A stretch of 64,000 bases of DNA from a virus (taxonomy: Duplodnaviria; Caudoviricetes). The stretch spans positions 11,448-75,447 of the IMG/VR virus record IMGVR_UViG_3300020046_003652. One strand, given 5' to 3'. Of the stretch, positions 1 to 64,000 are shown piece after piece. The position numbers and the translations under genes are program-made. The notes beneath the pieces were generated by a model, which ran no database searches, was not told the origin of the DNA, and was given only the letters and a program-made list of their open reading frames with translations. How positions within the stretch are numbered: position 1 is the stretch's first letter; every line of letters begins with the position of its first letter.

Positions 1-2
1 TA

Positions 3-629
3 GGATTTAAAGATTTAACTGTTGTTTTATTTGCTTATTATGATTTTAGAGCAGATAAAGTGATAATTGAAGATGAAATTGCAGTAAATGGAACTAATTT
101 ACAATTACCTACTCTAATTGCTGACATTAAAAAGAAAGAAGAACAGCTTTGGCTTAATCCTTTAACTAATGAGATAACAGTTCCAACAGTTAGAGTATCA
201 GATATCAATTATATTGTAACACAAGAGATAGCTAGAGCTTCACAAGGTACTTTAAATTTTTCTCCAGCTAAAAAAGATGATAAAGAAGCAGCTATTAACA
301 AACTTAGAGTATTATTACAAGCTAAAAAAATTATTATAAATCCTAGATGTGTCAATCTTATCAGACACTTAAAGAATGTTCGATGGGATAAGGGTAAAAG
401 TAAGTCAGGTTTTGCTAGAAGTCCAGATGATGGACATTATGATGCTGTAGATGCAGCTATCTACTTGATAAGACACGTTAATTTTGGAAAAAACCCCTAT
501 CCTTTCGGATTTGATAGTGGATTGCGACGTGAAGATATATTCGTTTCTAACCCTGATAGTTTTGGAAAATCAACAACTAATAATGTCGATATATATAAAA
601 AGATATTCGGAATAAAAGGACGTAAATAA
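3..629 (+). CDS. terL: Terminase large subunit, C-terminal nuclease domain (5'-truncated by window edge)
   Basis: Frame is open from position 3 (GFKDLTVVLFAYYDF...). C-terminal GHYDAVDAAIY resembles the terminase RNase H acidic motif. Lies directly upstream of the portal candidate with a TAATG overlap. Confidence 0.85.
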   Translation, partial: GFKDLTVVLFAYYDFRADKVIIEDEIAVNGTNLQLPTLIADIKKKEEQLWLNPLTNEITVPTVRVSDINYIVTQEIARASQGTLNFSPAKKDDKEAAINKLRVLLQAKKIIINPRCVNLIRHLKNVRWDKGKSKSGFARSPDDGHYDAVDAAIYLIRHVNFGKNPYPFGFDSGLRREDIFVSNPDSFGKSTTNNVDIYKKIFGIKGRK

Positions 630-2683
630 TGGTTGACCTTAAAGACAGAGAAGTGTATTTTGCTAAAAAAGATCCAAAAGATGCAGCATATATTCTTTTA
701 CAAAAATCAAGAACTTTTTTTAACGTCATAGAATCTAATAACTATTTAGAAAAACTAAGAAAAATGTGGAAAGCTTACTACGGAGCATACCATAATGACT
801 TAGGATTTGGTCATCAGATCGAATATACAGGCGAACAAGGTGAATTTTGTGCTCTACCTGTCAATCATTTCGCTAACTTAGCTAGACATATCTATGTAAT
901 GATCACAACTAATCGTCCAGTAATGGAAGCTAGAGCTGTTAATACTGATTATAAGTCACTTTCTCAGACATACCTGGCAAACAGTATCCTTGACTATTAC
1001 ATGCGTGAGAAAAGGCTTGAGGATGCGTTAAAACAAGCAGCAGAAATGGCTGTTGTTCTTGGTTCCGGCTTTATTAAACTTGAATGGAATGCAACTGCAG
1101 GAGAAGCATACGATGTAGATCCTGATACAGGCGAATTTAACTACGAAGGTGAGTTAGAATTTACTAATTTATCACCAATGGACGTTGTTACTGATGGAAC
1201 TAAAGAATCTTGGAACAATGAGTGGGTTTTAACTCGTTCTAGAGAAAATAGATTTAACTTAATGGCTAAGTATCCTGAATTTGTAGATAAAATTAAGAGC
1301 TTACCTTCTATTAATCAAACTAATAACTATAGACTTCAATTATTCTCAAATGATGACACTGATGATGTCTTTATATATGAGTTTTTCCATAAAAGAACAG
1401 AGGCAATGCCTGATGGTCGTTATCTTTTATTCTTAGATAGCGAAATAGTATTACTAGATACTAAAATGCCTTATAGAGATTTACCAGTATATCGTATATC
1501 TGCTCAAGATATCATGGGTACTCCTTACGGTTACTCTCCACTGTTCGATATCTTCCCATTACAAGAAGGTATCAATGCTTTATACTCTACTATTCTAACA
1601 AATCAAAATGCTTTTGGTGTTCAAAACGTATTTGTTCCTAGAAATGCTAATATAGCAGTGAATAATTTGGAAGGTGGACTAAATATCATCGAAGGTGATG
1701 CTAAACCCGAACCTTTAAACTTAACTCAAACTCCTGCTGAGACTTTTCAATTCTTAGAAATGCTAGAAAAAGCAGCAGAAACTATCTCTGGAGTAAATAG
1801 TGTTGCCAGAGGTAATCCTGAATCTAGTCTTAAGTCTGGAACAGCACTAGCTCTAGTACAATCTATGTCTCTACAGTTTGTTTCTGGATTACAACAGTCA
1901 TATGTTAAGTTAATTGAAGACGTTGGTACATCTTTAATCAATATTTTAAAAGATTTCAGTACTGCTCCTAAAGTTATTGCTATGGTTGGTAAGAATAACC
2001 GTCCATACCTTAAAGAATTCACAGGAGAAAGTATCTCAGCTATCAATAGAGTGGTAGTTGATGTAGGAAATCCTTTATCTAGAACAATAGCTGGTCGTGT
2101 TCAAATGGCAGAACAGTTACTGCAGATGAAATTACTTAAATCTCCAGAACAATATATGCAAATTCTTAATACTGGTAAATTAGATTCAGCAATGGAAGGC
2201 GAAATGTCTGAATTGTTACTAATTAAATCAGAAAATGAGAAAATGTTAGATGGTATTAATCCAATTGTATCTCCGCTAGATCAACATAGACTACATATTA
2301 CTGAACATAAATCGGTTTTAGCTGATCCTGAATTAAGAAACGATCAAGCTATGGTTAAAAACGTATTAGATCATATTGAACAACATTTAAATATGTTAAG
2401 AAATACTGATCCTGATCTTTTAAATCTTATTGGTGAACAACCTCTAGCTCCTATGGGTGGAAATCCTGCAACAGGTAATGGTGGAGCACCAGTTCCTCCA
2501 GATAGACCACTAGAGAATAGTCCAATGAATGATATGATGCAGAATCCTCAACAAGGTAACCCAATGCCAGGAGATCAGATACAAACAAATCAACAAGGAT
2601 ATCAGACACTTCCTCAAATTCCTTCGCCTCCACCTCCTTTTGAGAATTTGCCAGTATCACCAGATCAAATGTTACCAAGGTAA
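629..2683 (+). CDS. Portal protein (P22-like/podovirus type) with Pro/Gln-rich tail
   Basis: 684 aa, immediately after the terminase, helical character, low-complexity P/Q C-terminus. Call rests on synteny and size. Confidence 0.8.
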   Translation: MVDLKDREVYFAKKDPKDAAYILLQKSRTFFNVIESNNYLEKLRKMWKAYYGAYHNDLGFGHQIEYTGEQGEFCALPVNHFANLARHIYVMITTNRPVMEARAVNTDYKSLSQTYLANSILDYYMREKRLEDALKQAAEMAVVLGSGFIKLEWNATAGEAYDVDPDTGEFNYEGELEFTNLSPMDVVTDGTKESWNNEWVLTRSRENRFNLMAKYPEFVDKIKSLPSINQTNNYRLQLFSNDDTDDVFIYEFFHKRTEAMPDGRYLLFLDSEIVLLDTKMPYRDLPVYRISAQDIMGTPYGYSPLFDIFPLQEGINALYSTILTNQNAFGVQNVFVPRNANIAVNNLEGGLNIIEGDAKPEPLNLTQTPAETFQFLEMLEKAAETISGVNSVARGNPESSLKSGTALALVQSMSLQFVSGLQQSYVKLIEDVGTSLINILKDFSTAPKVIAMVGKNNRPYLKEFTGESISAINRVVVDVGNPLSRTIAGRVQMAEQLLQMKLLKSPEQYMQILNTGKLDSAMEGEMSELLLIKSENEKMLDGINPIVSPLDQHRLHITEHKSVLADPELRNDQAMVKNVLDHIEQHLNMLRNTDPDLLNLIGEQPLAPMGGNPATGNGGAPVPPDRPLENSPMNDMMQNPQQGNPMPGDQIQTNQQGYQTLPQIPSPPPPFENLPVSPDQMLPR

Positions 2684-2689
2684 TATAAA

Positions 2690-2697
2690 TAACAACT
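2690..2697 (+). promoter_or_regulatory. TAACAACT putative late-promoter motif (copy 1)
   Basis: Same octamer is intergenic upstream of + genes at 2690, 5441, 7169, 8318, 11080, 11676, 17154 and 24087, and on the - strand at 36674-36667. Confidence 0.65.
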
Positions 2698-2723
2698 TAC
2701 TATAGATAAAAAAGGTAGGAAAT

Positions 2724-3059
2724 ATGTCAAATGCACTTCCAATATTTGTATTAAATCGTCCATTGTTCACTAATCAATCTTTAACTAGTACTGTGTCTTC
2801 AGATATCGTAGATCTAGCTGAAACATTAGGATATGCTATTCATGCTATTTGGACTGGTAGTCCAGATGGAACTATATCAGTTCAAGGTGGAAATGATGGC
2901 ATAAATTTTGTTGAAGTAGATTCAATTGTAACTGGAGCAACATCAGGGCAACATCTCCTTAATGTAGAAAAACATCATTATCGTTATGTTAAAATAGTTT
3001 ATACTGCAACTAGTGGAACTGGTTCATTAACTTTGTATATTTCCGGTAAAAGAGGTTAA
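2724..3059 (+). CDS. Small beta-rich putative virion protein
   Basis: 111 aa, RBS AGGTAGGA, beta-strand-like alternating pattern, inside virion module. Confidence 0.55.
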   Translation: MSNALPIFVLNRPLFTNQSLTSTVSSDIVDLAETLGYAIHAIWTGSPDGTISVQGGNDGINFVEVDSIVTGATSGQHLLNVEKHHYRYVKIVYTATSGTGSLTLYISGKRG

Positions 3060-3061
3060 TC

Positions 3062-5251
3062 ATGGCTTCAACTTTCAGAAACATAAGAGGCGATGGAGTT
3101 TTAATAGTCCCTACCGTAGCTTCTCTTCCGGTTAGTGCAGCAACAGGATTAATGGCAGTTGACGCTAGTACTACAGATATATATGTATTCGATGGTGTAG
3201 TATGGCAATTAAAGTCTGCTAGTGGAAGTGCCGGAGTTACGTCGTTTAATACCAGAACAGGGATAGTTGTCTCTGTTTCTGGAGATTATAATGCATCCCA
3301 GATAACAAACACTCCAGCTGGAGGAATATCAGCCACAGATTTACAAGCAGCAATAAACGAATTAGATACAGATAAAATAGGCAATGGAATAGCTTCTAAT
3401 AACCAATTAATATATCAAAATGGTTCCGGAGTCATAGAAGGTTTACCAGGTTTTTCGAAAGACACAACATCTGGTGGTTTACAAATGCAACTAACCGAGC
3501 AACCTAATGCTAATGTTGCTAGTTATACTGTTAGTAGCAATAATATAACTTTAGAGCCACTACAGAACTCTCCAGATGAATCTTGGAATGTTATAATTAA
3601 TCAAGTTACTATAGACCCTACTAGTACTGGTTTTACATTAGGCACAAATGGTACTGCTGCGAGAACATTATTAAACAAGATATTCCACAATGGAACTTCT
3701 GATACTGGTGCAATAGAATTAATACAAAATAATTTTAGCTTAGGTAATGGTACTGACCCTATTGATATAAAAGGTGTTTCTTATCTAATGGGCTTTGGCC
3801 AATTTAACGCTAATGTTAACATATCAGGTCCAATACAAGGTTATGGTTTTCAGACTAATATAAATGCAGCAGCTACTATGTCTTCTACGACATATACACA
3901 AGCTTTTTATGATGCAGCAAATTTTGCTACAGCAGTACCTAATTATTCATCCTTTAATGCTAGTCCTACAATATCTTCCATCGTAAATAATAATTATTAT
4001 AATGGTTTAAATATCAATCCAACTATAACTAACTTTACTGGTAATGCTGGTGCAAATGCTGTAGCTATTGGTGGTAATTGGGGTTCTTTTGGTACTGGTG
4101 GCTGGAATGGTATTAATATAAATCCAAATATTACATTAGCTAAATATGCGGCTGGTATAAATGTATCAATGGACAACGTTATTGCCTATGCAGGTGTTCA
4201 ATCTACTTTGACAGAACAAGATTTGACATTTACATGGAATTTAGTAGGAGACAACAATGCCTACACAATGGAATATACTCCAGGAGCTACAGCCGGAGCC
4301 GAAGTAGTTTCTATTTTAGGTAATGCTATTGAAGTGCAAATTGAAAATGGAGTTTCAACAGCTAACCAAATTAAGACAGCATTAGAAGCTAATATGGGCT
4401 TCAACTCTAATGTTACTGTTACTGTAAGCGGAGTTGGAACTGACCCTCAAGTTACTTTCGGCCCTACCAATTTTATAAATGGAGAAAATGCAGGAAATGT
4501 TAAAGCTGCTCAATTTAATGGAGATGTTGAAATTACTGGAGCTTTAAGTTTTAGTGGAGCACTATCAATAGGAAAACTTACAGCATTTGCGTCTCAGGCA
4601 TTAACTGACGGCGGTGGAACTCCATCTTCTATTCACAGTTTAATTACTAATCCGACAGTTGCGGCCAATGCTACCTTGACTAGTGCTGATTCTATTTCGG
4701 TAAATACAGCAGCACTTATAAATATTGGTGATAATGCAGTAGTAGGTACTTCTTTTATTGGAGTAGCGGCTTTGGGTTTACCTGCAGTATTAACCATGGG
4801 CACTGGTTCGACTGTTGACAGAATATATGGAGCACTATTTGCTCTAAGCCTAGATGCCGGAGCCACAGGTGGTACTGCAGACGAAGTTGGATTATGTAAA
4901 GCCGTAGCAATTCCAAATGGAGTTACTACTGTTAATAATTTATATGGTTATTTATTCGATCTACCTTTTGGTGATCCAGGCACAAAGACTTTTGGATTTT
5001 ACGATAGACCAGGAAAGAATAATTACTTAGCAGGTCAATTGTTAATTGGTGGTACTGCAGGTAGTGATGATTTAGTTACAAACTCAAGTGTTGCACTTGA
5101 AATTAAATCAACAACTAAAGCTTTTATAAATGCTAGAATGACAACGACAGAAAGAAACGCTTTGACTGCAGTAAACGGAATGCAAATTTACAACACGACA
5201 GACGATAAGCTTCAGGTTTATGCTGGTGGTTCGTGGGTTGACTTACATTAA
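3062..5251 (+). CDS. Fibre/spike-like structural protein
   Basis: 729 aa, rich in G/T/S/N/A, with repeated NINPTI-like turns and C-terminal ARMTTTERNAL...QIYNTTDDKLQVY..W motif typical of fibre ends. Confidence 0.65.
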   Translation: MASTFRNIRGDGVLIVPTVASLPVSAATGLMAVDASTTDIYVFDGVVWQLKSASGSAGVTSFNTRTGIVVSVSGDYNASQITNTPAGGISATDLQAAINELDTDKIGNGIASNNQLIYQNGSGVIEGLPGFSKDTTSGGLQMQLTEQPNANVASYTVSSNNITLEPLQNSPDESWNVIINQVTIDPTSTGFTLGTNGTAARTLLNKIFHNGTSDTGAIELIQNNFSLGNGTDPIDIKGVSYLMGFGQFNANVNISGPIQGYGFQTNINAAATMSSTTYTQAFYDAANFATAVPNYSSFNASPTISSIVNNNYYNGLNINPTITNFTGNAGANAVAIGGNWGSFGTGGWNGININPNITLAKYAAGINVSMDNVIAYAGVQSTLTEQDLTFTWNLVGDNNAYTMEYTPGATAGAEVVSILGNAIEVQIENGVSTANQIKTALEANMGFNSNVTVTVSGVGTDPQVTFGPTNFINGENAGNVKAAQFNGDVEITGALSFSGALSIGKLTAFASQALTDGGGTPSSIHSLITNPTVAANATLTSADSISVNTAALINIGDNAVVGTSFIGVAALGLPAVLTMGTGSTVDRIYGALFALSLDAGATGGTADEVGLCKAVAIPNGVTTVNNLYGYLFDLPFGDPGTKTFGFYDRPGKNNYLAGQLLIGGTAGSDDLVTNSSVALEIKSTTKAFINARMTTTERNALTAVNGMQIYNTTDDKLQVYAGGSWVDLH

Positions 5252-5264
5252 AAGGATATATAAA

Positions 5265-5396
5265 ATGACTATTGAACAAGCAAAATTATTACTAAAAAAA
5301 GCATCTTCAGGCGCGATATTAACTGATTCTGAAAAAAAAGATATATTAAAAGCAATACATATAGTGTCAAACTCACCGTTGAAGCCTAAAGAGTAA
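5265..5396 (+). CDS. 43-aa hypothetical protein (not in ORF track), possible fibre chaperone
   Basis: MTIEQAKLLLKKASSGAILTDSEKKDILKAIHIVSNSPLKPKE with AAGGA RBS. Confidence 0.5.
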   Translation: MTIEQAKLLLKKASSGAILTDSEKKDILKAIHIVSNSPLKPKE

Positions 5397-5485
5397 TTAG
5401 AAATTTATAAACTATTAAAATATTGAAATATATGCAATATTAACAACTGTATTTGTGAGTAAATTTAACTCGTTAGGGGAATATT

Positions 5486-5905
5486 GTGGACGAAAACGAA
5501 TTTAGACGTAAAAGAAAATTAACACCTCAAGAACAAATCAATAGTATGATGGGTACAGCTACAGCAGATAGTATGACCGATTTACTAGGATCTAACACTC
5601 CTGGACGAGAATTAGGCGGATCTTCTGATTCTACTGCGTATTCTGATGACAGAGAACGAAGAATTAAAGCACTAGAGAGAATGGGAGTTAATCCTAATTC
5701 TACAGAACAATATAATAAAGATATACAGAATAAAAAAATAGATCAAGAAGATTTATCTGCAGAGATAGATCCAGAAATTGAACAATATATGCAACGTGAA
5801 AGAAGTGCTTATACTCCACCTGCACGTCCTGAATTACCAAAAGAGACTCCAGAACAAAGACAATCAAGAATAATGCAATTACTTAAATCGAGAGGTTTAA
5901 AATAA
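5486..5905 (+). CDS. Hypothetical protein
   Basis: 139 aa, GTG start, AGGGGA RBS, downstream of TAACAACT at 5441. Confidence 0.6.
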   Translation: MDENEFRRKRKLTPQEQINSMMGTATADSMTDLLGSNTPGRELGGSSDSTAYSDDRERRIKALERMGVNPNSTEQYNKDIQNKKIDQEDLSAEIDPEIEQYMQRERSAYTPPARPELPKETPEQRQSRIMQLLKSRGLK

Positions 5906-6027
5906 TGGGAGATTCTGCACCAAAGACTACAAATATGTTTAAAGGTTTAAAATCTATCTTAAAAGAGACATATGCTAAATGTCCTAAATGTAAAAAGTCT
6001 AAAAAGGATTGTTCTTGTGGCAAGTAA
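5905..6027 (+). CDS. 40-aa Cys-rich peptide (not in ORF track)
   Basis: TAATG-coupled. MGDSAPKTTNMFKGLKSILKETYAKCPKCKKSKKDCSCGK, with four Cys (CxxC...CxC). Confidence 0.55.
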   Translation: MGDSAPKTTNMFKGLKSILKETYAKCPKCKKSKKDCSCGK

Positions 6028-6505
6028 AGAAGACATCGAAAGATTTCTGCATTACATTAGTCAGTTAGAAACTTCCGGTGGAAAGAATTTAAATCACGAA
6101 ACAGTTAAAGAAGGTCCACTTAAAGGTGAAACTGCTGAAGGTAAACATGGACATATGCCTTCTACTCAACGTGATATGATCAATAGATATCCTGCAAATC
6201 TTGATGAAAATAGTACACCAGAAGAAATAGATAGACAATTAGCAGAACATGTTTTAAATAGAGCAAAAGGTGATGAAACTTTAGCTTCTGGATTATGGCG
6301 TCATGGTCATAACCGTAGAATGGTTCATCAAGCTCCGTTAAAAGATCCTAGAGATATTAGAAATAGTCTATATGCTCAAGAATATGATAAAGTAAGAAGT
6401 GAAATTCCTTATACGTTAGATCCTAATCCGTATCAAGAGAAATACGCTGAAGAACAAGAAGAAAAAAAGAAATTTCCTCAATTAGATAAACTGTTTAAAA
6501 AGTAA
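6017..6505 (+). CDS. Lysozyme-fold / lytic transglycosylase-like protein
   Basis: Likely GTG start at 6017 with AAGGA RBS. ISQLETSGG (catalytic Glu-like), AEGKHGHMPST (resembles AxGxxQxMPxT) and LASGLWRHGH (resembles AxxAYNxG). Confidence 0.5.
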   Translation: MASKEDIERFLHYISQLETSGGKNLNHETVKEGPLKGETAEGKHGHMPSTQRDMINRYPANLDENSTPEEIDRQLAEHVLNRAKGDETLASGLWRHGHNRRMVHQAPLKDPRDIRNSLYAQEYDKVRSEIPYTLDPNPYQEKYAEEQEEKKKFPQLDKLFKK

Positions 6506-7165
6506 TTATAATTTCTTGTATTTCTTGCAAAAAGATTTAATCGAATCTATAGCATCCCATGTATCATCTTCATGATCTATATCTATCCAAAAATATTTAT
6601 AAATAGAGTTACCATAATAGAATTTATTATAATACATTAATACATGATAATTATATTCTCTTCCATATGTATATTCAGGTATAGCTGAGTATATTTTCAT
6701 AAAGGCTTAATCCCCATAATCATTCTGATATGTGTAGGGTTAGGATAAGTCGCTACAATATCATTAAATTTACAGTATCTACCGATACGAAACTCATTAA
6801 AAAATAATAAAGGACAAATGTTACTACCTTGAATATGGATACTACGTATAATCATAATGATTCGGTATCCTTTGCTTTTTTATACATATCATTATCATAA
6901 AACATTTCATCTATATGTTTAAAGTATCCTAATTTACCTATTCGATACCCTCCTATAAATAGTAACGAAAAACTAATAGGTGAATCGTTATATATAATAG
7001 ACTTTATTATCATAAAACTATAGCCTTTTCTGGAATAGTACAATGTTTTTCAATAGAATAAAATTTAGATCTAACATCGAACATATAATAATCGAATTTA
7101 TATATGTCATATACCAATATGTCATATACCAAGAGGGTATTTATTAAATATAATCGATTATACAT
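6506..7165 (-). other. Array of 4 mini-ORFs: 7010-7165, 6852-7013, 6697-6855, 6506-6700
   Basis: Hand-translated at 51, 53, 52 and 64 aa. All three junctions are TTA-TGA overlapping the next ATG. Confidence 0.7.
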
Positions 7166-7200
7166 AGTTAACAACTTTCTTTGTGCCATTCAAACGCACT

Positions 7201-7230
7201 AAAAAAGCTCATCTCAATTAAGAGACAGCT
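7201..7230 (-). terminator. Putative intrinsic terminator on the minus strand
   Basis: Minus strand reads AGCTGTCTC-TTAATT-GAGATGAGCT followed by TTTTT. Confidence 0.45.
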
Positions 7231-7249
7231 AAAATAATAAGGAGAACAT

Positions 7250-8248
7250 ATGTCAGACGCAAGTCAAGCTGCTTCCCCAGCAGCAGAACAATTATCCGCT
7301 ATGAATGAGTCTAACTCAGAATCTAGCGAAAGTCAAGTAGAATCATCGGAAGGTTCAAACGATTCACTACAGGATGTAGAAAGTCAAGTAGAACAAGTAC
7401 TTACAGATCCGAATGCTACTAAAGCAGAAAAAGTACAAGCACAAAAGATGCTTAAAAGCTTAAAAATCAAATTCAATGGTAAAGAGTATGACGAAGAATT
7501 ACCATTCGAAATCCCTGATACTCCAGAAGCTATGAAATATATGCAAAATAAGCTTCAAATGGATAAATTAGCTAGAGTTAAATCTCAAGAATCAGCTAAT
7601 CAACAAAAAATGATTACAGAATTTATGGATGCTCTTAAGAAGAATCCACGCAAAGTATTATCAGATCCATCTATCGGAGTTGATTTAAAGAGAATCGCTG
7701 CTGAACTAATTGAAGAAGAAATCGAAAATAGCAAGAAATCTCCAGAACAAATCGAAAGAGAAAAACTAGAGAACGAATTAAAGGCAATGAAAGAAGAAAG
7801 AGAAAAAGAAAAAGACGAATTCAATAAACGTGAATTAGATCGTTTACAACAACAAGAGTTTGAACGATATGACATGTTAATGTCTAAAGCTATTGAAAAG
7901 TCTGATCTTCCTAAATCTCCGTATATCATTAAAAAGATGGCTGATTATATGTTAATGGGACTTCAAAAAGGAATTGATGTTACTCCAGATGACGTATTAC
8001 CGTTAATCCGAGAAGAAATGCAAAATGATTTAAAAGAGATGTTTGCTGTTATGCCTGAAGATATTATCGAATCTATCGTAGGTAAAGAGAATATCAACAG
8101 AATACGTAAGAAAAACTTACAAAGAGCAAAACAATCAGCTTCAGTACAACAGGTTTCTCAAGCTAAAACTAAAGACGTTGGAGCAGTTTCACAAAAACAA
8201 ACTCCAGTTGGTAAAAAAGTTAAAGCTAGAGATTTCTTTGGTTTCTAA
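7250..8248 (+). CDS. Capsid scaffolding protein
   Basis: 332 aa, acidic N-terminus, long coiled coil, basic C-terminus, upstream of the capsid gene, AGGAG RBS. Confidence 0.75.
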   Translation: MSDASQAASPAAEQLSAMNESNSESSESQVESSEGSNDSLQDVESQVEQVLTDPNATKAEKVQAQKMLKSLKIKFNGKEYDEELPFEIPDTPEAMKYMQNKLQMDKLARVKSQESANQQKMITEFMDALKKNPRKVLSDPSIGVDLKRIAAELIEEEIENSKKSPEQIEREKLENELKAMKEEREKEKDEFNKRELDRLQQQEFERYDMLMSKAIEKSDLPKSPYIIKKMADYMLMGLQKGIDVTPDDVLPLIREEMQNDLKEMFAVMPEDIIESIVGKENINRIRKKNLQRAKQSASVQQVSQAKTKDVGAVSQKQTPVGKKVKARDFFGF

Positions 8249-8281
8249 GTAAAATCAACTAGTTACGGATTTACACTTGGC

Positions 8282-8311
8282 ATTATAACATATGAGTATG
8301 GATAATGTCAA
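8282..8311 (-). promoter_or_regulatory. Sigma70-type promoter pointing antisense into the scaffold gene
   Basis: TTGACA-18 nt-TATAAT with extended TGn. Confidence 0.6.
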
Positions 8312-8471
8312 GCTTTTTAACAACTTTCTATGGAACTTTTATGTAGTGACCTTTGTCTGTTTACATGACTTTTAATATCCTCAGGGACTTAAAACATCTA
8401 AGTAGAAAAAGATAATCGCCTCACGAAATAAAGTCTACATGAAAACAAAAACAAAATAGGAGAATATAAAA

Positions 8472-8759
8472 ATGTCATATCAAGCAAAAGATAGCCAAGT
8501 ATTGAACCAACAACTTAAAGTTCAAGAACTTGTTCTATTCGCAAACAATTCATTAATTTCTGACGATTCAACTGATCTTTTCGTAAGCATCGGTGAGAAC
8601 GTTCAATCTGTACTTTCTTGCCAAAAGCAAGTTGCTGCAGGTACTCTTTCAGGTGTTGTTGCTACCGTACACAGTGATCCAACTAAAATTAAATTAGCTG
8701 GTCAAACTGGTCCTGTTGCTTCTACTACTTATGTAATTAAATACATAATCGCTGAATAA
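8472..8759 (+). CDS. Small putative capsid-associated protein
   Basis: 95 aa between scaffold and capsid genes, AGGAG RBS. Confidence 0.5.
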   Translation: MSYQAKDSQVLNQQLKVQELVLFANNSLISDDSTDLFVSIGENVQSVLSCQKQVAAGTLSGVVATVHSDPTKIKLAGQTGPVASTTYVIKYIIAE

Positions 8760-8814
8760 TATTAAAGAAATTAACTTAACTTTTAACTAAAATATATAAA
8801 TAAAGGAAAATAAA

Positions 8815-10071
8815 ATGGCTGCTGCAAATACATTCGGTACTCCAAACAATTCAGTTGGTACCCTTAATGGTCTTTTTAAAGAGACTTATGCTGATAAATT
8901 ACAAGAATTAATCCCTGATGGTGTGAAATTGATGAATAAAATCAAGTTCGCAGCTAAGGACAAAATGCCCGGTAACCTATATCACCAACCAGTTATTCTT
9001 GGTATGGAACATGGTGTTACTTTTGCTTCTTCAGACGAAGATGCTTTTAACTTGAATGCTCCAGTTGCTGGTCAAATCCGTGACGCTCAAGTTCGTGGAA
9101 ATCCAGTTGTTATGCGTTCATTACTTGGTTACGTTGCTCTTTCAAGAGCTGCTCAAGGTGGACAAAAAGCGTTCATGGATGCTACTAAGTTTTTAGTTGC
9201 TAACATGTTACGATCTATGTCTAAAAAACTTGAGATCGAAATGCTTTATGGACAAATGGGTTATGGTGCAATTTCTGCAGTTTCTTCTGCAACTTTGACT
9301 ATCAAAACTTCTGAGTGGGCGCCTGGTATCTGGGCTGGTGCTGAAGGCATGCCTATCGAAATCAGAGACGTAACTGGTGCTACTTCTCGTGGCGAAGCTA
9401 TCGTTCAATCTGTTGATATGGACGCTAGAACAATCACTTTAGTTAGTGCTGTTTCTGGTATCGTTACTACTGCTTCTTCTGAAGACATTATCTGGCACAA
9501 AGGTGCTTATGGTAATGAATTTCCTGGTATCCATAAGATCTTGTCTATCCAATCTGGTACTCTTTTCAACATCAACGTTGGAACATACAACCTATTCCGT
9601 GGTAACGTATATTCTGCTGGTTCTGCTGCACTAAGCTTCACTAAGCTTCAATCTGCTGCTGCTAGAGCTGTTGAAAAAGGTCTTGATGGAGATCTTTACT
9701 CTCTTGTTAATCCACGTGCTTGGGCTAACATGATGACTGAACAAGCTGCTTTACGTATGTATGACAGTTCATACAGCGAAGCTAAATCAGCTAATGGTTC
9801 AAAAACTATCCAGTTCCATTCTCAAAATGGTACAATCGAGATCGAACCTTCAATCTACGTTAAAGAAGGTTATGCATATTGCTTGTCTGTTGATGACTGG
9901 TTCCGCGTTGGTTCTACTGACATGACTTTCAAAGCTCCTGGTCAAGGTGAAGATTTCTTCCGACATGTTGAAAATGCTGCTGCCCTCGAATTGCGTCTGT
10001 ATTCTGACCAAGCACTTTTTTGCCATGCTCCAGGTAAATCTGTTCTTATAAACAACATCGTTAACTCTTAA
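8815..10071 (+). CDS. Major capsid protein (HK97 fold expected)
   Basis: 418 aa after the scaffold, strongly biased codons (GCT/GGT/CGT/TTC), followed by a strong terminator. Confidence 0.85.
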   Translation: MAAANTFGTPNNSVGTLNGLFKETYADKLQELIPDGVKLMNKIKFAAKDKMPGNLYHQPVILGMEHGVTFASSDEDAFNLNAPVAGQIRDAQVRGNPVVMRSLLGYVALSRAAQGGQKAFMDATKFLVANMLRSMSKKLEIEMLYGQMGYGAISAVSSATLTIKTSEWAPGIWAGAEGMPIEIRDVTGATSRGEAIVQSVDMDARTITLVSAVSGIVTTASSEDIIWHKGAYGNEFPGIHKILSIQSGTLFNINVGTYNLFRGNVYSAGSAALSFTKLQSAAARAVEKGLDGDLYSLVNPRAWANMMTEQAALRMYDSSYSEAKSANGSKTIQFHSQNGTIEIEPSIYVKEGYAYCLSVDDWFRVGSTDMTFKAPGQGEDFFRHVENAAALELRLYSDQALFCHAPGKSVLINNIVNS

Positions 10072-10117
10072 TAGTTAACTCATAATTCTCTAAGTATTCC
10101 CAATACTTGATGAGTCT

Positions 10118-10150
10118 AGAAGCCCGGCTTAAAACGTCGGGCTTCTTTTT
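10118..10150 (+). terminator. Intrinsic terminator after the capsid gene
   Basis: AGAAGCCCGGC-TTAAAAC-GTCGGGCTTCT followed by a T-run. Confidence 0.9.
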
Positions 10151-10172
10151 TATATAAAACACATAATAATGC

Positions 10173-10201
10173 TTGACTAATATACACATTTGTTATATTC
10201 T
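10173..10201 (+). promoter_or_regulatory. Sigma70-type promoter of the GIY-YIG gene
   Basis: TTGACT-17 nt-TATTCT. Confidence 0.55.
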
Positions 10202-10220
10202 ATTGTTATAGGAGAAACAC

Positions 10221-11078
10221 ATGAGCAAATATTTAGTTTACGCACTTAAAGATCCAAAAACACAAGAAATTAGATATATTGGTAAATCTACTAGCGGCAT
10301 GCGTCGGGCTTTACAACATAAAGACTCATCTAGTTTAAAAAAGATTTCACATAAAAACAATTGGATTAAATCTTTATTAGAATCGGGATTAATGTACCAA
10401 ATTGAAATATTACAAAATTGTTCTTCAAATGAAGAAACACTACAAGCTGAAATGTACTGGATTAAATTTCATAAAGAAAAAGGAACAAATTTAACTAATC
10501 TTACTGATGGTGGAGAAGGTAACTCAGGATGGGATATGCCAGAAGAAACAAAAAGAAATATCAGTATCGCTAGAAAAGAATTTAATAAAAATCATCCAGA
10601 AGTACATCAAGCTATTATTGAAAAACAAAGAAAACAACACGAATTTCTTAATGGAATTGAACATAAACATTGTTCTGACTGTAATTCATATAAACCACTC
10701 ACTTCTTTTTGTAAAAATAAAGGATTTTGGGATGGGTTTAAATCTATATGTAAATCTTGTTCTAATACTAGAGTACAAGAATATCGTAAAGAAACATTTA
10801 TTCCAATGAACGAACAAGAATGGAAACAATCATATGTAAATCGTTCTGAAGCAAATAGCAAAGGTGTAACTGAGTATTTTAAAAATAACCCAGAAGCAAA
10901 AGCTAATATATCTAAAAGAATGTCTAAACCTGTAATTGGAACATGTGTAACTACTGGAAAAGAAATCAGGTTTGAATCAGCTTTAAAAGCTAAAGAAGCT
11001 GGATTTAATAATACTAATTTAGGACAGGCTATTTCGAAAAATAAAGCATATAAGGGATATATCTGGAAAAAAGCATAA
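10221..11078 (+). CDS. Free-standing GIY-YIG homing endonuclease with Zn-finger/NUMOD-like C-terminus
   Basis: YLVYALKDP...RYIGKS...R..QH, NLTDGGEG, CSDC/CKSC and C-terminal KPVIG...IRFESALKA. Confidence 0.85.
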   Translation: MSKYLVYALKDPKTQEIRYIGKSTSGMRRALQHKDSSSLKKISHKNNWIKSLLESGLMYQIEILQNCSSNEETLQAEMYWIKFHKEKGTNLTNLTDGGEGNSGWDMPEETKRNISIARKEFNKNHPEVHQAIIEKQRKQHEFLNGIEHKHCSDCNSYKPLTSFCKNKGFWDGFKSICKSCSNTRVQEYRKETFIPMNEQEWKQSYVNRSEANSKGVTEYFKNNPEAKANISKRMSKPVIGTCVTTGKEIRFESALKAKEAGFNNTNLGQAISKNKAYKGYIWKKA

Positions 11079-11094
11079 TTAACAACTATATGTT

Positions 11095-11289
11095 ATGACT
11101 GCATTTCTAGCAACTTTTATACCATTTATTATATTATCATCTGCTCTAGCTTGGATGATGTTCACTTCTCCGCATCCTGAGCTTCCTCCAATGTCACCAG
11201 AGCGTCAAAAAGAACTACTAATAGCTTTAGCTGAACAAAGAAGAAAACGCAAAGAACGAAGACTTAAGCGTTTAAATAAGAAAAACTAA
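11095..11289 (+). CDS. Small membrane protein
   Basis: N-terminal hydrophobic helix and basic tail. ATG lies 7 nt after TAACAACT. Confidence 0.55.
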   Translation: MTAFLATFIPFIILSSALAWMMFTSPHPELPPMSPERQKELLIALAEQRRKRKERRLKRLNKKN

Positions 11290-11623
11290 AGATCTATTTT
11301 CCTCCATCCATGTAAGTTCATATGCTCAATGTATTTATTCTTATCTTGAGATACATATGTCGATTCTTGTGATATAATAATTAACCCTTTATCGGTTGAT
11401 ACGTCAATTGCTAAATCCATATTAGATAATCCAATATTATCAAACTGATGATCGAAATCTACTATAAATAATTTATAGGTTATTACCATTTATTGGCCTT
11501 TCTTTTTATATACACTATATCCCAATCAATGACCAATTCACCATCAATTACATGCCCATACGTACCAAATCCGTAGTTAAATATAACTAAATTATCCTTA
11601 AATGTATATAGATAGTACCTCAT
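11286..11623 (-). other. Two reverse-oriented mini-ORFs (11483-11623, 11286-11489)
   Basis: 46 and 67 aa. Upstream TTGATT-17-TATATT candidate promoter ends 8 nt before the ATG. Confidence 0.55.
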
Positions 11624-11721
11624 AACTATATAATATACCTTAAAATTTAATAAAAATCAATATAAATTACTTATTTAACAACTTTATTTGACTAGTTTTA
11701 CTAACAAATCGAGGATTTATA

Positions 11722-12210
11722 ATGTCTAAGACACTTACTTTTGGATCTACTCCTGTAGAAATCCCTACGTCTGCGAATGCTCCAAATTGGAGTGAAGGTG
11801 TTACAGAAGCATTTACAGCAATAGCAGATACTTTAGCAACAGTTGCTGGAGCATTTGATGTTCCATCTCAATCAGTATCAATAGATTCATCTAATCCAGG
11901 ATCACCTAATACTAACATTGAAGCACTTAGTTTTCCTATTACTGATGTTAGAGCTATAAATATTACATATGCGGTAAATAGAACAACAAACTCAACAACA
12001 GCATACGAAACTGGTACAATTATTGCAATATATTCTGCAGCTAATTCTATCGGTAATAAATGGGAAATGTCTCAAGATTATATCGGTGATGGTAAAATAA
12101 AATTTAATATTACAGACTTAGGTCAAGTTCAATATACATGTACGGCTATTGCTGGAACTGGTCACTTAGGTCAAATAATATTTTCAGGTAAAGCAATATT
12201 ACAAAGTTAA
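11722..12210 (+). CDS. Virion protein sharing a domain with the C-terminus of 15189-17141
   Basis: F...VR.....YE.....W.hS...GD....F.IT..GQhQYT pattern is present in both proteins. Confidence 0.6.
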   Translation: MSKTLTFGSTPVEIPTSANAPNWSEGVTEAFTAIADTLATVAGAFDVPSQSVSIDSSNPGSPNTNIEALSFPITDVRAINITYAVNRTTNSTTAYETGTIIAIYSAANSIGNKWEMSQDYIGDGKIKFNITDLGQVQYTCTAIAGTGHLGQIIFSGKAILQS

Positions 12211-12227
12211 TTATTAAGGAGTTTTAA

Positions 12228-13724
12228 ATGGCTTTTGGTATCAGAAAATTTATTGAAGGTATCTTAGTAAAAAATAGTACAGATACCACAAAAGAAGTTG
12301 AGTTAAAAGTTTCAAATAGTGCAACTACTGCAACTAAAACTACTATATTAGCTAGTCAAACTGCAAATGTTACTGTTACCTTACCAGACTCTACTAGCAC
12401 TTTAGCTACAACTGGAGAAGTTGCAGGAAAAGCAGATACAGATCTAAATAACATAGATCCAATTGCTGCTGATCTAATTCCAGATGGCAATATAACAAGA
12501 GCTATAGGATCTACTATTGCTGCTTGGTCTGGTGTATATACTTCACAATTAACTGATTCATCTAACGATGCAAGTTATGTTGTAGATACTAGAGTAACTT
12601 ACGATACATCTACTACAGTATCTGTTGATGCTGATGCTCGATTATTAAAATCATCTGCAGGAAATAAATTAGGATGGTCTGGAACAGACAATACTACATA
12701 TGCATCCATTATTCCAAATGCAGATAATACATTAAATTTAGGAAATACTACTACCAAATTCAATACATTATATGCTAATACAGTTGCTTCTACTAGTTCA
12801 TCTCCTTCTGTTGTTCTTGGTGCTTCTGCTGAGCTTAAAGATTCAGCTGGAGATACTTCAGTTGATTGGCCTAATCGTCAATTACAATCAGGAGCTACTG
12901 TAAAATTGGATTGGTCAGGAACTGATGTTAGTTTAAACACTCGTAAATTAACTAACGTAGTAGATCCTACTTCAGCACAAGATGCTGCAACTAAGAACTA
13001 CGTAGATAGTTCTTCTGCTGGAAATTTAGCAGTAACAACAAAAACTGCGAATTATACATTAACTGGAGCAGATAGTGTTGTAATTGGTGATGTTTCTGGT
13101 GGAGCATTTACACTAACATTACCTACTGCAGTTGGAATTACTGGTAAAGTATTTACAATTAAATATGGTGGAGGAGTTGGTCAAAATCAATTAATAATAG
13201 CTACAACATCAGCTCAAACTATAGATGGAATTTCTAATATATACATGACTTCGTTTGGTGATGTAACAAGACTAATGTCAGATGGTTCCAATTGGGTAGA
13301 AATATCAGCAAGTAGAGTTGTTGGGGCGAGGTATCATAGTTCAACTACTGCTGCGGTTGTTGGAGATGTAGTAATGATTCAGCCTAGTGTAACATATGAT
13401 ACATACGGAAGTTATAACACAGGAAACGGACAATATACTATAATGGAATCAGGACTTTATACTATTGATTGTTCTTGGCAAATTAACGCAGGTGCTTTTA
13501 GTACAACTCAAGACATGGCAATACTTATATATGTAAACGCTAGTAATATTCCTGGAGGTAACTTAGGGTATATGGTAGGAAACGGAGCTACTAATTTTTA
13601 CACAGTACAAGGATCAGATACGTTACAGCTAAATCAAGGATCAGTTGTAACTATAATACTAAGGAGTACAGTTGCTGGAGCTTGTACCACTAATTCGTTT
13701 TTCAGTATAAGTAAAATAAAATAA
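12228..13724 (+). CDS. Tail fibre/spike protein
   Basis: 498 aa, S/T/G-rich, with fibre motifs DPTSAQDAATKNYVD and TANYTLT...FTLTLPTA. Confidence 0.75.
   Translation: MAFGIRKFIEGILVKNSTDTTKEVELKVSNSATTATKTTILASQTANVTVTLPDSTSTLATTGEVAGKADTDLNNIDPIAADLIPDGNITRAIGSTIAAWSGVYTSQLTDSSNDASYVVDTRVTYDTSTTVSVDADARLLKSSAGNKLGWSGTDNTTYASIIPNADNTLNLGNTTTKFNTLYANTVASTSSSPSVVLGASAELKDSAGDTSVDWPNRQLQSGATVKLDWSGTDVSLNTRKLTNVVDPTSAQDAATKNYVDSSSAGNLAVTTKTANYTLTGADSVVIGDVSGGAFTLTLPTAVGITGKVFTIKYGGGVGQNQLIIATTSAQTIDGISNIYMTSFGDVTRLMSDGSNWVEISASRVVGARYHSSTTAAVVGDVVMIQPSVTYDTYGSYNTGNGQYTIMESGLYTIDCSWQINAGAFSTTQDMAILIYVNASNIPGGNLGYMVGNGATNFYTVQGSDTLQLNQGSVVTIILRSTVAGACTTNSFFSISKIK
12954..13007 (+). repeat. 54-bp direct repeat, copy A (copy B at 16737-16790)
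   Basis: 52/54 identical between two fibre genes; both differences are synonymous T/C changes. Confidence 0.9.
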
Positions 13725-13737
13725 ACAGAAAGAGTAT

Positions 13738-14163
13738 ATGAAAGAATTATTAATATTATTGAGATCTATAAATTTATACGCACATCAAGCTCATAATATA
13801 TGTGCAAGAATTCCTTTCTTTCAAGATCATGAATTCTTTAACGAAGTGTACACTAACGCTGATTCTGCTTATGATGACGTTATTGAACGTATGATTGGTT
13901 TATATGGAGAAGAAAGTATTCCTTCTCTACCTGAACAGTTAGTTGCAATTTCTCAAATCATTGAACAATTACCTGAAAAAGGTGTTAAAGAAAATGCCAT
14001 ATTTTTTCAAGTGCTATTAGAAAAACAAAAATTAGTTTGTTCTAAAATTGAACAATTATGTACTGCAGGTAATTTACCTCAAGGTACTATTCAAATGCTC
14101 GGTAATATTGCAGATAAATCAGAACAATTTCAATATAAAATGAAACAGCGATTAAAACGATAA
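13738..14163 (+). CDS. Dps/ferritin-like four-helix-bundle protein
   Basis: HQAHNIC...FFQDHEFFNEVY...YDDVIER aligns with the Dps HW...F..LH..FEELY...D.IAER signature. Confidence 0.7.
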   Translation: MKELLILLRSINLYAHQAHNICARIPFFQDHEFFNEVYTNADSAYDDVIERMIGLYGEESIPSLPEQLVAISQIIEQLPEKGVKENAIFFQVLLEKQKLVCSKIEQLCTAGNLPQGTIQMLGNIADKSEQFQYKMKQRLKR

Positions 14164-14175
14164 TAAGGAATAATT

Positions 14176-14646
14176 ATGGCAGAAGTATCAAGTAAATCAA
14201 TGAGTCAAAAAGATGGAATGCAAGTTTTAAAAGCAGCATTTAATGATAACGATATGACTATTAGTACTTCGGGTTTTTTAGATGGTAAGGTAGGACATAG
14301 ACTCAAAACTAAAGTAGTTTCTGTAACTGTAGATGAAAATCTTTTCTTTGATGAAGTACATGTAGAAACTGCTTCTTTTACTAATTCTTCTGCAGTTGTA
14401 ACAGTTTCAAATACTATCAATTTTAAAGTTGGACAATATGCTTTGTTAGACGTTGGTACTTCTGGAATACCAGATGATACTACAATTTTATCTATCGACT
14501 CTAGTACACAAATTACGTTGTCTGCAGCATATGCAGGAGCAACTGGATCAGAAACATTACATGTTGCTAATCTTATAAAAAGATTAAGATTACAATATAA
14601 TAATGCTGGACATGATATTTTATTAGATGCTGCTAGAATTAGTTAA
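14176..14646 (+). CDS. Putative virion protein
   Basis: 156 aa in the fibre cluster, AAGGA RBS. Confidence 0.55.
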   Translation: MAEVSSKSMSQKDGMQVLKAAFNDNDMTISTSGFLDGKVGHRLKTKVVSVTVDENLFFDEVHVETASFTNSSAVVTVSNTINFKVGQYALLDVGTSGIPDDTTILSIDSSTQITLSAAYAGATGSETLHVANLIKRLRLQYNNAGHDILLDAARIS

Positions 14647-14664
14647 TTAATAAAGGAACGAATA

Positions 14665-15189
14665 ATGCCTAAATATAATATAACTACTAAAGTTTGGAGA
14701 GAAAATCTTTGTTCTCAAAAACAAACAGATATGTGGCATAAGATGTGTCCTTCTTGTGATGTTGTTGAACAAATTACATACGGGAGTGCTTGGAATATTC
14801 AAACTGGAAAATTTAAAGGACAATGTAAAAAATGCGCAGGAAAAGAAAGTCCTAACTCTGGTCAGTTTAAAAAAGGTCATGCATCATGGACTCTAAATAG
14901 ATCAGGAGAATTACATCCTTGTTGGCAAGGAGGAAAAACCTCCGAAGTTAATAAATTAAGAAATACTAAAGAATATAAATTATTTAGAAAAACAGTTTTA
15001 AATAGAGATAATCATATGTGTACTATATGTAGTAATACTAAATCATTAGAAGTAGATCATATTAAACCTAGGTATTTATATCCAGAATTACAATTTGATA
15101 TAAACAACGGAAGAGTTTTATGTTCTGATTGTCATAAAAAAACAGAAACATATGGTCCTAAAGTTAAAAGATTAAAGAGGAATACATAA
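14665..15189 (+). CDS. HNH homing endonuclease with N-terminal Zn-ribbon
   Basis: RDNHMCTIC...LEVDHIKP...NGRVLCSDCHKK, plus CPSC/CKKC. Confidence 0.85.
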   Translation: MPKYNITTKVWRENLCSQKQTDMWHKMCPSCDVVEQITYGSAWNIQTGKFKGQCKKCAGKESPNSGQFKKGHASWTLNRSGELHPCWQGGKTSEVNKLRNTKEYKLFRKTVLNRDNHMCTICSNTKSLEVDHIKPRYLYPELQFDINNGRVLCSDCHKKTETYGPKVKRLKRNT

Positions 15190-17141
15190 TGCCTAAGTAT
15201 AATATTAATCCTTTTACCGGAGTTTTGGATGGCTTAGGATCTGGAGCAACTCTAGCTATTGGCGGAACCGTTGCTGGAGCAAATCCTGAATCTATTCTTC
15301 TAGTAGACAGTGCTGGTAATTTAGCTGATTCTGGTACTCTTACTGATGGTGAATTAGTAATAGGATCGACAGGAAATACTCCTGTCTCTGGTAGTATTAC
15401 TGGAACAGCAAATGAAATAGTAATTACAAATGGTCCTGGTAGTATAACCATTTCTTTAGATGATAATATTCCTGCAACTAAAATTGCAGATGGTACAGTT
15501 TCAAATACTGAATTTCAATATATAAATAGCTTATCTTCAAATGCCCAAGATCAAATAGATTCTAAAATACCTTTAACTCAAAAAGGTGCAAATAATGGAG
15601 TTGCTCCGTTAGATGCTGGTGGAAAAATAGCATCTATATACTTACCTAATTCTGTTATGGAATTCCAAGGTACTTGGGATGCAGCAACTAATACTCCTAC
15701 GTTAGTAGATGGAACTGGTAATACAGGAGATGTTTACTGGGTAACTGTTGCAGGGACACAAAACTTAGGATCTGGTCCACAAACTTTCGCTGTAGGTGAT
15801 TTTATTATTTACAACGCTAGTAATATTTGGGAAAAATCAATAAATAGTAATGCTGTTGTATCAGTTAATGGACAACAAGGTGTAGTATCATTAGATACTG
15901 ATGATATTCCAGAAGGAACTGCTATATATTTTACTGATGAAAGAGCACAAGATTCTATCGGGGGAATATTAACAGATTCAGCTAAAGTAAGTTTAACTTA
16001 TAATGATGGAACTCCATCGATTACTGCTGACATTATAGCTGATAGTTTAGTAAATGCTGACATTAATTCAGCAGCAGCTATAGATGCAACTAAGATTGCC
16101 GATGGTTCTGTATCTAATACTGAATTTCAATACATTAATTCTGTTACTTCTAATGTTCAAACTCAATTAAATGGAAAAGCTCTAGATTCTGATTTAACTA
16201 ATCATATTTCAGATACTACTACTCATGGTACCATTGGTGACATAGTTGGTACATCAGATACTCAAACTTTAACAAATAAAACAATTGATGCCGATTTAAA
16301 TACTATAACTAATATTGAAAATGCAGATATTAAGTCTGGTGCAGCAATTGATGCTTCTAAGCTAGCAGATGGTTCAGTTTCTAATACTGAATTACAATAT
16401 ATTAATTCTTTGACATCTAATGCTCAAGATCAAATAGACGGAAAAGCTAATGTTAATCTAGGTAACTTAATGGGTACTGCAATAAATGTTAATTTATTAC
16501 CAGACACTAACGGTAGTCGTAATCTAGGATCTAGTCTATTTACTTGGGATAGAGCATACCTTGGTGGAATATACGATCCGTCTAATCAAATTGCCTTTAA
16601 TCTAACAGGTAGAACTCTCACTGATTTAGCAGGAAATACTTCAATAGACCTAGACAATCAATTATTACTAACAAGTAGTACAACTAAATTAGACTGGTCT
16701 GGTACTAACATAGATATTAATACTAGAAAAATAATAAACGTAGTAGATCCCACTTCAGCACAAGATGCTGCAACTAAGAATTACGTAGATGTTAGAGATT
16801 ATTCATCTACCGGAGATATAAAACAAACATCATTTGCCGGAGCAGATAGTCAGGCAGCTCCAGATGATATAACTGGATTTCTTTTTAGTAATGCATCTGT
16901 ACGTAGTTTTAAAGCCTTAGTTTCTGTCTCTATAGATGCTACAGCTGAATTATACGAGTCTTTCGATTTACAAGGAATACAAAAAGGTTCAACTTGGGAC
17001 TTATCTATTTCATCCGTTGGTGACGATTCTTTGGTTAATTTTAGTATTACTAATGCTGGTCAAATTCAATACACTTCAGATACATATGCAGGATTTACTA
17101 GTTTAACTATTAAATTTAGAGCAATTGTTACAAATGTGTAA
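15189..17141 (+). CDS. Tail fibre protein with three internal repeats
   Basis: Three copies of A(T/S)K(I/L)ADG(T/S)VSNTE(F/L)QYINS(L/V)(S/T)SN.Q.Q, plus DPTSAQDAATKNYVD. Confidence 0.8.
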   Translation: MPKYNINPFTGVLDGLGSGATLAIGGTVAGANPESILLVDSAGNLADSGTLTDGELVIGSTGNTPVSGSITGTANEIVITNGPGSITISLDDNIPATKIADGTVSNTEFQYINSLSSNAQDQIDSKIPLTQKGANNGVAPLDAGGKIASIYLPNSVMEFQGTWDAATNTPTLVDGTGNTGDVYWVTVAGTQNLGSGPQTFAVGDFIIYNASNIWEKSINSNAVVSVNGQQGVVSLDTDDIPEGTAIYFTDERAQDSIGGILTDSAKVSLTYNDGTPSITADIIADSLVNADINSAAAIDATKIADGSVSNTEFQYINSVTSNVQTQLNGKALDSDLTNHISDTTTHGTIGDIVGTSDTQTLTNKTIDADLNTITNIENADIKSGAAIDASKLADGSVSNTELQYINSLTSNAQDQIDGKANVNLGNLMGTAINVNLLPDTNGSRNLGSSLFTWDRAYLGGIYDPSNQIAFNLTGRTLTDLAGNTSIDLDNQLLLTSSTTKLDWSGTNIDINTRKIINVVDPTSAQDAATKNYVDVRDYSSTGDIKQTSFAGADSQAAPDDITGFLFSNASVRSFKALVSVSIDATAELYESFDLQGIQKGSTWDLSISSVGDDSLVNFSITNAGQIQYTSDTYAGFTSLTIKFRAIVTNV

Positions 17142-17167
17142 ATATAGGAACAATAACAACTATTAGT

Positions 17168-17647
17168 ATGAAAAACACATTATTGACACAATTAGACCAT
17201 AACCAGATAATAAAGCATATATTCGATGAAGAAAACGATGCACAACGCGTTAGTATCGTCTCTGGTCAAATTCCTGACATTAAGGTAGACATAGATCCAT
17301 CCACAATAACAGCTGCAATACAAAAAGGATTAGAGTCTTTTAACCCACAACCACAAAAAACAGACAATTTTAACATTCAAGTCGTGGAAGTACCTGTAAT
17401 CATTAAAGAAACTATTATAGAGAAAATAGAAGTACCCGTAATCATTAAGGAAATTGAATATAGAGAAATTAAAGTACCTTTCGAAGTGATTAAGACGATA
17501 GAGATAGAAAAACCTATAATTATAAAACAACCAGAAGTTCATATACTTACCAAGTCTACACTAGAAACTAAATATCTTAGGGTAGCTGTTGGTTGTTTAC
17601 TTATTAGTGAAATATTAACCCTGCTATTTATTTTTAGCAGACATTAA
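17168..17647 (+). CDS. C-terminally membrane-anchored protein with EKIEVPV-type repeats
   Basis: VVEVPVIIKETIIEKIEVPVIIKEIEY...IEIEKPIII repeats and a hydrophobic C-terminal helix. Confidence 0.6.
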   Translation: MKNTLLTQLDHNQIIKHIFDEENDAQRVSIVSGQIPDIKVDIDPSTITAAIQKGLESFNPQPQKTDNFNIQVVEVPVIIKETIIEKIEVPVIIKEIEYREIKVPFEVIKTIEIEKPIIIKQPEVHILTKSTLETKYLRVAVGCLLISEILTLLFIFSRH

Positions 17648-17651
17648 GGAG

Positions 17652-18050
17652 ATGTACAAAATGAAAGACAAAATGGCAAAGTTGATGGGAGAAAAGAAAA
17701 AGATTTCTCCAATCGAACAAAAAGCAAAGATGAATGTTCTTGAGCAATTAAAAAAAGATATGCAAGACATGATGGGTGATAAAGTTGCAGGACTTAAAAA
17801 AGTTACTGTTGCTTCTCCTGATTCAGAAGGTCTTGAGCTTGGTTTAGAAAAAGCTAAAAATCTAATTGAAGGTCAAGAATCTGAAGAGTCAGATGAGACA
17901 GAAGAATCTGAAATGCCTGAAATGGAATCAGATGAACATAAAGATCATATGGAAATGGCTCTAGGAGAATCAGAATCCGAAGAATCAGAAGAAGACATTG
18001 ATGCTAAAATTCAAGAGCTTCTTAAGAAAAAAGAAATGTTAAAAAAATAA
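17652..18050 (+). CDS. Acidic hypothetical protein
   Basis: 132 aa, E/S-rich low complexity, AAGGAG RBS. Confidence 0.55.
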   Translation: MYKMKDKMAKLMGEKKKISPIEQKAKMNVLEQLKKDMQDMMGDKVAGLKKVTVASPDSEGLELGLEKAKNLIEGQESEESDETEESEMPEMESDEHKDHMEMALGESESEESEEDIDAKIQELLKKKEMLKK

Positions 18051-18102
18051 TTAATATTTTCTAATTTTCTATTCCAAATAATTTAACTAGTAGAGGATAT
18101 AA

Positions 18103-19341
18103 ATGGCGTCTAAACCATGGAAAACGACAGATGAATTAGTGGAAATGGTAAAAAGAAAGATAGCATTACCTATCTATCAATCTACTTTTTCTAAACAAGA
18201 CGTTATTGATTTTCTTAACGAAGAAATGATGATAAGTCAAATTCCGGCATTGTTACAATATCATGAAGAATATTTTGTATTTAAAAAAGAAATTCCATTA
18301 GTTAATAATATTTCAAGATATCCTATGCCAGATCGATCAATCGGAATGCGTTTACGTGATATTAAATACGTAGATTCAAATCGTAACTTCTTTGATATGT
18401 CACAGATTCCGGCAGATGATAAAGCTTTTTTTCAACGAGCAATTGGATCTAACCAAGCATTGCATAAATTCTACATAGAAGGCAATGATATAGTATTAAC
18501 TCCTACTTTTCTTACATCTCCAAGTGGAAGCTTAGCGTTATACTTTTACATTAGACCTAATCAGTTAGTTGAAAACTCAAGAGCTGCAATATCTACTAGT
18601 TTTGTTAAGACTGTTACTATTTCAAATAATGCAACAGTAACCGATTCGTTAAATACTATAGTAATAAATAATGTGTCATTTGTTCCTAAAACAATATTAG
18701 ATCCAGGTGCAGTAAATGAATTTCTAATAGGAGTAGATGCAAACGCAACTGCTAATAACTTAGCAAATGCTATAACTACTTCTGCTTCATTTAATTATAT
18801 AACAGCAACTGCTAATACTAATGTTGTAACAATAACTAGTACTAAAAATTCAATGTTATGGACTATCAACAACGATACTAATTGTTACACTTTTGTAAAT
18901 CAACATCAAATAGTTTGTTCGGATGTTATCCCTTCTAATATTACTACTTCAGTATTAGTAGATTTACTTCAAACTAATGCTGGTCATAAAATATATGACT
19001 ATGATATTGTACCTCAAGCAATCTCTGGAAGCACAATCGTATTAAACGATTCTGATGTTCCTAGTACATATGTTGTAGGTGATTACATATGCGAACAACA
19101 TGAGTGTATTATTCCTTATCTACCTCCTGATTTACATAACGCGTTAGCAGAAAGAGCTTCTTCTAGAATTCTTGCTGCACAAGGCGATGCAGCAGGACTT
19201 CAGATGGCCCAAGCTAAGATACAAGAAATAGATCAACAGACTAATCGTATCATTGGCGATAGAGCAGAAAGTACTCCTCTTAAGTTAAATGCTAGAGGAA
19301 GTATTTTACGTTATACTAAAATGGGAAGAAATCGCTGGTAA
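18103..19341 (+). CDS. Head-tail adaptor (tail tubular protein A-like) with inserted domain
   Basis: TTDELVEMVKRK...DVIDFLNEE...YPMPD pattern, located directly before the nozzle gene. Confidence 0.6.
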   Translation: MASKPWKTTDELVEMVKRKIALPIYQSTFSKQDVIDFLNEEMMISQIPALLQYHEEYFVFKKEIPLVNNISRYPMPDRSIGMRLRDIKYVDSNRNFFDMSQIPADDKAFFQRAIGSNQALHKFYIEGNDIVLTPTFLTSPSGSLALYFYIRPNQLVENSRAAISTSFVKTVTISNNATVTDSLNTIVINNVSFVPKTILDPGAVNEFLIGVDANATANNLANAITTSASFNYITATANTNVVTITSTKNSMLWTINNDTNCYTFVNQHQIVCSDVIPSNITTSVLVDLLQTNAGHKIYDYDIVPQAISGSTIVLNDSDVPSTYVVGDYICEQHECIIPYLPPDLHNALAERASSRILAAQGDAAGLQMAQAKIQEIDQQTNRIIGDRAESTPLKLNARGSILRYTKMGRNRW

Positions 19342-19364
19342 TTTAATTAAAGACGGATGTTAAA

Positions 19365-22300
19365 ATGGCAAGCTTAGTTACATTAAAAGCTACAGGATTA
19401 CAAACTCAGCCCAATCAATTGGACTTAGCCGAGGGTTCGTTATCTGTTGCTTCTAATATTATTATCGATAGAGATAACGTAATTGAAAAACGTAGAGGAT
19501 TTAAACTTTACGGTAATTCATTTGGATCATCATCTAATATATCAAAACAATTAATGGAATATAGAGACAGATTAATTCGTCATTATTTAGATAAATTACA
19601 ATACGATAATGGATCTGGAACATTTACTGATTTTCCTGGAACATTTACTGAACCAGAAACTGGAATTAGAATTAAATCAGTTGCAGCTAATAATAATTTT
19701 TATTTTACCACTTCGCAAGGGGTTCAAAAAATAGCAGCAGCTACTAGCGATTTAAGTACATCTGTAATTTCTAATGCTGGTGGAGTAAAAGCAATAGATA
19801 TATCTTCTGCATTAAAATATACATATGGATCTTTAACTGGCTTTTTACCAGTAGATTCAGCTGTTGCATATCGTGCTGTATGGGGAATAAAAGATGTAAA
19901 TGGTAATTTAATTTTAGGTACTCCTTCTCCTAGATCTGAAATATACAATCCGATTACCCCAGTAATGAATCAAGATTTTATGAGATTATTACAAGGATTA
20001 GATAATGCTGCTGCAGTTCCTGCAGGTCAATCATTAACTGATGTTGATTATACTACAACATTAGGATTACCTATATATTCAGATGCTACTTTATTACGAA
20101 CCAACATACTTTCTTTGTCTGCTAAATTAGATACAGATATTTATCCTGCATTACCAGCAATAACTACTCCTGATCCTTTTTATACAGCAGGACCTCCTCA
20201 ATATGTACGTATCAAGTTTGTAGCAGCTCACGGCCTAATAGTTGGAGATTCGGTTAAAATAACAGGAATGATACCAGATGCGTATAATGGTGTATTTTCC
20301 GTAATTAATATTCCAGCAGCAGATACTATAGATATTTCAGTAATTGCTAACCCTGGAACATATACTTCTGGTGGAGTAGTAACTAAAGTAAAATATCAAA
20401 CAATATTAGAACCAGATGAGTTAAGCATTCCTCAAACATCAGCACAATTAAGAAGCATCCAAGATTATATGGATGAGATTATTTTAAAATTACAAACAAG
20501 TCCAACTTCAGAAATTACAAATACTAATTTAAATTTATATATAGATGAACTAAATGTAACCAAAACCTCTACTGTTAATTTAACTATAAATATTCCTACA
20601 GAGGTAGTGAGTGCAGGATTAAATCAATACTTTTTGCAGTTATATCGATCTAATATAACAGAAGCAATAGGAACCACGGTATTAAGTGAATTGGTTCCAG
20701 ATGATGAAATGAAATTAGTATATGAAGCTTTTCCAACAGCATTAGAATTAAGTGCTAATGTTATGTTATTTGAAGATATAACACTAGATACTTTCGCTGG
20801 AGCTAATTTATATACAAACGAAGCGACAGGAGAAGGAGCATTACAAGCAAATGATGCGCCTCCTTACGCTAAAGATTTAGCTAGATTTAAAAATGTTACG
20901 TTTTATGCTAATACTAAAAATAAACAAAAAAAGCTATTATCTTTATTAGGTGTATCTAATATGATAACAGATTACAATAACAGTATAATTCCAAAATTAA
21001 CAATAACAAATGGAACAAATACTGTTACTTATTCTTTTGTTACAGGATTACAAGAAATAACAGATATAACTTGTGTAGCTGATGTTGCTGATAGTTTAAA
21101 TGGTACATATTTTGATATATATTCAGCAGAAGATGTAACTAAATATCGTTTTTATTATAAAACATCAGGGGGGACTGATACTCCTCCAGCTATAACTACA
21201 GAAACTCTAGTTAAGATCTACATAAACACTAACGATGCCGACACTAGTGTTGCGGGTAAAACTAAAGACATATTAAACGTATATGGTGTAGATTTTATAG
21301 CCGAAGATAACACGTTACCTACTATACAAGTAACAACTACTGGATTTGGGTATACGACAGATGCGTCTGCTGGAACTACAGGATTTACAGTTACAGTTAC
21401 ACAACAAGGTAGAGGTCAATCTATATCCACTAATCCTAAACAGGTTCTTCTTTCAACTAACATATCTCCAGCAGTAGCTGTCGATGAAACAGCAAGAAGT
21501 TTAGTTAATATAATAAATAAAGATACCTCCAGTCCAGTATATGCTTATTACTTATCTTCAGCTAGTGGTGTTCCTGGTAAATTCTTTTTAGAAGCAAAAT
21601 CACTAAATTCTGATGTATTATATATGTTAACCAATAATTCAGTTACTGGAGCATCTTTTAATCCAGATTTGAGTCCTACTTCTAGTATTACTGCTATTTC
21701 TTCTGCAAATCCTACTGTAATAAATACTAGTGCTCCTCATGGTCTAGTCAATACTTCAACTGTTGTTATTTCATCATCTAATTCTCCAACTAACATAGAT
21801 GGCAAATATTCAGTTACTGTAGTCTCTTCTACTCAATTTAGTATCCCTGTCGATTTATCTGCTATGGTAGTAGGTTCATATTCTGCAGTTTATTCTAAAA
21901 CATCAGATGTTGAAGCAAGTGAGAATGAAACAAAACCAAATAGAGTTTATTATTCTAAATTAGACCAACCAGAAGCCGTTCCGTTGTTTAATTATTTCGA
22001 TGTAGGTGATTCAGATAAAGCTATCCTTCGTATTTATCCTCTTAGAGATAGTTTATTTGTATTTAAAGAAGAAGGACTATATCGTATATCCGGTGAAGTA
22101 TCTCCTTTTACCTTAGCTTTATTCGATTCTTCTTGTAAAATAACAGCTCCCGATTCAATAGGAGTAGTAGCTAATTTGATATTTGCTTGGACTAAAAAAG
22201 GAATAGAGACAATATCAGAGTCTGGTGCATCCTTAGTGTCTAGACCAATAGATAACGATATATTGAAACTAGGAAGTACCAACTATACTAATTTTAAAAC

Positions 22301-23657
22301 AACGACATTCGGACTAGGTTATGAATCAGATAAATCGTATTTAGTATGGACAGTAACAAAAACAAATGATTCTGTTGCTAAAATATGTTATAGATATAGT
22401 ACCGTTACGGGAGCATGGACTACGTACGATAAAACTAATACTTGCGGAATAGTTAAAGTTCTAGAAGATAAATTATTTCTAGGAGCAGGTGATATTAATT
22501 ACATAGAAGAAGAAAGAAAGACATTCACAAGAACTGATTATGCTGATCGTGAATTATCATTTCAAATAAACAGTAATGCTTACTCTGGTAATAAAATTAA
22601 ATTTACATCTATAACTGATTTTGAAATAGGTGATGTACTAGAACAACAACAGACTCTTACTCCTTATATATATAATATGTTATTAAAGAAATTAGATTTT
22701 GATCCTGGTTCTAATTTTACATCGTTTTATACAACATATCAAGCTTTGGGTGGAAATAACATGCGAGATAAGTTGGTAGAGTTAGCTCAAAAATTAGATA
22801 CATTAGGATTAACTTTTACTGATTACGAAAGTGTAATTGATTCTAAAACCGGAAGTATAGGTTCTCAAACAATAGGAGGATCTGCAGTTGAAATAACATC
22901 AACTGCTCATGGATTAAAAACCGGAAGATATATTAACATATTTGGAAATACATCAACTCCTAGTATTAATGGAGATTGGTTAGTTACGGTTATAGATGCT
23001 AACACTTTTAGTATTCCTACTGTGATAAATACTTCGGTTTCTGATGGATCATTTCTCACTTTAGATGATAATTTTGAAGATGTTAAAGGATGTTATAATC
23101 TTATAATAAATAAATTAAACGCAGATCAAACTATAGGGTTTACTAATTATTTAGAAATAGATACGACAACTAATATCGAAGCAATTGTTACTGATATAAA
23201 TAAAATAACAAAAACAATAACTTTAAATATAACACTTGACTATGTGGTTGGTCCTGTTTTATTATATAAGTCATATACTAGTACTGCTGTTTACTCACCA
23301 ACTACAATGGGTGATCCGTTAGGATATAAACACGTTAGAGAAGCTACTGTAATGTTTGAAAATAAAGCATTTACTTCTGCAATACTTAGTTTTGGAAGTG
23401 ATTTATTACCGATGTATATACCTATTCCTTTCAATGGTGATGGTAATGGTATATATGGTCATAATAACTTTGGAGAAGGCTTTTATGGAGGATCATCACA
23501 TAGTGCTCCATTCAGAACGTTAATACCCAGAGATAGTCAACGGTGTAGAGCATTGAATGTTAAATTAGAACATGATGTTGCTAGAGAAAATATAATAATT
23601 TATGGTATATCAATTACAGGTGAAGTTGGCTATAGCACAAGAGCTTACAGAGGTTAA
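19365..23657 (+). CDS. Tail nozzle (tail tubular protein B-like) with inserted beta domains
   Basis: 1430 aa. Propeller-like blades (RVYYSKLDQPEAVP, RDSLFVFKEEGLYRISG) and three HGL...V.I.G repeats. Confidence 0.65.
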   Translation: MASLVTLKATGLQTQPNQLDLAEGSLSVASNIIIDRDNVIEKRRGFKLYGNSFGSSSNISKQLMEYRDRLIRHYLDKLQYDNGSGTFTDFPGTFTEPETGIRIKSVAANNNFYFTTSQGVQKIAAATSDLSTSVISNAGGVKAIDISSALKYTYGSLTGFLPVDSAVAYRAVWGIKDVNGNLILGTPSPRSEIYNPITPVMNQDFMRLLQGLDNAAAVPAGQSLTDVDYTTTLGLPIYSDATLLRTNILSLSAKLDTDIYPALPAITTPDPFYTAGPPQYVRIKFVAAHGLIVGDSVKITGMIPDAYNGVFSVINIPAADTIDISVIANPGTYTSGGVVTKVKYQTILEPDELSIPQTSAQLRSIQDYMDEIILKLQTSPTSEITNTNLNLYIDELNVTKTSTVNLTINIPTEVVSAGLNQYFLQLYRSNITEAIGTTVLSELVPDDEMKLVYEAFPTALELSANVMLFEDITLDTFAGANLYTNEATGEGALQANDAPPYAKDLARFKNVTFYANTKNKQKKLLSLLGVSNMITDYNNSIIPKLTITNGTNTVTYSFVTGLQEITDITCVADVADSLNGTYFDIYSAEDVTKYRFYYKTSGGTDTPPAITTETLVKIYINTNDADTSVAGKTKDILNVYGVDFIAEDNTLPTIQVTTTGFGYTTDASAGTTGFTVTVTQQGRGQSISTNPKQVLLSTNISPAVAVDETARSLVNIINKDTSSPVYAYYLSSASGVPGKFFLEAKSLNSDVLYMLTNNSVTGASFNPDLSPTSSITAISSANPTVINTSAPHGLVNTSTVVISSSNSPTNIDGKYSVTVVSSTQFSIPVDLSAMVVGSYSAVYSKTSDVEASENETKPNRVYYSKLDQPEAVPLFNYFDVGDSDKAILRIYPLRDSLFVFKEEGLYRISGEVSPFTLALFDSSCKITAPDSIGVVANLIFAWTKKGIETISESGASLVSRPIDNDILKLGSTNYTNFKTTTFGLGYESDKSYLVWTVTKTNDSVAKICYRYSTVTGAWTTYDKTNTCGIVKVLEDKLFLGAGDINYIEEERKTFTRTDYADRELSFQINSNAYSGNKIKFTSITDFEIGDVLEQQQTLTPYIYNMLLKKLDFDPGSNFTSFYTTYQALGGNNMRDKLVELAQKLDTLGLTFTDYESVIDSKTGSIGSQTIGGSAVEITSTAHGLKTGRYINIFGNTSTPSINGDWLVTVIDANTFSIPTVINTSVSDGSFLTLDDNFEDVKGCYNLIINKLNADQTIGFTNYLEIDTTTNIEAIVTDINKITKTITLNITLDYVVGPVLLYKSYTSTAVYSPTTMGDPLGYKHVREATVMFENKAFTSAILSFGSDLLPMYIPIPFNGDGNGIYGHNNFGEGFYGGSSHSAPFRTLIPRDSQRCRALNVKLEHDVARENIIIYGISITGEVGYSTRAYRG

Positions 23658-23658
23658 C

Positions 23659-24069
23659 ATGAGATTACCTAATTATCGTAGAATATTTTCTAATGATTTT
23701 GAAGAACAATTTAAAGATTTGTTAGATAAATTGTCAGGTACATTAAATTCTGGTATAGAAGTTATTTACGAAGCATTGAATAATAAATTAACGTTTAGAG
23801 ATAACTTTGCAGCAACAGTTGCCGAGTTTAACGTTATTGTAGATAGTAACGGTATTCCTAACGGGACAACTAGTTTCAAGCTTTCTAACTCCTTGAAAAT
23901 AGAAGGATTATTCGTAATAGCAGCAACCGACACAAGTAATTCTACCTTATATCCTCCAGGAGCTGTTTTTGTAAGTGGGAATCCTAGTAATACTTCGTAT
24001 ATAATAAGCAATATAAGAGGTTTAACTCCAGGTAGAGAATATAGAATTAAAGTAGTAGTTTTAAATTAG
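23659..24069 (+). CDS. Putative tail protein
   Basis: ATG at 23659 after GAGG; 136 aa, beta-rich. Confidence 0.55.
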   Translation: MRLPNYRRIFSNDFEEQFKDLLDKLSGTLNSGIEVIYEALNNKLTFRDNFAATVAEFNVIVDSNGIPNGTTSFKLSNSLKIEGLFVIAATDTSNSTLYPPGAVFVSGNPSNTSYIISNIRGLTPGREYRIKVVVLN

Positions 24070-24131
24070 ATACGATATGTTCGTTTTAACAACTCTATAT
24101 GTTGTATCTCTACGTAATTTAAAGGGAAAAA

Positions 24132-26345
24132 ATGGCTATAAATTTTAATCAACAAAATCCAAATAACCCACAAGGTCAGCTACCTAATCAACAAACACAA
24201 CAATCGTTTAAACCTAAATCTACTGGATTCACTAATATCCAACGAGTGTTAGGTGCGAATAAAAACAATAAATTAGGTCAAGCTGTAACTCAAGGAGTAC
24301 AAGGAACTGTTCAAGGGGTTAAAAGTAATTTACAACAAGAAGTTCAAAAAAATAAACAAATAGCAGATAATTACAATAGTCAAATAGGTCAACAACAACA
24401 TCAAGCAAATCAGGTCATAAGTCAAGTTAATCAACCTGATCCAAATGCTGATCTATCTCAAATTGCAAATGCTAATCAAGAATTATTTCAAAACGTAAGA
24501 TCTTCTAATTATACCGGACCACAAGAATTAGGTAATATACAAAAGCTACAACAACAAGCTGGAGACGTTGAACAGTTAGGTAAACAAATAGCAGGTAGCA
24601 ATAGAGAAGGTCTTTTACAACGGTATGTTGGTGGAGATAGATACACTGGAGGTCAACGTAGACTTGATAATTTACTTTTAGGTCAAACTGGACAAAAAGA
24701 GTTAAATCAAGCTCGTCGTGACACTATGGGAATTGATGATAGTATAAGTCAAGCCAATAGTGAAGCGGCTAATCGATTTATGTCTAATTTAAAATATAAA
24801 CAAGATGTTGCTGGTAGCATTAATCAACAATTAGGTCAATCTCAAGAAAAGATAAATAGTGATATTCAAAACGTATTAAATAATCTACAATCAGATAATC
24901 AATTTCTTCAAACTAAAGATAAAGCAGTTCGTGATTATTTATCACAAAGACAAAAAACAGGTGCAGGTGAAGTTCAGACTCAAACTATGATAGATCCAGT
25001 AGATCAGGCTATGGTTGCTTTAGAACGGGCTGGAGTAAGCGCTGGTCAATATAAAGATCAATTAATGAAAGCTTTAAACGCTGGATTAGATCCGCGTGAA
25101 TTAGTTAATGCTAGCTTAAAAACAAATTTAGGTCAAAATATAACAAAAGAAGGAGCAATGACTGGACAACAAGCATCTCAGTTAAACGCCCTATCTAGAC
25201 TTAGTGGAGATAATTCAACTACGTATAATAAAAATATAGAAGCAACTAAAGGTGGATTTAATTTTGATATTAATAATATTCAAAAAAATATAGCAGAACA
25301 AGAAGCATATAATCAAGCAAATGCAGAAGAAAAAGCTAGAATGTTAGCAGATAGAGATGCTAGAACTAGAAAAGAAAGAATGGCTGCAGAAAATACAAGA
25401 AAAGCTCTATATTTATTAAATCCAGCATTAGGCGCATCAGCTGATATGTTATCTGGCGATTTCCAAAAAAGCGATGCATACAAAGCACTACAAAAATATG
25501 GTGGAATGGATAAAGTATTCGAATTAACAGGTAACACTTCAAATGCCCTAAATCGAGCTATGAGCGGAGAACAATCATTAGATTCGGCTTTAAGCGACAC
25601 TACTAGTAATTTATTAAAAGATATTGCAAATAGACCTGGACAATATATTAATTTATCTCCAGGGATGACAGCAGAAGACGCATATAATCAAATTAAATCA
25701 ATAGGATCTAATCCAGGAGATGCATATAATCGCGGTGATATCAAAAAAGGAATAGAAAGCGTTGGAAATACGGTTTCTGATGCAGTAAGTAACGTTACTT
25801 GTCATCTAGCTGGAACTATGATACGATTAATAGATAACAAATTTAAATCTATAGAAAATATTAAATTAGGAGATATGTTATATCTTGGTGGAAAAGTTAC
25901 AGCACTTGGTTCAAGTGTAGCTAACGAATTTTATGATTATAAAAATGAAAAAGTTACAGGAGAACATGCGGTATTTGAAGATGGAAAATTTATTAGAGTT
26001 AAAAATAGTAAAGACTCTAAATTAAATATTGTCAATAATGAAATTATAGTGTATATTATAGTAACTGAAAAACATTTAATGGTTACTAACAATATAATAT
26101 GGGCAGATTATGCTGAAACTCCATTTGCTATGTCTTTAACCGATGATCAACGATTGACTTGGTTAAACGATCAAGTAGATAGAAATAAAGAATTAGAAAT
26201 TATTCAAAAGGATTTGAACAATGAAATTGCGATTAATGAAGAGAAAAACAGAATATCGGTATTTAAACCAATTATGGAAAAAATACAAGTATTTACCTCC
26301 TCATTTAAGTATTTTACCAAAAACAAGTTATTTTGTTTTAGATAA
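24132..26345 (+). CDS. Gln-rich internal virion/ejection protein with C-terminal Hint domain
   Basis: Q/N-rich coiled coil, then T|CHLAGTMI (block A, Cys557 at 25800), TGEH (block B) and VYIIVTEKH...WADYAE. Confidence 0.75.
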   Translation: MAINFNQQNPNNPQGQLPNQQTQQSFKPKSTGFTNIQRVLGANKNNKLGQAVTQGVQGTVQGVKSNLQQEVQKNKQIADNYNSQIGQQQHQANQVISQVNQPDPNADLSQIANANQELFQNVRSSNYTGPQELGNIQKLQQQAGDVEQLGKQIAGSNREGLLQRYVGGDRYTGGQRRLDNLLLGQTGQKELNQARRDTMGIDDSISQANSEAANRFMSNLKYKQDVAGSINQQLGQSQEKINSDIQNVLNNLQSDNQFLQTKDKAVRDYLSQRQKTGAGEVQTQTMIDPVDQAMVALERAGVSAGQYKDQLMKALNAGLDPRELVNASLKTNLGQNITKEGAMTGQQASQLNALSRLSGDNSTTYNKNIEATKGGFNFDINNIQKNIAEQEAYNQANAEEKARMLADRDARTRKERMAAENTRKALYLLNPALGASADMLSGDFQKSDAYKALQKYGGMDKVFELTGNTSNALNRAMSGEQSLDSALSDTTSNLLKDIANRPGQYINLSPGMTAEDAYNQIKSIGSNPGDAYNRGDIKKGIESVGNTVSDAVSNVTCHLAGTMIRLIDNKFKSIENIKLGDMLYLGGKVTALGSSVANEFYDYKNEKVTGEHAVFEDGKFIRVKNSKDSKLNIVNNEIIVYIIVTEKHLMVTNNIIWADYAETPFAMSLTDDQRLTWLNDQVDRNKELEIIQKDLNNEIAINEEKNRISVFKPIMEKIQVFTSSFKYFTKNKLFCFR

Positions 26346-26640
26346 AAACAATAAAATAATAGCTTCTGGGTTATTATTTTTAACTAATGGTAAACTAGCA
26401 ATGATTGGATGGTTGATAGTTGATAAAGATATTAAAAATAAGAAAGTAATAATGAATTTTTTAATTAAGAATCTTATAAATAAAGCAAAAGAAAAAGGTA
26501 TAGTATGTATCTATACTTATAGTAAACATTCTAGTATGCTTTATATGTATAAGAAAATAGGATTTAAAAAATATGGTTCAGGAATAAATACATTAGGATT
26601 TAGTTGTAATAATATTAACTTAGCTTTTATGAAGGAATAA
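26221..26640 (+). CDS. GNAT-family acetyltransferase
   Basis: IIASGLLFL...IGWLIVDK...LIKNLINKAKEKG...YKKIGF GNAT pattern; overlaps the upstream gene by 125 nt. Confidence 0.65.
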   Translation: MKLRLMKRKTEYRYLNQLWKKYKYLPPHLSILPKTSYFVLDKNNKIIASGLLFLTNGKLAMIGWLIVDKDIKNKKVIMNFLIKNLINKAKEKGIVCIYTYSKHSSMLYMYKKIGFKKYGSGINTLGFSCNNINLAFMKE

Positions 26641-26643
26641 CAA

Positions 26644-27711
26644 ATGGCTCCATTAATGATCGCAGCAATAGCAGCTCCAGTAATATCCGGCGCAATGGGT
26701 CACTTCCTTGGCGCAGGAGATAGGGCAGCAGCCGCTGCGAAATCTGCAGAAGCAGTACAAGGGTTGATAGATGTAGGATTACCTCCTGATCTATCTAAAC
26801 GATTAGTACTTGAAGAATTCCAAAAAGCAGGAATGCTAGATCCAGAAACAGAAAAAACTATTAACATGAATGTATCTAAAGTTGCTGGAATCCAAGAAGA
26901 TTCTAAACTTAAAGATGCACAAATGTCTTCTTTAGAATTACTAAGTCAAAGAGCTAATACCGGATTAAACCCAGAAGATATGGCTGCTCTTAATAAAATA
27001 AGAGATCAATTAGCTAGAGATCAAAATGCAAAACAACAACAAATAGTTCAAAATTATCAAATGCGTGGTATGGGTGGTTCTGGTGCAGAATTAGCAGCTG
27101 CGTTATCTGCAGAACAATCAGGTGCAAATCAAGCTTCACAACAAGGTGATCAATTAGCAGCAATGGCATCTCAAAACGCATTACAAGCGGCTATGCAATC
27201 TGGTCAATTAGGTGGATCTATCAGATCTCAAGATTTCGATGTTAGTAAGACTAAAGCTGGTGCAGAAGATGAAATGAATAGATTTAATATTCAAAATCAA
27301 TTAGGACAACAACAAAGAAACGTTGCAGCTAAAAATCAAGCACAACAGTTTAATTTACAAAATGAACAAAATTTAATGAATGCTAATACACAACAAGCAA
27401 ACACCGAAACTCAAAGACAAAATCAAGCTAAACGTGATTTTTATACAGATAAAATGAATAGAGCGTCTGCATTAGGTAATGCATTAAATGGTCAAGCTAA
27501 TCAATTAAACAATCAAGCATCAGCTACTGGTCAAATGTGGTCAGGAGTAGGTTCTGGAATAGCTACAGGTATTGCTGGATATGGTAAGTATCAAAATGAT
27601 CAAGCTTTAAATGAATCAAATATTTCAAAAAATGCAGCAGAAGCTAATTATTATAATAGACTAAATACTCCTCCTGCAAATAATCCTCTTTTGATTAAAA
27701 AACAAGGATAA
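26644..27711 (+). CDS. Ejection (DNA pilot-like) protein
   Basis: Hydrophobic A/G N-terminus, Q/A/N coiled coil and C-terminal GVGSGIATGIAG glycine zipper. Confidence 0.7.
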   Translation: MAPLMIAAIAAPVISGAMGHFLGAGDRAAAAAKSAEAVQGLIDVGLPPDLSKRLVLEEFQKAGMLDPETEKTINMNVSKVAGIQEDSKLKDAQMSSLELLSQRANTGLNPEDMAALNKIRDQLARDQNAKQQQIVQNYQMRGMGGSGAELAAALSAEQSGANQASQQGDQLAAMASQNALQAAMQSGQLGGSIRSQDFDVSKTKAGAEDEMNRFNIQNQLGQQQRNVAAKNQAQQFNLQNEQNLMNANTQQANTETQRQNQAKRDFYTDKMNRASALGNALNGQANQLNNQASATGQMWSGVGSGIATGIAGYGKYQNDQALNESNISKNAAEANYYNRLNTPPANNPLLIKKQG

Positions 27712-27716
27712 TTGAT

Positions 27717-29453
27717 ATGGCTAATATACTAGATTTAATACGAAAAAATAATCCTAATTTAACATTAGATGATGCCAGAAAAGCTATGGGTATTCCTTCT
27801 GGTAATACGTTTGATATGTATGGGAATCAAGTTCCAACTCAAGATAATACAATAGACCCACTTCCTACTATGAGTCCAATGCAAAATGCGACTCCATTCG
27901 AACCTCAAATTTATAACGAGTCTTACGATCCTATTGCAAGTTTGGATATTGAACGTAATCCTAAAGAATCTTTTAATCCGTTTCAATCCGCTAATGCTCC
28001 TAAACCATCTCCTAGTATACCTAGACAAAAATCTACTCAACCTAGAGCAGAAACTCCTTCTAAGGAATTAAAATTACCACAAGATGATATTCAACAAATT
28101 AATGAAGAGAATAAACAACAAGAAGAATATAAAAATGTAGAAAATCAGTATGCTCAAGAAGACAAACAAGCTCTTGATAGTACTCCTGAAATTCCAGAAG
28201 AAGGTCAATCTGATATATCAGAAGAATATCACGAATCTCCAGAAACATATGCTCAACAATTAGCTCGTGCTCAAGGAGCTGCAAATGATACACGATTACT
28301 TAACTCTTTAGCACAAGCTGGAGAATTAATAGGTTCTTCTATCGCTGGAGCTAAACCTATAGCTCAAGATATATTCAAACAAAATATCGCAAATGCAGAC
28401 CAACCAGTTAAAGATCTTAGTGCTAGAATTGAAATGGAATCACATGATTCTAATTCTGCTTATTCTAAATCATTACGTGACTTTTTAAATACTAAATTTG
28501 GAATGGAATTACCTGATACTATTTCTGGTGCTCAAATTGATAAATCTTTTAGCGGATTAGGTCTTAAGACATTTGAAGCAGACAAAGCAAGAGAAGAAGC
28601 AAGAAAAAAACAAGAGTTAGATTTACAAAATAAAAAAGAATTACAAGATATAAGACAAGAAGATAGATTAGAACAAATTAAAGCTATGGCAGCAATGAAC
28701 GCTCCAATGCGAGAATCATTACTTCATGAGCGAGAATTATCTAGAGAAATGCGTGAAAGAATTTCTAAAACTGGTAAAATAAACACTGCAGCACAAAAAA
28801 TGGCTTATGGTAATGGTTCTAGTTATATTACTAGGTTATATAATGATAATTTAAGAGCAGAAAAAGTATTTACTACTATTGGATTAGATCCAAAAATATC
28901 TGAAAAAGAATTAGACGCAATACCAATTGCACAATTAGATAAAGAACAAAAATTAAAAGTAATGGAATTAGCTACTGAATTAAACGGACTTCTTTCTGGA
29001 AGTAACAATCCAGCTGCCTCTAGTCTAAATAAATTAATTCCAGCTAATATACAAATGCATAAAACAAAGGTAAAAGATTTTATTACTTCTGAATTAAATG
29101 GAGCAAATCAAGGATCTTTTGTTAAAGAAGTAGCAAAAATTGCTCGTAGGGTTAAAGAAAATTCAAAAACAAAAGTAATGGAAATAGCTAAGAAATCCTT
29201 TGGTCCGTTATCTGGATTTGCAAAAGATAAAGATCCTGAAGTTCAAGACATGTACAGACATACATTATATATGAACGGATTAGATCCAGAAGATTTTGAA
29301 GAAGAAATTAAAACAAGAGCATCTAATTTAAAAGAAAAAGCTGCTAAAAATAAAGAAGCTAAATCTCCAGGATTAGATGCTAAATTAAAAGCAGTAGATA
29401 CAATGTCAGAAGAAGAATTAGATAAAGAACTTGCAAAACGAGGAATTAAATAA
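27717..29453 (+). CDS. Putative ejection/internal virion protein
   Basis: 578 aa, charged helical protein within the ejection cluster. Confidence 0.55.
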   Translation: MANILDLIRKNNPNLTLDDARKAMGIPSGNTFDMYGNQVPTQDNTIDPLPTMSPMQNATPFEPQIYNESYDPIASLDIERNPKESFNPFQSANAPKPSPSIPRQKSTQPRAETPSKELKLPQDDIQQINEENKQQEEYKNVENQYAQEDKQALDSTPEIPEEGQSDISEEYHESPETYAQQLARAQGAANDTRLLNSLAQAGELIGSSIAGAKPIAQDIFKQNIANADQPVKDLSARIEMESHDSNSAYSKSLRDFLNTKFGMELPDTISGAQIDKSFSGLGLKTFEADKAREEARKKQELDLQNKKELQDIRQEDRLEQIKAMAAMNAPMRESLLHERELSREMRERISKTGKINTAAQKMAYGNGSSYITRLYNDNLRAEKVFTTIGLDPKISEKELDAIPIAQLDKEQKLKVMELATELNGLLSGSNNPAASSLNKLIPANIQMHKTKVKDFITSELNGANQGSFVKEVAKIARRVKENSKTKVMEIAKKSFGPLSGFAKDKDPEVQDMYRHTLYMNGLDPEDFEEEIKTRASNLKEKAAKNKEAKSPGLDAKLKAVDTMSEEELDKELAKRGIK

Positions 29454-29454
29454 T

Positions 29455-31737
29455 ATGGCTGATTCTGCTGAACAAAAACGTATACTATTAAAAAAACAAA
29501 TGCTTAAAGAACATTTGTTAAATGAAAAAGCTCCAGAAGAAGTTAAACAAGAAGAACCTCTACCTGAAGATCCTAATAAGAATACATTACGTCAAGCGTC
29601 ATGGGCTGAAACTAGTCCATTAGTTCAAGGAACTAAAAATACTTTACTAGGTGTAACTGCTGGTATTCCGTTTACAGAACAAATAGCAGGTATTGTTGGT
29701 GCTTTACGTGGTAAAGGATATGCTGATTCTAGAGATAGACTTATAAACAGCGAAGAAATGGCAAATTTCGAAGATCCTGGTAAGTATGCATTTGGAAACG
29801 TTGCAGGTGGAATAGGAGTAGCTCTTGCACCAGAATTAATAGCAGGAAAAGTATTACAAGGAGCAAATGCGGCACGAGTGGCAGCATTAGAAGCAGGAAA
29901 TTTAATACCTAAAGCAACAACTGCTACTAAAATTGCTAGTGCATATAAAAATACACCAGAACCATTAAAACAAGCAGGATTTGGTGCAATATATGGTGCT
30001 AGTAAATCCGGTGTAGATTTAACTAAAGATGATTTATCTTTAGGCGATATAGGTAATTATGCTTTTGATATAACAAAACCTACAGCATATGGTGGGTTGG
30101 TAGGTATGATCCCAGCAGCAATAGCCGGAACTATAACTAAAACTCCATTAAAAAATACAGGATATGGTAAATTATTTAAAAAATCATATGAAGAAGGTGT
30201 AGATCTTTCTAATGGTGACGTAATTGATGCATTAGCTAAAGAAAAAATAAGTAAAAGTAACGAAATAGCCGAAACTATTTTAGGAAATGCTAAGAAAAAA
30301 GCAATAGCTAAAGCTGAAGCTATAGGTCAGAATGCAGATGTTCCATTAAATCTTAAGGACATTAGACAATTCGCAGAAGAAGAACTCGGTGCCCTATCTC
30401 CAGATCTTAAGTCTAATCAACAATTAATAGCAGAAGTACAAAACGAACTTTCTCAAGCGTTTAAAGATAAAACTATTACAACTAAAGTTCCTAAAATAGA
30501 TGTAACTAAAACAGAAGTACCATATGAACCTAGTAGCTTAGATAAACTAAGAGAAAAAATAGCTGATCAAAAACTAAAGGATGCAGATTTAGGTATAAAT
30601 GCTAGATATGACATAAATAAAGTTAAAAATGAATTAGGTCAAGATCGACTTAAAGTAAATAAGTACGTAGATGATGTTCCAAAAGCTTCTCCTGAGAAGT
30701 TAGTAGATGAATTAGATTCACAAGGACAACCTACTGGATATAAAGTTTTAGATGTGACAGAACAACAACCGTCTATTGATACATCAGCTAGTGTTACTGG
30801 AATACATCCAGATATCCCTGCATCTGGAGGATATTCTAAATTTACACCAGAACAAACAATAGAAGAGTACACTAAACTAGAAAAACATCCAGAAATGTAC
30901 ACATTAAAAGAAGCAGATGAAATACGTAAAAACTTATCGACATTGATAGATCAACAAAAATACAAAATAGATCCAATGGGTGGAACAAAAAGTATAGCAT
31001 ACGATCCGTTAAATCGAACTAGAGGAAAAATATCAGAATTAATAAATGAATCTACTCCAGAAATATCTAAATTAAATAAAGAATTAAGAAATACAGCAGA
31101 TGTTGCGGATGCTTTAGGTATGGGTAAAATGGATGCAGATACTATTGCTGATTTGTCATTAAAAGATCAATTTAAAATAGATGATCCTATTCGAGCATTA
31201 GCTAATCCTGCTTCGCACTCAGTAGAAGCAGCAAATAAACAAATGATAAATCAAAGTAAATTTATGGAAAAGCTCCAACAATTAGATCCCGCATCTGTTG
31301 AGAAATTCAAAAGAACAATGAATATATCTGAAGATTTAGATTTAGGTCAAGCATTAGGAACTGCAGAAAAAGGGATTACTACTAGATACGGAGTAATCCA
31401 AAAATTAGCTAAACATATATCAGGAAAAGGTGGAATTGCTATTAGAGCTTTAAATAAAGGAAATAAATATACATTTACTACTCCTGAAATAGCAACTGCA
31501 TTATCTCCAGGATATAATGAACAAACAGAAGAAAAAAGACAACAATTATCTGAAATGAGTCCAGAACAAATGATGAATATTGCATCAAGACTCAAAGGTA
31601 AAGGAATTGATGGAGTTGCAACTAAGATAGAAAAAGCAGCTCAATCTAAAGACCCTGTACAAAAAGCTCAAGCTGAATTTATAGTTAAACAGAATCCAAC
31701 TGCTCGCAAACAAATTGAAAATCCAGAGGAGGAATAA
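29455..31737 (+). CDS. Putative ejection protein (N-terminal module shared with 31739-33031)
   Basis: Likely ATG at 29455; G/A-rich N-terminal module followed by a charged helical region. Confidence 0.55.
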   Translation: MADSAEQKRILLKKQMLKEHLLNEKAPEEVKQEEPLPEDPNKNTLRQASWAETSPLVQGTKNTLLGVTAGIPFTEQIAGIVGALRGKGYADSRDRLINSEEMANFEDPGKYAFGNVAGGIGVALAPELIAGKVLQGANAARVAALEAGNLIPKATTATKIASAYKNTPEPLKQAGFGAIYGASKSGVDLTKDDLSLGDIGNYAFDITKPTAYGGLVGMIPAAIAGTITKTPLKNTGYGKLFKKSYEEGVDLSNGDVIDALAKEKISKSNEIAETILGNAKKKAIAKAEAIGQNADVPLNLKDIRQFAEEELGALSPDLKSNQQLIAEVQNELSQAFKDKTITTKVPKIDVTKTEVPYEPSSLDKLREKIADQKLKDADLGINARYDINKVKNELGQDRLKVNKYVDDVPKASPEKLVDELDSQGQPTGYKVLDVTEQQPSIDTSASVTGIHPDIPASGGYSKFTPEQTIEEYTKLEKHPEMYTLKEADEIRKNLSTLIDQQKYKIDPMGGTKSIAYDPLNRTRGKISELINESTPEISKLNKELRNTADVADALGMGKMDADTIADLSLKDQFKIDDPIRALANPASHSVEAANKQMINQSKFMEKLQQLDPASVEKFKRTMNISEDLDLGQALGTAEKGITTRYGVIQKLAKHISGKGGIAIRALNKGNKYTFTTPEIATALSPGYNEQTEEKRQQLSEMSPEQMMNIASRLKGKGIDGVATKIEKAAQSKDPVQKAQAEFIVKQNPTARKQIENPEEE

Positions 31738-31738
31738 A

Positions 31739-33031
31739 GTGGATGATTCATACGAACAAAGAAGATTAAGAAAATTAATAGAGAACGAAGAAAGACAAGC
31801 TTCTTTGGATTCTCCCATGTCAAAAACCGAAAGCTTCTTAAGAGGAGGAGCACAAGGTGCTTCTTTAGGATTTGCTGATGAATTAACTGGTGCAGGTGAA
31901 GCAGTATTAGATACGTTACAAGGTAATACTAAACCAACATTTGAAGATTTCATAAATACATATAAACGACATAGAGATGAATCTAGAGAAAATTACAAAA
32001 CAGCAGAACATACTAATCCTTATAGTTATACAGGAGGTCAAGTAGTTGGAGGTATTGCTCCATTGATTGCCTCTGGAGGAGCTGGAGCTGGAATTCAAGG
32101 TGCAGGTAGATTAGGGGCTATTGCTGGATTAGGAGTATCTGATCAAGATTTAACTAATTCTGATATATCAGTTGCAGATAAAGTAAAAGGAACAGGTTCC
32201 GATATGATCTCTGGTGCAGGTTTTGGGTATGCAGCTGCATCTCTTCCTACCGCGTTCTCTGCTATTAAAAGTAAAATTCGTCCTGGAGCAGCTATTTCTG
32301 AAGTTCCGGCTGATGTGTTCTATGGCAAAATACAAGATGTTTTGAAAAATCCTAATCCATTATATAAAGCAAATATAACTCCATATAATATAGATGATTA
32401 TAAAAATTTTAAAACATTTTTATCTAATGATGGTAAAAGTGGATATGCTTTAAAACCTGATGGAGAATTAATTAGCGTTTTCAGTTTAGAAAAAGGGAGA
32501 GGTCCAGAATTAGTAAAAGATGCAGTAGTTAGTAAAGGAGCAACTAAATTAGATGCTTTTGATATTAATAATAAATTACCAAATTTGTACGGTAAATATA
32601 TGGATGAAACGTCTCGATTGAAGTTTGCCGATGAATACGCTCCTAAAGATTGGGACTACTCTAAATTCGGTAGACCTGACGTTGTAACAATGAATGTAAA
32701 TCCAGATAAATTAAAACCAAATGATTTATCTTCTGGTGTTTTTTCTAAACTGAAAAGTAAATTAAATCCGAAATATAAAGAAACAAAAAATACACAAGAT
32801 ATAATTGATCAATATGTACAGAGTAGAGGAAAAGAAAGAATTAGTGAATTATCTTTTAATGAAAATGAAGAATTATTAACTAAAATAATTCCAGACCATA
32901 AACCAAATTATAGTAAAGATGTTCAAAATCTTAAAAATACTAATAGTCTCCAAGATTTAACTGCAGACCAATTATTAAATATTCCAACAGATGAATTTAA
33001 ACAATTAATAAAAAGATTAAACCTGAAATAA
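31739..33031 (+). CDS. Putative ejection protein with GNAT-like internal domain
   Basis: GTG at 31739 after GAGGAGG. SGYALKPDGELISVFS...GRGPELVKDAV..GATKLDAFD...LYGKY...YAPKDW. Confidence 0.5.
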   Translation: MDDSYEQRRLRKLIENEERQASLDSPMSKTESFLRGGAQGASLGFADELTGAGEAVLDTLQGNTKPTFEDFINTYKRHRDESRENYKTAEHTNPYSYTGGQVVGGIAPLIASGGAGAGIQGAGRLGAIAGLGVSDQDLTNSDISVADKVKGTGSDMISGAGFGYAAASLPTAFSAIKSKIRPGAAISEVPADVFYGKIQDVLKNPNPLYKANITPYNIDDYKNFKTFLSNDGKSGYALKPDGELISVFSLEKGRGPELVKDAVVSKGATKLDAFDINNKLPNLYGKYMDETSRLKFADEYAPKDWDYSKFGRPDVVTMNVNPDKLKPNDLSSGVFSKLKSKLNPKYKETKNTQDIIDQYVQSRGKERISELSFNENEELLTKIIPDHKPNYSKDVQNLKNTNSLQDLTADQLLNIPTDEFKQLIKRLNLK

Positions 33032-33046
33032 AGGAATAAAGATGTT

Positions 33047-33334
33047 ATGAAAATTTCTGAAATGTTGCTTAAAATATGTGAAAATCAAGAAGAAATGAAA
33101 AATGACGTAACTGATATTAAAGTTACGTTAGCTGAGCAACATGCCACACTAGAAGATCATACTCGTAGATCTTTGTCTAATGAAGAAGCGGTGGCTTTAC
33201 TTAGAGAACAAATAAAGCCCATAGAAAATCATGTATTCATGGTAAATGCTGTAGTAAAGATACTACTAGGTCTCGGAGGAGCCATTGGATTCATCGCTTC
33301 CATCCTCAAGATCGTTGAGTTTTTCCTTAAATAA
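33047..33334 (+). CDS. Coiled-coil protein with C-terminal TM helix (holin/XhlA-like)
   Basis: Last + strand gene; C-terminus VVKILLGLGGAIGFIASILKIV. Confidence 0.5.
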   Translation: MKISEMLLKICENQEEMKNDVTDIKVTLAEQHATLEDHTRRSLSNEEAVALLREQIKPIENHVFMVNAVVKILLGLGGAIGFIASILKIVEFFLK

Positions 33335-33817
33335 CTCATCTAAATAATTATTCTCATAATTCTCTTCTTGTTGCTTCTTAAGCTCAAGAATCTGTTCATA
33401 TGAATCTAACTTTCCTTGTGCTTTTTCTCTAGTGTATATACATCTATTTCTAGCATTGTTCTTTGTATAACAATCACGCTTAGCTGCTTTAGTTCTATGT
33501 AGATGATTCTTATGTCTATTGAATGAAGCATTAACAAACTCAGTATTAAACTTATTTAACCATTCTGCTGCTTCTGGATTGTTCTTTAAATCCTTAAGAT
33601 ACTGAGCATCCATTTCAAGTAAATCAAATCTAGTCTTTAGATTGTATTCAGGTAATAAAGCTCTTAATTTCTTTTTGCTTCTATCAGAATTCTTATTAGC
33701 CTTAGACTTAAACTTAGGACTAGTATATCTTCTTTTAGGTGCCGCTTTTTTTGTACCTTTTTTTGCCAAGCTCTTTCGTTTTAGCTGCTTCTTTTGCTTT
33801 TTCAAGGGTAACTCCAT
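33266..33817 (-). CDS. Basic hypothetical protein
   Basis: 183 aa, K/R-rich N-terminus; converges on and overlaps the + strand gene by 69 nt. Confidence 0.6.
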   Translation of the reverse strand: MELPLKKQKKQLKRKSLAKKGTKKAAPKRRYTSPKFKSKANKNSDRSKKKLRALLPEYNLKTRFDLLEMDAQYLKDLKNNPEAAEWLNKFNTEFVNASFNRHKNHLHRTKAAKRDCYTKNNARNRCIYTREKAQGKLDSYEQILELKKQQEENYENNYLDELFKEKLNDLEDGSDESNGSSET

Positions 33818-34424
33818 CTACTCTTAAGTTGTTTTTGTCAATGTAGAAAATCTCAGGGTATCGTCTATCAAATTCTTTATAAAATTTAAAATAATAAGTT
33901 AATATCTGATTAAAATCTGTTACAGAGATAGCTGTTAATCTATTATTAATAGACCAATCTCTATATATGTAATGTAATACTGTACCGTCTACTGCATAAT
34001 CTCCAGGAATAATGTTTAATTCTTTCATCCATCGCTCTATGTTCTTTTTGAATCTAGGAGTATTTAAATATATAGTATGTTTTGTTTTAAAAAATACTTC
34101 TTTTGCTTTATTAGTTAAAGCAACATTATCTATATTAATTAGAACATGACCACTTTTTGATCTCTCAAGGTATATAGTTAATCTATTCATAAACTCACGC
34201 TTGTTTAGTTTCTCTGATTTATTCCAAGCAGTGTATAGTTTATAAAGTAATGAACCTTTTACTACGTTAGTTCCTGGTTTAAGATTATAAAAAGAAACAA
34301 AGTCTAACATATTATCTGGTGCAGACTGTACATTAGACTCGTTAGTAACATCAGACTCGTTTAATTGAGAAAGTAGAGTTTCTGTATCTATTTCTTGTCT
34401 TAAAAAGTCTTTCTTTTTGTTCAT
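33735..34424 (-). CDS. Tandem D5/primase-C-terminal-like winged-helix protein
   Basis: Two repeats of the pattern F/W......PG...V....L(Y/H)..Y..W.......s...F...L. Confidence 0.5.
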   Translation of the reverse strand: MNKKKDFLRQEIDTETLLSQLNESDVTNESNVQSAPDNMLDFVSFYNLKPGTNVVKGSLLYKLYTAWNKSEKLNKREFMNRLTIYLERSKSGHVLINIDNVALTNKAKEVFFKTKHTIYLNTPRFKKNIERWMKELNIIPGDYAVDGTVLHYIYRDWSINNRLTAISVTDFNQILTYYFKFYKEFDRRYPEIFYIDKNNLRVDGVTLEKAKEAAKTKELGKKRYKKSGT

Positions 34425-34846
34425 TAAAATTCCATTGTAATATTAAGTAAGCCGAGATTGTCTGATTTATGTCTAATATACTGTCCACCGACAAAGATAG
34501 GTCCAAGTACTCGTCTATCTATTTTAGCAGAATAAGTATCAGTTACAGCAAAAGGATTTACTCCAACCGAAGCTAACCATTGTTTTTCTGCAGGTTTAGA
34601 TATAACAGATTCGAATTGTTTATCTTTTTTCTCTGTAGACTTGTCTGTAATTACGGTAACTAATTCTTTTGTACCGTCTGGTTTAGTTATCTCCTTAATA
34701 ACAGTCACTACGTCTTTTTTAATTACTTCTTTCTCTTGTACTTCTATTTTAGTTTCGATTCTTGGAGGCTGGAAATATCTTCCAGCTCCATATCCTGAAA
34801 CAAATAGAACAATAGCAACTATTACTATTGTCTTAATGTTGTTCAT
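34424..34846 (-). CDS. N-terminally anchored membrane protein, spanin-like candidate
   Basis: N-terminal TM, extended charged stalk, and C-terminal amphipathic beta-strands ending in Phe. Confidence 0.45.
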   Translation of the reverse strand: MNNIKTIVIVAIVLFVSGYGAGRYFQPPRIETKIEVQEKEVIKKDVVTVIKEITKPDGTKELVTVITDKSTEKKDKQFESVISKPAEKQWLASVGVNPFAVTDTYSAKIDRRVLGPIFVGGQYIRHKSDNLGLLNITMEF

Positions 34847-34847
34847 A

Positions 34848-35708
34848 TTATTTAATTCCTTTTATGTAATTCTGACAATATCCAGCAGTACAAATCAATT
34901 GGAAATCTATTGTATTTTTTACAACTCCTATATTTTGTTTTTTATTTTCTTGATCTCCACCAGAAAGACTGATCGTTGTTTCAGGTAAAGTGAAACTAAC
35001 GATACCATCAGTAATATTTTCTTCTAATGCATCTTCAGCATCAAGACGTAATTCATTAGCTATTTTACTTTTGTACTGTTCGAGCGTAATACCTTGACGT
35101 TTAGCTACTTCTAAATCCATTTTAGTAGAAAATCGTTTTAAGAACGATGTCATAGCATGCATATGATCAATATTACCAGACGTACCTGCAGATGCTGAAT
35201 GAAACATAATGATAGTACGATCGGTCATATATCGTTTAACTCCATACTGGTGAATCATTGCATCCATAGAAGCACACGTAACATAACAGATTGTATATAC
35301 TGGAGCTTTACTTGCTTGAATAGCAGAGATTAACATACTACCAGTAACAACCGATCCACCTGGACCAGATAATACTAAATAAATAGGTTCATTAGATTGT
35401 TCAGACAAATTGTTAATAACTGCAGCAGCAACTAATGCATTTTGTCCTACTTCACCTAAAAGAGCTACTGATCTACCCGGTGGTAGAGTTAATCGTTTAA
35501 TTGATTTAGATTTAATTGTTATTTCTTTTTCTTGTAATTTAGGAACACTTGGCGAATCTACTGTAAAATTAGTTTCTTCTACTGGTAAAGTTACCGCAGA
35601 TGATGTACCTTCTTTCTGTGTTCTAGTAAAGAAAATTGCTCCACCTATAAGGAGAATTCCAGCTAGAATTAATCCTCTCACTCTGTTTTGTTTTTTGTTA
35701 TTGTTCAC
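34848..35708 (-). CDS. Membrane-anchored ClpP/crotonase-fold serine peptidase
   Basis: LSGPGGSV, CASM (catalytic Ser), IMFH (His), LDAEDALEENITD; N-terminal GLILAGILLIGGAIFF helix. Confidence 0.8.
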   Translation of the reverse strand: MNNNKKQNRVRGLILAGILLIGGAIFFTRTQKEGTSSAVTLPVEETNFTVDSPSVPKLQEKEITIKSKSIKRLTLPPGRSVALLGEVGQNALVAAAVINNLSEQSNEPIYLVLSGPGGSVVTGSMLISAIQASKAPVYTICYVTCASMDAMIHQYGVKRYMTDRTIIMFHSASAGTSGNIDHMHAMTSFLKRFSTKMDLEVAKRQGITLEQYKSKIANELRLDAEDALEENITDGIVSFTLPETTISLSGGDQENKKQNIGVVKNTIDFQLICTAGYCQNYIKGIK

Positions 35709-36000
35709 TATTTTTTTCTCCTTGTTGTTGTTGTGTGTCGATCTCTAGTTTTGTTTTATCTTTTGTTATTTTTCTTCCAAAGTATAAAGCTCCCATAGCC
35801 CATACCATGTTTTCAGCAATTCCCATATCCATATCTTTTACTACTTCTAATAATCCTAATGTCCATAGGACAAAAGAAACAATTAAAAGAGTAAGACTTA
35901 CCGATGGAGCATTTTTATCTCGGATGAAAGGAAAAACTATTCCTTTAGTTGCTAAATATTCATTAATTTCTGCTAATTTAGTTTTAAGACTGTCTAACAT
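35698..36000 (-). CDS. Two-TM holin-like protein
   Basis: 100 aa, two hydrophobic segments and a charged C-terminus. Confidence 0.5.
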   Translation of the reverse strand: MLDSLKTKLAEINEYLATKGIVFPFIRDKNAPSVSLTLLIVSFVLWTLGLLEVVKDMDMGIAENMVWAMGALYFGRKITKDKTKLEIDTQQQQGEKNSEQ

Positions 36001-36030
36001 ATATACACCACTTCCTTGTGTCGAACTTTT

Positions 36031-36059
36031 ATACTATAACATTTTTTTATAGATGTCAA
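36031..36059 (-). promoter_or_regulatory. Sigma70-type promoter
   Basis: TTGACA-17-TAGTAT. Confidence 0.55.
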
Positions 36060-36073
36060 TAGTTTTTGTTATA

Positions 36074-36451
36074 CTATTTTACTTTTTTTGTAGATTTCCT
36101 ATGTATTTTTCTTAATATATTCTCTTCGTCTGTCTTAGTTTTATTACATTCTAAGCAAAGTACTTGAAATCCTTCAGTTTTTGGAAACATTCGCTTTAAA
36201 TAATCATCCCAATTAGTGAATCCACTCAGTCTCACGACGGGTATCACATGATCAAGTCTCACTTCTTTCTTAGGAAAGGCTTTAGTGCAGATGTGGCATT
36301 TATACAGCCCACGATCGACTCTGGAAGCCTTTAGCGCGTCGTTCCTATACGGCCAGTATAATGTACCTCTACGCAATGTAGCAACTATATAGCGTTTTAA
36401 ATAGGCATCAAATTCTACATCGTTGGTTGGTAATGGTTTTTTCTTTTTCAT
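36074..36451 (-). CDS. HNH endonuclease
   Basis: YKCHIC...VRLDHVIPVV...FQVLCLECNKTKT; likely start MKKKK at 36451. Confidence 0.8.
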   Translation of the reverse strand: MKKKKPLPTNDVEFDAYLKRYIVATLRRGTLYWPYRNDALKASRVDRGLYKCHICTKAFPKKEVRLDHVIPVVRLSGFTNWDDYLKRMFPKTEGFQVLCLECNKTKTDEENILRKIHRKSTKKVK

Positions 36452-36660
36452 ACCGTCTCGTATCCAGAATAGAAGAAGAGAGTACCACTGCTTATGATAG
36501 AAGCACAAGGGAATGGTTCTAATTCTAGATTAACTCCTATTACCATATATGATATATCGGTTAAACTATATTTGTTTATTATTGATTTGTGTATGTAGAT
36601 GGTGTCACCTACACGTAACTTATTAGAAGATGTTGGTTTTAGCGCGAGTCCATGCGTCAT
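36448..36660 (-). CDS. Hypothetical protein
   Basis: 70 aa; ATG lies 6 nt after a minus-strand TAACAACT. Confidence 0.5.
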   Translation of the reverse strand: MTHGLALKPTSSNKLRVGDTIYIHKSIINKYSLTDISYMVIGVNLELEPFPCASIISSGTLFFYSGYETV

Positions 36661-36841
36661 GTATTAAGTTGTTAAAGATATTCTAAATGTAGAGGAATTA
36701 TAAATCCATCATGTATTGACGTATCCCAGAAAGCAGAACCACTTGAAGTATAAATACAAGCACAGTATTCTAACGCACCATTAACAAATGAAAGAGTTGC
36801 TTTTACATTTTCGATACTATAATAATTACAACTTAATTTTA

Positions 36842-37120
36842 TCATTTTAACCTAGTTCTATCTCCACAAACATTACAAGTAGCATAAACTTTTCCTACTA
36901 TTTCAAATGTCTCTAGTGTTCCTTTAAAACATTCTTTACATGGTAGTATAGGTTGGGTTCCAATAGGTAACTCTTCAGTATCGTCTTGAGAATCTTCAAA
37001 GATTTGTTCATTCTTTTCTAATTGACGTATTCTTTGACGTAGAGATTTGACTAACTTCTTTAATTGTCGTATTTCAGACAAGTAGTATTCGTCTTTTCTA
37101 GCTTCTTTGCTTCTAGCCAA
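36842..37120 (-). CDS. Coiled-coil protein with C-terminal Zn-ribbon
   Basis: CKEC...CNVC. Confidence 0.6.
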   Translation of the reverse strand: MARSKEARKDEYYLSEIRQLKKLVKSLRQRIRQLEKNEQIFEDSQDDTEELPIGTQPILPCKECFKGTLETFEIVGKVYATCNVCGDRTRLK

Positions 37121-37134
37121 CTTAAGCTCCTAGC

Positions 37135-37332
37135 TTATTTAATCTGATTGTTTACATTTTTCGCTAGCTGAATATAGTTGTTGATTAATCCATTTACGTA
37201 AGTTTCAATGTCTAACATCTCGTCTTTACTAGGATTTCCTGAGTTTCGTTGTTGCTTAAGTATATCAATAAAATCTAATACTAATTTTAAAGCTCTATAT
37301 CTAGATTTAAGATCTTGTTCTAAATTAATCAT
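37135..37332 (-). CDS. Hypothetical protein
   Basis: Helical ORF; likely start MINLEQ at 37332. Confidence 0.45.
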   Translation of the reverse strand: MINLEQDLKSRYRALKLVLDFIDILKQQRNSGNPSKDEMLDIETYVNGLINNYIQLAKNVNNQIK

Positions 37333-37541
37333 TGACGTATCTCTTCTGCACACTTAGACTTAACTAATATTACATTAGAATAATCACCTAAGTATTTTTT
37401 CTCTTTTGCTTCTTTAGTAAAATCAACATGATAACTGTATTTATTTTCTAATACAACTTTACCATATACATTATCTTCTTTAGCATCTAAAGTATTATTA
37501 CTATTCATAAATACTACAGTAATTAAACAAGTTACAAACAT
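37329..37541 (-). CDS. Hypothetical protein
   Basis: 70-aa ORF in the tiled minus-strand operon. Confidence 0.45.
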   Translation of the reverse strand: MFVTCLITVVFMNSNNTLDAKEDNVYGKVVLENKYSYHVDFTKEAKEKKYLGDYSNVILVKSKCAEEIRQ

Positions 37542-37544
37542 ATA

Positions 37545-37871
37545 TTACTCTTTTTTAAATCTATTATCTAGATTAGGATGATTATAATAAGTATCTATTG
37601 CCATTGCTAAATTAGCCATTGCGTTGCCTAAGTGTAACGATTTACTCTCATCGTCAATATCTTCACCATCTAAGAATTGGTAAATATGTCTTAGCGCAGC
37701 ACTGACTGTTCTAGTTATTTCAATACCATTTTTATAATTCCATGATTGATACTTAGATGCACCAAACGTTAACGCTTTACCCATTTCATACATTGCTTCT
37801 TTTGGGACAAAAGCAAGTACTGGTTTTTCTGAATCATTTTTTAAACCTATTTTAAGTTTCTTGTCTTGCAT
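37545..37871 (-). CDS. dATP/dGTP diphosphohydrolase-like (DUF5664)
   Basis: GLKNDSEKP...ALTFGASKY..WNY..G......SAALRH......GEDID.ES...HL..A..N. Confidence 0.8.
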   Translation of the reverse strand: MQDKKLKIGLKNDSEKPVLAFVPKEAMYEMGKALTFGASKYQSWNYKNGIEITRTVSAALRHIYQFLDGEDIDDESKSLHLGNAMANLAMAIDTYYNHPNLDNRFKKE

Positions 37872-38018
37872 TTTCTTGTTGCTCCTGGTTAACTTCTTTA
37901 ATCATAACAGGATTTCTTAGAATTGTCACTAACTTTTCTGCTTCAATCATAGGTTTAGTCATAAGATATCGATATAGTTCATTAATTTGTTCTTCTGAAT
38001 ATGTTCTTTCGTATTTTT

Positions 38019-38279
38019 TCATTTTGTCTCCTTAATTATCATTAATTTACTGTTACATATATAAGAATCAGCTATCGTTTCTTCGAATCTAATTTTATAA
38101 GTTAAACGACAATCTGAGTAAGATTTTCCTTCTTCATAAACTATCCCAATAAATCCCTCATAAAACCCATCTGTAACAATAACTCTATCATTATATTTAA
38201 ATTTAGTTTCAACTGCTCTATTTGTATAGTCCCTAGTATTGCAGCCAATTAACAATAAACACAAAAATATGTTTTTCAT
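38019..38279 (-). CDS. Small lipoprotein with SH3/KOW-like fold
   Basis: MKNIFLCLLLIGC lipobox-like; FKYNDRVIVTDGFYEG. Confidence 0.55.
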   Translation of the reverse strand: MKNIFLCLLLIGCNTRDYTNRAVETKFKYNDRVIVTDGFYEGFIGIVYEEGKSYSDCRLTYKIRFEETIADSYICNSKLMIIKETK

Positions 38280-38557
38280 ATTACTTTCTCCCATCCAGTT
38301 ACAGCATATGCTGCCGTATAAGAATATCTTCCAGATGTATCAATAAAATTAGTTAAGGTTAAAGCTAAGTACGCATTTTTTCTACTATGAAATTTAAACA
38401 ATCCTATTTTAATCATATTAAAACGTTATTTTATGTAAATTATCAATCATATAATTTCCTATGTAACTATACATTCCTTGATTATGTATAAAATGTCTAG
38501 GTTTAATAAATAAAAAATATATATTATTATTTGTTTCTACATTAGTTTTTCTAATAC

Positions 38558-39853
38558 TTATTTTTGCCATATGAGACTATTATTGTATATTGGAATAATT
38601 TTGTCAAGTTCTTTTTTATCATCTACATCATTTAACTTAACAATTCTAGCATCTCCAAAAATATGATTTTTTGTACTTTCGAATATTACTTGACCTATTT
38701 GGTTATTGTTAATAGCCAAAGATTTAGCATATATATCAATTCCTGATAAACTTGGAGCGATAAACACCTTAGTACCGTCGAATGTAGTAAATTGAGCTTC
38801 GCAATGGGTGTGCCCAAAAAGGCACAGTTTAAATGGAGGTTTATTTATTGTAATTTCTCCATAATTGAATTTGTTAATCGCTGCTCCTAAGCTATCTGTA
38901 TTTAATGATTTACCTGGATTACCTAGTTGCTTAGAAAACATAGTGTCACCATGAGTTACTAGACATCTTCCTGCTGGTAAATTTATCTCAGCAAACATTG
39001 CTTCTGGAATATTAAAGTCAATTCGTTTTTCATTTCTAAAAGCAGCACTTAATGCAAAAAATACTGGAGCTAAATTAGAATCAAATTTATGGGATGTTAC
39101 ACGATTACCATGTTCTCTACGATGCATACCATCATCGTGATTGCCGGATAAACAACTAACTGTTATATTTTTATAGAACTGAGAACAATAACTAATAAAA
39201 TGTGTTAATATATGTATTGCTCCGTTTTGTTGATAAGACAATAGTTCCATAGTGCGAGCAGTTAGATCGTGTATAGTTCCTTGAAGTAAATCACCATTTA
39301 ACACAATATGTAATCTTTCAACATCTGCTCTTTTCTCTATTTTATAGTCAGCAACTTGTTGTGCTAAATAAGCAGTTCTTCGACATGCTTCTTTCCAACC
39401 ATAAGAATTAACTCCACCGACTTCTTTAGTTGGAACGATAAGACCATAGTGAGTATCATTTAACATCACCACTACTTCTCGTTTAATACCTGTTTTTTTA
39501 TTATATTTTAATGGCTGAGCTTTAGGTAATTTAACAGGAACTACTAAATTATCTATAGCATTTTTTAATTCATCTCTAAAGTTTAAAGTTTTACCCAAAG
39601 ATGTCTCTAACTTAGAAATATAATTAGCTTCGTTCTTTGTCTTTTGAATACCTGCTAAATCTTTATCACCTAAAGGAAAATAAGCTCTTTTAATTGCAGT
39701 AAGACCTGCACTACGTTTCAACGCATAATCAGTAATACCAAAATCTAACACTTCAGCTTTAGTAACATCAAACGGATGCTTATCTTGCTCTTTTGCTACT
39801 TTTTTTATTGCTGCTATTACTTTTTCGTTGAAATCGTTTTTTGGTTTGTTCAT
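38558..39853 (-). CDS. Calcineurin-like metallophosphoesterase
   Basis: LNDTHYG, NGDLLQG, SGNHD, THGD and FGHTH motifs; likely start MNKPK at 39853. Confidence 0.85.
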   Translation of the reverse strand: MNKPKNDFNEKVIAAIKKVAKEQDKHPFDVTKAEVLDFGITDYALKRSAGLTAIKRAYFPLGDKDLAGIQKTKNEANYISKLETSLGKTLNFRDELKNAIDNLVVPVKLPKAQPLKYNKKTGIKREVVVMLNDTHYGLIVPTKEVGGVNSYGWKEACRRTAYLAQQVADYKIEKRADVERLHIVLNGDLLQGTIHDLTARTMELLSYQQNGAIHILTHFISYCSQFYKNITVSCLSGNHDDGMHRREHGNRVTSHKFDSNLAPVFFALSAAFRNEKRIDFNIPEAMFAEINLPAGRCLVTHGDTMFSKQLGNPGKSLNTDSLGAAINKFNYGEITINKPPFKLCLFGHTHCEAQFTTFDGTKVFIAPSLSGIDIYAKSLAINNNQIGQVIFESTKNHIFGDARIVKLNDVDDKKELDKIIPIYNNSLIWQK

Positions 39854-40358
39854 TCTTAAATTCCTTTTTCTTTTCGTTGTAGATTTTAACAGATGGAAAT
39901 TCTCCTGTTTCAAAATAATATCTATACGCAAAAATATCTAACTTTTTACTTAATAATATTACATCAGGATTAATCTTAATGTCAACTAATTTTACAATTT
40001 GATCCCAAAAATGTGTAGCATGGTGTTCATCTTCATAAATCAACTTACGATACTTTACATCTATTACTTCACCTTTTTTACGTTTCTCTTCCATATGTAA
40101 AGCTGTAAATAAATCAGTATTAGTTGTCTTTCCTCTATGTACCCAATGTACAGCATGTCCCAGTTCATGTAATAGATTAAGTAATAATTGAGTTTTAGAT
40201 AATCCTGGTCTAGTATATACAGTAATACCAGACCCGTCAGTGTAAAACTCTGCAATAGTAGGGTTTACCTTGTCTTTCTTACGATAAACTACTTTAACGC
40301 CTAAACTATTGGCATACGCCTCTAACCGTTTAAGCTCTTGATCTCGTATGTTAGACAT
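39780..40358 (-). CDS. HEXXH metallopeptidase-like (ImmA/IrrE-like)
   Basis: LLNLLHELGHAVHW. Confidence 0.65.
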   Translation of the reverse strand: MSNIRDQELKRLEAYANSLGVKVVYRKKDKVNPTIAEFYTDGSGITVYTRPGLSKTQLLLNLLHELGHAVHWVHRGKTTNTDLFTALHMEEKRKKGEVIDVKYRKLIYEDEHHATHFWDQIVKLVDIKINPDVILLSKKLDIFAYRYYFETGEFPSVKIYNEKKKEFKNEQTKKRFQRKSNSSNKKSSKRAR

Positions 40359-40516
40359 AAACTCCTACAATGGGACAATATTTACATATTCTTCTACATC
40401 TTCTTCAAAAACAACATGTTCACCATCAAAATATATTGTAAAATACCTACTTAGAGTCCAGTATGCTAACTCTGGACCATATACAGATACATCACAAATT
40501 GCTATATTTAAATTCA

Positions 40517-40921
40517 TTAGCTGTTAATTAGGCTATCTGCTTTTTCGTTAAAATTCGCGTCGTGTATGACTTTCTTAATTTCAGATTCTTCAAGAAGTCT
40601 ACGACCATTAATCCAATACTCAGCATGTTTAATATCTAATTCACCAGTTGCATGTTTTTTATATGCAGCACCGTAAGCAACTCCCTTAGTATTATGAAAG
40701 TATTTACCTACTTCTTTTTCTTTAGCTAAATCCATAACAAATTGCTCTAGCTCAACAACAGCGTCAATAGAATCTAATGATCCTTTAAGTTTATCTGTTA
40801 GGAATTCTTTCTTGATATTAGCAAAAACGATTAGATCATAATCTTCACGTTTCTCAGAAAGCCATTCTTTGTAAACGATTTCACCTTTATCTACTGCTTC
40901 TAAATATACTTTTTTTGACAT
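40517..40921 (-). CDS. Hypothetical early protein
   Basis: AGGAG RBS, downstream of TTGACT-17-TAAACT (40969-40941). Confidence 0.65.
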   Translation of the reverse strand: MSKKVYLEAVDKGEIVYKEWLSEKREDYDLIVFANIKKEFLTDKLKGSLDSIDAVVELEQFVMDLAKEKEVGKYFHNTKGVAYGAAYKKHATGELDIKHAEYWINGRRLLEESEIKKVIHDANFNEKADSLINS

Positions 40922-40940
40922 ATGTTTCTCCTTCTTTGTT

Positions 40941-40969
40941 AGTTTAATATAATTTCATCTTAAAGTCAA
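40941..40969 (-). promoter_or_regulatory. Sigma70-type promoter
   Basis: TTGACT-17-TAAACT. Confidence 0.6.
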
Positions 40970-41530
40970 ATTAATTTTGTAAATTTATCATTTTTAGGTA
41001 TAGATCCAATTATCACTTCACCTTTTGTTATATTATCATAATCAATATAGATAATATCATAATATTCTCCAAACGGATCATCTAACGTATATAATAACAT
41101 ACGAACAGAGATATACGGACTATCGTTTATTCTTAATTTCATAATAATTTTACATAATCTCCATTATTCGGAGTAGCTCCTGAAACTACTTTCCCTACAT
41201 CTTCATTTTCGTAATACGATTGATCAAAATCAATATACCAACTATTATAATAAGTATCAAATAACGGATGATCTTTTAAGTAATATAATACCCAAGTATG
41301 TGCGTACTCCCAACTTATTCCTAATTTCATAATAAAACCGATGCAGCAAATCCTGATTTCATTCCATGTACTTTAGTAATTCCATTGCTATTCATAGACG
41401 CAAAGTTTAACCATTGATCTGATATATCACCTAAATAATATACCAGTATTGTTTTATATATAACTCTTTCGTTTTTGGTATCTTCTTCTAAGATATAGTC
41501 CACTACTTTACTTGTATATAAATATCTCAT
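40966..41530 (-). other. Array of 3 mini-ORFs (41327-41530, 41139-41330, 40966-41142)
   Basis: 67, 63 and 58 aa; both internal junctions are TTA-TGA/ATG. Confidence 0.7.
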
Positions 41531-41844
41531 TTATTTTTCCTATTCAATAAACCTGTTATAGATAAAAAACTATTGTATAATATTATCCCTATAGATAAAC
41601 CAACAATAGTTAGCATTCCTATCATTGCTAATATTAGTAAAAATATGTTTAAAGCCATAAGAGTATCTAACATTATTTTATTCCTTACCTATTAAATATG
41701 ATCCAGTTACCATAGAAGCAAGACCTAATATTATGATTAATAAAAATAAAGACCCTGTACCTCCATTAATCGCATCTATTATTAATAATATAAACATAAT
41801 ACTCATAGGTAAATGGAACAGAAACCTTCCTAGTAGCTTTTTCA

Positions 41845-43164
41845 TTATTTCAATCCCTTCATACTAATAGTCTTAACATTAGGATGATTCTTTAAAGGAT
41901 GGTCCATTGTACCGTTCTCGGATATAACAATAACCATTTGTGTTTCAGGATCAACATTAGTTCCATAATATCCATCAGTTAAAATAATAGTAAGATCTGG
42001 TTTAGCTTTATTAACTTTCTCAACAGTATCAGTCATATCCGTTCCACCAGATTCAATCTCTTCTTCTTTAATCTTATTACCTAATTTATATTTCTTAAGC
42101 TTATACAAAGAAGTGTGCCAGAAACCTAACATACATTTTCTACTACCTGCTTTAAGAAACCCGTCTACAACAGCTAAGAATTCGTTTAGTTCTTTAACTG
42201 AAATAGATCCAGATGTATCTGCTAATTCCCACAATTCAGGCAATTTAGCTAATGTTGTACCTTTAGCAACTACACCATATCGTTTATTTGGTCTTTTCCA
42301 TGTAGCAGCTCTGTCAGTAAAGCTAACAGACTTTTTAATAGCAGATTGTAGTATCTGTCTATAGTTCATCTTATTTAAGAAAGTATTCATTTCTTCGATA
42401 AGATCTTTAATAGCATCTGGTAAATCTGATTTATCGTAACTAGTTTTTTCCATAGTACGTTTAATCATCTTTTTCATTTCTTCAGCCATTTGCTTCTTCT
42501 CATCATCAGAAAGACTATCCCACATATGTTGATCTAGAGTTTCTCCTTCTCCATATGCTTCTCCTCCTTCTCCAATTCCATCTTCTTTCATCTTTTCTCC
42601 AGCTTTTTTCAAAGCATTTGGATTATCTTTAAGTAATTCCAAATATACTTCTGCTGTTGCAAACTTAGGAAAAGGTTGACCGTCATCTGTTTCAAAATAC
42701 TTAACATCTACACATCCTTCTGGAAGTGAGCGAATATACTGATTAATCGCCATATCTGCAGCTAGATTTGCTTTTTTAGCTTCATCTTTATTTGCTTCTG
42801 TTCTCTCCATTCCAAATCTAAATACGTGAGCATTAGTGAAATGTAACACTTCGTGGTGAAGAACACCAATACGATGATCTAACGACATTTTAGCAAAGAA
42901 TTGAGGATTGATTAATATTTCAAATGATTGTCTCTTTTTATCATAACATAAAGCAGCTGTAGGTAATTGATATGATGGCTTAAAATTCATTTCTTGTAAT
43001 AATCCACCAATGAATGGATTTTCGTTAGTAAAATAATATAAAGATTGTTGTAGTTCTTTTGAGAATTGTTTATATTCTTCTACTCTATCTACCTTAACTT
43101 CTTCAAGCATTTTATTAAGTTCAGGTATCTCTGTAATTTCTTTTTTAGTTTTTTCTTCTGACAT
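41845..43164 (-). CDS. vWA-domain protein with N-terminal HEXXH region (DUF2201-like)
   Basis: LHHEVLH...ADMAIN; MIDAS-like ADTSGSIS, GGTDM and ILTDGY. Confidence 0.85.
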   Translation of the reverse strand: MSEEKTKKEITEIPELNKMLEEVKVDRVEEYKQFSKELQQSLYYFTNENPFIGGLLQEMNFKPSYQLPTAALCYDKKRQSFEILINPQFFAKMSLDHRIGVLHHEVLHFTNAHVFRFGMERTEANKDEAKKANLAADMAINQYIRSLPEGCVDVKYFETDDGQPFPKFATAEVYLELLKDNPNALKKAGEKMKEDGIGEGGEAYGEGETLDQHMWDSLSDDEKKQMAEEMKKMIKRTMEKTSYDKSDLPDAIKDLIEEMNTFLNKMNYRQILQSAIKKSVSFTDRAATWKRPNKRYGVVAKGTTLAKLPELWELADTSGSISVKELNEFLAVVDGFLKAGSRKCMLGFWHTSLYKLKKYKLGNKIKEEEIESGGTDMTDTVEKVNKAKPDLTIILTDGYYGTNVDPETQMVIVISENGTMDHPLKNHPNVKTISMKGLK

Positions 43165-43188
43165 TGTAAGTACCCCTTTTATATTATT

Positions 43189-43217
43189 ATTATCTTATAC
43201 TTTATAGAAAAAGTCAA
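43189..43217 (-). promoter_or_regulatory. Sigma70-type promoter
   Basis: TTGACT-17-GATAAT. Confidence 0.45.
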
Positions 43218-43227
43218 TATATTATTT

Positions 43228-43746
43228 CTATCTCCTAATTAAAAAATATCCATCAGTTTGCATAATGCCTTCGAATTTATCATCTGGATTCCAGAAATAT
43301 TTATCTTTTACTATCCAATTAAAACTAATATATGATTTGGGCCAAATAGAATTACTAACTATCTTTACTGTCATATAACCTCCATTAGAATATAATTTTA
43401 AATTCGCTTAATTTTCTTATCCCATTGGCAAATAGGACGTTATTATCGTATGAATATACGGCATACGCAGCCCCATCTTTATAAAAACTTAAAGGAAGAT
43501 TTCTTTTTTTATAGTGATCCCAATAATGTCCAATTTTCATAGTGGTGTTGTTTCTTCTATTATATTTTCTCGTACAAACCCTGTTATACCTCTACTGTAA
43601 TAAGTAAATGAATCATCTTCATTTTGTTCTTCTATTAATTTAATAGATATAGTATTAAACATCGAGTAATTAATATTAAAAAATAATTCAGGTATAATAT
43701 AATCGCTTATTTCATCTCTACTTATATTTACTATATCTAGTTTCAT
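43228..43746 (-). other. Array of 3 mini-ORFs (43537-43746, 43385-43540, 43228-43374)
   Basis: Starts MKLDIV, MKIGHY and MTVKIV; hand-translated. Confidence 0.6.
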
Positions 43747-43758
43747 ATAATCTCCAAG

Positions 43759-43799
43759 AAAAAAGACCTCCGGCAAGAGGGGACTGCCTACCAGAGGTC
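43759..43799 (-). terminator. Hairpin with U-run after the AAA+ gene
   Basis: Minus strand: GACCTC-TGGTA-GGCA-GTCCCCTCT-TGCC-G-GAGGTC-TTTTT. Confidence 0.6.
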
Positions 43800-43810
43800 A
43801 CGGAAAAGAT

Positions 43811-44869
43811 TTATTGAGCTTTCTTTAATACTGCTTTGAAATACTTAAGTAAATCAGGATATTGTGTAGTTAGTGCATTTAAAATATCTTTTGAATTTCT
43901 TTTGTATTCCATTTCTTTAATTAAAGACATTGCTTGTTCAGGTCCAATTGCCAAACAGATTTCATATAACATTTCATCTGTTACTGATTTCTCATTCTCT
44001 AGTAATGATCTACAAGTAATTGAAACGTGACCAGTTTTATAGTTCTTAGGATCACAGAAGTCTCTTAATCGTTTCATTGACTTCTTTAATGACTTTTCAA
44101 TTTCTTCAAACGTTACAGGTTGTTCATTATGTTTGAACTGATAAAATGCTTTACCTGTTAATTCTCCTAAGATTGCATTATAAATCTCTAGTTCTAAAGA
44201 TTCAGGAACAGCAGATTTAATTGCATTATCTAATTTAGAGAATGTTCTAGGAGATAAGTACTTACTTCCTGCGACATTAGAAATCTCTTCTGGTCTAGAA
44301 TACTGCCAAGTACCTGATTGTACGAATAATTGAATAACTGGATTATAGTTAACTTTTTCCATATACTCAACATGTACTTTTTTGCTATATTCTAGTTCAA
44401 AAAACTCCAATCGATCTTTAAGAGCAGTATCCATTGAATTTACATCATTATGCTCATTCTCTGGATTAATTGCTGTTACAATAATCCAGCCATCAGGTAA
44501 TTGGTAATCTTTGACTTTACGGTCAGTCAGTAATTGCATAAAACAGTTCATAACTGAAGTAGTTCCACGATTAATCTCATCGATAAACATTACTCCATTG
44601 CCTTCTGTAGGCCAAAAATCAGGTAGAGCGTGTTCTGTTCGTTGTCTACCATTAGTGTTTACGATTGTAGGAAATCCAATTAGATCAGGCGCTTCTAATA
44701 AAGCCGTTCTGATGTCAATTACTGGATACCCTTGACTTCTAGCCCATTGCTGAACTATCTCTGATTTGCCAAGCCCTGGAGCACTTACAAAGCAAGGTGT
44801 AAATGTTTTACCTTGTTCGCGTGCTCTCTTAGCCATATTTAAAATTTCTGGAATGTGACTTACATTCAT
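43811..44869 (-). CDS. MoxR-like AAA+ ATPase
   Basis: Walker A SAPGLGKS, Walker B FIDEINR, sensor TAINP, ALKDRL, and SPRT. Confidence 0.9.
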   Translation of the reverse strand: MNVSHIPEILNMAKRAREQGKTFTPCFVSAPGLGKSEIVQQWARSQGYPVIDIRTALLEAPDLIGFPTIVNTNGRQRTEHALPDFWPTEGNGVMFIDEINRGTTSVMNCFMQLLTDRKVKDYQLPDGWIIVTAINPENEHNDVNSMDTALKDRLEFFELEYSKKVHVEYMEKVNYNPVIQLFVQSGTWQYSRPEEISNVAGSKYLSPRTFSKLDNAIKSAVPESLELEIYNAILGELTGKAFYQFKHNEQPVTFEEIEKSLKKSMKRLRDFCDPKNYKTGHVSITCRSLLENEKSVTDEMLYEICLAIGPEQAMSLIKEMEYKRNSKDILNALTTQYPDLLKYFKAVLKKAQ

Positions 44870-44922
44870 GTTTTGCCCCTTTGTTATTTTAGTTAAGAAC
44901 CACTCTTAACTCTTATATAATT

Positions 44923-44951
44923 AGTGTATAATAGTTTCTATAATAAGTCAA
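44923..44951 (-). promoter_or_regulatory. Sigma70-type promoter
   Basis: TTGACT-17-TACACT. Confidence 0.65.
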
Positions 44952-44959
44952 TACTTATT

Positions 44960-46753
44960 TTATAATATTTTATCTAATTTTGCTTGTTCCATGTCTTTAT
45001 ATTTAAACATATTGAATAATCCAATATAACCTATTCTATAAATAATGGTATCATCTATGAATTCAAGTAGTTTAGGATATTCTTTGTCATTACAGTTTAA
45101 TATATGTAATTTCATAAATATATTGTTCCTAACATAGGAGTAAGACCATCTACTTGAAAATAAGGAAGACTCCCTTGACCTAATCGAACTGATCCATAGT
45201 ATGTAGTATAGAATAGATGATTTGTTTGTCTAACGCTATCTATAAATAATTTCATAATTGTTTAAATAATCCTTGAAATTCTAGAATATAATCTGTTGTA
45301 AATTCAAATTCGCCTGTTACTTTATTTACATTAGCTAACAGTGGACTGAAACGTATAAACATTTGATTACTTAATAGTCCTATATAAATCATAATAGACC
45401 TTCATTATAAAACATATTAGCAGCGTTCCAAGATTGACATAATTGTTGATTAAAATGAATAAATACAGGAGTTTGATACTCATCTAATAACATAAAATAG
45501 ATATATTTAGGCATAATACTAAAATCAGAACTATAATAAGCTTCTGGTTTACTATAAAGTTGCATATATCTCTTCCATAGATAAAACTAGTCCTATTGGT
45601 ACTAAAGCTGCTCGTTTATGATATTCTGGATGCTGATTAAAATGTTCTATATACCATGAACCATTAAATACTAAAAATAAATTCCCACACCATTGCGTTA
45701 CTATTAAGCTCATAACCAATTCTTCTCTCTATATGCATCTATTTCATCACTAACTACTTTAATTGTTTTTCTAAATCCAGTTGTAGTTTTGCGATCATAT
45801 ATCTCAGATGTTGCAATATAAAGTACATCTTCCCATCCACCTGTATAGTATTTATTATGATAATAACTTAAAAATGATTTATATATTAATAATTTCATAA
45901 ATAATACCACGGTACTATTATTTTTGTTGGTGTTATTCTACTAAATTCAAACCTAGTTGAGTCTATCCATCCAGAGCAGTTTGCCGTATTGCCTAAATTC
46001 AAGTACTTAATTTTACTATCATAGAAAGAAATAAATACGTATAGTTTCATAATATTTTATCCTTATCAAAATCCATAAAATCCAACACACTATGATGAAA
46101 ATTTCCACGTATGTTTATTTTATAAATATATTCAAATCCTACTCCAAAATGTAATTGGTTGAAACCAATAAATAATTTCATAATAATACCCTATTAGGGA
46201 AAGTCCAGCAACTTTGAACTAAAAGGCTTTCTCCTATGAATATTTGTCCAATGACTAATAAATGAATTGGTTGTTTATGAAAATCATAATTAACTATACA
46301 TAGTTTCATATAAGTATAGCCGTTCTGTCGTGATTCGACTCTGCTGTTGCACAAAATACTTTATGATTCTGTATTATATATACATGGAGTAATGTATTAT
46401 CACTAGTTGGGAAATGAAAAGCTAATACTTTACCTTTGTTACTAAACCATGGAGCAATGTAAGAAGTTAATTGTATTTTCATAATTTAATATTACTCCAA
46501 TCTGGATCATCTATAAATGCAGTTCCTATATGATTTGAAATATTTAAATAAAACCAAATTCTAGGATCTTTATTATAATAAACAGCAAAACCTAAGTCAT
46601 AATTTATACTCCAAGGAGACTTACTTAAATATAATACAACTTTTATAGCGTCCAAAACTTATACCCAGGATAAGATGAATGTACGTCAAAGCTAAAAGTA
46701 GAATCAGTATGGTAAAATCCACTATGTTGCTTCGAATTTATGAATATATCCAT
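44960..46753 (-). other. Array of 12 mini-ORFs (starts at 46753, 46655, 46482, 46309, 46181, 46050, 45898, 45713, 45565, 45392, 45255, 45115)
   Basis: 36-62 aa each, gap-free tiling; 9 ATGA overlaps, 8 of them preceded by TTA. Confidence 0.75.
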
Positions 46754-46802
46754 AGTATTACCTTTAGTAGTTTGCATTATTATTATCGTAGTCATTGGTA
46801 TA

Positions 46803-47495
46803 TTATAAACTAAGTAATAGTTCTTGTAAAGCTTTTTGATTCTTTTTTAATGAGTAATTTAAACACATTTTAACATCTATGATTGTTTCGAATCTTTTTA
46901 CTGTTTTAAACAATTTTTCGTAAAATTTAACTTTATTATGATCTCCACTAAATTCAGATGCCAGTCCTAACTCCCCAGATTCTTTGGGATATACATATAC
47001 TTTATCACCTTCTTTATATTCTTTTCCGGCAACTGCTCTTAGTAATTTTTGCTCATTTTCTCGTACAGATGCATACGTTTTCTCAGAAAGAGTCATCTTT
47101 TTTGCCCAAGGCGTAATATCTTCTATCTTACTAATTTCTTTTATATAACTTGTATATACAGCAGGAATTTCGTCTATTTTATTAAAAACAATAAGATCAA
47201 TACACTCTTTCAAAAACTCTTTAAGTCTAGGTTCTAGTGTTGATGATTTTAATGATGAACCTTTAAGCTTGATTTTTTTACCATCATACATTATATAATT
47301 CTTAGCTTTTAATATTATATAGCGTGGAAAATAACCATCATCCGTAAATTTAATCTCAGAATGATACAAACTGTTAAGTTCTTCTAAAAGAGATTCTCTT
47401 TCATCTTCTGAAATAAAGGAACCATCTTGTTTACATATACTAATGGCATCTGTATCTATATTACAGAGAGTAAAACTATGTTTCTTCTGTATCAT
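46803..47495 (-). CDS. polB: Family B DNA polymerase, C-terminal subunit
   Basis: NIDTDAI (motif C), KAKNY and LKGSSLK; own GAGGAG RBS before ATG at 47495. Confidence 0.85.
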   Translation of the reverse strand: MIQKKHSFTLCNIDTDAISICKQDGSFISEDERESLLEELNSLYHSEIKFTDDGYFPRYIILKAKNYIMYDGKKIKLKGSSLKSSTLEPRLKEFLKECIDLIVFNKIDEIPAVYTSYIKEISKIEDITPWAKKMTLSEKTYASVRENEQKLLRAVAGKEYKEGDKVYVYPKESGELGLASEFSGDHNKVKFYEKLFKTVKRFETIIDVKMCLNYSLKKNQKALQELLLSL

Positions 47496-49038
47496 CTGTA
47501 TTCTCCTCTGTAAAATATTCAGGTGCAATTTCTTCAAACTGTTTTCCTGTTGCCCAAGTAATTGCAGTTCTTAATATTTCTCTTCCCTTTGCTGTAATAA
47601 ACTCTGCGCATTTTGGACTATTAAAAGAAAGTCCTGTCGCCCCGTAGAATCCGTAAAAGCTGTTTAATATTCCTTTGGCTGCGGTATCCATATCTTTATA
47701 GTGTTGAAGTCCGGTTTCTGCTGCAAGTCTTTTGTACTCTAGTCTGTTCTTTTTGAATTCCTTAACCAATGTTAATAGGTAAGCATTTGGATCTTTTTCT
47801 TTATCATATACTTCATGTGCAATTATTATCGATGGGTACATAGCAGCACAATCAAATTTTGCTACGTTATCATAAATACCTGCTCTCCCCCAACTCAAAG
47901 CGCCCTCAAACTTGTTTGTTTCTGATGCTTTAGGTAAAGAGTGCCCTTGTTGTAAATATGCTCGCATCATCATTGAATTGATTTGACTACCAGACGCAGT
48001 TAACAATACTTTACTAAATGATTTGGGGACCATCTGACTAGTATAGAAGAACAGGCTACCCATTAGATCCCAAAGCTTAATTGCATCATCTGCATCGTCT
48101 TTACAATATTCCTTAATCTTTCTAAATTCTTCTGGATCTTTGTATTTGAATCTTATTTGACTTGCATCGTAAAAGGTACGTCCAGGTGTTTCTAGCCCAA
48201 GCTGCGCAATTAACGATTTTAATCCGTATGATTCCATTGCTCTTGCTACATCATATTTAATAGCAAGAAAATAAGTATCTACTATCTCTCTTCCAAATAT
48301 AGAGGCTTCATGATAATGAAGATCTCTTGTTCCATCCAATCTAAAATTTGACTCACGACTTGAAAACTTTATTTCTGACCCATCTCTTCCCCAATTCAAA
48401 GAAGTACCATTATCTTGTGCTATCTGTGCTAAATATGGTAAATCAAATGCTATTAGATTATGTCCAATAATTAATGCTGGGTTGTAGAGCTGTACATGAC
48501 TATTCATTGCTTCTATTAATTCTTTAGGAGAAGGGTATTCGTCATATGCATAGAATTTTTTAATAGTAACATCTTTGAATCTAAATGTTGTAGATAAACA
48601 AAGAACCATGGCATCTTCATTTAATGGATCTAACCCTGTTGTTTCTATGTCTAGAGATAGTAAAGATACATCTTTTGGATGCATTCCTTTAAAATAAGAA
48701 ATTCCATCTTTAATCATTGCTGATTCTTTTTCATTCCATACCGTAGTAATATCATTATTCTTTTTAAATATAGCTCTAAACTTTTGAAAATCTTGTCTAG
48801 ATGTGTATTGTTTTCCCCATTTATAATGTAAATCACCTTTAAGTCTAACCCAATCTCTTTGTACTTGTTTGTCAGATAATAACCAATATTTATTAGGTTC
48901 TATCTTAGTTTCAACAGTACCATCTTCATTTTGAATGAATAATTCAATATTAGAACCGTCTTCATGATCAACAACTTCCAACCCTACGACTTTTTCAAAT
49001 TGATTCTTACCGAAAATCAAGGGATCATAAAGACTCAT
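47476..49038 (-). CDS. polB: Family B DNA polymerase, N-terminal subunit (3'-5' exonuclease plus motifs A and B)
   Basis: LDIETTG, GHNLIAFD, YCKDD, FDCAAMYPS and KGILNSFYG; likely start MSLYD at 49038. Confidence 0.9.
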   Translation of the reverse strand: MSLYDPLIFGKNQFEKVVGLEVVDHEDGSNIELFIQNEDGTVETKIEPNKYWLLSDKQVQRDWVRLKGDLHYKWGKQYTSRQDFQKFRAIFKKNNDITTVWNEKESAMIKDGISYFKGMHPKDVSLLSLDIETTGLDPLNEDAMVLCLSTTFRFKDVTIKKFYAYDEYPSPKELIEAMNSHVQLYNPALIIGHNLIAFDLPYLAQIAQDNGTSLNWGRDGSEIKFSSRESNFRLDGTRDLHYHEASIFGREIVDTYFLAIKYDVARAMESYGLKSLIAQLGLETPGRTFYDASQIRFKYKDPEEFRKIKEYCKDDADDAIKLWDLMGSLFFYTSQMVPKSFSKVLLTASGSQINSMMMRAYLQQGHSLPKASETNKFEGALSWGRAGIYDNVAKFDCAAMYPSIIIAHEVYDKEKDPNAYLLTLVKEFKKNRLEYKRLAAETGLQHYKDMDTAAKGILNSFYGFYGATGLSFNSPKCAEFITAKGREILRTAITWATGKQFEEIAPEYFTEENTDDTEET

Positions 49039-49977
49039 AATAATTCTCCCTAAATGGAAGAGAACTTGACCATCTATCAAAATATGTATTATAGTAAGAA
49101 ATAAAATTTAGGCTATGTTCGAATCTATCATCTTTATCGTACAGTTTGAAACCTAATATTAAGTTATTACGAAAAGATTTTATTCCTATTTTCATAAAAC
49201 AACCTCAATCCAATCTATATGACAGGAATACTCGTCATCGAATATACCATCATATCTACCTATGTATCCGTATAAATCCCAAGCACACATATGAATATTC
49301 TTTCTTTTTAAGTATACAAGATATATGTAATTAGGTCCAGCACTAATTCCTAGTTTCATAATATATTATATCTATCTTTTCCTATTGGTTTTGTACTTGA
49401 CCAACAATCAATTGAAGCATTATTATGTATAAACGTTAAGGTAAAGTTTCTTCCATAATTAGGATACATAATTTCATAAACTAATACTTTAAAGTCCAAT
49501 TCTTCACTGAACATGGCATGTCTATATTTAGTTCCTATATTCATTAAACTCCACCTATGTTAGTAATAATTCCTGAATACTTAATTATTCCTCCAGCAGT
49601 TGAAGTTATATTTGAATTTGCTGATAAATAAACAAATGCATTGGGTTTATTAGAATAGGCAATATACTTCCCATTTTCAAAATTATTATAACTTATTGGG
49701 GTTACATGAAAACCATCGCTACCATAACTAAACCATTCGCTAGGTTTATTGATAGGATTATAATATATTAACATATGGTTGTCTATAAAATTTAATAAAT
49801 ATGTCATAATATCTTTTTATTTGTACTATCTCTTACGTGTTGTTTTGCTAATAACTTAGATGAGAAAAACCAAAGGAAGTTATCAATATGTAAATGATCT
49901 CCGAGTATTGCTCTTTTGTTTTTATGAAAATAAAAATCTAAATAATCATTTATTATTGTAGTTTTGACTATAACCAT
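49025..49977 (-). other. Array of 5 mini-ORFs (49804-49977, 49544-49807, 49356-49544, 49192-49359, 49025-49195)
   Basis: 57, 87, 62, 55 and 56 aa; three TTA-TGA/ATG junctions. Confidence 0.7.
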
Positions 49978-49979
49978 TA

Positions 49980-50318
49980 CTAATTACCTTCATCTTTATT
50001 CTTAGGTATAGATACAGCACTAAGTCTTTGTTCTTCTTCAGTAACTTCTTTTACTATTTCAACTGTAATAACATTATTCTTCTTAACAGCTCTAGATATA
50101 GTCAAAGCATCATCTGATAAATAAATGTATTCATCGTCTATTTCTAACATATATCCAGCAGCTACTAAAGGAATTAAGGCATTATCAGTTGCAGCCATTG
50201 GACCAGAACATACAATCTCAACTAATTCACCTATAAACGATAAATAGAATACATTGTGAATACTAGTACTATTTTGACTTACTTGTTCTTCTTTTGTTTT
50301 CTTTTTAATTTTAGCCAT
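49980..50318 (-). CDS. Hypothetical protein (small beta-barrel-like)
   Basis: 112 aa, AAGGAAG RBS. Confidence 0.55.
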   Translation of the reverse strand: MAKIKKKTKEEQVSQNSTSIHNVFYLSFIGELVEIVCSGPMAATDNALIPLVAAGYMLEIDDEYIYLSDDALTISRAVKKNNVITVEIVKEVTEEEQRLSAVSIPKNKDEGN

Positions 50319-50476
50319 AACTTCCTTTATAATATTCTATCATCTTTTGTATTAAATTCGACATCGGAATTTATTTGAATGAAATGTTCAACTTCATTGT
50401 GTGAATTCATATGAATAACTATTACTAAGTCTTTATTAACCGAAATCCACATATTTGTTCTATATATACTTATCAT

Positions 50477-52438
50477 TTAGTTCCATCCAGTGTCCTCTTT
50501 TGATTCTTTTTCTTCTTGTGCTTTTCTATTACGTACTTGTTTTAAATGATCAATTTGAAATTCGTCTAATTGATAAATTTCTCCTGTAGCTCCTGACCAT
50601 CCTAAATCTAATGTGAATAATTCTCCCATTCGATTCTTTAAACATTTAATAGTAATGAACTGATCGTCTTCTGGATGTCTTGGATCATACCCTGGTCTAG
50701 ACATACCTAAAATTATACTCAGGGCCTGCTCCGACGAACTAGAACCCTTCAAATTTCTATATGACTTCAATTCATCTGCTGGAGTACCTGCCATTTTATT
50801 TGGCTGCAATAGTACAATGATACAAATATTTAACTTAGTGGCTATTTCTCTAAGTTTTTGGGCAACTTGTGCACTTCCTGCAGTCATATCAGCAAAATCA
50901 GTTAATACTAGTTCACTGTAATCTACTACTGCTAATCTTAGTTTTTTCCCTGTCTTTTCTTCTGTATATTTAATAGTTTTTTCTATGTTTTCTGGAGTCA
51001 TTCCAGTTTTAAAACAAAAGTCAACATTCTGATATTCTTTTTTTAATACATCTACTACTTTTTTCTGAAAATTAACATCGCCATTTTTAAATTTTTCAAA
51101 TATTTCTTTATCTGATACTTTTAAATGTTTTTGTACTAACTTTTGAAACACTAAAGCATGATACATATCAAAACTAAAGAAAATAGATTGTTCGTTAGTA
51201 TTAGACATATTATTCAAAATCTGTAATGATAATGTGGTCTTGCCAACCCCTGGTCCTGCGACAACTCCTACAGTCATTCCGATTGTCATTCGTGCTTTTT
51301 CATCTAAAGGTTTAATTCCTGTTTTAATAGTTAATTTATCAATATTAACTGCATAATCTTTAAACATATCAAACGCTGAATCTATGGATATAGTAGGTTC
51401 TTCATCTGTATCATTAGGATCAATGCCTATTCTTTTACTATACTGTTGTAACCAAACGTTATTTTTAATACTATATGAACCTCCATTCCATTTATCGCTA
51501 TACACGGTATATAGTATATTACTATCTAAATCTTCAACTGGAGGTTTTTTAGTATTAGCTTGGAATTTCTCATCAAAAGTTATACATAATGCTCTAGTCA
51601 TCTCTTCTGGATAGCCCAAACCTTTGCAAGTTGCTGCAATAACCATTAAAGCTTCGTGTCTTTCTGATTCTTTAACTTGAACAGCATTTAATAGTGCCCA
51701 TTTATAGTCAGGCCAATGTCTAGGCTTATTACTTAAAGATAAACTAGTTACTGGAGTTACTACTTGTTTTTCTGGAACAACTTCTTCTTTAAAGTATTCT
51801 TCTGATATCTCAGTATTTCCCCAATTAAACTCACTAGTTACATTATTAATATCTTTTGCTAATACTTTAATCTTATCCATAGACAAGGTACTAAGCTGTT
51901 GTACTGTCAATGGAATCTTGTACAATCCTGTTTTATTCATCGTCCAAGGTACTCTTAAAATTTGACTTGCATCAAAAAGTGATGTGTCAAAAGTTTGTAA
52001 TCCTTGAGCAAACTTAGTCGCTGCTAATTGAGTTTGTCTTGGAGTTAATTCTTTGTTTAAAGTGATGATAACATGAAATCCTTTATTACCAGAATAATAG
52101 GCTTCTATGTCTTTTTCTTTTATTCCTTGAGTAATGAATCGTTTACATAGCTCTTGTGCATCTTTCTTAGCATTATCTGGAGTTTTTTCATCGTCAAAAT
52201 CAAATACTAGCTTATTAGTTTTAACGTCTGTCACTCCACGTAATGAACCTTTTTCTTTTAGAATCTTAACATGATTATCGTTGTAATAATATACACTCTG
52301 ATACCAGTCAGTGTTAATACCTGACTTATCATTTTCAATAACGTCTACTACTTTATTAGGTTCAACTAAAGTAGGAAGTCCAGATAAACCTTTTTTAAGT
52401 ACTACATATTTATTGTTTGTATTAGACATATTGTTCAT
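50477..52438 (-). CDS. Primase-helicase (AEP/PrimPol-type primase fused to SF4 DnaB-like helicase)
   Basis: FDFDD and SGNKGFHV primase motifs; AGPGVGKT, VVDY, LLQPN and KNRMG helicase motifs. Confidence 0.85.
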   Translation of the reverse strand: MNNMSNTNNKYVVLKKGLSGLPTLVEPNKVVDVIENDKSGINTDWYQSVYYYNDNHVKILKEKGSLRGVTDVKTNKLVFDFDDEKTPDNAKKDAQELCKRFITQGIKEKDIEAYYSGNKGFHVIITLNKELTPRQTQLAATKFAQGLQTFDTSLFDASQILRVPWTMNKTGLYKIPLTVQQLSTLSMDKIKVLAKDINNVTSEFNWGNTEISEEYFKEEVVPEKQVVTPVTSLSLSNKPRHWPDYKWALLNAVQVKESERHEALMVIAATCKGLGYPEEMTRALCITFDEKFQANTKKPPVEDLDSNILYTVYSDKWNGGSYSIKNNVWLQQYSKRIGIDPNDTDEEPTISIDSAFDMFKDYAVNIDKLTIKTGIKPLDEKARMTIGMTVGVVAGPGVGKTTLSLQILNNMSNTNEQSIFFSFDMYHALVFQKLVQKHLKVSDKEIFEKFKNGDVNFQKKVVDVLKKEYQNVDFCFKTGMTPENIEKTIKYTEEKTGKKLRLAVVDYSELVLTDFADMTAGSAQVAQKLREIATKLNICIIVLLQPNKMAGTPADELKSYRNLKGSSSSEQALSIILGMSRPGYDPRHPEDDQFITIKCLKNRMGELFTLDLGWSGATGEIYQLDEFQIDHLKQVRNRKAQEEKESKEDTGWN

Positions 52439-52456
52439 GTGTTCCTTTTTCTTTTT

Positions 52457-52485
52457 AGTGTATCAAATTATTATAACAAAGTCAA
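52457..52485 (-). promoter_or_regulatory. Sigma70-type promoter
   Basis: TTGACT-17-TACACT. Confidence 0.65.
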
Positions 52486-53279
52486 TGTTGAATATTCTAG
52501 TCCATTCCATGTGAATAGTCCTCCTAGAGTCCCTATATGTGCATACGGAAATAACGGATATACAGGACAATCGTAACTTATGAAAAATTCAGCACCTATG
52601 TATATTTTCATAAATGTTTCAATTTCTTATAATATTGAATATTAGTTCCAATTAAATATCCTCCTCGTCCATTGTCGTAGTTAAAAAACATAGAGTATTC
52701 GTACTCTTCAAATGCTTCAATATGATACGTTAATGAATGATACAGATGTTCAGCTACTTTAGATTTATATATTTTCATAAGTATTTTAATTTATCTTTGT
52801 CGATAGACCCATAACCACTAGTAAACAACCTACAATAAGCATCTGCGTATATTTGATATTTAAATTCAAAATCTTTAACATATATTAGATTATAGTTAGG
52901 TACTTTGCCTGTTACATACCAATTGCATGATAATTTCATAAATTATATAACTCCGACATACCACGATGTGTAAAACAATCGATGTGTGTATCATATGCCA
53001 TTAATTCCCCATCAGTATCAAAATAGAAAATCTCATTAAATGCTAAGGTAGTTGGTCCTAACCAATGCATTTTTCTTGAACTATAGAAAGTATTATGTTT
53101 TGTCCCATTACTTTTATTTACTAATCTTGATAATTTCATAAATATCCTTCAACCATTAAGTGATCTTCATTCCAAAAAAAAACATACCCAGTTCCTGTAA
53201 TATAAAAATAAGTAGTCTTAGTAGTTAATTGTAACACGTCGGTCATTCCATATATACATGATTTTAGTTTAAATGACAT
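52471..53279 (-). other. Array of 5 mini-ORFs (53136-53279, 52936-53139, 52775-52939, 52608-52778, 52471-52611)
   Basis: 47, 67, 54, 56 and 46 aa; all four junctions are TTA-TGA/ATG-AAA. Confidence 0.75.
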
Positions 53280-53442
53280 ATGCCTCCAAATAAAAATGGA
53301 TGAGAAATACCACATCTTGTAATATCTCTCATCCTGAGACTAGTAACTTATTAATTTATGTTAGAACTTATTGTTCACGTCAAATGTTGAATTTATATTA
53401 ATAACTTACGTATATACCATCCATAGTTATTACAAAATATAA

Positions 53443-53733
53443 TTACGATTCTTTATTTACTAAAACCAACTCGCCTAAAACATAATCAGGTATTTTGCTG
53501 ATACGTTCACGAGCTTTTTCTGCATTCTCTTCTGATAATTTACCAGCAGAAACAGCAGCTTCTAATGATTTAAGTTGATAAGATTTAGATTCTACTGATA
53601 GAATTTGACCATCAGAAACAGTCAACGTTCCACCTGTATTTTTAAGATAAAACTTAAGATAATTAGATTTATCTGCATCTTTGTTTTTTACAACTTGACC
53701 TACGATAGTTCTTTTGTACTTTGGTTTAAACAT
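53443..53733 (-). CDS. Hypothetical protein (possible ssDNA-binding OB fold)
   Basis: 96 aa in the ERF operon; function is a guess from context. Confidence 0.4.
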   Translation of the reverse strand: MFKPKYKRTIVGQVVKNKDADKSNYLKFYLKNTGGTLTVSDGQILSVESKSYQLKSLEAAVSAGKLSEENAEKARERISKIPDYVLGELVLVNKES

Positions 53734-54130
53734 TTGATTCTCCTTGTGTATTTGTTTCTTCTACTTTATTTTGTTCTAAAATTTTCTGTCCTTCTTCTGC
53801 CTTCTGTAACTCTAAACTTAGTTGCATAACAACTCGGTTGAAAATCATCTGATCTCCAAGATACATAGCCGATCTTTCTTTATCTGTTTTAAGTCTATTA
53901 GCAGCTGGTACTAGCTCTTTAGCTGCAAGATTTAAACATAACCGCTCTAGTTCATTGCGAGATAGAACACTAAGCATACCTTTAAATCTAGGATATTCTA
54001 GTTGAAAGAATGCAGCAGCAACGTCTTCTGGAGATAATCCAGTTTGAGTCTTAAGCTCATTCTCTAATTCTTCTCTAGTCATTTCATTAGGATTTAGTAT
54101 TTCTTGTTTTGGTAAAGTATCTTCGCTCAT
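53726..54130 (-). CDS. Hypothetical helical protein
   Basis: 134 aa in the tiled operon. Confidence 0.55.
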   Translation of the reverse strand: MSEDTLPKQEILNPNEMTREELENELKTQTGLSPEDVAAAFFQLEYPRFKGMLSVLSRNELERLCLNLAAKELVPAANRLKTDKERSAMYLGDQMIFNRVVMQLSLELQKAEEGQKILEQNKVEETNTQGESNV

Positions 54131-54363
54131 TTGAACATTCCTTTTATTGATAGCATATATTGGTTTAGTTTAAAAGTCAATCTAGAATCACGTTTAATTG
54201 CTTCTTCTGTTAATTCTTCCATGCTTTTAAGTAATAACTTTTGTAATACGTTATTATTACATACAAATAAGTAAGTATTTAATTTAGTAAAAGCTTCATC
54301 TAGTTCTTGGTTTTCTGGAGTATCAGCCATTCCTGGATACTCTGAGCTGTGTCTACTTGACAT
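54127..54363 (-). CDS. Hypothetical protein
   Basis: Likely start MSSRH at 54363 with AGGAG RBS. Confidence 0.5.
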   Translation of the reverse strand: MSSRHSSEYPGMADTPENQELDEAFTKLNTYLFVCNNNVLQKLLLKSMEELTEEAIKRDSRLTFKLNQYMLSIKGMFK

Positions 54364-54522
54364 TAATACTCTCCTTTGCTTCTTGATACCCTTTATAAGC
54401 AGATTGAAGAATTCCCAACATAGCAATTATTCCAATTGCAGGATGAGTGAATATAGTAAGTCCTACACATACTCCTATTGCCAATCCTGTAATCATTTGT
54501 ACTAGTTGTTTTAGTATTTCTA

Positions 54523-55068
54523 TCATGACCAACCTTCTTCTGTTGTAGGAGCTGCTACTTGTACTGGTTGTGATTTAGGTTTTCTGAAACTACCAGTTTG
54601 AGATGGTGCAGCTATTGTAGCTACTTCTTGTTTAGTCTCTTCTTTAGAAGCAGAAGAAGACTTACCTCTACCCATACTAGCTTCTCCGTCATCATCGTCT
54701 GCACCAAGAGATACAAATGCTTGTAGGCCGTATCGTCTAGCATAAGATACAGCAGATCCATAAGCTTGTGGATCGTTTTGTTTAGCACAAACTACTTCAG
54801 TATCTGAACACATATATTGTCCAGACTCATGTAACAACGTAGTACGAACATAAGATTTTCCTTCTTTTTGTACCATTGGTTGTAGTACTGAAATCCCATG
54901 CTTAGCTAATGCTGGTTCAGACGCTTCTCTCACAGCATTTAGATCTGCAAATTTAGATTTAAAGAATGGATTTCTTGCATCTTTAATTGCATTAGTCATT
55001 TCTTTTTTAGCAGCCAAAATTGCTGGTGCTAATTTATCTATTGTTGTACTCATTACAAGATTTGTCAT
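54523..55068 (-). CDS. erf: ERF-family single-strand annealing protein
   Basis: NPFFKSKFADL...QPM...LLHESGQ...DPQAYGSAVSYARRY...DDDG. Confidence 0.9.
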   Translation of the reverse strand: MTNLVMSTTIDKLAPAILAAKKEMTNAIKDARNPFFKSKFADLNAVREASEPALAKHGISVLQPMVQKEGKSYVRTTLLHESGQYMCSDTEVVCAKQNDPQAYGSAVSYARRYGLQAFVSLGADDDDGEASMGRGKSSSASKEETKQEVATIAAPSQTGSFRKPKSQPVQVAAPTTEEGWS

Positions 55069-55078
55069 ATTGTTTCCT

Positions 55079-55390
55079 TTAATTAAATAATTTTTTAGCT
55101 ACGTTAATTTTAAACCGCTCTTGAGCGCCCATCTTAGTTCCATCTTCACCATGTAAAATCCAATTACCAGTTTGTTTAGTTAATGGATCAATAGGGATTT
55201 CAGCAACTACCCAAGCGTTATTTAAATAGATAATAGAAAAAGCAGCACTACTAAAGTTAGCAACAGAAGCACTTGTTTGCTCTAATGAAACGTTAGAGGT
55301 TTGTTCATCGTTTGCAAATGATACTCCAAGACCAGATAAAGTATTAGCTTCTAGTTGCACTTCTTCTTTTTTAGACTTTGATTTAAACAT
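55079..55390 (-). CDS. Hypothetical early protein
   Basis: AGGAG RBS downstream of TTGACA-16-TATAAT (55441-55414). Confidence 0.6.
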   Translation of the reverse strand: MFKSKSKKEEVQLEANTLSGLGVSFANDEQTSNVSLEQTSASVANFSSAAFSIIYLNNAWVVAEIPIDPLTKQTGNWILHGEDGTKMGAQERFKINVAKKLFN

Positions 55391-55413
55391 AGTTTTCTCC
55401 TTAATGTTTATTT

Positions 55414-55441
55414 ATTATACACTATATAATTGTAATGTCAA
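55414..55441 (-). promoter_or_regulatory. Sigma70-type promoter
   Basis: TTGACA-16-TATAAT. Confidence 0.65.
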
Positions 55442-56115
55442 TTCTTATTTTTATTATTTAATTCTTTTATTAATCGATTAGTACGTAAGGCTGCAGCTTG
55501 ACTAGTTCCTTTTTGGGTAATACCTCCAGCATTTATGTATTCTCCCATTTCCCAAAATTTAACATATTTACCATAGTTACTGAATTTACTACGTTTACCT
55601 TTAGGATTAATTGAACCTACTACTTGAATACGACGATCTACACAGGCTGGATATATGTTACAATTTTTATCTAGGTTCTTACCAAAATTACCAGCACTAG
55701 CTACAATATTAATACCTTGCTTTAATAATTCATTCATTGCTATAATTTCAATAACGTCTACGTGTGTTCCTTGTATAGACATATTTATAATATCTGGATT
55801 TAAGTCTTTAACATATACTAACATTTGTTTGTATTTAGCATAATCAAAAGGTGATTCTTCACTAAAGATTTTAATAAATATAACACAATAATCTACTTTT
55901 TCTAGATCTTTAGCTATTATATGTACTATGTTTTGACCATGTGGAGTATTATCTTCCATAGTCTTATCTTGTGTTATGTTTCTATCGTATATACCATTAT
56001 CACATGATTTAAACGTTCGAGCATTTACATAATATCCAGAATCCATAACAACTACACGTATTTGTTTAGCATAAGATAACATAGGTAATAATAAAAGAGT
56101 TACTAGTAATTTCAT
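55438..56115 (-). CDS. Secreted subtilisin-like (S8) serine protease
   Basis: Signal peptide MKLLVTLLLLPMLSYA; VVVMDSG (Asp), HGQNI (His), SAGN (oxyanion) and GTSQAA (Ser). Confidence 0.85.
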   Translation of the reverse strand: MKLLVTLLLLPMLSYAKQIRVVVMDSGYYVNARTFKSCDNGIYDRNITQDKTMEDNTPHGQNIVHIIAKDLEKVDYCVIFIKIFSEESPFDYAKYKQMLVYVKDLNPDIINMSIQGTHVDVIEIIAMNELLKQGINIVASAGNFGKNLDKNCNIYPACVDRRIQVVGSINPKGKRSKFSNYGKYVKFWEMGEYINAGGITQKGTSQAAALRTNRLIKELNNKNKN

Positions 56116-56842
56116 AGCCATGTATACTCACCTGCTTCTTCATCGTGGTCCAACCCACTTACTAATACTCCGGTATGTAATGTTGCCCATTCTCTGTGTT
56201 TTATATTATAATATAAATTCTGTAAATTATATTTACTTAAAAATAATCTCATATAAAAATAAATCTTTCTTCTTGTTCTCTGATTAATTTAGGTTCATTA
56301 CCGTTCATTGACCATCCAACAAAGGACCCTTCATTGGTTATAGTATTAAGTATATATTCTTTATAATAAAAACAATACCTATTTGTTTCTATGAATAATC
56401 TCATAAATAATGTATCCCTGAATCTTCTATTTCATCCCAAACGTGTTCTTCGTGATAATAAAACGTATTTAAATGCATATACCATATTTCTGTTTTACTA
56501 GACTCTATATATAATATATTATCATATAATTCGTAAGTAATTTTAAATAATTTCATAAAAAATTAAAATTCACATAATCTTTGTTTGTTAAATCGTTTTC
56601 GGTATTCATATTACCGTATTGACTAAAAGTGTACCATGAATATATATAATCAGTAAAGTATATTTGATGTTTTACTCTTGGTGACATAAATATCTTCATA
56701 TTTGTTTAATATCTTTACATAAACCTGTTAAAAAATCACTAGCTAATATTCCACTACGACTTATTCCTAAACCCCAACCTGAATGTTCATCAACGTTATA
56801 AAATATAAAAGATATATGTGTAAAGTTTCCTATAAACAACAT
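56112..56842 (-). other. Array of 5 mini-ORFs (56696-56842, 56553-56699, 56401-56556, 56249-56404, 56112-56252)
   Basis: 48, 48, 51, 51 and 46 aa; all ATGA-overlapped and chained into the subtilase start. Confidence 0.75.
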
Positions 56843-57681
56843 TACTTATCGCTCTTTTCCACTAACCCTGTACTATCTTTATTATTACAGTAGTTAAAGT
56901 AGGTGCATTTGCCGAACTTATTTGTGCAGTTCTGTGTATTCTTTTCAAATTTAGCTTCTTTAATTCCATTCAATACTGTTTCATATTCATTGAATGTTTT
57001 CTCTACTGTATCTTCTGATACTGTATCAATTATAACTTTAATATCTATCGCTGGTTTCTTTTTCTTGTTAATCTTCTTAGGTAATACTATATAAGCACAT
57101 GCATCTAACTTGTACTCTTCTTTTAATGGATCAAAATACGTTGCTAGTTGTGCGCTATTCTTAACACTGTCTGCTTCATACTTAACTGAACTAGTCTTGT
57201 TATCTACTAGTAAAATTCTACCATCTTCCCATTCACATATGAAGTCTGTCTTTATTACTAGTTCATCGTTTGTATGATTCTTTATTGTTTGATCTAATTG
57301 TACTTTAATTACTCGTTTAATCCTTGGCATTATCTGTTCATTATACTCGGTAATTAATATATTACCTTTTTCATATAACGATAACCAAGACTTATCTTTT
57401 TCATTTCTAGGTTCAACATCTTCTATTAAATGTTCTTCTAAATCTGACTTAGTGTACTTAATGTTTTGATTATCTCTAAACATTGTCCAATATTCTTGAA
57501 ACTTAATAAGAGCTTCATTTAAACTTCTAGTCTCTAGTAAGGTGTTAAGCCCAACGTCTACTGCAGCTCCAAATGCAAAACTTGACTTCTCTTCTGTTGG
57601 TCTTAGTTTTCTCATGTAATGGAGATACCACTGGTATGCGCAGCCTAAATAGTTTTCCTTTGAGGAATGACTAATTCTCAT
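56842..57681 (-). CDS. PD-(D/E)XK / Cas4-like exonuclease with Fe-S-type Cys motif
   Basis: SHSS....LGC.YQWY, KTDF, VDNKTS, QLATY and C-terminal C......C.....C. Confidence 0.85.
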   Translation of the reverse strand: MRISHSSKENYLGCAYQWYLHYMRKLRPTEEKSSFAFGAAVDVGLNTLLETRSLNEALIKFQEYWTMFRDNQNIKYTKSDLEEHLIEDVEPRNEKDKSWLSLYEKGNILITEYNEQIMPRIKRVIKVQLDQTIKNHTNDELVIKTDFICEWEDGRILLVDNKTSSVKYEADSVKNSAQLATYFDPLKEEYKLDACAYIVLPKKINKKKKPAIDIKVIIDTVSEDTVEKTFNEYETVLNGIKEAKFEKNTQNCTNKFGKCTYFNYCNNKDSTGLVEKSDK

Positions 57682-57833
57682 AAATATTTACCTTTATAGA
57701 ACAAAGGGTTAGATGTCGCTGTAAATGAATTAGTATTTGCTTTTTCATTTATAAAATCACAGTACAATATATTACCATTCATTCCATGAAATCTATGAAA
57801 TTTTAAATAGAAATTAGTTGGTAATAGATACAT
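57678..57833 (-). CDS. 51-aa mini-ORF
   Basis: Hand-translated; ends with a TTA-TGA overlap onto the nuclease ATG. Confidence 0.5.
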   Translation of the reverse strand: MYLLPTNFYLKFHRFHGMNGNILYCDFINEKANTNSFTATSNPLFYKGKYL

Positions 57834-57838
57834 TTTAT

Positions 57839-58036
57839 TCATTTTTTTAAACACTTATCCTTGAATTCTTTTACAGTTAATATCTTACCATTAGATCCAA
57901 CAGAACAGTTAGTTAAATCTTCAAAACAACTAATACTTGATTCTGTTTTATCATAAGAGCTTTTAAAAGAACTATTAGGAGTTGAAGCCCCAGTACATAA
58001 AACAAATATAAGTTGAACTAATACTTCTTCTGTCAT
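57839..58036 (-). CDS. Small Cys-containing exported/hypothetical protein
   Basis: Hydrophobic N-terminus, several Cys. Confidence 0.45.
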   Translation of the reverse strand: MTEEVLVQLIFVLCTGASTPNSSFKSSYDKTESSISCFEDLTNCSVGSNGKILTVKEFKDKCLKK

Positions 58037-58272
58037 TTCTTATCCTTTAACCATTTGATTTTAACGTTACACCAATCGCTATGATATTCTGGACTATCGT
58101 CTTTACCCATAGTAACAGTTACACCACATTCACACTTATTTGTCAAGTCTGTTTCTTTATATTCTGATTCAGTTTTATTCTCACTGCTTGAGTAGCCCCA
58201 AAAAGAACTATCATCCCATCCATTAGTAATACCTTTAGGTAATCTAGACATATGTTCCTTAATAATGTTCAT
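58033..58272 (-). CDS. Hypothetical protein with CEC...H..WC motif
   Basis: KCECG...EYHSDWC putative Zn site. Confidence 0.5.
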   Translation of the reverse strand: MNIIKEHMSRLPKGITNGWDDSSFWGYSSSENKTESEYKETDLTNKCECGVTVTMGKDDSPEYHSDWCNVKIKWLKDKK

Positions 58273-58837
58273 TTGTTATTACTGTTCCGCCGTTAGTTAC
58301 TGTAAAATAACAAGCGGTACCATCGCTCGTCATGTAGCTACCATCTCGAAGTATAGATAAGAATCTACTCCCACCTGTTTCAAAGTATACTACAATTTTA
58401 CCACTACTAGTAATCATTCCCACTTCGTTATAGAATCCTGGTTTATTACCACAAAAATCATGAAATACTGTAATATTTTCATTAGTTTGTAATGTCACTA
58501 ATGTTGTCGTTTGTGTAGTTACAATAGTTTGTATCGTTGAGATATTAGATAAAGTACTAGCTATTTGATTTTGTAACAATAAATAATCATTTGACTCTTT
58601 ATCTGATAATTGATTTAATTGTAACTCTAATCCTTGTAACTTAATTGAATCTGTATTTATCATACTAATAGTAAGACTTACCAGATTTTCAATCAATAAC
58701 ACTCGACGATTAAGGTCTTCTATTTGTTCATTTTGACTTGTTTGTTGTTTTTTAAGTTCATCTACTTGGTCTTGAATTCCGCATCCGGTTAGACCTAATA
58801 CAAGAACTAAAACTACCAAGTACATATATTGTTTCAT
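58259..58837 (-). CDS. Lipoprotein with coiled coil and C-terminal beta domain
   Basis: LGLTGC lipobox, heptad coiled coil, DFCGNKPGFYNEV. Confidence 0.7.
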   Translation of the reverse strand: MKQYMYLVVLVLVLGLTGCGIQDQVDELKKQQTSQNEQIEDLNRRVLLIENLVSLTISMINTDSIKLQGLELQLNQLSDKESNDYLLLQNQIASTLSNISTIQTIVTTQTTTLVTLQTNENITVFHDFCGNKPGFYNEVGMITSSGKIVVYFETGGSRFLSILRDGSYMTSDGTACYFTVTNGGTVITNEHY

Positions 58838-59172
58838 TTTGATTTTCTTTTGTGTTTAACTAATTTCTTAGGTAATTTAAATAATACTAAGCTACCTTTT
58901 CTATGTTCATTATCGCTAGTTTTAATTCCATATGCTTTCTTTTTAAGCAATTCATGAAGTAAATATGTCTCTAAGTGATGACCAAATGCTTCATAGAATA
59001 CATCACTAACTAACATTCCATAATCTAAAGGCCATCCTTGTTTCTTTTTAGGATTAAAATGATTTTTATGTAAATCATCTACTACTTTTTTAGCTGCTTT
59101 TTTAAGCGCAGCATTAGTATTTTTATTACTTAAAAACTTTTCATCAATTACGATATTTATCATAGGTTTCAT
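58834..59172 (-). CDS. Hypothetical early protein
   Basis: Downstream of TTGACA-17-TACAGT (59223-59195). Confidence 0.55.
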   Translation of the reverse strand: MKPMINIVIDEKFLSNKNTNAALKKAAKKVVDDLHKNHFNPKKKQGWPLDYGMLVSDVFYEAFGHHLETYLLHELLKKKAYGIKTSDNEHRKGSLVLFKLPKKLVKHKRKSK

Positions 59173-59194
59173 ATGTACTTTCTCCGTTACAATT

Positions 59195-59223
59195 ACTGTA
59201 CTATATTATTAATATTATGTCAA
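59195..59223 (-). promoter_or_regulatory. Sigma70-type promoter
   Basis: TTGACA-17-TACAGT. Confidence 0.6.
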
Positions 59224-59226
59224 GGG

Positions 59227-61119
59227 TTATTTAATTGGACACTGTCCACCAATACATTCGAAACTGTCTAACATATCAGATTCATTAACATCTCCAGAGA
59301 TAATAGGTGTAACTAATTTAGAATACTCTTCGTATTGTTCTTTATTTATTTCTTCCATTGGTGCTTGTAAAAAACCATGATCGCTATGTAATAAGAAACT
59401 TACCGATTTAACTGAGTTATTATAATTCCTATATAACCAATCTTTAATAGAATCTAACTCTTCTTTTTTATAATACACAGTACAACTTACCGCATTATCT
59501 GACCATTCAGTTTGCATTCTTTTTACATATTCTAATTGTTCTACTGCGGTTAACTCTTTAGCTAATACAGTCCCTTGAGGAACTGCACAAGGGAAAGAAA
59601 CTACCACAGTATTTCTATCTTCTGTACCATCGAACTTCTTTTGGTATTCAGAATAGTATCCGTGTTTACGACATAGATTGGCTAATGGACTATTAGACGC
59701 TATTCTAATTCTTCGTATATAGTACTGAGCAAAAGCAGGATGAACCCCACTAGTGACTCCAGCTAACAGACTTAGGGTACCACTAGGCTTAACTGTTGTA
59801 AGTTTAATCGAAGAAGGCCAATTATGTTCTAATGAGTATTGTTTATCAAATTCACGAAGACTTACATATGTATCTGATAACCAAGACCTTTGTTCTTCTG
59901 TTGCTTGTAAGTAGCCAGTTATCCCTATTCCCATTCGCATATGTTTATGTACTACTTCTTGTGTTTCTTCTAAATGACAAGGTAGTGCCATTGAATGTTT
60001 ATTGATACGATATAAATATTTACATACTTTAAATAATTCTTCTTTAGAATTAATATTAGGTAAAAATACTTCAGCTAAGCAACATGTCTCATATGGTGCT
60101 AACGACTGCTCGGCGCAAGGATTGAAAATAGCAACATCTGGATCTGGATATTGGGTTTCACCTAGTCTACCCATTTGTCTAGCTAAGCTCAAATTAATCA
60201 AACCAAAAGGTTCACCATTACCTTTGTATCCTTCCCAAAATTGTTCTGGTAATTTACTGATATCGTTACATACTACTGAGTTATTAGACATAGCTCTATA
60301 GTTCGGTATAGACCCTAGGTCCCATCGTTTAGAATTTAAGTACTGTAAATCATCGGCATCACCCAATGCGATTTCCGCTGATCTGCGCACGTTTCCTGCA
60401 ACTACAATAGATCCAATAATATTCATTATATCTAAAGCATCTATTGGTCTTATTTTTTTATTAGCTCTATCATTTAATACTTTATTAATATCAGCAATTC
60501 CTTGACATAATTCTTCTGGGCCTGATGCTGATCCACCGAATCCTTTAATTAAAGCCCCTTTACTTCTTATTAATACAGTTGAATATGTAAAGCTTTTACC
60601 TGTTTCAAAATGAGCTTTAAGTGTTTCTTCTAATAATTTAACCCAACCAGCTCTAGTATCTGGTACAATAAAATCAGCATCGTTTGTGTCTTGTCTTGTA
60701 ATTTTAACTTTTTTTACTTTAGGTAATTGATATACGTATTCTCTTTGTATATTAAACCCTACTCCACTGCCTAGCATCAATGCATCCATAGCCCAAGTAA
60801 ATGCTCGAATAGAATCAACTACTGTAGCTGCGCAGTTCTGTAAGCTAAGAAGTCCTAGTTTTGATACAGTTTTAGTACCTAATTGCCACCAGAATCGTCC
60901 GGCAACTGATCCTTTTAATGACATGAATATTTCAATTAATTCTTTTTCTTCTTGTTCATTAAATCCTACTTTAAGTTGAGTTTTACATGCTTTAATTACT
61001 CTATCAATAGAATCTGTAAATTCTTCAGTTACAGAATTTGGATCATTTTCATTTAATCTTCTAGCGTATGTTCTTTTAAATGTAACATAACCTAATGGTC
61101 CCCATGGTGTTTTTGACAC
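59227..61119 (-). CDS. nrdJ: Class II adenosylcobalamin-dependent ribonucleotide reductase (monomeric RTPR type)
   Basis: TFKRTYAR, AGRFWW, LQNCA, VAGNVRRSAEI, NPCAEQ...CCLAE, TTVKPSGT and C-terminal CIGGQCPIK. Confidence 0.95.
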   Translation of the reverse strand: MSKTPWGPLGYVTFKRTYARRLNENDPNSVTEEFTDSIDRVIKACKTQLKVGFNEQEEKELIEIFMSLKGSVAGRFWWQLGTKTVSKLGLLSLQNCAATVVDSIRAFTWAMDALMLGSGVGFNIQREYVYQLPKVKKVKITRQDTNDADFIVPDTRAGWVKLLEETLKAHFETGKSFTYSTVLIRSKGALIKGFGGSASGPEELCQGIADINKVLNDRANKKIRPIDALDIMNIIGSIVVAGNVRRSAEIALGDADDLQYLNSKRWDLGSIPNYRAMSNNSVVCNDISKLPEQFWEGYKGNGEPFGLINLSLARQMGRLGETQYPDPDVAIFNPCAEQSLAPYETCCLAEVFLPNINSKEELFKVCKYLYRINKHSMALPCHLEETQEVVHKHMRMGIGITGYLQATEEQRSWLSDTYVSLREFDKQYSLEHNWPSSIKLTTVKPSGTLSLLAGVTSGVHPAFAQYYIRRIRIASNSPLANLCRKHGYYSEYQKKFDGTEDRNTVVVSFPCAVPQGTVLAKELTAVEQLEYVKRMQTEWSDNAVSCTVYYKKEELDSIKDWLYRNYNNSVKSVSFLLHSDHGFLQAPMEEINKEQYEEYSKLVTPIISGDVNESDMLDSFECIGGQCPIK

Positions 61120-61503
61120 AGCTATTACCCCTTTTTAAAAAAGCCTATAATTATTAAAATTAAACTAATAATATACAATATAATCATTTCTTATATTTAT
61201 TCCTAATATTAGTTAATTCAACATATGACTTCATTAAGTCTACATCATTTTCTGTTTGTTTGCTAGTAAAATATTCAACATATACATTTTTATATGCTAA
61301 ATAAATAATAGTACTAAAACCTATAATAGCTACATAATTACCTAACAGTAAATTAAACATTTATAACTCCTTTGTTGCTACTACAATATATGCTTCATGA
61401 ATCTTTATTATTATTGTGTTATTTAATCTACTTATAAAATAATAGTCATATACTTTATAAAATAAATCAGCAGTAAATCCTTTTGTTTGGTCTGTATATA
61501 ATT

Positions 61504-61959
61504 TCATATAAAATACTGTTTACCGTTTATTAAAGCCAATCGAATTAATGTTTTAACAGTTTGATAATTTAATTTTCTCTCTTTAGCAATATCTATTATA
61601 TCCTTCTCTTCAAATAAATAAGAATATACTAATGGTTTAGTCTTTTTACCCAATGAATCTAACCATTTAGTAATAGATTTAGTCATTACTCCCATGTCTT
61701 TATTTATTATTAATTCATATTCATTTAGTTCTTTATTAGAATCTAATGATTTAATATGTATATTGTTTTCTCTTAGCTTGCGTGGTTTATTATCTATTTT
61801 AGTTTTACTATTAGTACTGTTGACATATGTATCATTAACAGCGTCAATGGCTTTATTTTTATCTTTAAACACTTTAGTAAAGTAAGTAATATAATATTTA
61901 TAATTCTCTTCTATTTCTTGTTGTAACTCAGATCTTATATTTCCGATGTTCTCTTTCAA
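61504..61959 (-). CDS. ECF-like RNA polymerase sigma factor
   Basis: Likely TTG start after GGAG. Region-2-like YKYYITYFTKVFKDKNKAIDAVNDTY and region-4 HTH YSYLFEEKDIIDIAKERKLNYQTVKTLIRLA. Confidence 0.65.
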   Translation of the reverse strand: MKENIGNIRSELQQEIEENYKYYITYFTKVFKDKNKAIDAVNDTYVNSTNSKTKIDNKPRKLRENNIHIKSLDSNKELNEYELIINKDMGVMTKSITKWLDSLGKKTKPLVYSYLFEEKDIIDIAKERKLNYQTVKTLIRLALINGKQYFI

Positions 61960-62185
61960 ATTTTGCTCCCAACAACAATAGTTTAGTTTTAACTTCTTTT
62001 TTAGCCATAGTAACAGAACTAGCAGTTCCATTATACACTACTTCGTTATTAGAATTGTACACTACCCACTCAATACGGTCAAGCAGTAAGTTAATATGTC
62101 CCATATAAAAATCATTAGAACAAAATAAATCATCTGTAAATAGTAATGTCTTATCTTTACTCTGATAAAACATTAGTCTCTTCAT
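61928..62185 (-). CDS. Hypothetical protein
   Basis: 85 aa in the tiled operon. Confidence 0.55.
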   Translation of the reverse strand: MKRLMFYQSKDKTLLFTDDLFCSNDFYMGHINLLLDRIEWVVYNSNNEVVYNGTASSVTMAKKEVKTKLLLLGAKFEREHRKYKI

Positions 62186-62604
62186 AACGGAGTAAGCTCC
62201 ATACTAGTAAACTTAACAAACAACTTAACATCATAATTGTTTTTAAAGATCTCAAAGGTAGTTCTAGCATCTACTAAGGCACCTTCAAAGTACTTAGCTG
62301 TACCTAGTTGTTGGTACTTCTCAGACATAAATATCTTTGATTCTTTAGCATCTGTTAGATTCTCTTTGTATGTTTCATGATTCATAGATCGTTTAAAGTA
62401 TCCCCATGACCAAAACGAATGACTGTTCTTATCAGGGCTAGGTGCATCTCCAACAGGGTATGGAGTAGTTCTGTAGTGTTGTTTAATAGTAGTTTCTATG
62501 TCTTGTTCATTATGTGCTGTAAATACTATGTCAGACTTCTTAACCTTCATTAATCCATTAGGTCCTGGTTGTACTGATTCATATTTTAATTCTTCTACAT
62601 TCAT
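62182..62604 (-). CDS. Hypothetical protein
   Basis: 140 aa, AAGGA RBS. Confidence 0.6.
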   Translation of the reverse strand: MNVEELKYESVQPGPNGLMKVKKSDIVFTAHNEQDIETTIKQHYRTTPYPVGDAPSPDKNSHSFWSWGYFKRSMNHETYKENLTDAKESKIFMSEKYQQLGTAKYFEGALVDARTTFEIFKNNYDVKLFVKFTSMELTPL

Positions 62605-62605
62605 A

Positions 62606-62905
62606 TTAAATCCTTAACTCACAGTTTTTATTGTTAACTAATACCGAACTTGTATCTATAATCCAACTTGGTGTAGTATCTGGAAGAATGTATTTATTAT
62701 TAATCACTCCCTGTAGTACATATTCTTTCTGTTTTAATACCGCAGATGTTCTTATTTCTATCACCTTTTCGACATATAACCCATTAGATAAACAATCACC
62801 TATTTGATATTTGGCTTGCATTTTTGGTAAGTTAGTAACAATAAAATCGTTGGTTGATAACCCTAATACTAACCCTGCTACAAAAACTAATATTAAAATT
62901 CTCAT
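62606..62905 (-). CDS. Membrane-anchored/exported hypothetical protein
   Basis: Hydrophobic N-terminus MRILILVFVAGLVLGL. Confidence 0.55.
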   Translation of the reverse strand: MRILILVFVAGLVLGLSTNDFIVTNLPKMQAKYQIGDCLSNGLYVEKVIEIRTSAVLKQKEYVLQGVINNKYILPDTTPSWIIDTSSVLVNNKNCELRI

Positions 62906-62906
62906 A

Positions 62907-63116
62907 TTAAATTCCTTTATCTTTTTTAATTAATTCTAATACATACTCAGCAAATTCCTCGGCTTGGCCTATCGTTTCATTAAAAAACTGAGCAAGTATG
63001 ATTCCTTTTTTAAAATATCCATATTTATCAGTAGTCCCGTTTATTAATAATGTAGTAGTTTCGTATCCTGGTATATCTGGATTATCATGCTTAGCTAATT
63101 GTATTTTCTTCTTCAT
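62907..63116 (-). CDS. Hypothetical protein
   Basis: Likely start MKKKIQ at 63116. Confidence 0.5.
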   Translation of the reverse strand: MKKKIQLAKHDNPDIPGYETTTLLINGTTDKYGYFKKGIILAQFFNETIGQAEEFAEYVLELIKKDKGI

Positions 63117-63117
63117 A

Positions 63118-63327
63118 TTAAATCCTTTTTCTAGTTTGTATATAATTAAATCCACCAGAATTTGAACTAGCTAATATAATCTTTACATTATCTCCAGATA
63201 AATCTTCAAACTCCACTACTAGTCTATCCATACCATCTATCATTTCTATATGTATTTCGGCTTGAACAGCAAAAACTGATTTAAGTTCTTTTATTGCTGT
63301 CTCTAAATCTTTTACATCTATTTTCAT
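63118..63327 (-). CDS. Hypothetical protein
   Basis: 69 aa, GAGGTG RBS. Confidence 0.55.
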   Translation of the reverse strand: MKIDVKDLETAIKELKSVFAVQAEIHIEMIDGMDRLVVEFEDLSGDNVKIILASSNSGGFNYIQTRKRI

Positions 63328-63608
63328 TTTTCACCTCTAAACTCTTTCAACTTTTGAAGTGCCACTTGAGCAACATCAAAACATTCATTTTTTGCATTCT
63401 CTGCATCACAATTTACACTTGTATCATGCCCAATTCTTTCCAATGCCCCCTCAAGCTCTGCAATTATCTTTTCATACTCGGCAGATGCTACGTCAAAGCC
63501 TTCTATAAACTTAAGTCTACGTTGTTCATAATCGTATGAAGCCCAGCCTGAAATCGAAGGTACTACTTTTAATGTCATTTCATTTTTCAATTTCTCGAGT
63601 CTGTTCAT
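63324..63608 (-). CDS. Hypothetical coiled-coil protein
   Basis: 94 aa, GAGGTG RBS. Confidence 0.55.
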   Translation of the reverse strand: MNRLEKLKNEMTLKVVPSISGWASYDYEQRRLKFIEGFDVASAEYEKIIAELEGALERIGHDTSVNCDAENAKNECFDVAQVALQKLKEFRGEK

Positions 63609-63617
63609 TTTTCACCT

Positions 63618-63968
63618 CTATAATTTCAAAGCTTCACATGCTGCTAATATATCAGCTTGTTGTTCTGGTGTAAAGGTATTAAATCCTACTTGATCTCCAC
63701 AATATTTATTCTTAAAATCTAATACATCTGCAACATTAATATTAAATATTTTCATATTCTCTAATGTACAATTAGCAATTGATTCTTTCTGTAGTTCTGC
63801 TGTTGTAAAATTACTTAACGGATTAGCCTCTAAACATAACTCTTTAATTTGCTCTAGGTATTCAAGCCTTACTACTACATAGGTATAACTACTACCAGAC
63901 TGTGTTAGCTTTTGTTCGCCATTGAATCCACATCCAGCTAGTAACAATAACATAATTAATAATTTCAT
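63618..63968 (-). CDS. Lipoprotein
   Basis: MKLLIMLLLLAGC lipobox; four further Cys in the mature part. Confidence 0.7.
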   Translation of the reverse strand: MKLLIMLLLLAGCGFNGEQKLTQSGSSYTYVVVRLEYLEQIKELCLEANPLSNFTTAELQKESIANCTLENMKIFNINVADVLDFKNKYCGDQVGFNTFTPEQQADILAACEALKL

Positions 63969-64000
63969 TTTTTAATCTCCAAATAAAAAGTCAGATATTA

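What the first reader, a model, noticed from the sequence alone, without database searches (positions are those of the whole stretch)
24132..26345. Ejection protein carrying a Hedgehog/intein (Hint) autoprocessing domain
Seen: after 556 aa of Q-rich coiled coil and an amphipathic segment (KKGIESVGNTVSDAVSNVT) come CHLAGTMI, TGEH and VYIIVTEKH...WADYAE, with no His-Asn splice terminus. Established: Hint domains lacking the terminal Asn typically perform N-terminal cleavage through a thioester, and in Hedgehog this transfers the N-fragment to a sterol. Inference: the virion protein self-cleaves at Thr556/Cys557 and may become covalently joined to a lipid, small molecule or protein during assembly or DNA ejection. 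The gene has its own TAACAACT motif (24087).
Basis: partly seen in the sequence, partly recalled or inferred. Interest (0 to 1): 0.72.

Follow-up and report, generated by a model that had tools for sequence, protein, structure and literature searches.

The report
Self-cutting Hint cap on phage protein
A long helical protein in the particle-building gene block of an uncultured 75-kb phage ends in a genuine intein/Hedgehog-type (Hint) domain that most likely cuts itself off; it belongs to a large, unannotated family seen almost only in phage DNA, and whether the cut also attaches the protein to something is untested.

Summary
ORF 24132-26345 (737 aa) has an all-helical, Q/N-rich, cysteine-free N-part (1-556), followed by Cys557, T609-G-E-H612 and W-A-D659.

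Pfam and PHROGs do not see a Hint domain in this protein directly. Three other lines of evidence do:
- The AlphaFold model matches only Hint structures: BIL2 Z 13.7, C. thermocellum BIL 12.9, inteins about 12, Hedgehog 11.3.
- Cys557 lies on intein residue 1, and Asp659 on the intein's terminal Asn.
- Close relatives hit Pfam Hint families, down to E 3e-14.

The domain defines a family of at least 2,480 protein clusters. It is always C-terminal. Cys557, His612, Asp659 and Asn679 are invariant, and a conserved helical tail follows the core.

An ortholog 55% identical up to the junction carries a Peptidase_S74 self-cleaving domain in place of the Hint. This argues that the selected function is a removable C-terminal domain.

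Best reading (0.7): N-S acyl shift at Thr556/Cys557, releasing a 60.7-kDa fragment. Transfer of the thioester to a lipid or protein is possible but has no direct support (about 0.15-0.2).

"Ejection protein" rests on gene position alone. The linked GNAT gene is enriched next to Hint genes but is not specific to them. This scan has reported Hint-capped phage proteins before, on other DNA.

The parts
24087..24094 (+). TAACAACT motif, a candidate late-promoter element 45 nt upstream of the start codon
   Evidence: There are 13 copies in the window against 5.5 expected. Nine lie between genes on the + strand and share an extended T-rich context. Its function was not tested.
24132..26345 (+). Whole ORF: 737 aa plus stop (P0001)
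   Evidence: A 99%-identical copy lies on another contig of 80,004 bp.
24132..25799 (+). N-terminal part, residues 1-556 (the N-extein; predicted mature product, 60.7 kDa). All-helical, Q/N-rich, without cysteine. The conserved family core is about residues 30-400.
   Evidence: About 75 metagenomic homologs share residues 1 to about 400. AF2 pLDDT is 74.9, with long helices at 47-100, 201-275 and 380-434. No PDB, BFVD or Atlas match was found.
25740..25799 (+). Amphipathic Gly/Ser/Val-rich segment just before the cleavage site (residues 537-556), ending ...SDAVSNVT
   Evidence: It is homologous to the pre-site segment of S74-bearing orthologs, which read ...SVSDAVSKIT-GGGIKIS.
25800..25802 (+). 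Codon of Cys557, the predicted nucleophile (Hint residue 1). The scissile bond is Thr556-Cys557.
   Evidence: Cys in 150/150 family members. It aligns with residue 1 of PI-SceI, RecA, DnaB and gp41-1 inteins and with Cys258 of Hedgehog.
25800..26108 (+). Hint core, residues 557-659 (103 aa)
   Evidence: VIA-align Z 13.7 (6y75 BIL2), 12.9 (2lwy) and 11.3 (1at0), over model residues 16-118. Foldseek E 5e-5, with all top 50 hits from the Hint superfamily.
25956..25967 (+). Block-B motif T609-G-E-H612 (TxxH)
   Evidence: His612 in 150/151. Position 609 is Ser or Thr in 109/151. Gly610 in 131/151.
26106..26108 (+). Codon of Asp659, invariant, at the structural position of the intein C-terminal Asn. 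It is preceded by Ala658 where inteins have His, and followed by Tyr660, which is not a nucleophile.
   Evidence: Asp in 151/151. Model residue 118 aligns with Asn454 of PI-SceI, Asn440 of RecA and the last residue of the gp41-1 and Npu inteins.
26109..26222 (+). Conserved helical tail of the module, residues 660-697. It includes Glu662, R674-L, L678-Asn679 (invariant) and R684-N685.
   Evidence: Conservation: Glu662 146/151, Asn679 149/149. Predicted helices with pLDDT 70-90. It has no counterpart in the aligned PDB Hint structures, whose alignments end at model residue about 121.
26223..26345 (+). Non-conserved 40-residue extension (698-737) plus stop. It overlaps the next gene in another frame.
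   Evidence: Family alignments end near residue 695. The overlap with ORF 26221-26640 is 125 nt.
26221..26640 (+). Overlapping downstream gene: a 139-aa GNAT-fold acyltransferase-like protein. It is a frequent but not obligate neighbour of Hint-bearing genes.
   Evidence: Pfam Acetyltransf_1 E 2.8e-5, above the cut-off; phrog_17252. Homologs overlap the 3' end of the Hint gene in L001, L002, L005, L006, L008, L010, L011, L012, L015 and L021. The gene also follows Hint-less homologs in L045 and L053.

Best explanation
The gene encodes a precursor made of two parts.
- Residues 1-556 form an elongated, all-helical protein of the phage's late (particle) gene block.
- Residues 557 to about 697 form a bacterial-intein-like / Hedgehog-like Hint autoprocessing module: a 103-residue Hint core plus a conserved helical tail.

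Proposed mechanism:
1. After folding, Cys557 attacks the Thr556 carbonyl (N-S acyl shift), helped by the block-B Thr609/His612 pair.
2. The resulting thioester is resolved, most simply by water. The invariant Asp659 sits where inteins have their terminal Asn, next to the scissile bond, and may assist.
3. A 60.7-kDa N-fragment ending at Thr556 is released, together with a 16-21-kDa Hint fragment.

Splicing by the standard route is excluded: there is no His-Asn and no +1 Cys/Ser/Thr. The module therefore acts as a removable C-terminal cap on a virion-module protein, the same role that the Peptidase_S74 domain plays in orthologs.

Shown: the fold, the residues, the family, the domain swap and the gene context. 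Inferred: that cleavage happens, its site, that the N-fragment is the mature virion component, and why a cap is needed.
For: - Fold: the AF2 model (pLDDT 74, pTM 0.70) matches only Hint structures. Foldseek top hits are BIL2 6tmm (E 5e-5), C. thermocellum BIL 2lwy and Vint 8r2c, followed by inteins and Hedgehog 1at0. VIA Z is 13.7-10 for 50 Hint entries, with Cys557 on residue 1 and Asp659 on the last intein residue.
- Sequence: a profile of 42 relatives hits the PI-SceI N-terminus in register at E 1e-6. Relatives hit Pfam Hom_end_hint in 22 of 42 (best E 3e-14), Vint in 10, Hint in 6 and Hint_2 in 5.
- Purifying selection on catalytic positions across 151 family members: Cys557 150/150, Thr562 144/150, His612 150/151, Asp659 151/151, Asn679 149/149. 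The window's copy keeps all of them.
- Architecture: the domain is C-terminal in the best 150 of the 2,480 hits, the ones whose positions are listed.
- Natural swap: P0003 (Hint) and P0045 (Pfam PF13884 Peptidase_S74) are 55% identical over 622 aa. Homology stops at ...GGG(F/I)KIS, within a few residues of both cleavage sites. L050 is another S74 form.
- Published chemistry: type B BILs lack block G and perform cleavage uncoupled from splicing (PMC4031507, PMC7765530).
- Context: conserved synteny of adaptor-like gene, 1,100-1,570-aa protein, about 135-aa protein, then this gene, in L001, L003 and L006. The window also has portal, capsid and tail-protein genes upstream.
Against: - No experiment exists; cleavage is inferred from residues and fold.
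- Pfam and PHROGs give no Hint hit on this protein itself, even at E<=10.
- The -1 residue is Thr here, whereas the family has Phe in 98/147. From my own knowledge of inteins, beta-branched -1 residues can slow N-cleavage.
- Most N-family homologs (about 70 of 76; 13 distinct IMG/VR loci) have no removable domain at all. Cleavage is therefore not required for the N-part's basic function, and a domain that merely removes itself needs some further rationale.
- The invariant Asp659, Glu662 and Asn679 and the conserved tail are not explained by plain hydrolysis.
- The model rests on only four sequences.
Confidence: 0.7

Rival explanations
1. Hedgehog- or BUBL-like transfer. The Cys557 thioester is not hydrolysed. 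A specific nucleophile attacks it instead: a lipid hydroxyl or amine, a peptidoglycan or protein amine, or a small molecule. The N-fragment then ends in a covalent adduct at Thr556. The conserved helical tail (660-697) would act as an adduct-recognition region, and Asp659 as the general base. The overlapping GNAT-fold gene might assist the acyl transfer.
For: - The top structural match is the Tetrahymena BUBL BIL2 domain. Hedgehog Hog is also a strong match (Z 11.3).
- Asp659 (151/151), Glu662 (146/151) and Asn679 (149/149) are polar residues conserved beyond what first-step chemistry needs. They sit at or after the active-site end of the fold.
- The tail travels with the Hint core across unrelated N-parts.
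- The module is an optional add-on, so it should bring something beyond self-removal.
- A GNAT or GNAT-like gene directly follows, usually overlapping, in about 13 of about 21 distinct Hint loci, against 3-4 of 13 Hint-less loci.
Against: - No acceptor has been identified.
- The tail has no conserved Lys or Cys, and homology to the Hedgehog sterol-recognition region is not shown.
- Orthologs use S74, which only hydrolyses, at the same junction.
- GNAT genes also follow Hint-less orthologs (L040, L045, L053). Some Hint loci lack one (L003, L016, L013, L020, L023-25). The counts are not corrected for relatedness.
Confidence: 0.17
2. BIL-type excision with ligation. Asp659 cyclises, as the C-terminal Asn or Asp of some inteins does, and cuts after residue 659. 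The freed amino group of the tail (Tyr660...) then attacks the thioester. The 103-residue core is excised and the conserved helical tail becomes joined to Thr556.
For: - Asp659 is invariant and lies exactly at the terminal-Asn position.
- Type A BILs splice this way without a +1 nucleophile (PMC4031507). The C. thermocellum BIL (2lwy) is among the best structural matches.
- From my own knowledge, inteins with a C-terminal Asp have been reported to splice (Amitai et al. 2004); I did not check this here.
Against: - The penultimate His that normally assists cyclisation is Ala, Ser or Thr in the family.
- In BILs cleavage products dominate over ligation.
- The tail co-occurs with the Hint core rather than with the N-part, and Hint-less orthologs do not end in a recognisably similar tail. 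This was judged by eye only and is too short for statistics.
Confidence: 0.07
3. Non-cleaving Hint. The domain is kept as a structural or binding module, for example a docking or oligomerisation knob. The precursor stays intact in the particle.
For: Degenerate, non-catalytic Hint copies exist elsewhere; another finding of this scan reports one (unchecked). The Thr at -1 is atypical for this family.
Against: The nucleophile and block-B His are invariant over 151 diverged sequences. This is hard to explain without catalysis. The swap with a self-cleaving S74 domain also argues against it.
Confidence: 0.05

Closest known systems
Bacterial intein-like (BIL) domains, especially type B, and the solved BILs (C. 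thermocellum BIL, PDB 2LWY; Tetrahymena BUBL BIL2, PDB 6Y75/6TMM)
   Same: - Hint fold (Z 12.9-13.7).
- Cys1 and TxxH are present.
- No +1 nucleophile.
- Found in non-conserved, variable proteins rather than in essential enzymes.
- The expected outcome is cleavage rather than splicing.
   Different: - Ala-Asp stands where type A BILs have His-Asn.
- The domain is always at the extreme C-terminus, followed only by a conserved helical tail of about 35 residues with an invariant Asn.
- The family is found on phage contigs, with only one hit in 185,579 prokaryote genomes.
- Membership in the published type B sequence family was not tested, because no profile was at hand.
Hedgehog C-terminal autoprocessing (Hog) domain: Hint plus sterol-recognition region (PDB 1AT0)
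   Same: - A C-terminal Hint that releases an N-terminal functional fragment through a Cys thioester.
- No His-Asn.
- A helical extension follows the Hint core.
- Structural match Z 11.3 over residues 258-401.
   Different: - No evidence of sterol or any other adduct.
- The conserved acid is at the C-terminal end of the core (Asp659), not at the Hedgehog Asp46 position.
- Homology of the tail to the SRR is not shown.
- The setting is a phage, not a metazoan.
Class 1 mini-inteins (gp41-1, Mtu RecA, Ssp/Npu DnaB, PI-SceI splicing domain)
   Same: The fold, and blocks A and B in register. There is a block-F-like VY..E.H (His648 in 126/151).
   Different: - No terminal His-Asn, no +1 Cys/Ser/Thr and no homing endonuclease.
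- Not inserted in a conserved host protein.
- Standard splicing is therefore excluded.
Peptidase_S74 intramolecular chaperone autoprocessing domain (Pfam PF13884) of phage fibres and spikes
   Same: It occupies the same C-terminal position in orthologs of this very protein (P0005, P0010, P0045, L050) and is self-removing. It is a functional analogue.
   Different: The fold and chemistry are unrelated: a Ser/Lys dyad and hydrolysis only. The S74 domain has a known role as a trimerisation chaperone, which has not been shown for the Hint module.
Internal virion / ejection proteins of short-tailed phages (T7 gp14-16, P22 gp7/gp20/gp16) and the P22 gp26 tail needle
   Same: The gene lies after the adaptor-like gene and a very large tail-type gene. 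The protein has long helices, no enzyme domain and no cysteine.
   Different: No detectable sequence or fold similarity. From my own knowledge, none of these model proteins is known to carry a Hint domain, and my literature searches found no such report.

Membership tests
Hint superfamily (Hedgehog/intein fold) | Horseshoe-like all-beta Hint fold | tested here: met
   Foldseek: all top 50 hits are Hint proteins, best E 5e-5. VIA-align: Z 13.7-10.0, rmsd 2.0-2.6 A over about 100-113 residues.
Hint superfamily (Hedgehog/intein fold) | N-terminal nucleophile (Cys/Ser) at residue 1 of the domain (block A) | tested here: met
   Cys557. It is invariant (150/150) and aligns with residue 1 of inteins and with Cys258 of Hedgehog.
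Hint superfamily (Hedgehog/intein fold) | Block B Thr-x-x-His | tested here: met
   T609-G-E-H612. His is present in 150/151, and Ser or Thr in 109/151.
Hint superfamily (Hedgehog/intein fold) | Significant match to curated Hint profiles (Pfam Hint, Hint_2, Vint, Hom_end_hint, PT-HINT) | tested here: inconclusive
   This protein gives no hit, even at E<=10. Its relatives (E<=1e-35 to its profile) do hit: Hom_end_hint in 22 of 42 (best 3.2e-14), Vint in 10, Hint in 6, Hint_2 in 5. The criterion is met only transitively.
Inteins (class 1) | C-terminal His-Asn (block G) | tested here: not met
   Ala658-Asp659 occupies the structurally equivalent positions.
Inteins (class 1) | Cys/Ser/Thr at +1 of the C-extein | tested here: not met
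   Tyr660. In the family this position is mostly Phe, Tyr or Met (37, 31 and 31 of 151).
Inteins (class 1) | Insertion within a conserved site of a host protein whose halves are joined | tested here: not met
   The domain is terminal. Only a tail of about 35 residues follows, and it belongs to the module rather than to the N-family.
BIL type A | Conserved C-terminal His-Asn without a +1 nucleophile | tested here: not met
   There is no His-Asn. The absence of a +1 nucleophile is shared.
BIL type B | All intein splicing motifs except the C-terminal one, with cleavage uncoupled from splicing | tested here: inconclusive
   The motif pattern fits the published description. Sequence membership in Amitai's B-type family could not be tested, and cleavage itself is not testable with these tools.
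Hedgehog Hog domain | Hint core followed by a sterol/adduct-recognition region that directs transfer of the N-fragment to a nucleophile | tested here: inconclusive
   A conserved helical extension exists. Its homology to the SRR and any transfer activity are unknown.
Peptidase_S74 (intramolecular chaperone autoprocessing) | PF13884 domain with a Ser-Asp...Lys cleavage motif | tested here: not met
   It is absent from this protein. It is present at the same junction in the orthologs P0005, P0010 and P0045.
Podovirus internal virion / ejection proteins | Homology to a characterised ejection protein, or presence in virions and release on infection | tested here: inconclusive
   Only the position in the structural block supports it. 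No homology was found. Virion content cannot be tested with these tools.

The most novel reading that the evidence does not exclude
The Hint module is a phage device for making a C-terminal protein thioester during particle assembly or infection. The N-fragment would become covalently coupled at Thr556 to a lipid, to cell-wall material or to another protein. The conserved Asp659/Glu662/Asn679 tail would choose the acceptor, and the translationally coupled GNAT-fold neighbour might act as the transferase. That would be Hedgehog- or ubiquitin-like conjugation chemistry used by a virus particle.
Probability: 0.15. Interest if true: 0.9.

Novelty: new variant of a known kind. Interest (0 to 1): 0.6.

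Why it matters
Hint domains are known from inteins, Hedgehog proteins, polymorphic toxins and BILs. I found no paper describing them as C-terminal caps of phage particle proteins.

- This family is large: at least 2,480 clusters at 50% identity.
- It is seen almost only on phage or virus contigs.
- It is missed by Pfam on many members.
- It has its own signature: Asp at the terminal-Asn position, and a helical tail with an invariant Asn.

The family offers a clean, testable case of protease-independent maturation of a virion protein. There is also a natural Hint/S74 swap to compare with.

If the thioester is passed to an acceptor, it would be a new kind of covalent chemistry in virus assembly or entry, and possibly a compact new self-cleaving or ligating tag. 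If it only hydrolyses, the finding is still a useful annotation for thousands of 'hypothetical' phage proteins.

Tried and rejected
- Direct Pfam and PHROGs scans of the whole protein and of the C-terminal piece gave no Hint family. The weak HcgB and START_2 hits are below the cut-off and I rejected them.
- phmmer of the C-piece against PDB found nothing useful. The four-sequence profile gave only marginal intein hits (E 0.026-0.15). The 42-sequence profile made them significant; its huntingtin and nucleoporin hits are poly-Q artefacts.
- blastn and tblastn against 50,697 phage records found no match, either for this protein or for a consensus-like relative.
- Identity of the N-part: Foldseek against PDB gave nothing at E<=1e-3, only generic long-helix proteins. 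BFVD gave one uncharacterised phage protein and weak tape-measure look-alikes. ESM Atlas and the PDB profile gave nothing. The neighbouring 412-aa and 1,430-aa proteins also have no PDB relatives. 'Ejection protein', 'needle' or 'fibre' therefore cannot be decided.
- GNAT as a Hint-specific partner: I rejected the strict form. The GNAT-like gene also follows Hint-less orthologs (L045, L053), and a classical GNAT follows L040. Several Hint loci have none. Enrichment remains.
- The search for related loci with the GNAT alignment and with the large N-family alignment failed because no stretch was conserved enough. A smaller alignment worked.
- A true mobile intein: rejected. There is no His-Asn, no +1 nucleophile and no endonuclease, and the domain is terminal.
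- Sequencing error as the cause of the 40-residue extension: unlikely, because an identical tail lies on a second contig.
Full report
**1. What is in the sequence**

ORF 24132-26345 on the plus strand is open and encodes 737 residues. It starts 45 nt after a TAACAACT motif at 24087-24094. That octamer occurs 13 times in the window against 5.5 expected, and none of 100 shuffles reached 13. Seven copies lie 14-81 nt upstream of plus-strand ORFs and two more lie in longer gaps between genes. All nine share a T-rich extended context, as a late-promoter element would.

- the pre-site segment ends ...SDAVSNVT at Thr556;
- CHLAGT begins at Cys557;
- TGEH is residues 609-612;
- VYIIVTEKH...WADYAE is residues 640-662.

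The N-part (1-556) is 12.4% Gln and 11.0% Asn and contains no cysteine. The only other Cys is residue 735, in a non-conserved extension.

The window is part of a 75,447-bp IMG/VR virus record, estimated 88% complete.

**2. Is it a Hint domain?**

Direct profile searches say nothing. Pfam and PHROGs give no Hint family for the whole protein or for the C-terminal piece, even at E<=10. Three independent routes settle the question.

(a) Structure. An AlphaFold2 model of residues 542-737 has mean pLDDT 74 and pTM 0.70, with blocks of 81-92 in the core.
- In Foldseek it matches only Hint-superfamily structures. The top hits are Tetrahymena BUBL BIL2 (6tmm, E 5e-5), the C. thermocellum BIL (2lwy) and Vint (8r2c), followed by inteins and Hedgehog 1at0.
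- VIA-align gives Z 13.7 (6y75), 12.9 (2lwy), about 12 for mini-inteins and 11.3 for Hedgehog, at rmsd 2.0-2.3 A over 100-113 residues.
- The aligned ranges are informative. Model residue 16 (Cys557) falls on residue 1 of PI-SceI, RecA, DnaB and Prp8 inteins and on Cys258 of Hedgehog. Model residue 118 (Asp659) falls on the last residue of those inteins (Asn454 of PI-SceI, Asn440 of RecA).
- The Hint core is therefore residues 557-659, a minimal 103-residue version. Ala658-Asp659 stands where inteins have His-Asn.

(b) Family. A profile of this domain and three relatives (alignment A2) finds 2,480 proteins at E<=1e-3, 1,372 at E<=1e-10 and 248 at E<=1e-30 among 1.84 billion cluster representatives. 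The match reaches the C-terminal end of the protein in the best 150, the ones listed.

(c) Transitive profile evidence. Of 42 such relatives, 22 hit Pfam Hom_end_hint (best E 3.2e-14), 10 Vint, 6 Hint, 5 Hint_2 and 2 PT-HINT. Their joint profile hits the N-terminal splice junction of PI-SceI in exact register at E 1e-6.

The proposed refutation, 'no Hint fold on profile search or structure prediction', therefore fails. The fold is there.

**3. Anatomy of the module**

I aligned 151 family members to the profile. Conserved positions:

| Position | Conservation |
|---|---|
| Cys557 | 150/150 |
| Thr562 | 144/150 |
| Gly586 | 151/151 |
| Gly587 | 145/151 |
| position 609 | Ser or Thr in 109/151 |
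| His612 | 150/151 |
| Arg622 | 145/151 |
| His648 | 126/151 |
| Asp659 | 151/151 |
| Glu662 | 146/151 |
| Asn679 | 149/149 |

- The window's copy keeps all of these positions, so it is not a decayed copy.
- After the core comes a helical tail of about 35 residues, predicted with pLDDT 70-90. It carries the conserved pattern R-L-x-x-L-N-x-x-x-x-R-N-x-x-L.
- The tail travels with the core on unrelated N-parts. It has no counterpart in the aligned PDB Hint structures.
- Family members normally end near residue 695.
- Here the ORF runs 40 residues further, and those residues are the out-of-frame reading of the next gene's 5' end (gene start at 26221, overlap 125 nt). The same extension is present on a second contig, so it is not a read error. 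It is probably not functional.

**4. What the chemistry allows**

The first-step machinery is complete: the nucleophile and block B.
- The standard splicing route is excluded. There is no His-Asn, and the +1 residue is Tyr (mostly Phe, Tyr or Met in the family).
- This is the pattern described for bacterial intein-like domains. BILs lack the +1 nucleophile. Type B BILs keep the intein motifs except the C-terminal one and perform cleavage uncoupled from splicing (PMC4031507, PMC7765530).
- The expected reaction is an N-S acyl shift at Thr556-Cys557, followed by resolution of the thioester. It would give a 60.7-kDa N-fragment and a 16-kDa fragment (21 kDa with the extension).
- One caveat from my own knowledge of inteins: the -1 residue is Thr here, against Phe in 98 of 147 relatives. 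Beta-branched -1 residues can slow N-cleavage.

**5. Independent support from a natural domain swap**

- About 75 metagenomic proteins share the N-part (residues 1 to about 400). Most are about 500 residues long and have no extra C-terminal domain. Only three carry this Hint. Three others (P0005, P0010, P0045) carry Pfam PF13884 Peptidase_S74, the self-cleaving intramolecular chaperone of phage fibres.
- P0003 (Hint) and P0045 (S74) are 55% identical over 622 residues. Homology ends at ...GGG(F/I)KIS, which is the S74 cleavage-site serine in one protein and lies seven residues before the Hint cysteine in the other.
- Two unrelated self-removing domains at the same junction of orthologs argue that a removable C-terminal domain is what is selected. 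They also argue that plain cleavage is sufficient.
- Among the best 147 Hint-family representatives, 40 have this same N-family. The fusion is therefore common and not a one-off.

**6. What the N-part is**

- AlphaFold predicts an all-helical, elongated protein (pLDDT 74.9, above 90 for residues 50-250) with helices at 47-100, 201-275 and 380-434.
- No informative match was found in PDB, BFVD, the ESM Atlas or by PDB profile.
- The gene sits in the late block. Upstream are the portal (629-2683), the capsid gene (8815-10071) and tail-protein genes.
- The immediate neighbourhood is conserved in L001, L003 and L006: an adaptor-like gene of about 320-420 aa (weak PF24175 SU10_adaptor in L001), a 1,100-1,570-aa protein, a protein of about 135 aa, this gene, and then a conserved protein of about 350 aa with a glycine-zipper N-terminus.
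- This is where short-tailed phages keep needle and ejection proteins. That is the only basis for the label.
- The S74 orthologs would fit a trimeric fibrous or coiled-coil protein equally well.
- I rate 'virion component' as likely. 'Ejection protein' is about even with 'needle or fibre-like'.

**7. The GNAT neighbour**

The overlapping downstream gene (26221-26640) is a 139-aa GNAT-fold protein (Acetyltransf_1 E 2.8e-5, above the cut-off). An earlier report of this scan (e1-3541959) says such a gene almost always accompanies the Hint domain. I tested this.
- Homologs of it overlap the 3' end of the Hint gene in L001, L002, L005, L006, L008, L010, L011, L012, L015 and L021, including proteins with unrelated N-parts.
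- Classical small GNATs follow the Hint gene in L017, L018 and L019.
- The same GNAT-like gene also follows Hint-less orthologs in L045 and L053, and a classical GNAT follows L040. Nine of 13 distinct Hint-less loci go straight to the next conserved gene.
- Several Hint loci have no GNAT: L003, L016, L013, L020 and L023-25.

In numbers, a GNAT or GNAT-like gene follows in about 13 of about 21 distinct Hint loci and in 3-4 of 13 Hint-less loci. It is enriched but neither necessary nor specific, and the counts are not corrected for relatedness. GNAT domains are also common injected effectors in phage polyvalent proteins (PMC5512222), which is a simpler reason for their presence here.

**8. Distribution and literature**

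- There is no match in 50,697 deposited phage genomes.
- There is one match in 185,579 prokaryote genomes, on a 4-kb MAG contig.
- There are 32 loci in IMG/VR.
- On present evidence the family belongs to uncultured, apparently lytic phages. Some distant paired copies lie on giant-virus-labelled contigs.
- Full-text searches for Hint or BIL domains with phage, virion, ejection or polyvalent proteins found no description of this architecture.
- The scan itself has reported Hint-capped phage proteins before on other DNA: 49 notes in at least 46 genomes. A second first-reader note covers this same gene (e1-5846200).

**9. Verdict**

- Best explanation (0.7): a BIL/Hog-type C-terminal autoprocessing cap that removes itself at Thr556/Cys557.
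- Unexplained: why an optional, self-removing domain is maintained, and what the invariant Asp659, Glu662, Asn679 and the tail do.
- These open points keep two rivals alive: thioester transfer (about 0.17) and BIL-type ligation of the tail (about 0.07). A non-cleaving domain is unlikely (about 0.05).
- Novelty: a new variant of a known kind. It is a distinct Hint clade confined to phage DNA, with its own signature.
- Interest: 0.6.

Noticed in passing
window 26221-26640 (+); also L001:12318-12746, L002:2579-2998, L005:2943-3389, L006:10216-10644, L008:6395-6817: A small GNAT-fold gene overlaps the 3' end of the Hint-bearing gene by 8-125 nt in many loci, which suggests translational coupling. 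It is enriched next to Hint genes (about 13 of about 21 loci) but also follows Hint-less orthologs (L045, L053, L040).
   Followed up: yes
P0003 (L002:349-2598) versus P0045: Orthologs 55% identical over 622 aa carry either this Hint module or a Peptidase_S74 self-cleaving domain. Homology ends at ...GGG(F/I)KIS, right at the cleavage sites. This is a clean natural swap of two unrelated autoprocessing domains.
   Followed up: yes
window 26223-26345: The ORF reads 40 residues past the usual family end into the GNAT gene in another frame. The identical extension lies on a second contig. It contains the protein's only other cysteine (Cys735).
   Followed up: partly
P0171, P0174, P0198 (relatives): Tandem Hints. 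A canonical Hint ending in ...VHN is followed, after a Lys-Gly or poly-Gly linker, by the Cys of a second Hint of this family. The layout recalls the BIL-Ubl-BIL arrangement.
   Followed up: no
L026-L039 (e.g. L029:4033-5352 and 5371-6621): Distant members occur as two adjacent genes of about 440 aa and about 416 aa, each with a Hint match. Some are on contigs labelled as giant-virus MAGs (GVMAG).
   Followed up: no
Many relatives (P0099, P0146, P0164, P0131): In shorter family members the residues just before the Hint Cys form a glycine-zipper or hydrophobic helix (e.g. GGFIGSTIGSIF|C). Pfam gives Gly-zipper, Tim17 and C19orf12 hits for some of them. The released N-fragment would thus end in a membrane-type segment.
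   Followed up: partly
window 26644-27711 (+) and counterparts in L001, L002, L016, L042, L045, L046, L053: A conserved gene of about 330-380 aa follows. Its N-terminus is a glycine zipper (...AAPxxGGxxG...GDR) and it has a ...G(x)PPDL motif. It has no Pfam or PHROG match and is a core member of this module.
   Followed up: no
window 24087, 2690, 5441, 7169, 8318, 11080, 11676, 17154 (+): The TAACAACT sites share an extended context (T/A-T-TAACAACT-n-T-n-T). Most lie 14-81 nt upstream of late-gene starts, so the motif is a candidate phage-specific late promoter.
   Followed up: partly
contig carrying P0099 (no DNA held): A 381-aa Hint-capped protein lies four genes upstream of a 4,386-aa polyvalent protein (InPase, LPD1, SNF2-related and helicase domains). 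In that phage the Hint protein is therefore encoded near likely injected cargo.
   Followed up: no
window 23602-24069 and 19365-23657: As called from the first start codon, the 155-aa ORF overlaps the end of the 1,430-aa ORF by 56 nt. Counterparts elsewhere are 131-137 aa and abut the large gene, so the true start is probably further downstream.
   Followed up: no

What the first reader, a model, noticed from the sequence alone, without database searches (positions are those of the whole stretch)
44960..46753. Cassette-like array of ~50-aa mini-genes joined by a conserved TTA-TGA/ATG junction
Seen: 1.8 kb that the ORF track leaves almost empty tiles perfectly into 12 ORFs of 36-62 aa (e.g. MKLFIGFN, MKLYVFIS, MKLLIYKS, MKLFIDSV, MKLHILNC). 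Window-wide I hand-translated about 40 such ORFs. Of 29 ATGA overlaps at their junctions, 23 read TTA-TGA, typically TTATGAAA(T/C/A)TA, while several core genes use TAATG overlaps instead. Inference: this may be a modular library of small, translationally coupled early proteins (host-takeover or anti-defence candidates) gained and lost as units by recombination at the junction microhomology, possibly via the ERF annealase. Caveat: an ATGA overlap forces the preceding codon to end in A, and TTA is common in AT-rich DNA.
Basis: partly seen in the sequence, partly recalled or inferred. Interest (0 to 1): 0.82.

Follow-up and report, generated by a model that had tools for sequence, protein, structure and literature searches.

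The report
Unit-swapping chain of phage mini-genes
An uncultured 75-kb phage gives about a sixth of its genome to chains of ~50-residue genes joined stop-to-start, and natural variants gain, lose and swap these genes as whole units at the shared TTATGA joints; what the proteins do is unknown.

Summary
On the minus strand, 44960-46795 is fully tiled by 12 ORFs of 43-62 aa, lying between a split family-B DNA polymerase and an AAA ATPase gene. Eight of the 11 internal joints read TTATGA. Genome-wide, 36 of 55 ATGA overlaps are TTA-TGA, against 13-15% expected from NNA codon use (p about 1e-17).

The ORFs are real genes. Their codon usage picks the annotated frame, they stay intact in diverged alleles, and pN/pS is about 0.5.

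TTA is not an AT-bias artefact and is not needed for coupling. It encodes a C-terminal Leu, a protein-level mark of this lineage's mini-proteins. That Leu also occurs without overlaps and with CTT codons, and it is missing from related phages.

In more than 20 natural variant contigs, 12 indels of about 140-585 nt are all whole-gene units, and most run start codon to start codon within the joint motif. Gene cores are two to four times more diverged than the joints.

Function, actual translation, and any role for ERF remain untested. Both AlphaFold attempts failed, and no homologues exist outside this lineage. The nearest known parallels are PeSL-mediated shuffling in T4-type phages and short conserved boundary sequences.

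This scan has already reported similar joint-recombining mini-gene chains in several other phages.

The parts
46802..46830 (-). Promoter-like site TTTACA-17-TATAAT, ending 6 nt before the s1 ATG. s1 has no Shine-Dalgarno site, so its mRNA may be leaderless.
   Evidence: it matches 11 of 12 positions, one of only two such sites in 7.6 kb. The DNA is AT-rich and such sites are common (66 found, 52 expected), so this is weak evidence.
46643..46795 (-). s1, 50 aa, first gene of the chain. It ends CTA-TAA.
   Evidence: intact in L007 and L031.
46479..46655 (-). s2, 58 aa from TTG at 46655, or 55 aa from ATA at 46646. Its joint with s1 is ATAA, a decayed ATGA.
   Evidence: The ORF, the ATAA joint and the upstream TTG are all kept in L031 at about 79% nucleotide identity. 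In L007 the ATA has become TTA while the TTG stays.
46306..46482 (-). s3, 58 aa, entered through a TTATGA joint. It ends ATA-TGA.
   Evidence: absent from L031/L032 as part of the s3-s6 block.
46178..46309 (-). s4, 43 aa.
   Evidence: intact in L007; absent from L031.
46047..46181 (-). s5, 44 aa.
   Evidence: absent from L031.
45895..46050 (-). s6, 51 aa. Its core is replaced by a highly diverged allele in L009, while both ends and the length are kept.
   Evidence: pN 0.38, pS 0.57, same 51 codons.
45710..45898 (-). s7, 62 aa, the most widely shared unit.
   Evidence: Homologues at 90%, 63% and about 50% identity, all from this phage lineage.
45552..45713 (-). s8, 53 aa. L009 carries an extra 45-aa gene inserted at the s7/s8 joint.
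   Evidence: the insertion is flanked by TTGGTTATGA on both sides. One variant contig (L008 = L014) has a 1-nt frameshift in s8.
45389..45565 (-). s9, 58 aa, overlapping s8 by 14 nt. It is one of the best conserved units.
45252..45392 (-). s10, 46 aa.
   Evidence: The protein is identical in 7 contigs from several samples.
45112..45255 (-). s11, 47 aa. Its core is a diverged allele with a 2-codon insertion in L007/L009/L012. The unit is absent from L031.
44960..45115 (-). s12, 51 aa, last gene of the chain. It ends TTA-TAA with no overlap. It has weak paralogues at 6697-7013.
45237..45257 (-). Joint repeat TTATGAAATTATTTAT..., with further copies at 45880-45900 and 46163-46183.
   Evidence: repeat family D1, three copies of 21 nt at 86-100% identity, all lying on joints.
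46803..47495 (-). Upstream flank: C-terminal piece of the split family-B DNA polymerase. The N-terminal piece is 47476-49038.
   Evidence: The 46803-47495 piece has no Pfam match; it is read as the polymerase C-terminal piece from its position and from the relatives. Those relatives carry a GIY-YIG gene between the two pieces.
43811..44869 (-). Downstream flank: AAA_5 ATPase gene with its own Shine-Dalgarno site, followed by a terminator at 43767-43780.
   Evidence: The protein is identical in 7 variant contigs, and all 18 nucleotide differences to L007 are synonymous.

Best explanation
The stretch is a chain of 12 real micro-protein genes. It is one of about a dozen such chains in this phage. 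Together they hold about 80 genes of 36-70 aa, 13.2 kb or 17.5% of the 75-kb genome.

Shown: the genes are joined by 4-nt ATGA stop/start overlaps. Their Shine-Dalgarno-like patches are weak, and the mRNA around each restart is AT-rich and poorly structured. Inferred: they are translated in series by termination-reinitiation.

Shown: the TTATGA(A/G)A motif is three things superimposed. It holds the codon of a C-terminal Leu that marks this lineage's mini-proteins, the overlapping stop and start, and the usual N-terminus M-K/I-L/I-x-I/L.

Shown: the same 8-21 nt therefore recurs at most joints, and between natural variants whole genes are deleted, inserted and duplicated from joint to joint. 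This keeps the chain in register. Gene cores diverge fast (pN/pS 0.5-0.8) while the ends stay constant.

Inferred: joint-to-joint recombination on this short homology drives the turnover. It would include unequal crossing-over between neighbouring units, and selection then removes any product that breaks the chain. New units arise mainly by tandem duplication followed by rapid divergence.

Inferred, weakly: the proteins are small, probably all-beta accessory factors made alongside the replication genes, and they act on the host. Their function is unknown.
For: Coding.
- ORFs tile 100% of the stretch, against 11% on average in shuffles.
- A codon-usage model trained on the large genes picks the annotated frame out of six for 65 of 80 mini-genes, even when stop codons are ignored.
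- All 12 ORFs stay open in alleles up to 38% diverged at non-synonymous sites. Internal indels are multiples of 3 or are compensated.
- Array pN/pS is about 0.5. The neighbouring AAA gene shows only synonymous changes.

The joint is made of protein ends.
- 56 of 81 mini-proteins end in Leu, against 3 of 68 large proteins.
- 18 of 34 mini-genes without an ATGA overlap still end in Leu, three of them with CTT.
- Leu at residue 3 uses TTA in 18 of 27 cases, no different from the 59% background.
- Related phages G001, G003 and G004 show TTA at 5/21, 3/21 and 7/39 ATGA joints, against 35/54 here (Fisher p = 1e-5). They show no C-terminal Leu bias.

Coupling context.
- Shine-Dalgarno duplex energy is -3.8 kcal/mol at mini-gene ATGA joints, -5.4 for large genes and -0.9 for random sites.
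- Joints are less structured than cores (-2.2 against -3.3 kcal/mol, p = 0.007) and lower in GC.
- ATGA pairs are strictly coupled in 13 of 14 tested cases in the literature (PMC6728339).

Unit-wise turnover. The variants compared are L007-L029 at 92-100% identity, L031 at 78-93%, and one further contig known only from its gene calls.
- Insertion of a 51-aa gene at 49359, seen in four samples.
- Loss of the 56-aa gene at 49025-49195.
- Insertion of a 45-aa gene at 45713.
- Loss of the s3-s6 block.
- Loss of s11.
- Loss of the 69-aa, 51-aa, 54-aa, 47-aa, 58-aa and 55-aa genes.
- Loss of the 48-aa gene together with its own Shine-Dalgarno site.
Most of these run start codon to start codon and are flanked by 6-13 nt direct repeats.
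- The array between the polymerase and the AAA gene holds 4, 7, 12 or 13 units in different haplotypes.
- About 18 of 47 mini-genes covered by a variant are absent or replaced in at least one. Only one of 25 larger genes is truly absent.

Conserved ends, variable cores.
- Divergence is 2.6-5.5% from -15 to +20 around start codons, against 9-14% in cores.
- Third codon positions diverge 5.2% in codons 2-6, 6.5% in the last five codons and 13.0% in cores.

Tandem duplication.
- All four significant paralogue pairs are immediate neighbours.
- The loss of the 58-aa gene lies between the homologous 3' ends of two tandem paralogues.
Against:
- Selection alone would remove any indel that breaks a coupled chain. 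Whole-unit breakpoints therefore do not prove that joint homology places them.
- Because all joints look alike, flanking repeats at joint-to-joint events are automatic and are not independent evidence.
- Some exchanges have breakpoints inside ORFs. Examples are the chimeric 62-aa/67-aa alleles and the fine-scale mosaic in s7.
- One unit indel, the 48-aa gene with its own Shine-Dalgarno site, does not use an ATGA joint.
- Most mini-proteins show no detectable similarity to each other in their cores. Only 17 of 63 beat 95% of their own shuffles, so a single common origin is not shown.
- Both AlphaFold models have low confidence, pLDDT 54 and 45.
- ERF is also present in relatives that lack large arrays.
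- The variants are metagenome contigs. Single-sample events could be assembly artefacts, although the main events recur in independent samples.
Confidence: 0.7

Rival explanations
1. Selection filter only. Breakpoints arise at random by illegitimate recombination. Only products that keep every gene whole and the chain coupled survive, so whole-unit indels appear without the joint sequence playing any recombination role. On this view the joints look alike only because restart sites need an open, A/U-rich context and the proteins share their end residues.
For: - This is the standard view for most phage mosaic joints, where no conserved boundary sequence can be found (PMC3029335).
- Internal small indels in the arrays are all in-frame or compensated, which shows strong filtering.
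- One unit indel uses no ATGA joint.
- The joints are selected as open restart sites, which could by itself explain their low third-position divergence.
Against: - Ten of the 12 unit events (11 if the TAATG-type joint is counted) have endpoints that fall within the few shared bases, and several show 10-13 nt of exact or near-exact repeat.
- Joint repeats reach 21 nt at 86-100% identity. That may be enough for annealing-type recombination (PMC3945230, abstract only).
- One deletion lies within the homologous 3' ends of two tandem paralogues rather than at the start codons.
Confidence: 0.25
2. One old paralogous family, a gene accordion. All or most mini-genes descend from a single ancestral small gene by repeated tandem duplication. 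The joint and the MKLxI...L ends are simply what remains of that common descent after the cores diverged beyond recognition.
For: - All four significant paralogue pairs are neighbours.
- 29 of 63 mini-proteins score above 95% of their own shuffles against a profile built from the others.
- Held-out members are separated from small ORFs of related phages with AUC 0.94.
- Composition is shared: Tyr 8.8% against 3.8% in large proteins, and the mini-proteins are rich in Phe and Ile.
- Relative G004 has plain tandem paralogue families of similar size.
Against: - The core-only signal is weak: 17 of 63 in the leave-one-out test, and only a modest excess of high pairwise scores.
- Within the focal array only s7-s9 give marginal core signals.
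- Extra units found in variants have no paralogue in this genome.
- The family profile finds nothing in five related phage genomes.
- No shared fold could be modelled.
Confidence: 0.3
3. The ORFs are not separate genes. They would be chance ORFs, pieces of a longer protein read with another genetic code, or modules joined by programmed -1 frameshifting at each joint.
For: - The ORFs are very short, have no database family, and have weak ribosome-binding sites.
- Every ATGA joint places the next ORF in the -1 frame.
Against: - Tiling far exceeds chance, and codon usage picks the annotated frame.
- The ORFs are kept open across diverged alleles.
- Reading TGA as Trp adds only 2-18 codons.
- The base before TTA varies (A, T or G), so there is no slippery heptamer.
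- The large genes are intact under table 11.
- There is no Rfam match.
Confidence: 0.03

Closest known systems
PeSL (promoter-early stem-loop) cassettes in the hyperplastic regions of T4-type phages (Arbiol et al. 2010, PMC2839356; Comeau et al. 2014, PMC4122927)
   Same: A short motif recurs between small, mostly orphan, non-essential genes. Indels and replacements between close relatives begin and end at that motif, so genes move as modules.
   Different: PeSLs are intergenic promoter-plus-terminator elements, and each cassette is its own transcription unit. Here there is no intergenic DNA. The motif is the 4-nt stop/start overlap plus the coding ends of both genes (8-21 nt), and the genes are chained by translation. 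Mini-circles could not be looked for.
Short conserved boundary sequences as sites of module exchange in phage mosaicism, versus illegitimate recombination plus selection (as summarised in Pope et al. 2011, PMC3029335)
   Same: Mosaic joints coincide with gene boundaries. This array is a case where a conserved boundary sequence is actually identifiable.
   Different: The usual cases involve single joints between unrelated modules of temperate phages. Here the same boundary is repeated about 50 times in one genome and is polymorphic within one phage population.
Virus gene arrays that expand and contract by recombination ('genomic accordions', e.g. vaccinia K3L; Sasani et al. 2018, PMC6115191)
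   Same: Tandem units, copy-number change by unequal recombination, and fast sequence change in the copies.
   Different: Accordion copies are near-identical and transient. Here the units are 43-62 aa, mostly unrecognisably diverged from each other, and stably different.
Translationally coupled ATGA gene pairs (termination-reinitiation; Huber et al. 2019, PMC6728339)
   Same: 4-nt ATGA overlap and a variable or weak Shine-Dalgarno site inside the upstream gene.
   Different: Known cases are mostly pairs that encode subunits of one complex (my own knowledge; PMC10666635, title only). Here up to 12 (17 elsewhere in this genome) unrelated mini-genes are chained, with a Leu codon before the stop in 65% of joints.
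Blocks of small early host-takeover genes in lytic phages (e.g. the SPO1 host-takeover module, T4 and T7 early genes); from my own knowledge, not tested here
   Same: Many small orphan genes sit near the replication genes and the genome end. They are dispensable and variable between relatives.
   Different: No homology to any of them. No timing or function data here. Those blocks are not reported to share a terminal protein signature.

Membership tests
PeSL cassettes (T4-type hyperplastic regions) | A sigma-70-like early promoter plus a stem-loop terminator between the genes | tested here: not met
   The genes overlap by 4 nt and have no intergenic DNA. No terminator-like site lies inside the array, and the single 11-of-12 promoter-like site is only at its head.
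PeSL cassettes (T4-type hyperplastic regions) | Indels and replacements between close relatives start and end at the repeated motif | tested here: met
   12 unit events, of which 10 lie in the (T)TATGA(A/G)A joint.
PeSL cassettes (T4-type hyperplastic regions) | Circular excision products (mini-circles) | not testable with these tools
   This needs reads or PCR across circle joints.
Termination-reinitiation coupled gene pairs | Stop and start codons overlap as ATGA or TGATG, with both genes on the same strand | tested here: met
   55 ATGA and 7 one-nt overlaps in the genome; 9 ATGA joints in the focal array.
Termination-reinitiation coupled gene pairs | Downstream translation depends on upstream translation | not testable with these tools
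   This needs reporter assays. Only the context was measured: weak Shine-Dalgarno sites and open mRNA.
Tandem paralogue family / gene accordion | The units are demonstrably homologous to each other | tested here: inconclusive
   Four neighbour pairs are significant. In the leave-one-out profile test 29 of 63 pass at full length but only 17 of 63 on cores alone. Cross-validated AUC is 0.94. Within the focal array the signal lies mostly in the termini.
Tandem paralogue family / gene accordion | Copy number varies within the population | tested here: met
   The focal array holds 4, 7, 12 or 13 units. About 18 of 47 mini-genes are variable.
Integron gene cassettes | An attC recombination site after each cassette, and an integrase | tested here: not met
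   There is no room for attC, since the overlaps are 4 nt. The Pfam scans of the larger genes tested in the window show no integrase.
Any Pfam or PHROG protein family | A significant profile match | tested here: not met
   No hit below E = 0.01 for 20 mini-proteins. s7 and s12 have homologues only in this phage lineage, among 5.8 billion and 1.84 billion proteins searched.

The most novel reading that the evidence does not exclude
The phage population keeps an open, combinatorial repertoire of scaffolded micro-proteins. Each has a fixed N-terminal strand (MKLxI) and a fixed C-terminal hydrophobic-Leu end around a hypervariable core.

The stop/start joint would then serve two purposes: it is the translational restart, and it is a built-in recombination site that lets whole units be shuffled between arrays and between genomes, much as cassettes are shuffled in an integron but without an integrase.

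On this reading the arrays are a fast-evolving library of small binders aimed at host defence or host physiology, and the terminal Leu is a functional tag, for example for folding, partner docking or timed proteolysis.
Probability: 0.2. Interest if true: 0.8.

Novelty: new variant of a known kind. Interest (0 to 1): 0.55.

Why it matters
Half of this phage's genes are micro-proteins that most annotation pipelines would skip, so the case shows how much coding capacity can hide in apparently empty phage DNA.

It also bears on an old question: do phage mosaic joints form at short conserved boundary sequences, or at random followed by selection? Here one boundary sequence is repeated about 50 times in a single genome and is polymorphic in nature. 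The two models therefore make different, measurable predictions about the spectrum of new rearrangements.

If the proteins prove to be host-directed, the arrays would be a natural library of roughly 50-residue effectors with fixed ends and variable cores.

Tried and rejected
- Structure. AlphaFold2 on s12 with a 63-paralogue alignment gave pLDDT 54. On the tandem pair at 40966-41330 with 7 sequences it gave pLDDT 45. Both models are unusable, so no fold search was run.
- ESM Atlas. No usable feature hit for s9.
- Pfam and PHROGs. Nothing found on 20 mini-proteins.
- Family profile A1 against five related phage genomes. No match, but the profile is weak, so this says little.
- Seed HMM iteration. 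It recovered only its own seeds.
- Exhaustive profile search with s7. It found one further true homologue and two spurious repeat proteins.
- Sequencing runs for expression.
- Alternative code (TGA = Trp). Rejected.
- Programmed -1 frameshifting at the joints. Rejected, because the base before TTA is not constant.
- Structured RNA. No Rfam match.
- DNA search of isolated phages. No near relative found; the closest polymerases are 27-29% identical, from Salinibacter and Nostoc phages. The host remains unknown.
- tRNA genes. None in the window.
Full report
WHAT IS THERE.
The window is bases 11448-75447 of a single 75,447-bp phage contig with 31% GC. The finding lies on the minus strand, inside the replication module. 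Upstream is a family-B DNA polymerase split into two ORFs (47476-49038 and 46803-47495). Downstream is an AAA_5 ATPase gene (43811-44869).

Between them, 44960-46795 is tiled without gaps by 12 ORFs of 43-62 aa. Eight of the 11 internal joints read TTATGA and one reads ATATGA. One is a 14-nt overlap. One reads CTATAA, where the expected ATG is ATA and an in-frame TTG lies 9 nt upstream. The last gene ends TTA-TAA and is followed by a 90-nt spacer that carries the ATPase gene's Shine-Dalgarno site.

IS IT MORE THAN CHANCE?
ORFs of at least 40 aa cover 100% of the stretch on the minus strand and 0% on the plus strand. In 1000 shuffles the mean coverage was 11% and the maximum 50%.

A codon-usage model trained on the large genes, with stop codons ignored, prefers the annotated frame out of six for 65 of 80 mini-genes in the genome. 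For the focal array it does so for 9 of 12.

Reading TGA as Trp lengthens the ORFs by only 2-18 codons. There is no Rfam match. The ORFs are therefore genes.

THE JOINT STATISTICS.
With a simple gene model for the whole contig there are 55 ATGA overlaps, and 36 of them are TTA-TGA. TTA makes up 12.7% of NNA sense codons overall and 14.8% in the mini-genes, giving p of about 1e-19 and 2e-17.

All 36 TTA cases follow a mini-gene. None of the 8 ATGA overlaps that follow a large gene reads TTA.

The same crude gene model was applied to three related phage genomes with 33-39% GC. It gives TTA at 5/21, 3/21 and 7/39 ATGA joints, against 35/54 here (Fisher p = 1e-5). So neither AT-richness nor coupling as such produces TTA.

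WHY TTA?
It is a protein feature.
- 56 of 81 mini-proteins end in Leu and 9 more in Ile, against 3 of 68 large proteins.
- Among the 34 mini-genes that are not followed by an ATGA overlap, 18 still end in Leu, three of them with CTT, a codon the overlap could never use.
- Leu at residue 3 uses TTA in 18 of 27 cases, no different from the 59% genomic background.
- The N-termini follow M-K/I-L/I-x-I/L.
- The proteins are rich in Tyr, Phe and Ile.

The conserved junction is therefore mainly the last codon of one small protein, the overlapping stop and start, and the first codons of the next.

TRANSLATION CONTEXT (INFERRED, NOT SHOWN).
Shine-Dalgarno duplex energies at mini-gene ATGA joints average -3.8 kcal/mol. 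Large genes average -5.4 and random sites -0.9. The 40 nt around the joints are less structured than gene cores (-2.2 against -3.3 kcal/mol, p = 0.007) and lower in GC. ATGA pairs are known to be strictly coupled by termination-reinitiation in most tested cases (PMC6728339).

The first gene, s1, has no Shine-Dalgarno site. It sits 6 nt after a TTTACA-17-TATAAT match, which fits a leaderless start. Such matches are common in this AT-rich DNA, so the evidence is weak.

THE DECISIVE COMPARISON.
Looking up the exact ATPase protein, and later other anchor proteins, retrieved more than 20 contigs of the same phage from at least ten samples (L007-L029, 92-100% nucleotide identity). It also retrieved a more distant haplotype (L031/L032, 78-93%) and a still more distant contig known only from its gene calls.

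Alignment to the window shows these differences in gene content among the mini-genes:
- A 51-aa gene is inserted at the 49359 joint, in four samples.
- The 56-aa gene at 49025-49195 is lost.
- A 45-aa gene is inserted at the s7/s8 joint, flanked by TTGGTTATGA on both sides.
- The block s3-s6 is lost, from the s2/s3 joint to the s6/s7 joint.
- s11 is lost.
- The 69-aa (43537-43746), 51-aa (56249-56404), 54-aa (52775-52939), 47-aa (about 53140-53283), 58-aa (40966-41142) and 55-aa (41678-41845) genes are each lost in some variant.
- The 48-aa gene at 43228-43374 is lost together with its own Shine-Dalgarno site.

Every one of these 12 events is a whole gene or a block of whole genes. Ten have their endpoints inside the (T)TATGA(A/G)A joint, with 6-13 nt of direct repeat. 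One uses a TAATG-type joint. One uses no overlap.

The array between the polymerase and the ATPase gene holds 4, 7, 12 or 13 units in different haplotypes.

About 18 of the 47 mini-genes covered by at least one variant are absent or replaced somewhere. Of 25 larger genes, only one (a 91-aa lipoprotein gene) is truly absent; the others flagged are diverged alleles.

Larger differences are homing-endonuclease genes. An HNH-AP2 gene sits before ERF in some variants, and a GIY-YIG gene sits between the polymerase halves in others.

ENDS FIXED, CORES FREE.
Across 14 variants, divergence is 2.6-5.5% between -15 and +20 of mini-gene start codons and 9-14% in the cores. This understates the contrast, because the most diverged cores do not align at all.

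Third codon positions diverge 5.2% in codons 2-6, 6.5% in the last five codons and 13.0% in cores. The joints are therefore conserved at the nucleotide level as well. That fits selection for an open restart site, exchange that uses the joints as arms, or both.

Single cores are replaced by very different alleles while length and ends are kept. s6 in L009 shows pN 0.38 and pS 0.57. s11 and s12 in L007/L012 behave the same way.

Array-wide pN/pS is about 0.5. The neighbouring ATPase gene has 18 differences to L007, all synonymous.

Only one decay event was seen, a 1-nt frameshift in s8 in one contig. The ATAA joint of s2, its upstream TTG and its open frame are all kept in L031. So s2 is still a gene, and it probably starts at TTG.

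ONE FAMILY OR MANY?
All four statistically significant paralogue pairs in the genome are immediate neighbours, which points to tandem duplication as the source of new units. One deletion lies within the homologous 3' ends of such a pair.

In a leave-one-out profile test, 29 of 63 mini-proteins beat 95% of their own shuffles at full length, but only 17 of 63 do so on cores alone. Held-out members are separated from small ORFs of two related phages with AUC 0.94.

The set therefore has a collective signature, but common descent of all units is not shown. Within the focal array the shared signal lies mostly in the termini.

Units found only in variants mostly have no paralogue in this genome. One resembles a unit in a different array 11 kb away. 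The repertoire is thus open, and some movement between arrays occurs.

WHAT THE PROTEINS ARE.
This is unknown. There is no Pfam or PHROG match and no Atlas lead.

Homologues of s7 and s12 occur only in this phage lineage among 5.8 billion and 1.84 billion proteins searched.

Both AlphaFold attempts failed, with pLDDT 54 and 45. The second model is all-strand, which agrees with the composition but is not evidence.

A relative at 45% polymerase identity (G004) has its own arrays of plainly paralogous 50-60-aa genes, without the Leu signature. Mini-gene arrays are therefore a habit of the clade, while this particular signature belongs to this lineage.

COMPARISON WITH WHAT IS KNOWN.
The closest described system is PeSL-mediated shuffling in T4-type phages (PMC2839356, PMC4122927). 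It shares the logic of a repeated short motif between small orphan genes at which indels begin and end. But PeSLs are intergenic promoter-terminator elements, and that defining feature is not met here.

The array is also a clear instance of the "short conserved boundary sequence" model of mosaicism. That model is usually set aside because such sequences cannot be found at most joints (PMC3029335).

Unequal recombination in tandem virus gene arrays (PMC6115191) and relaxed recombination by Rad52-like annealases such as Erf (PMC3945230, abstract only) give plausible machinery. However, ERF is also present in the relatives without big arrays, and nothing here tests its role.

EARLIER NOTES OF THIS SCAN.
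Other first-stage notes on this genome report the same genome-wide repertoire, the same junction counts and the decaying junction. My counts agree with theirs.

The scan has also followed up similar joint-recombining mini-gene chains in several other phages. The phenomenon therefore recurs. It was rated here only on what was tested here.

VERDICT.
This is a new variant of a known kind, of moderate interest.

Noticed in passing
window 46803-49038 (-); L031:6730-9683; L002:1028-3871: The family-B DNA polymerase is split into two overlapping ORFs of 520 and 230 aa. Close and distant relatives carry a GIY-YIG homing-endonuclease gene exactly between the two pieces, while others (L004, L005) have one intact gene of 732-758 aa. 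The window looks like a split gene that has no endonuclease.
   Followed up: partly
window 55076-55079; L020:3145-3669, L023, L024: Three variants carry a 174-aa HNH_3/AP2 homing-endonuclease gene between the 103-aa gene and ERF. The window does not. An AP2-domain gene replaces the mini-genes at 38019-38570 in L011 and L031.
   Followed up: partly
window 46643-46655: The s1/s2 joint reads ATAA instead of ATGA. The stop is kept and the start is lost, and an in-frame TTG lies 9 nt upstream. The arrangement is conserved in a haplotype only about 79% identical, so s2 is a live gene with a non-ATG start.
   Followed up: yes
window 6506-7189 and 11286-11623 (-): Short chains of four and two mini-genes sit inside the plus-strand virion module, in the opposite orientation, like small independent inserts. 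One variant (L047) has the same four.
   Followed up: partly
L033 (G004) 818-3237, 4503-5190; L036 (G004) 73232-75861: A distant relative (polymerase 45% identical, 39% GC) has its own arrays of clearly paralogous 50-60-aa genes, for example five tandem copies sharing a WYRFWIT-like motif. They lack the C-terminal Leu signature.
   Followed up: partly
window 34848-35336 and 55438-56121 (-): The phage encodes a ClpP-like protease fragment and a secreted subtilase (Peptidase_S8). Whether either acts on the Leu-ended mini-proteins is pure speculation.
   Followed up: no
window 43767-43780 (-) and 43164-43227: A terminator-like hairpin follows the AAA gene. The next mini-gene chain then starts with its own Shine-Dalgarno site. 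A TTGACT...GATAAT promoter-like site precedes the DUF2201 gene, and its position marks one end of the 48-aa unit indel.
   Followed up: partly
L008/L014 883-1030 (window 45552-45713): One variant contig, otherwise 99.9% identical, has a 1-nt deletion that truncates s8 to 36 aa. This is either a decaying unit or an assembly error.
   Followed up: partly
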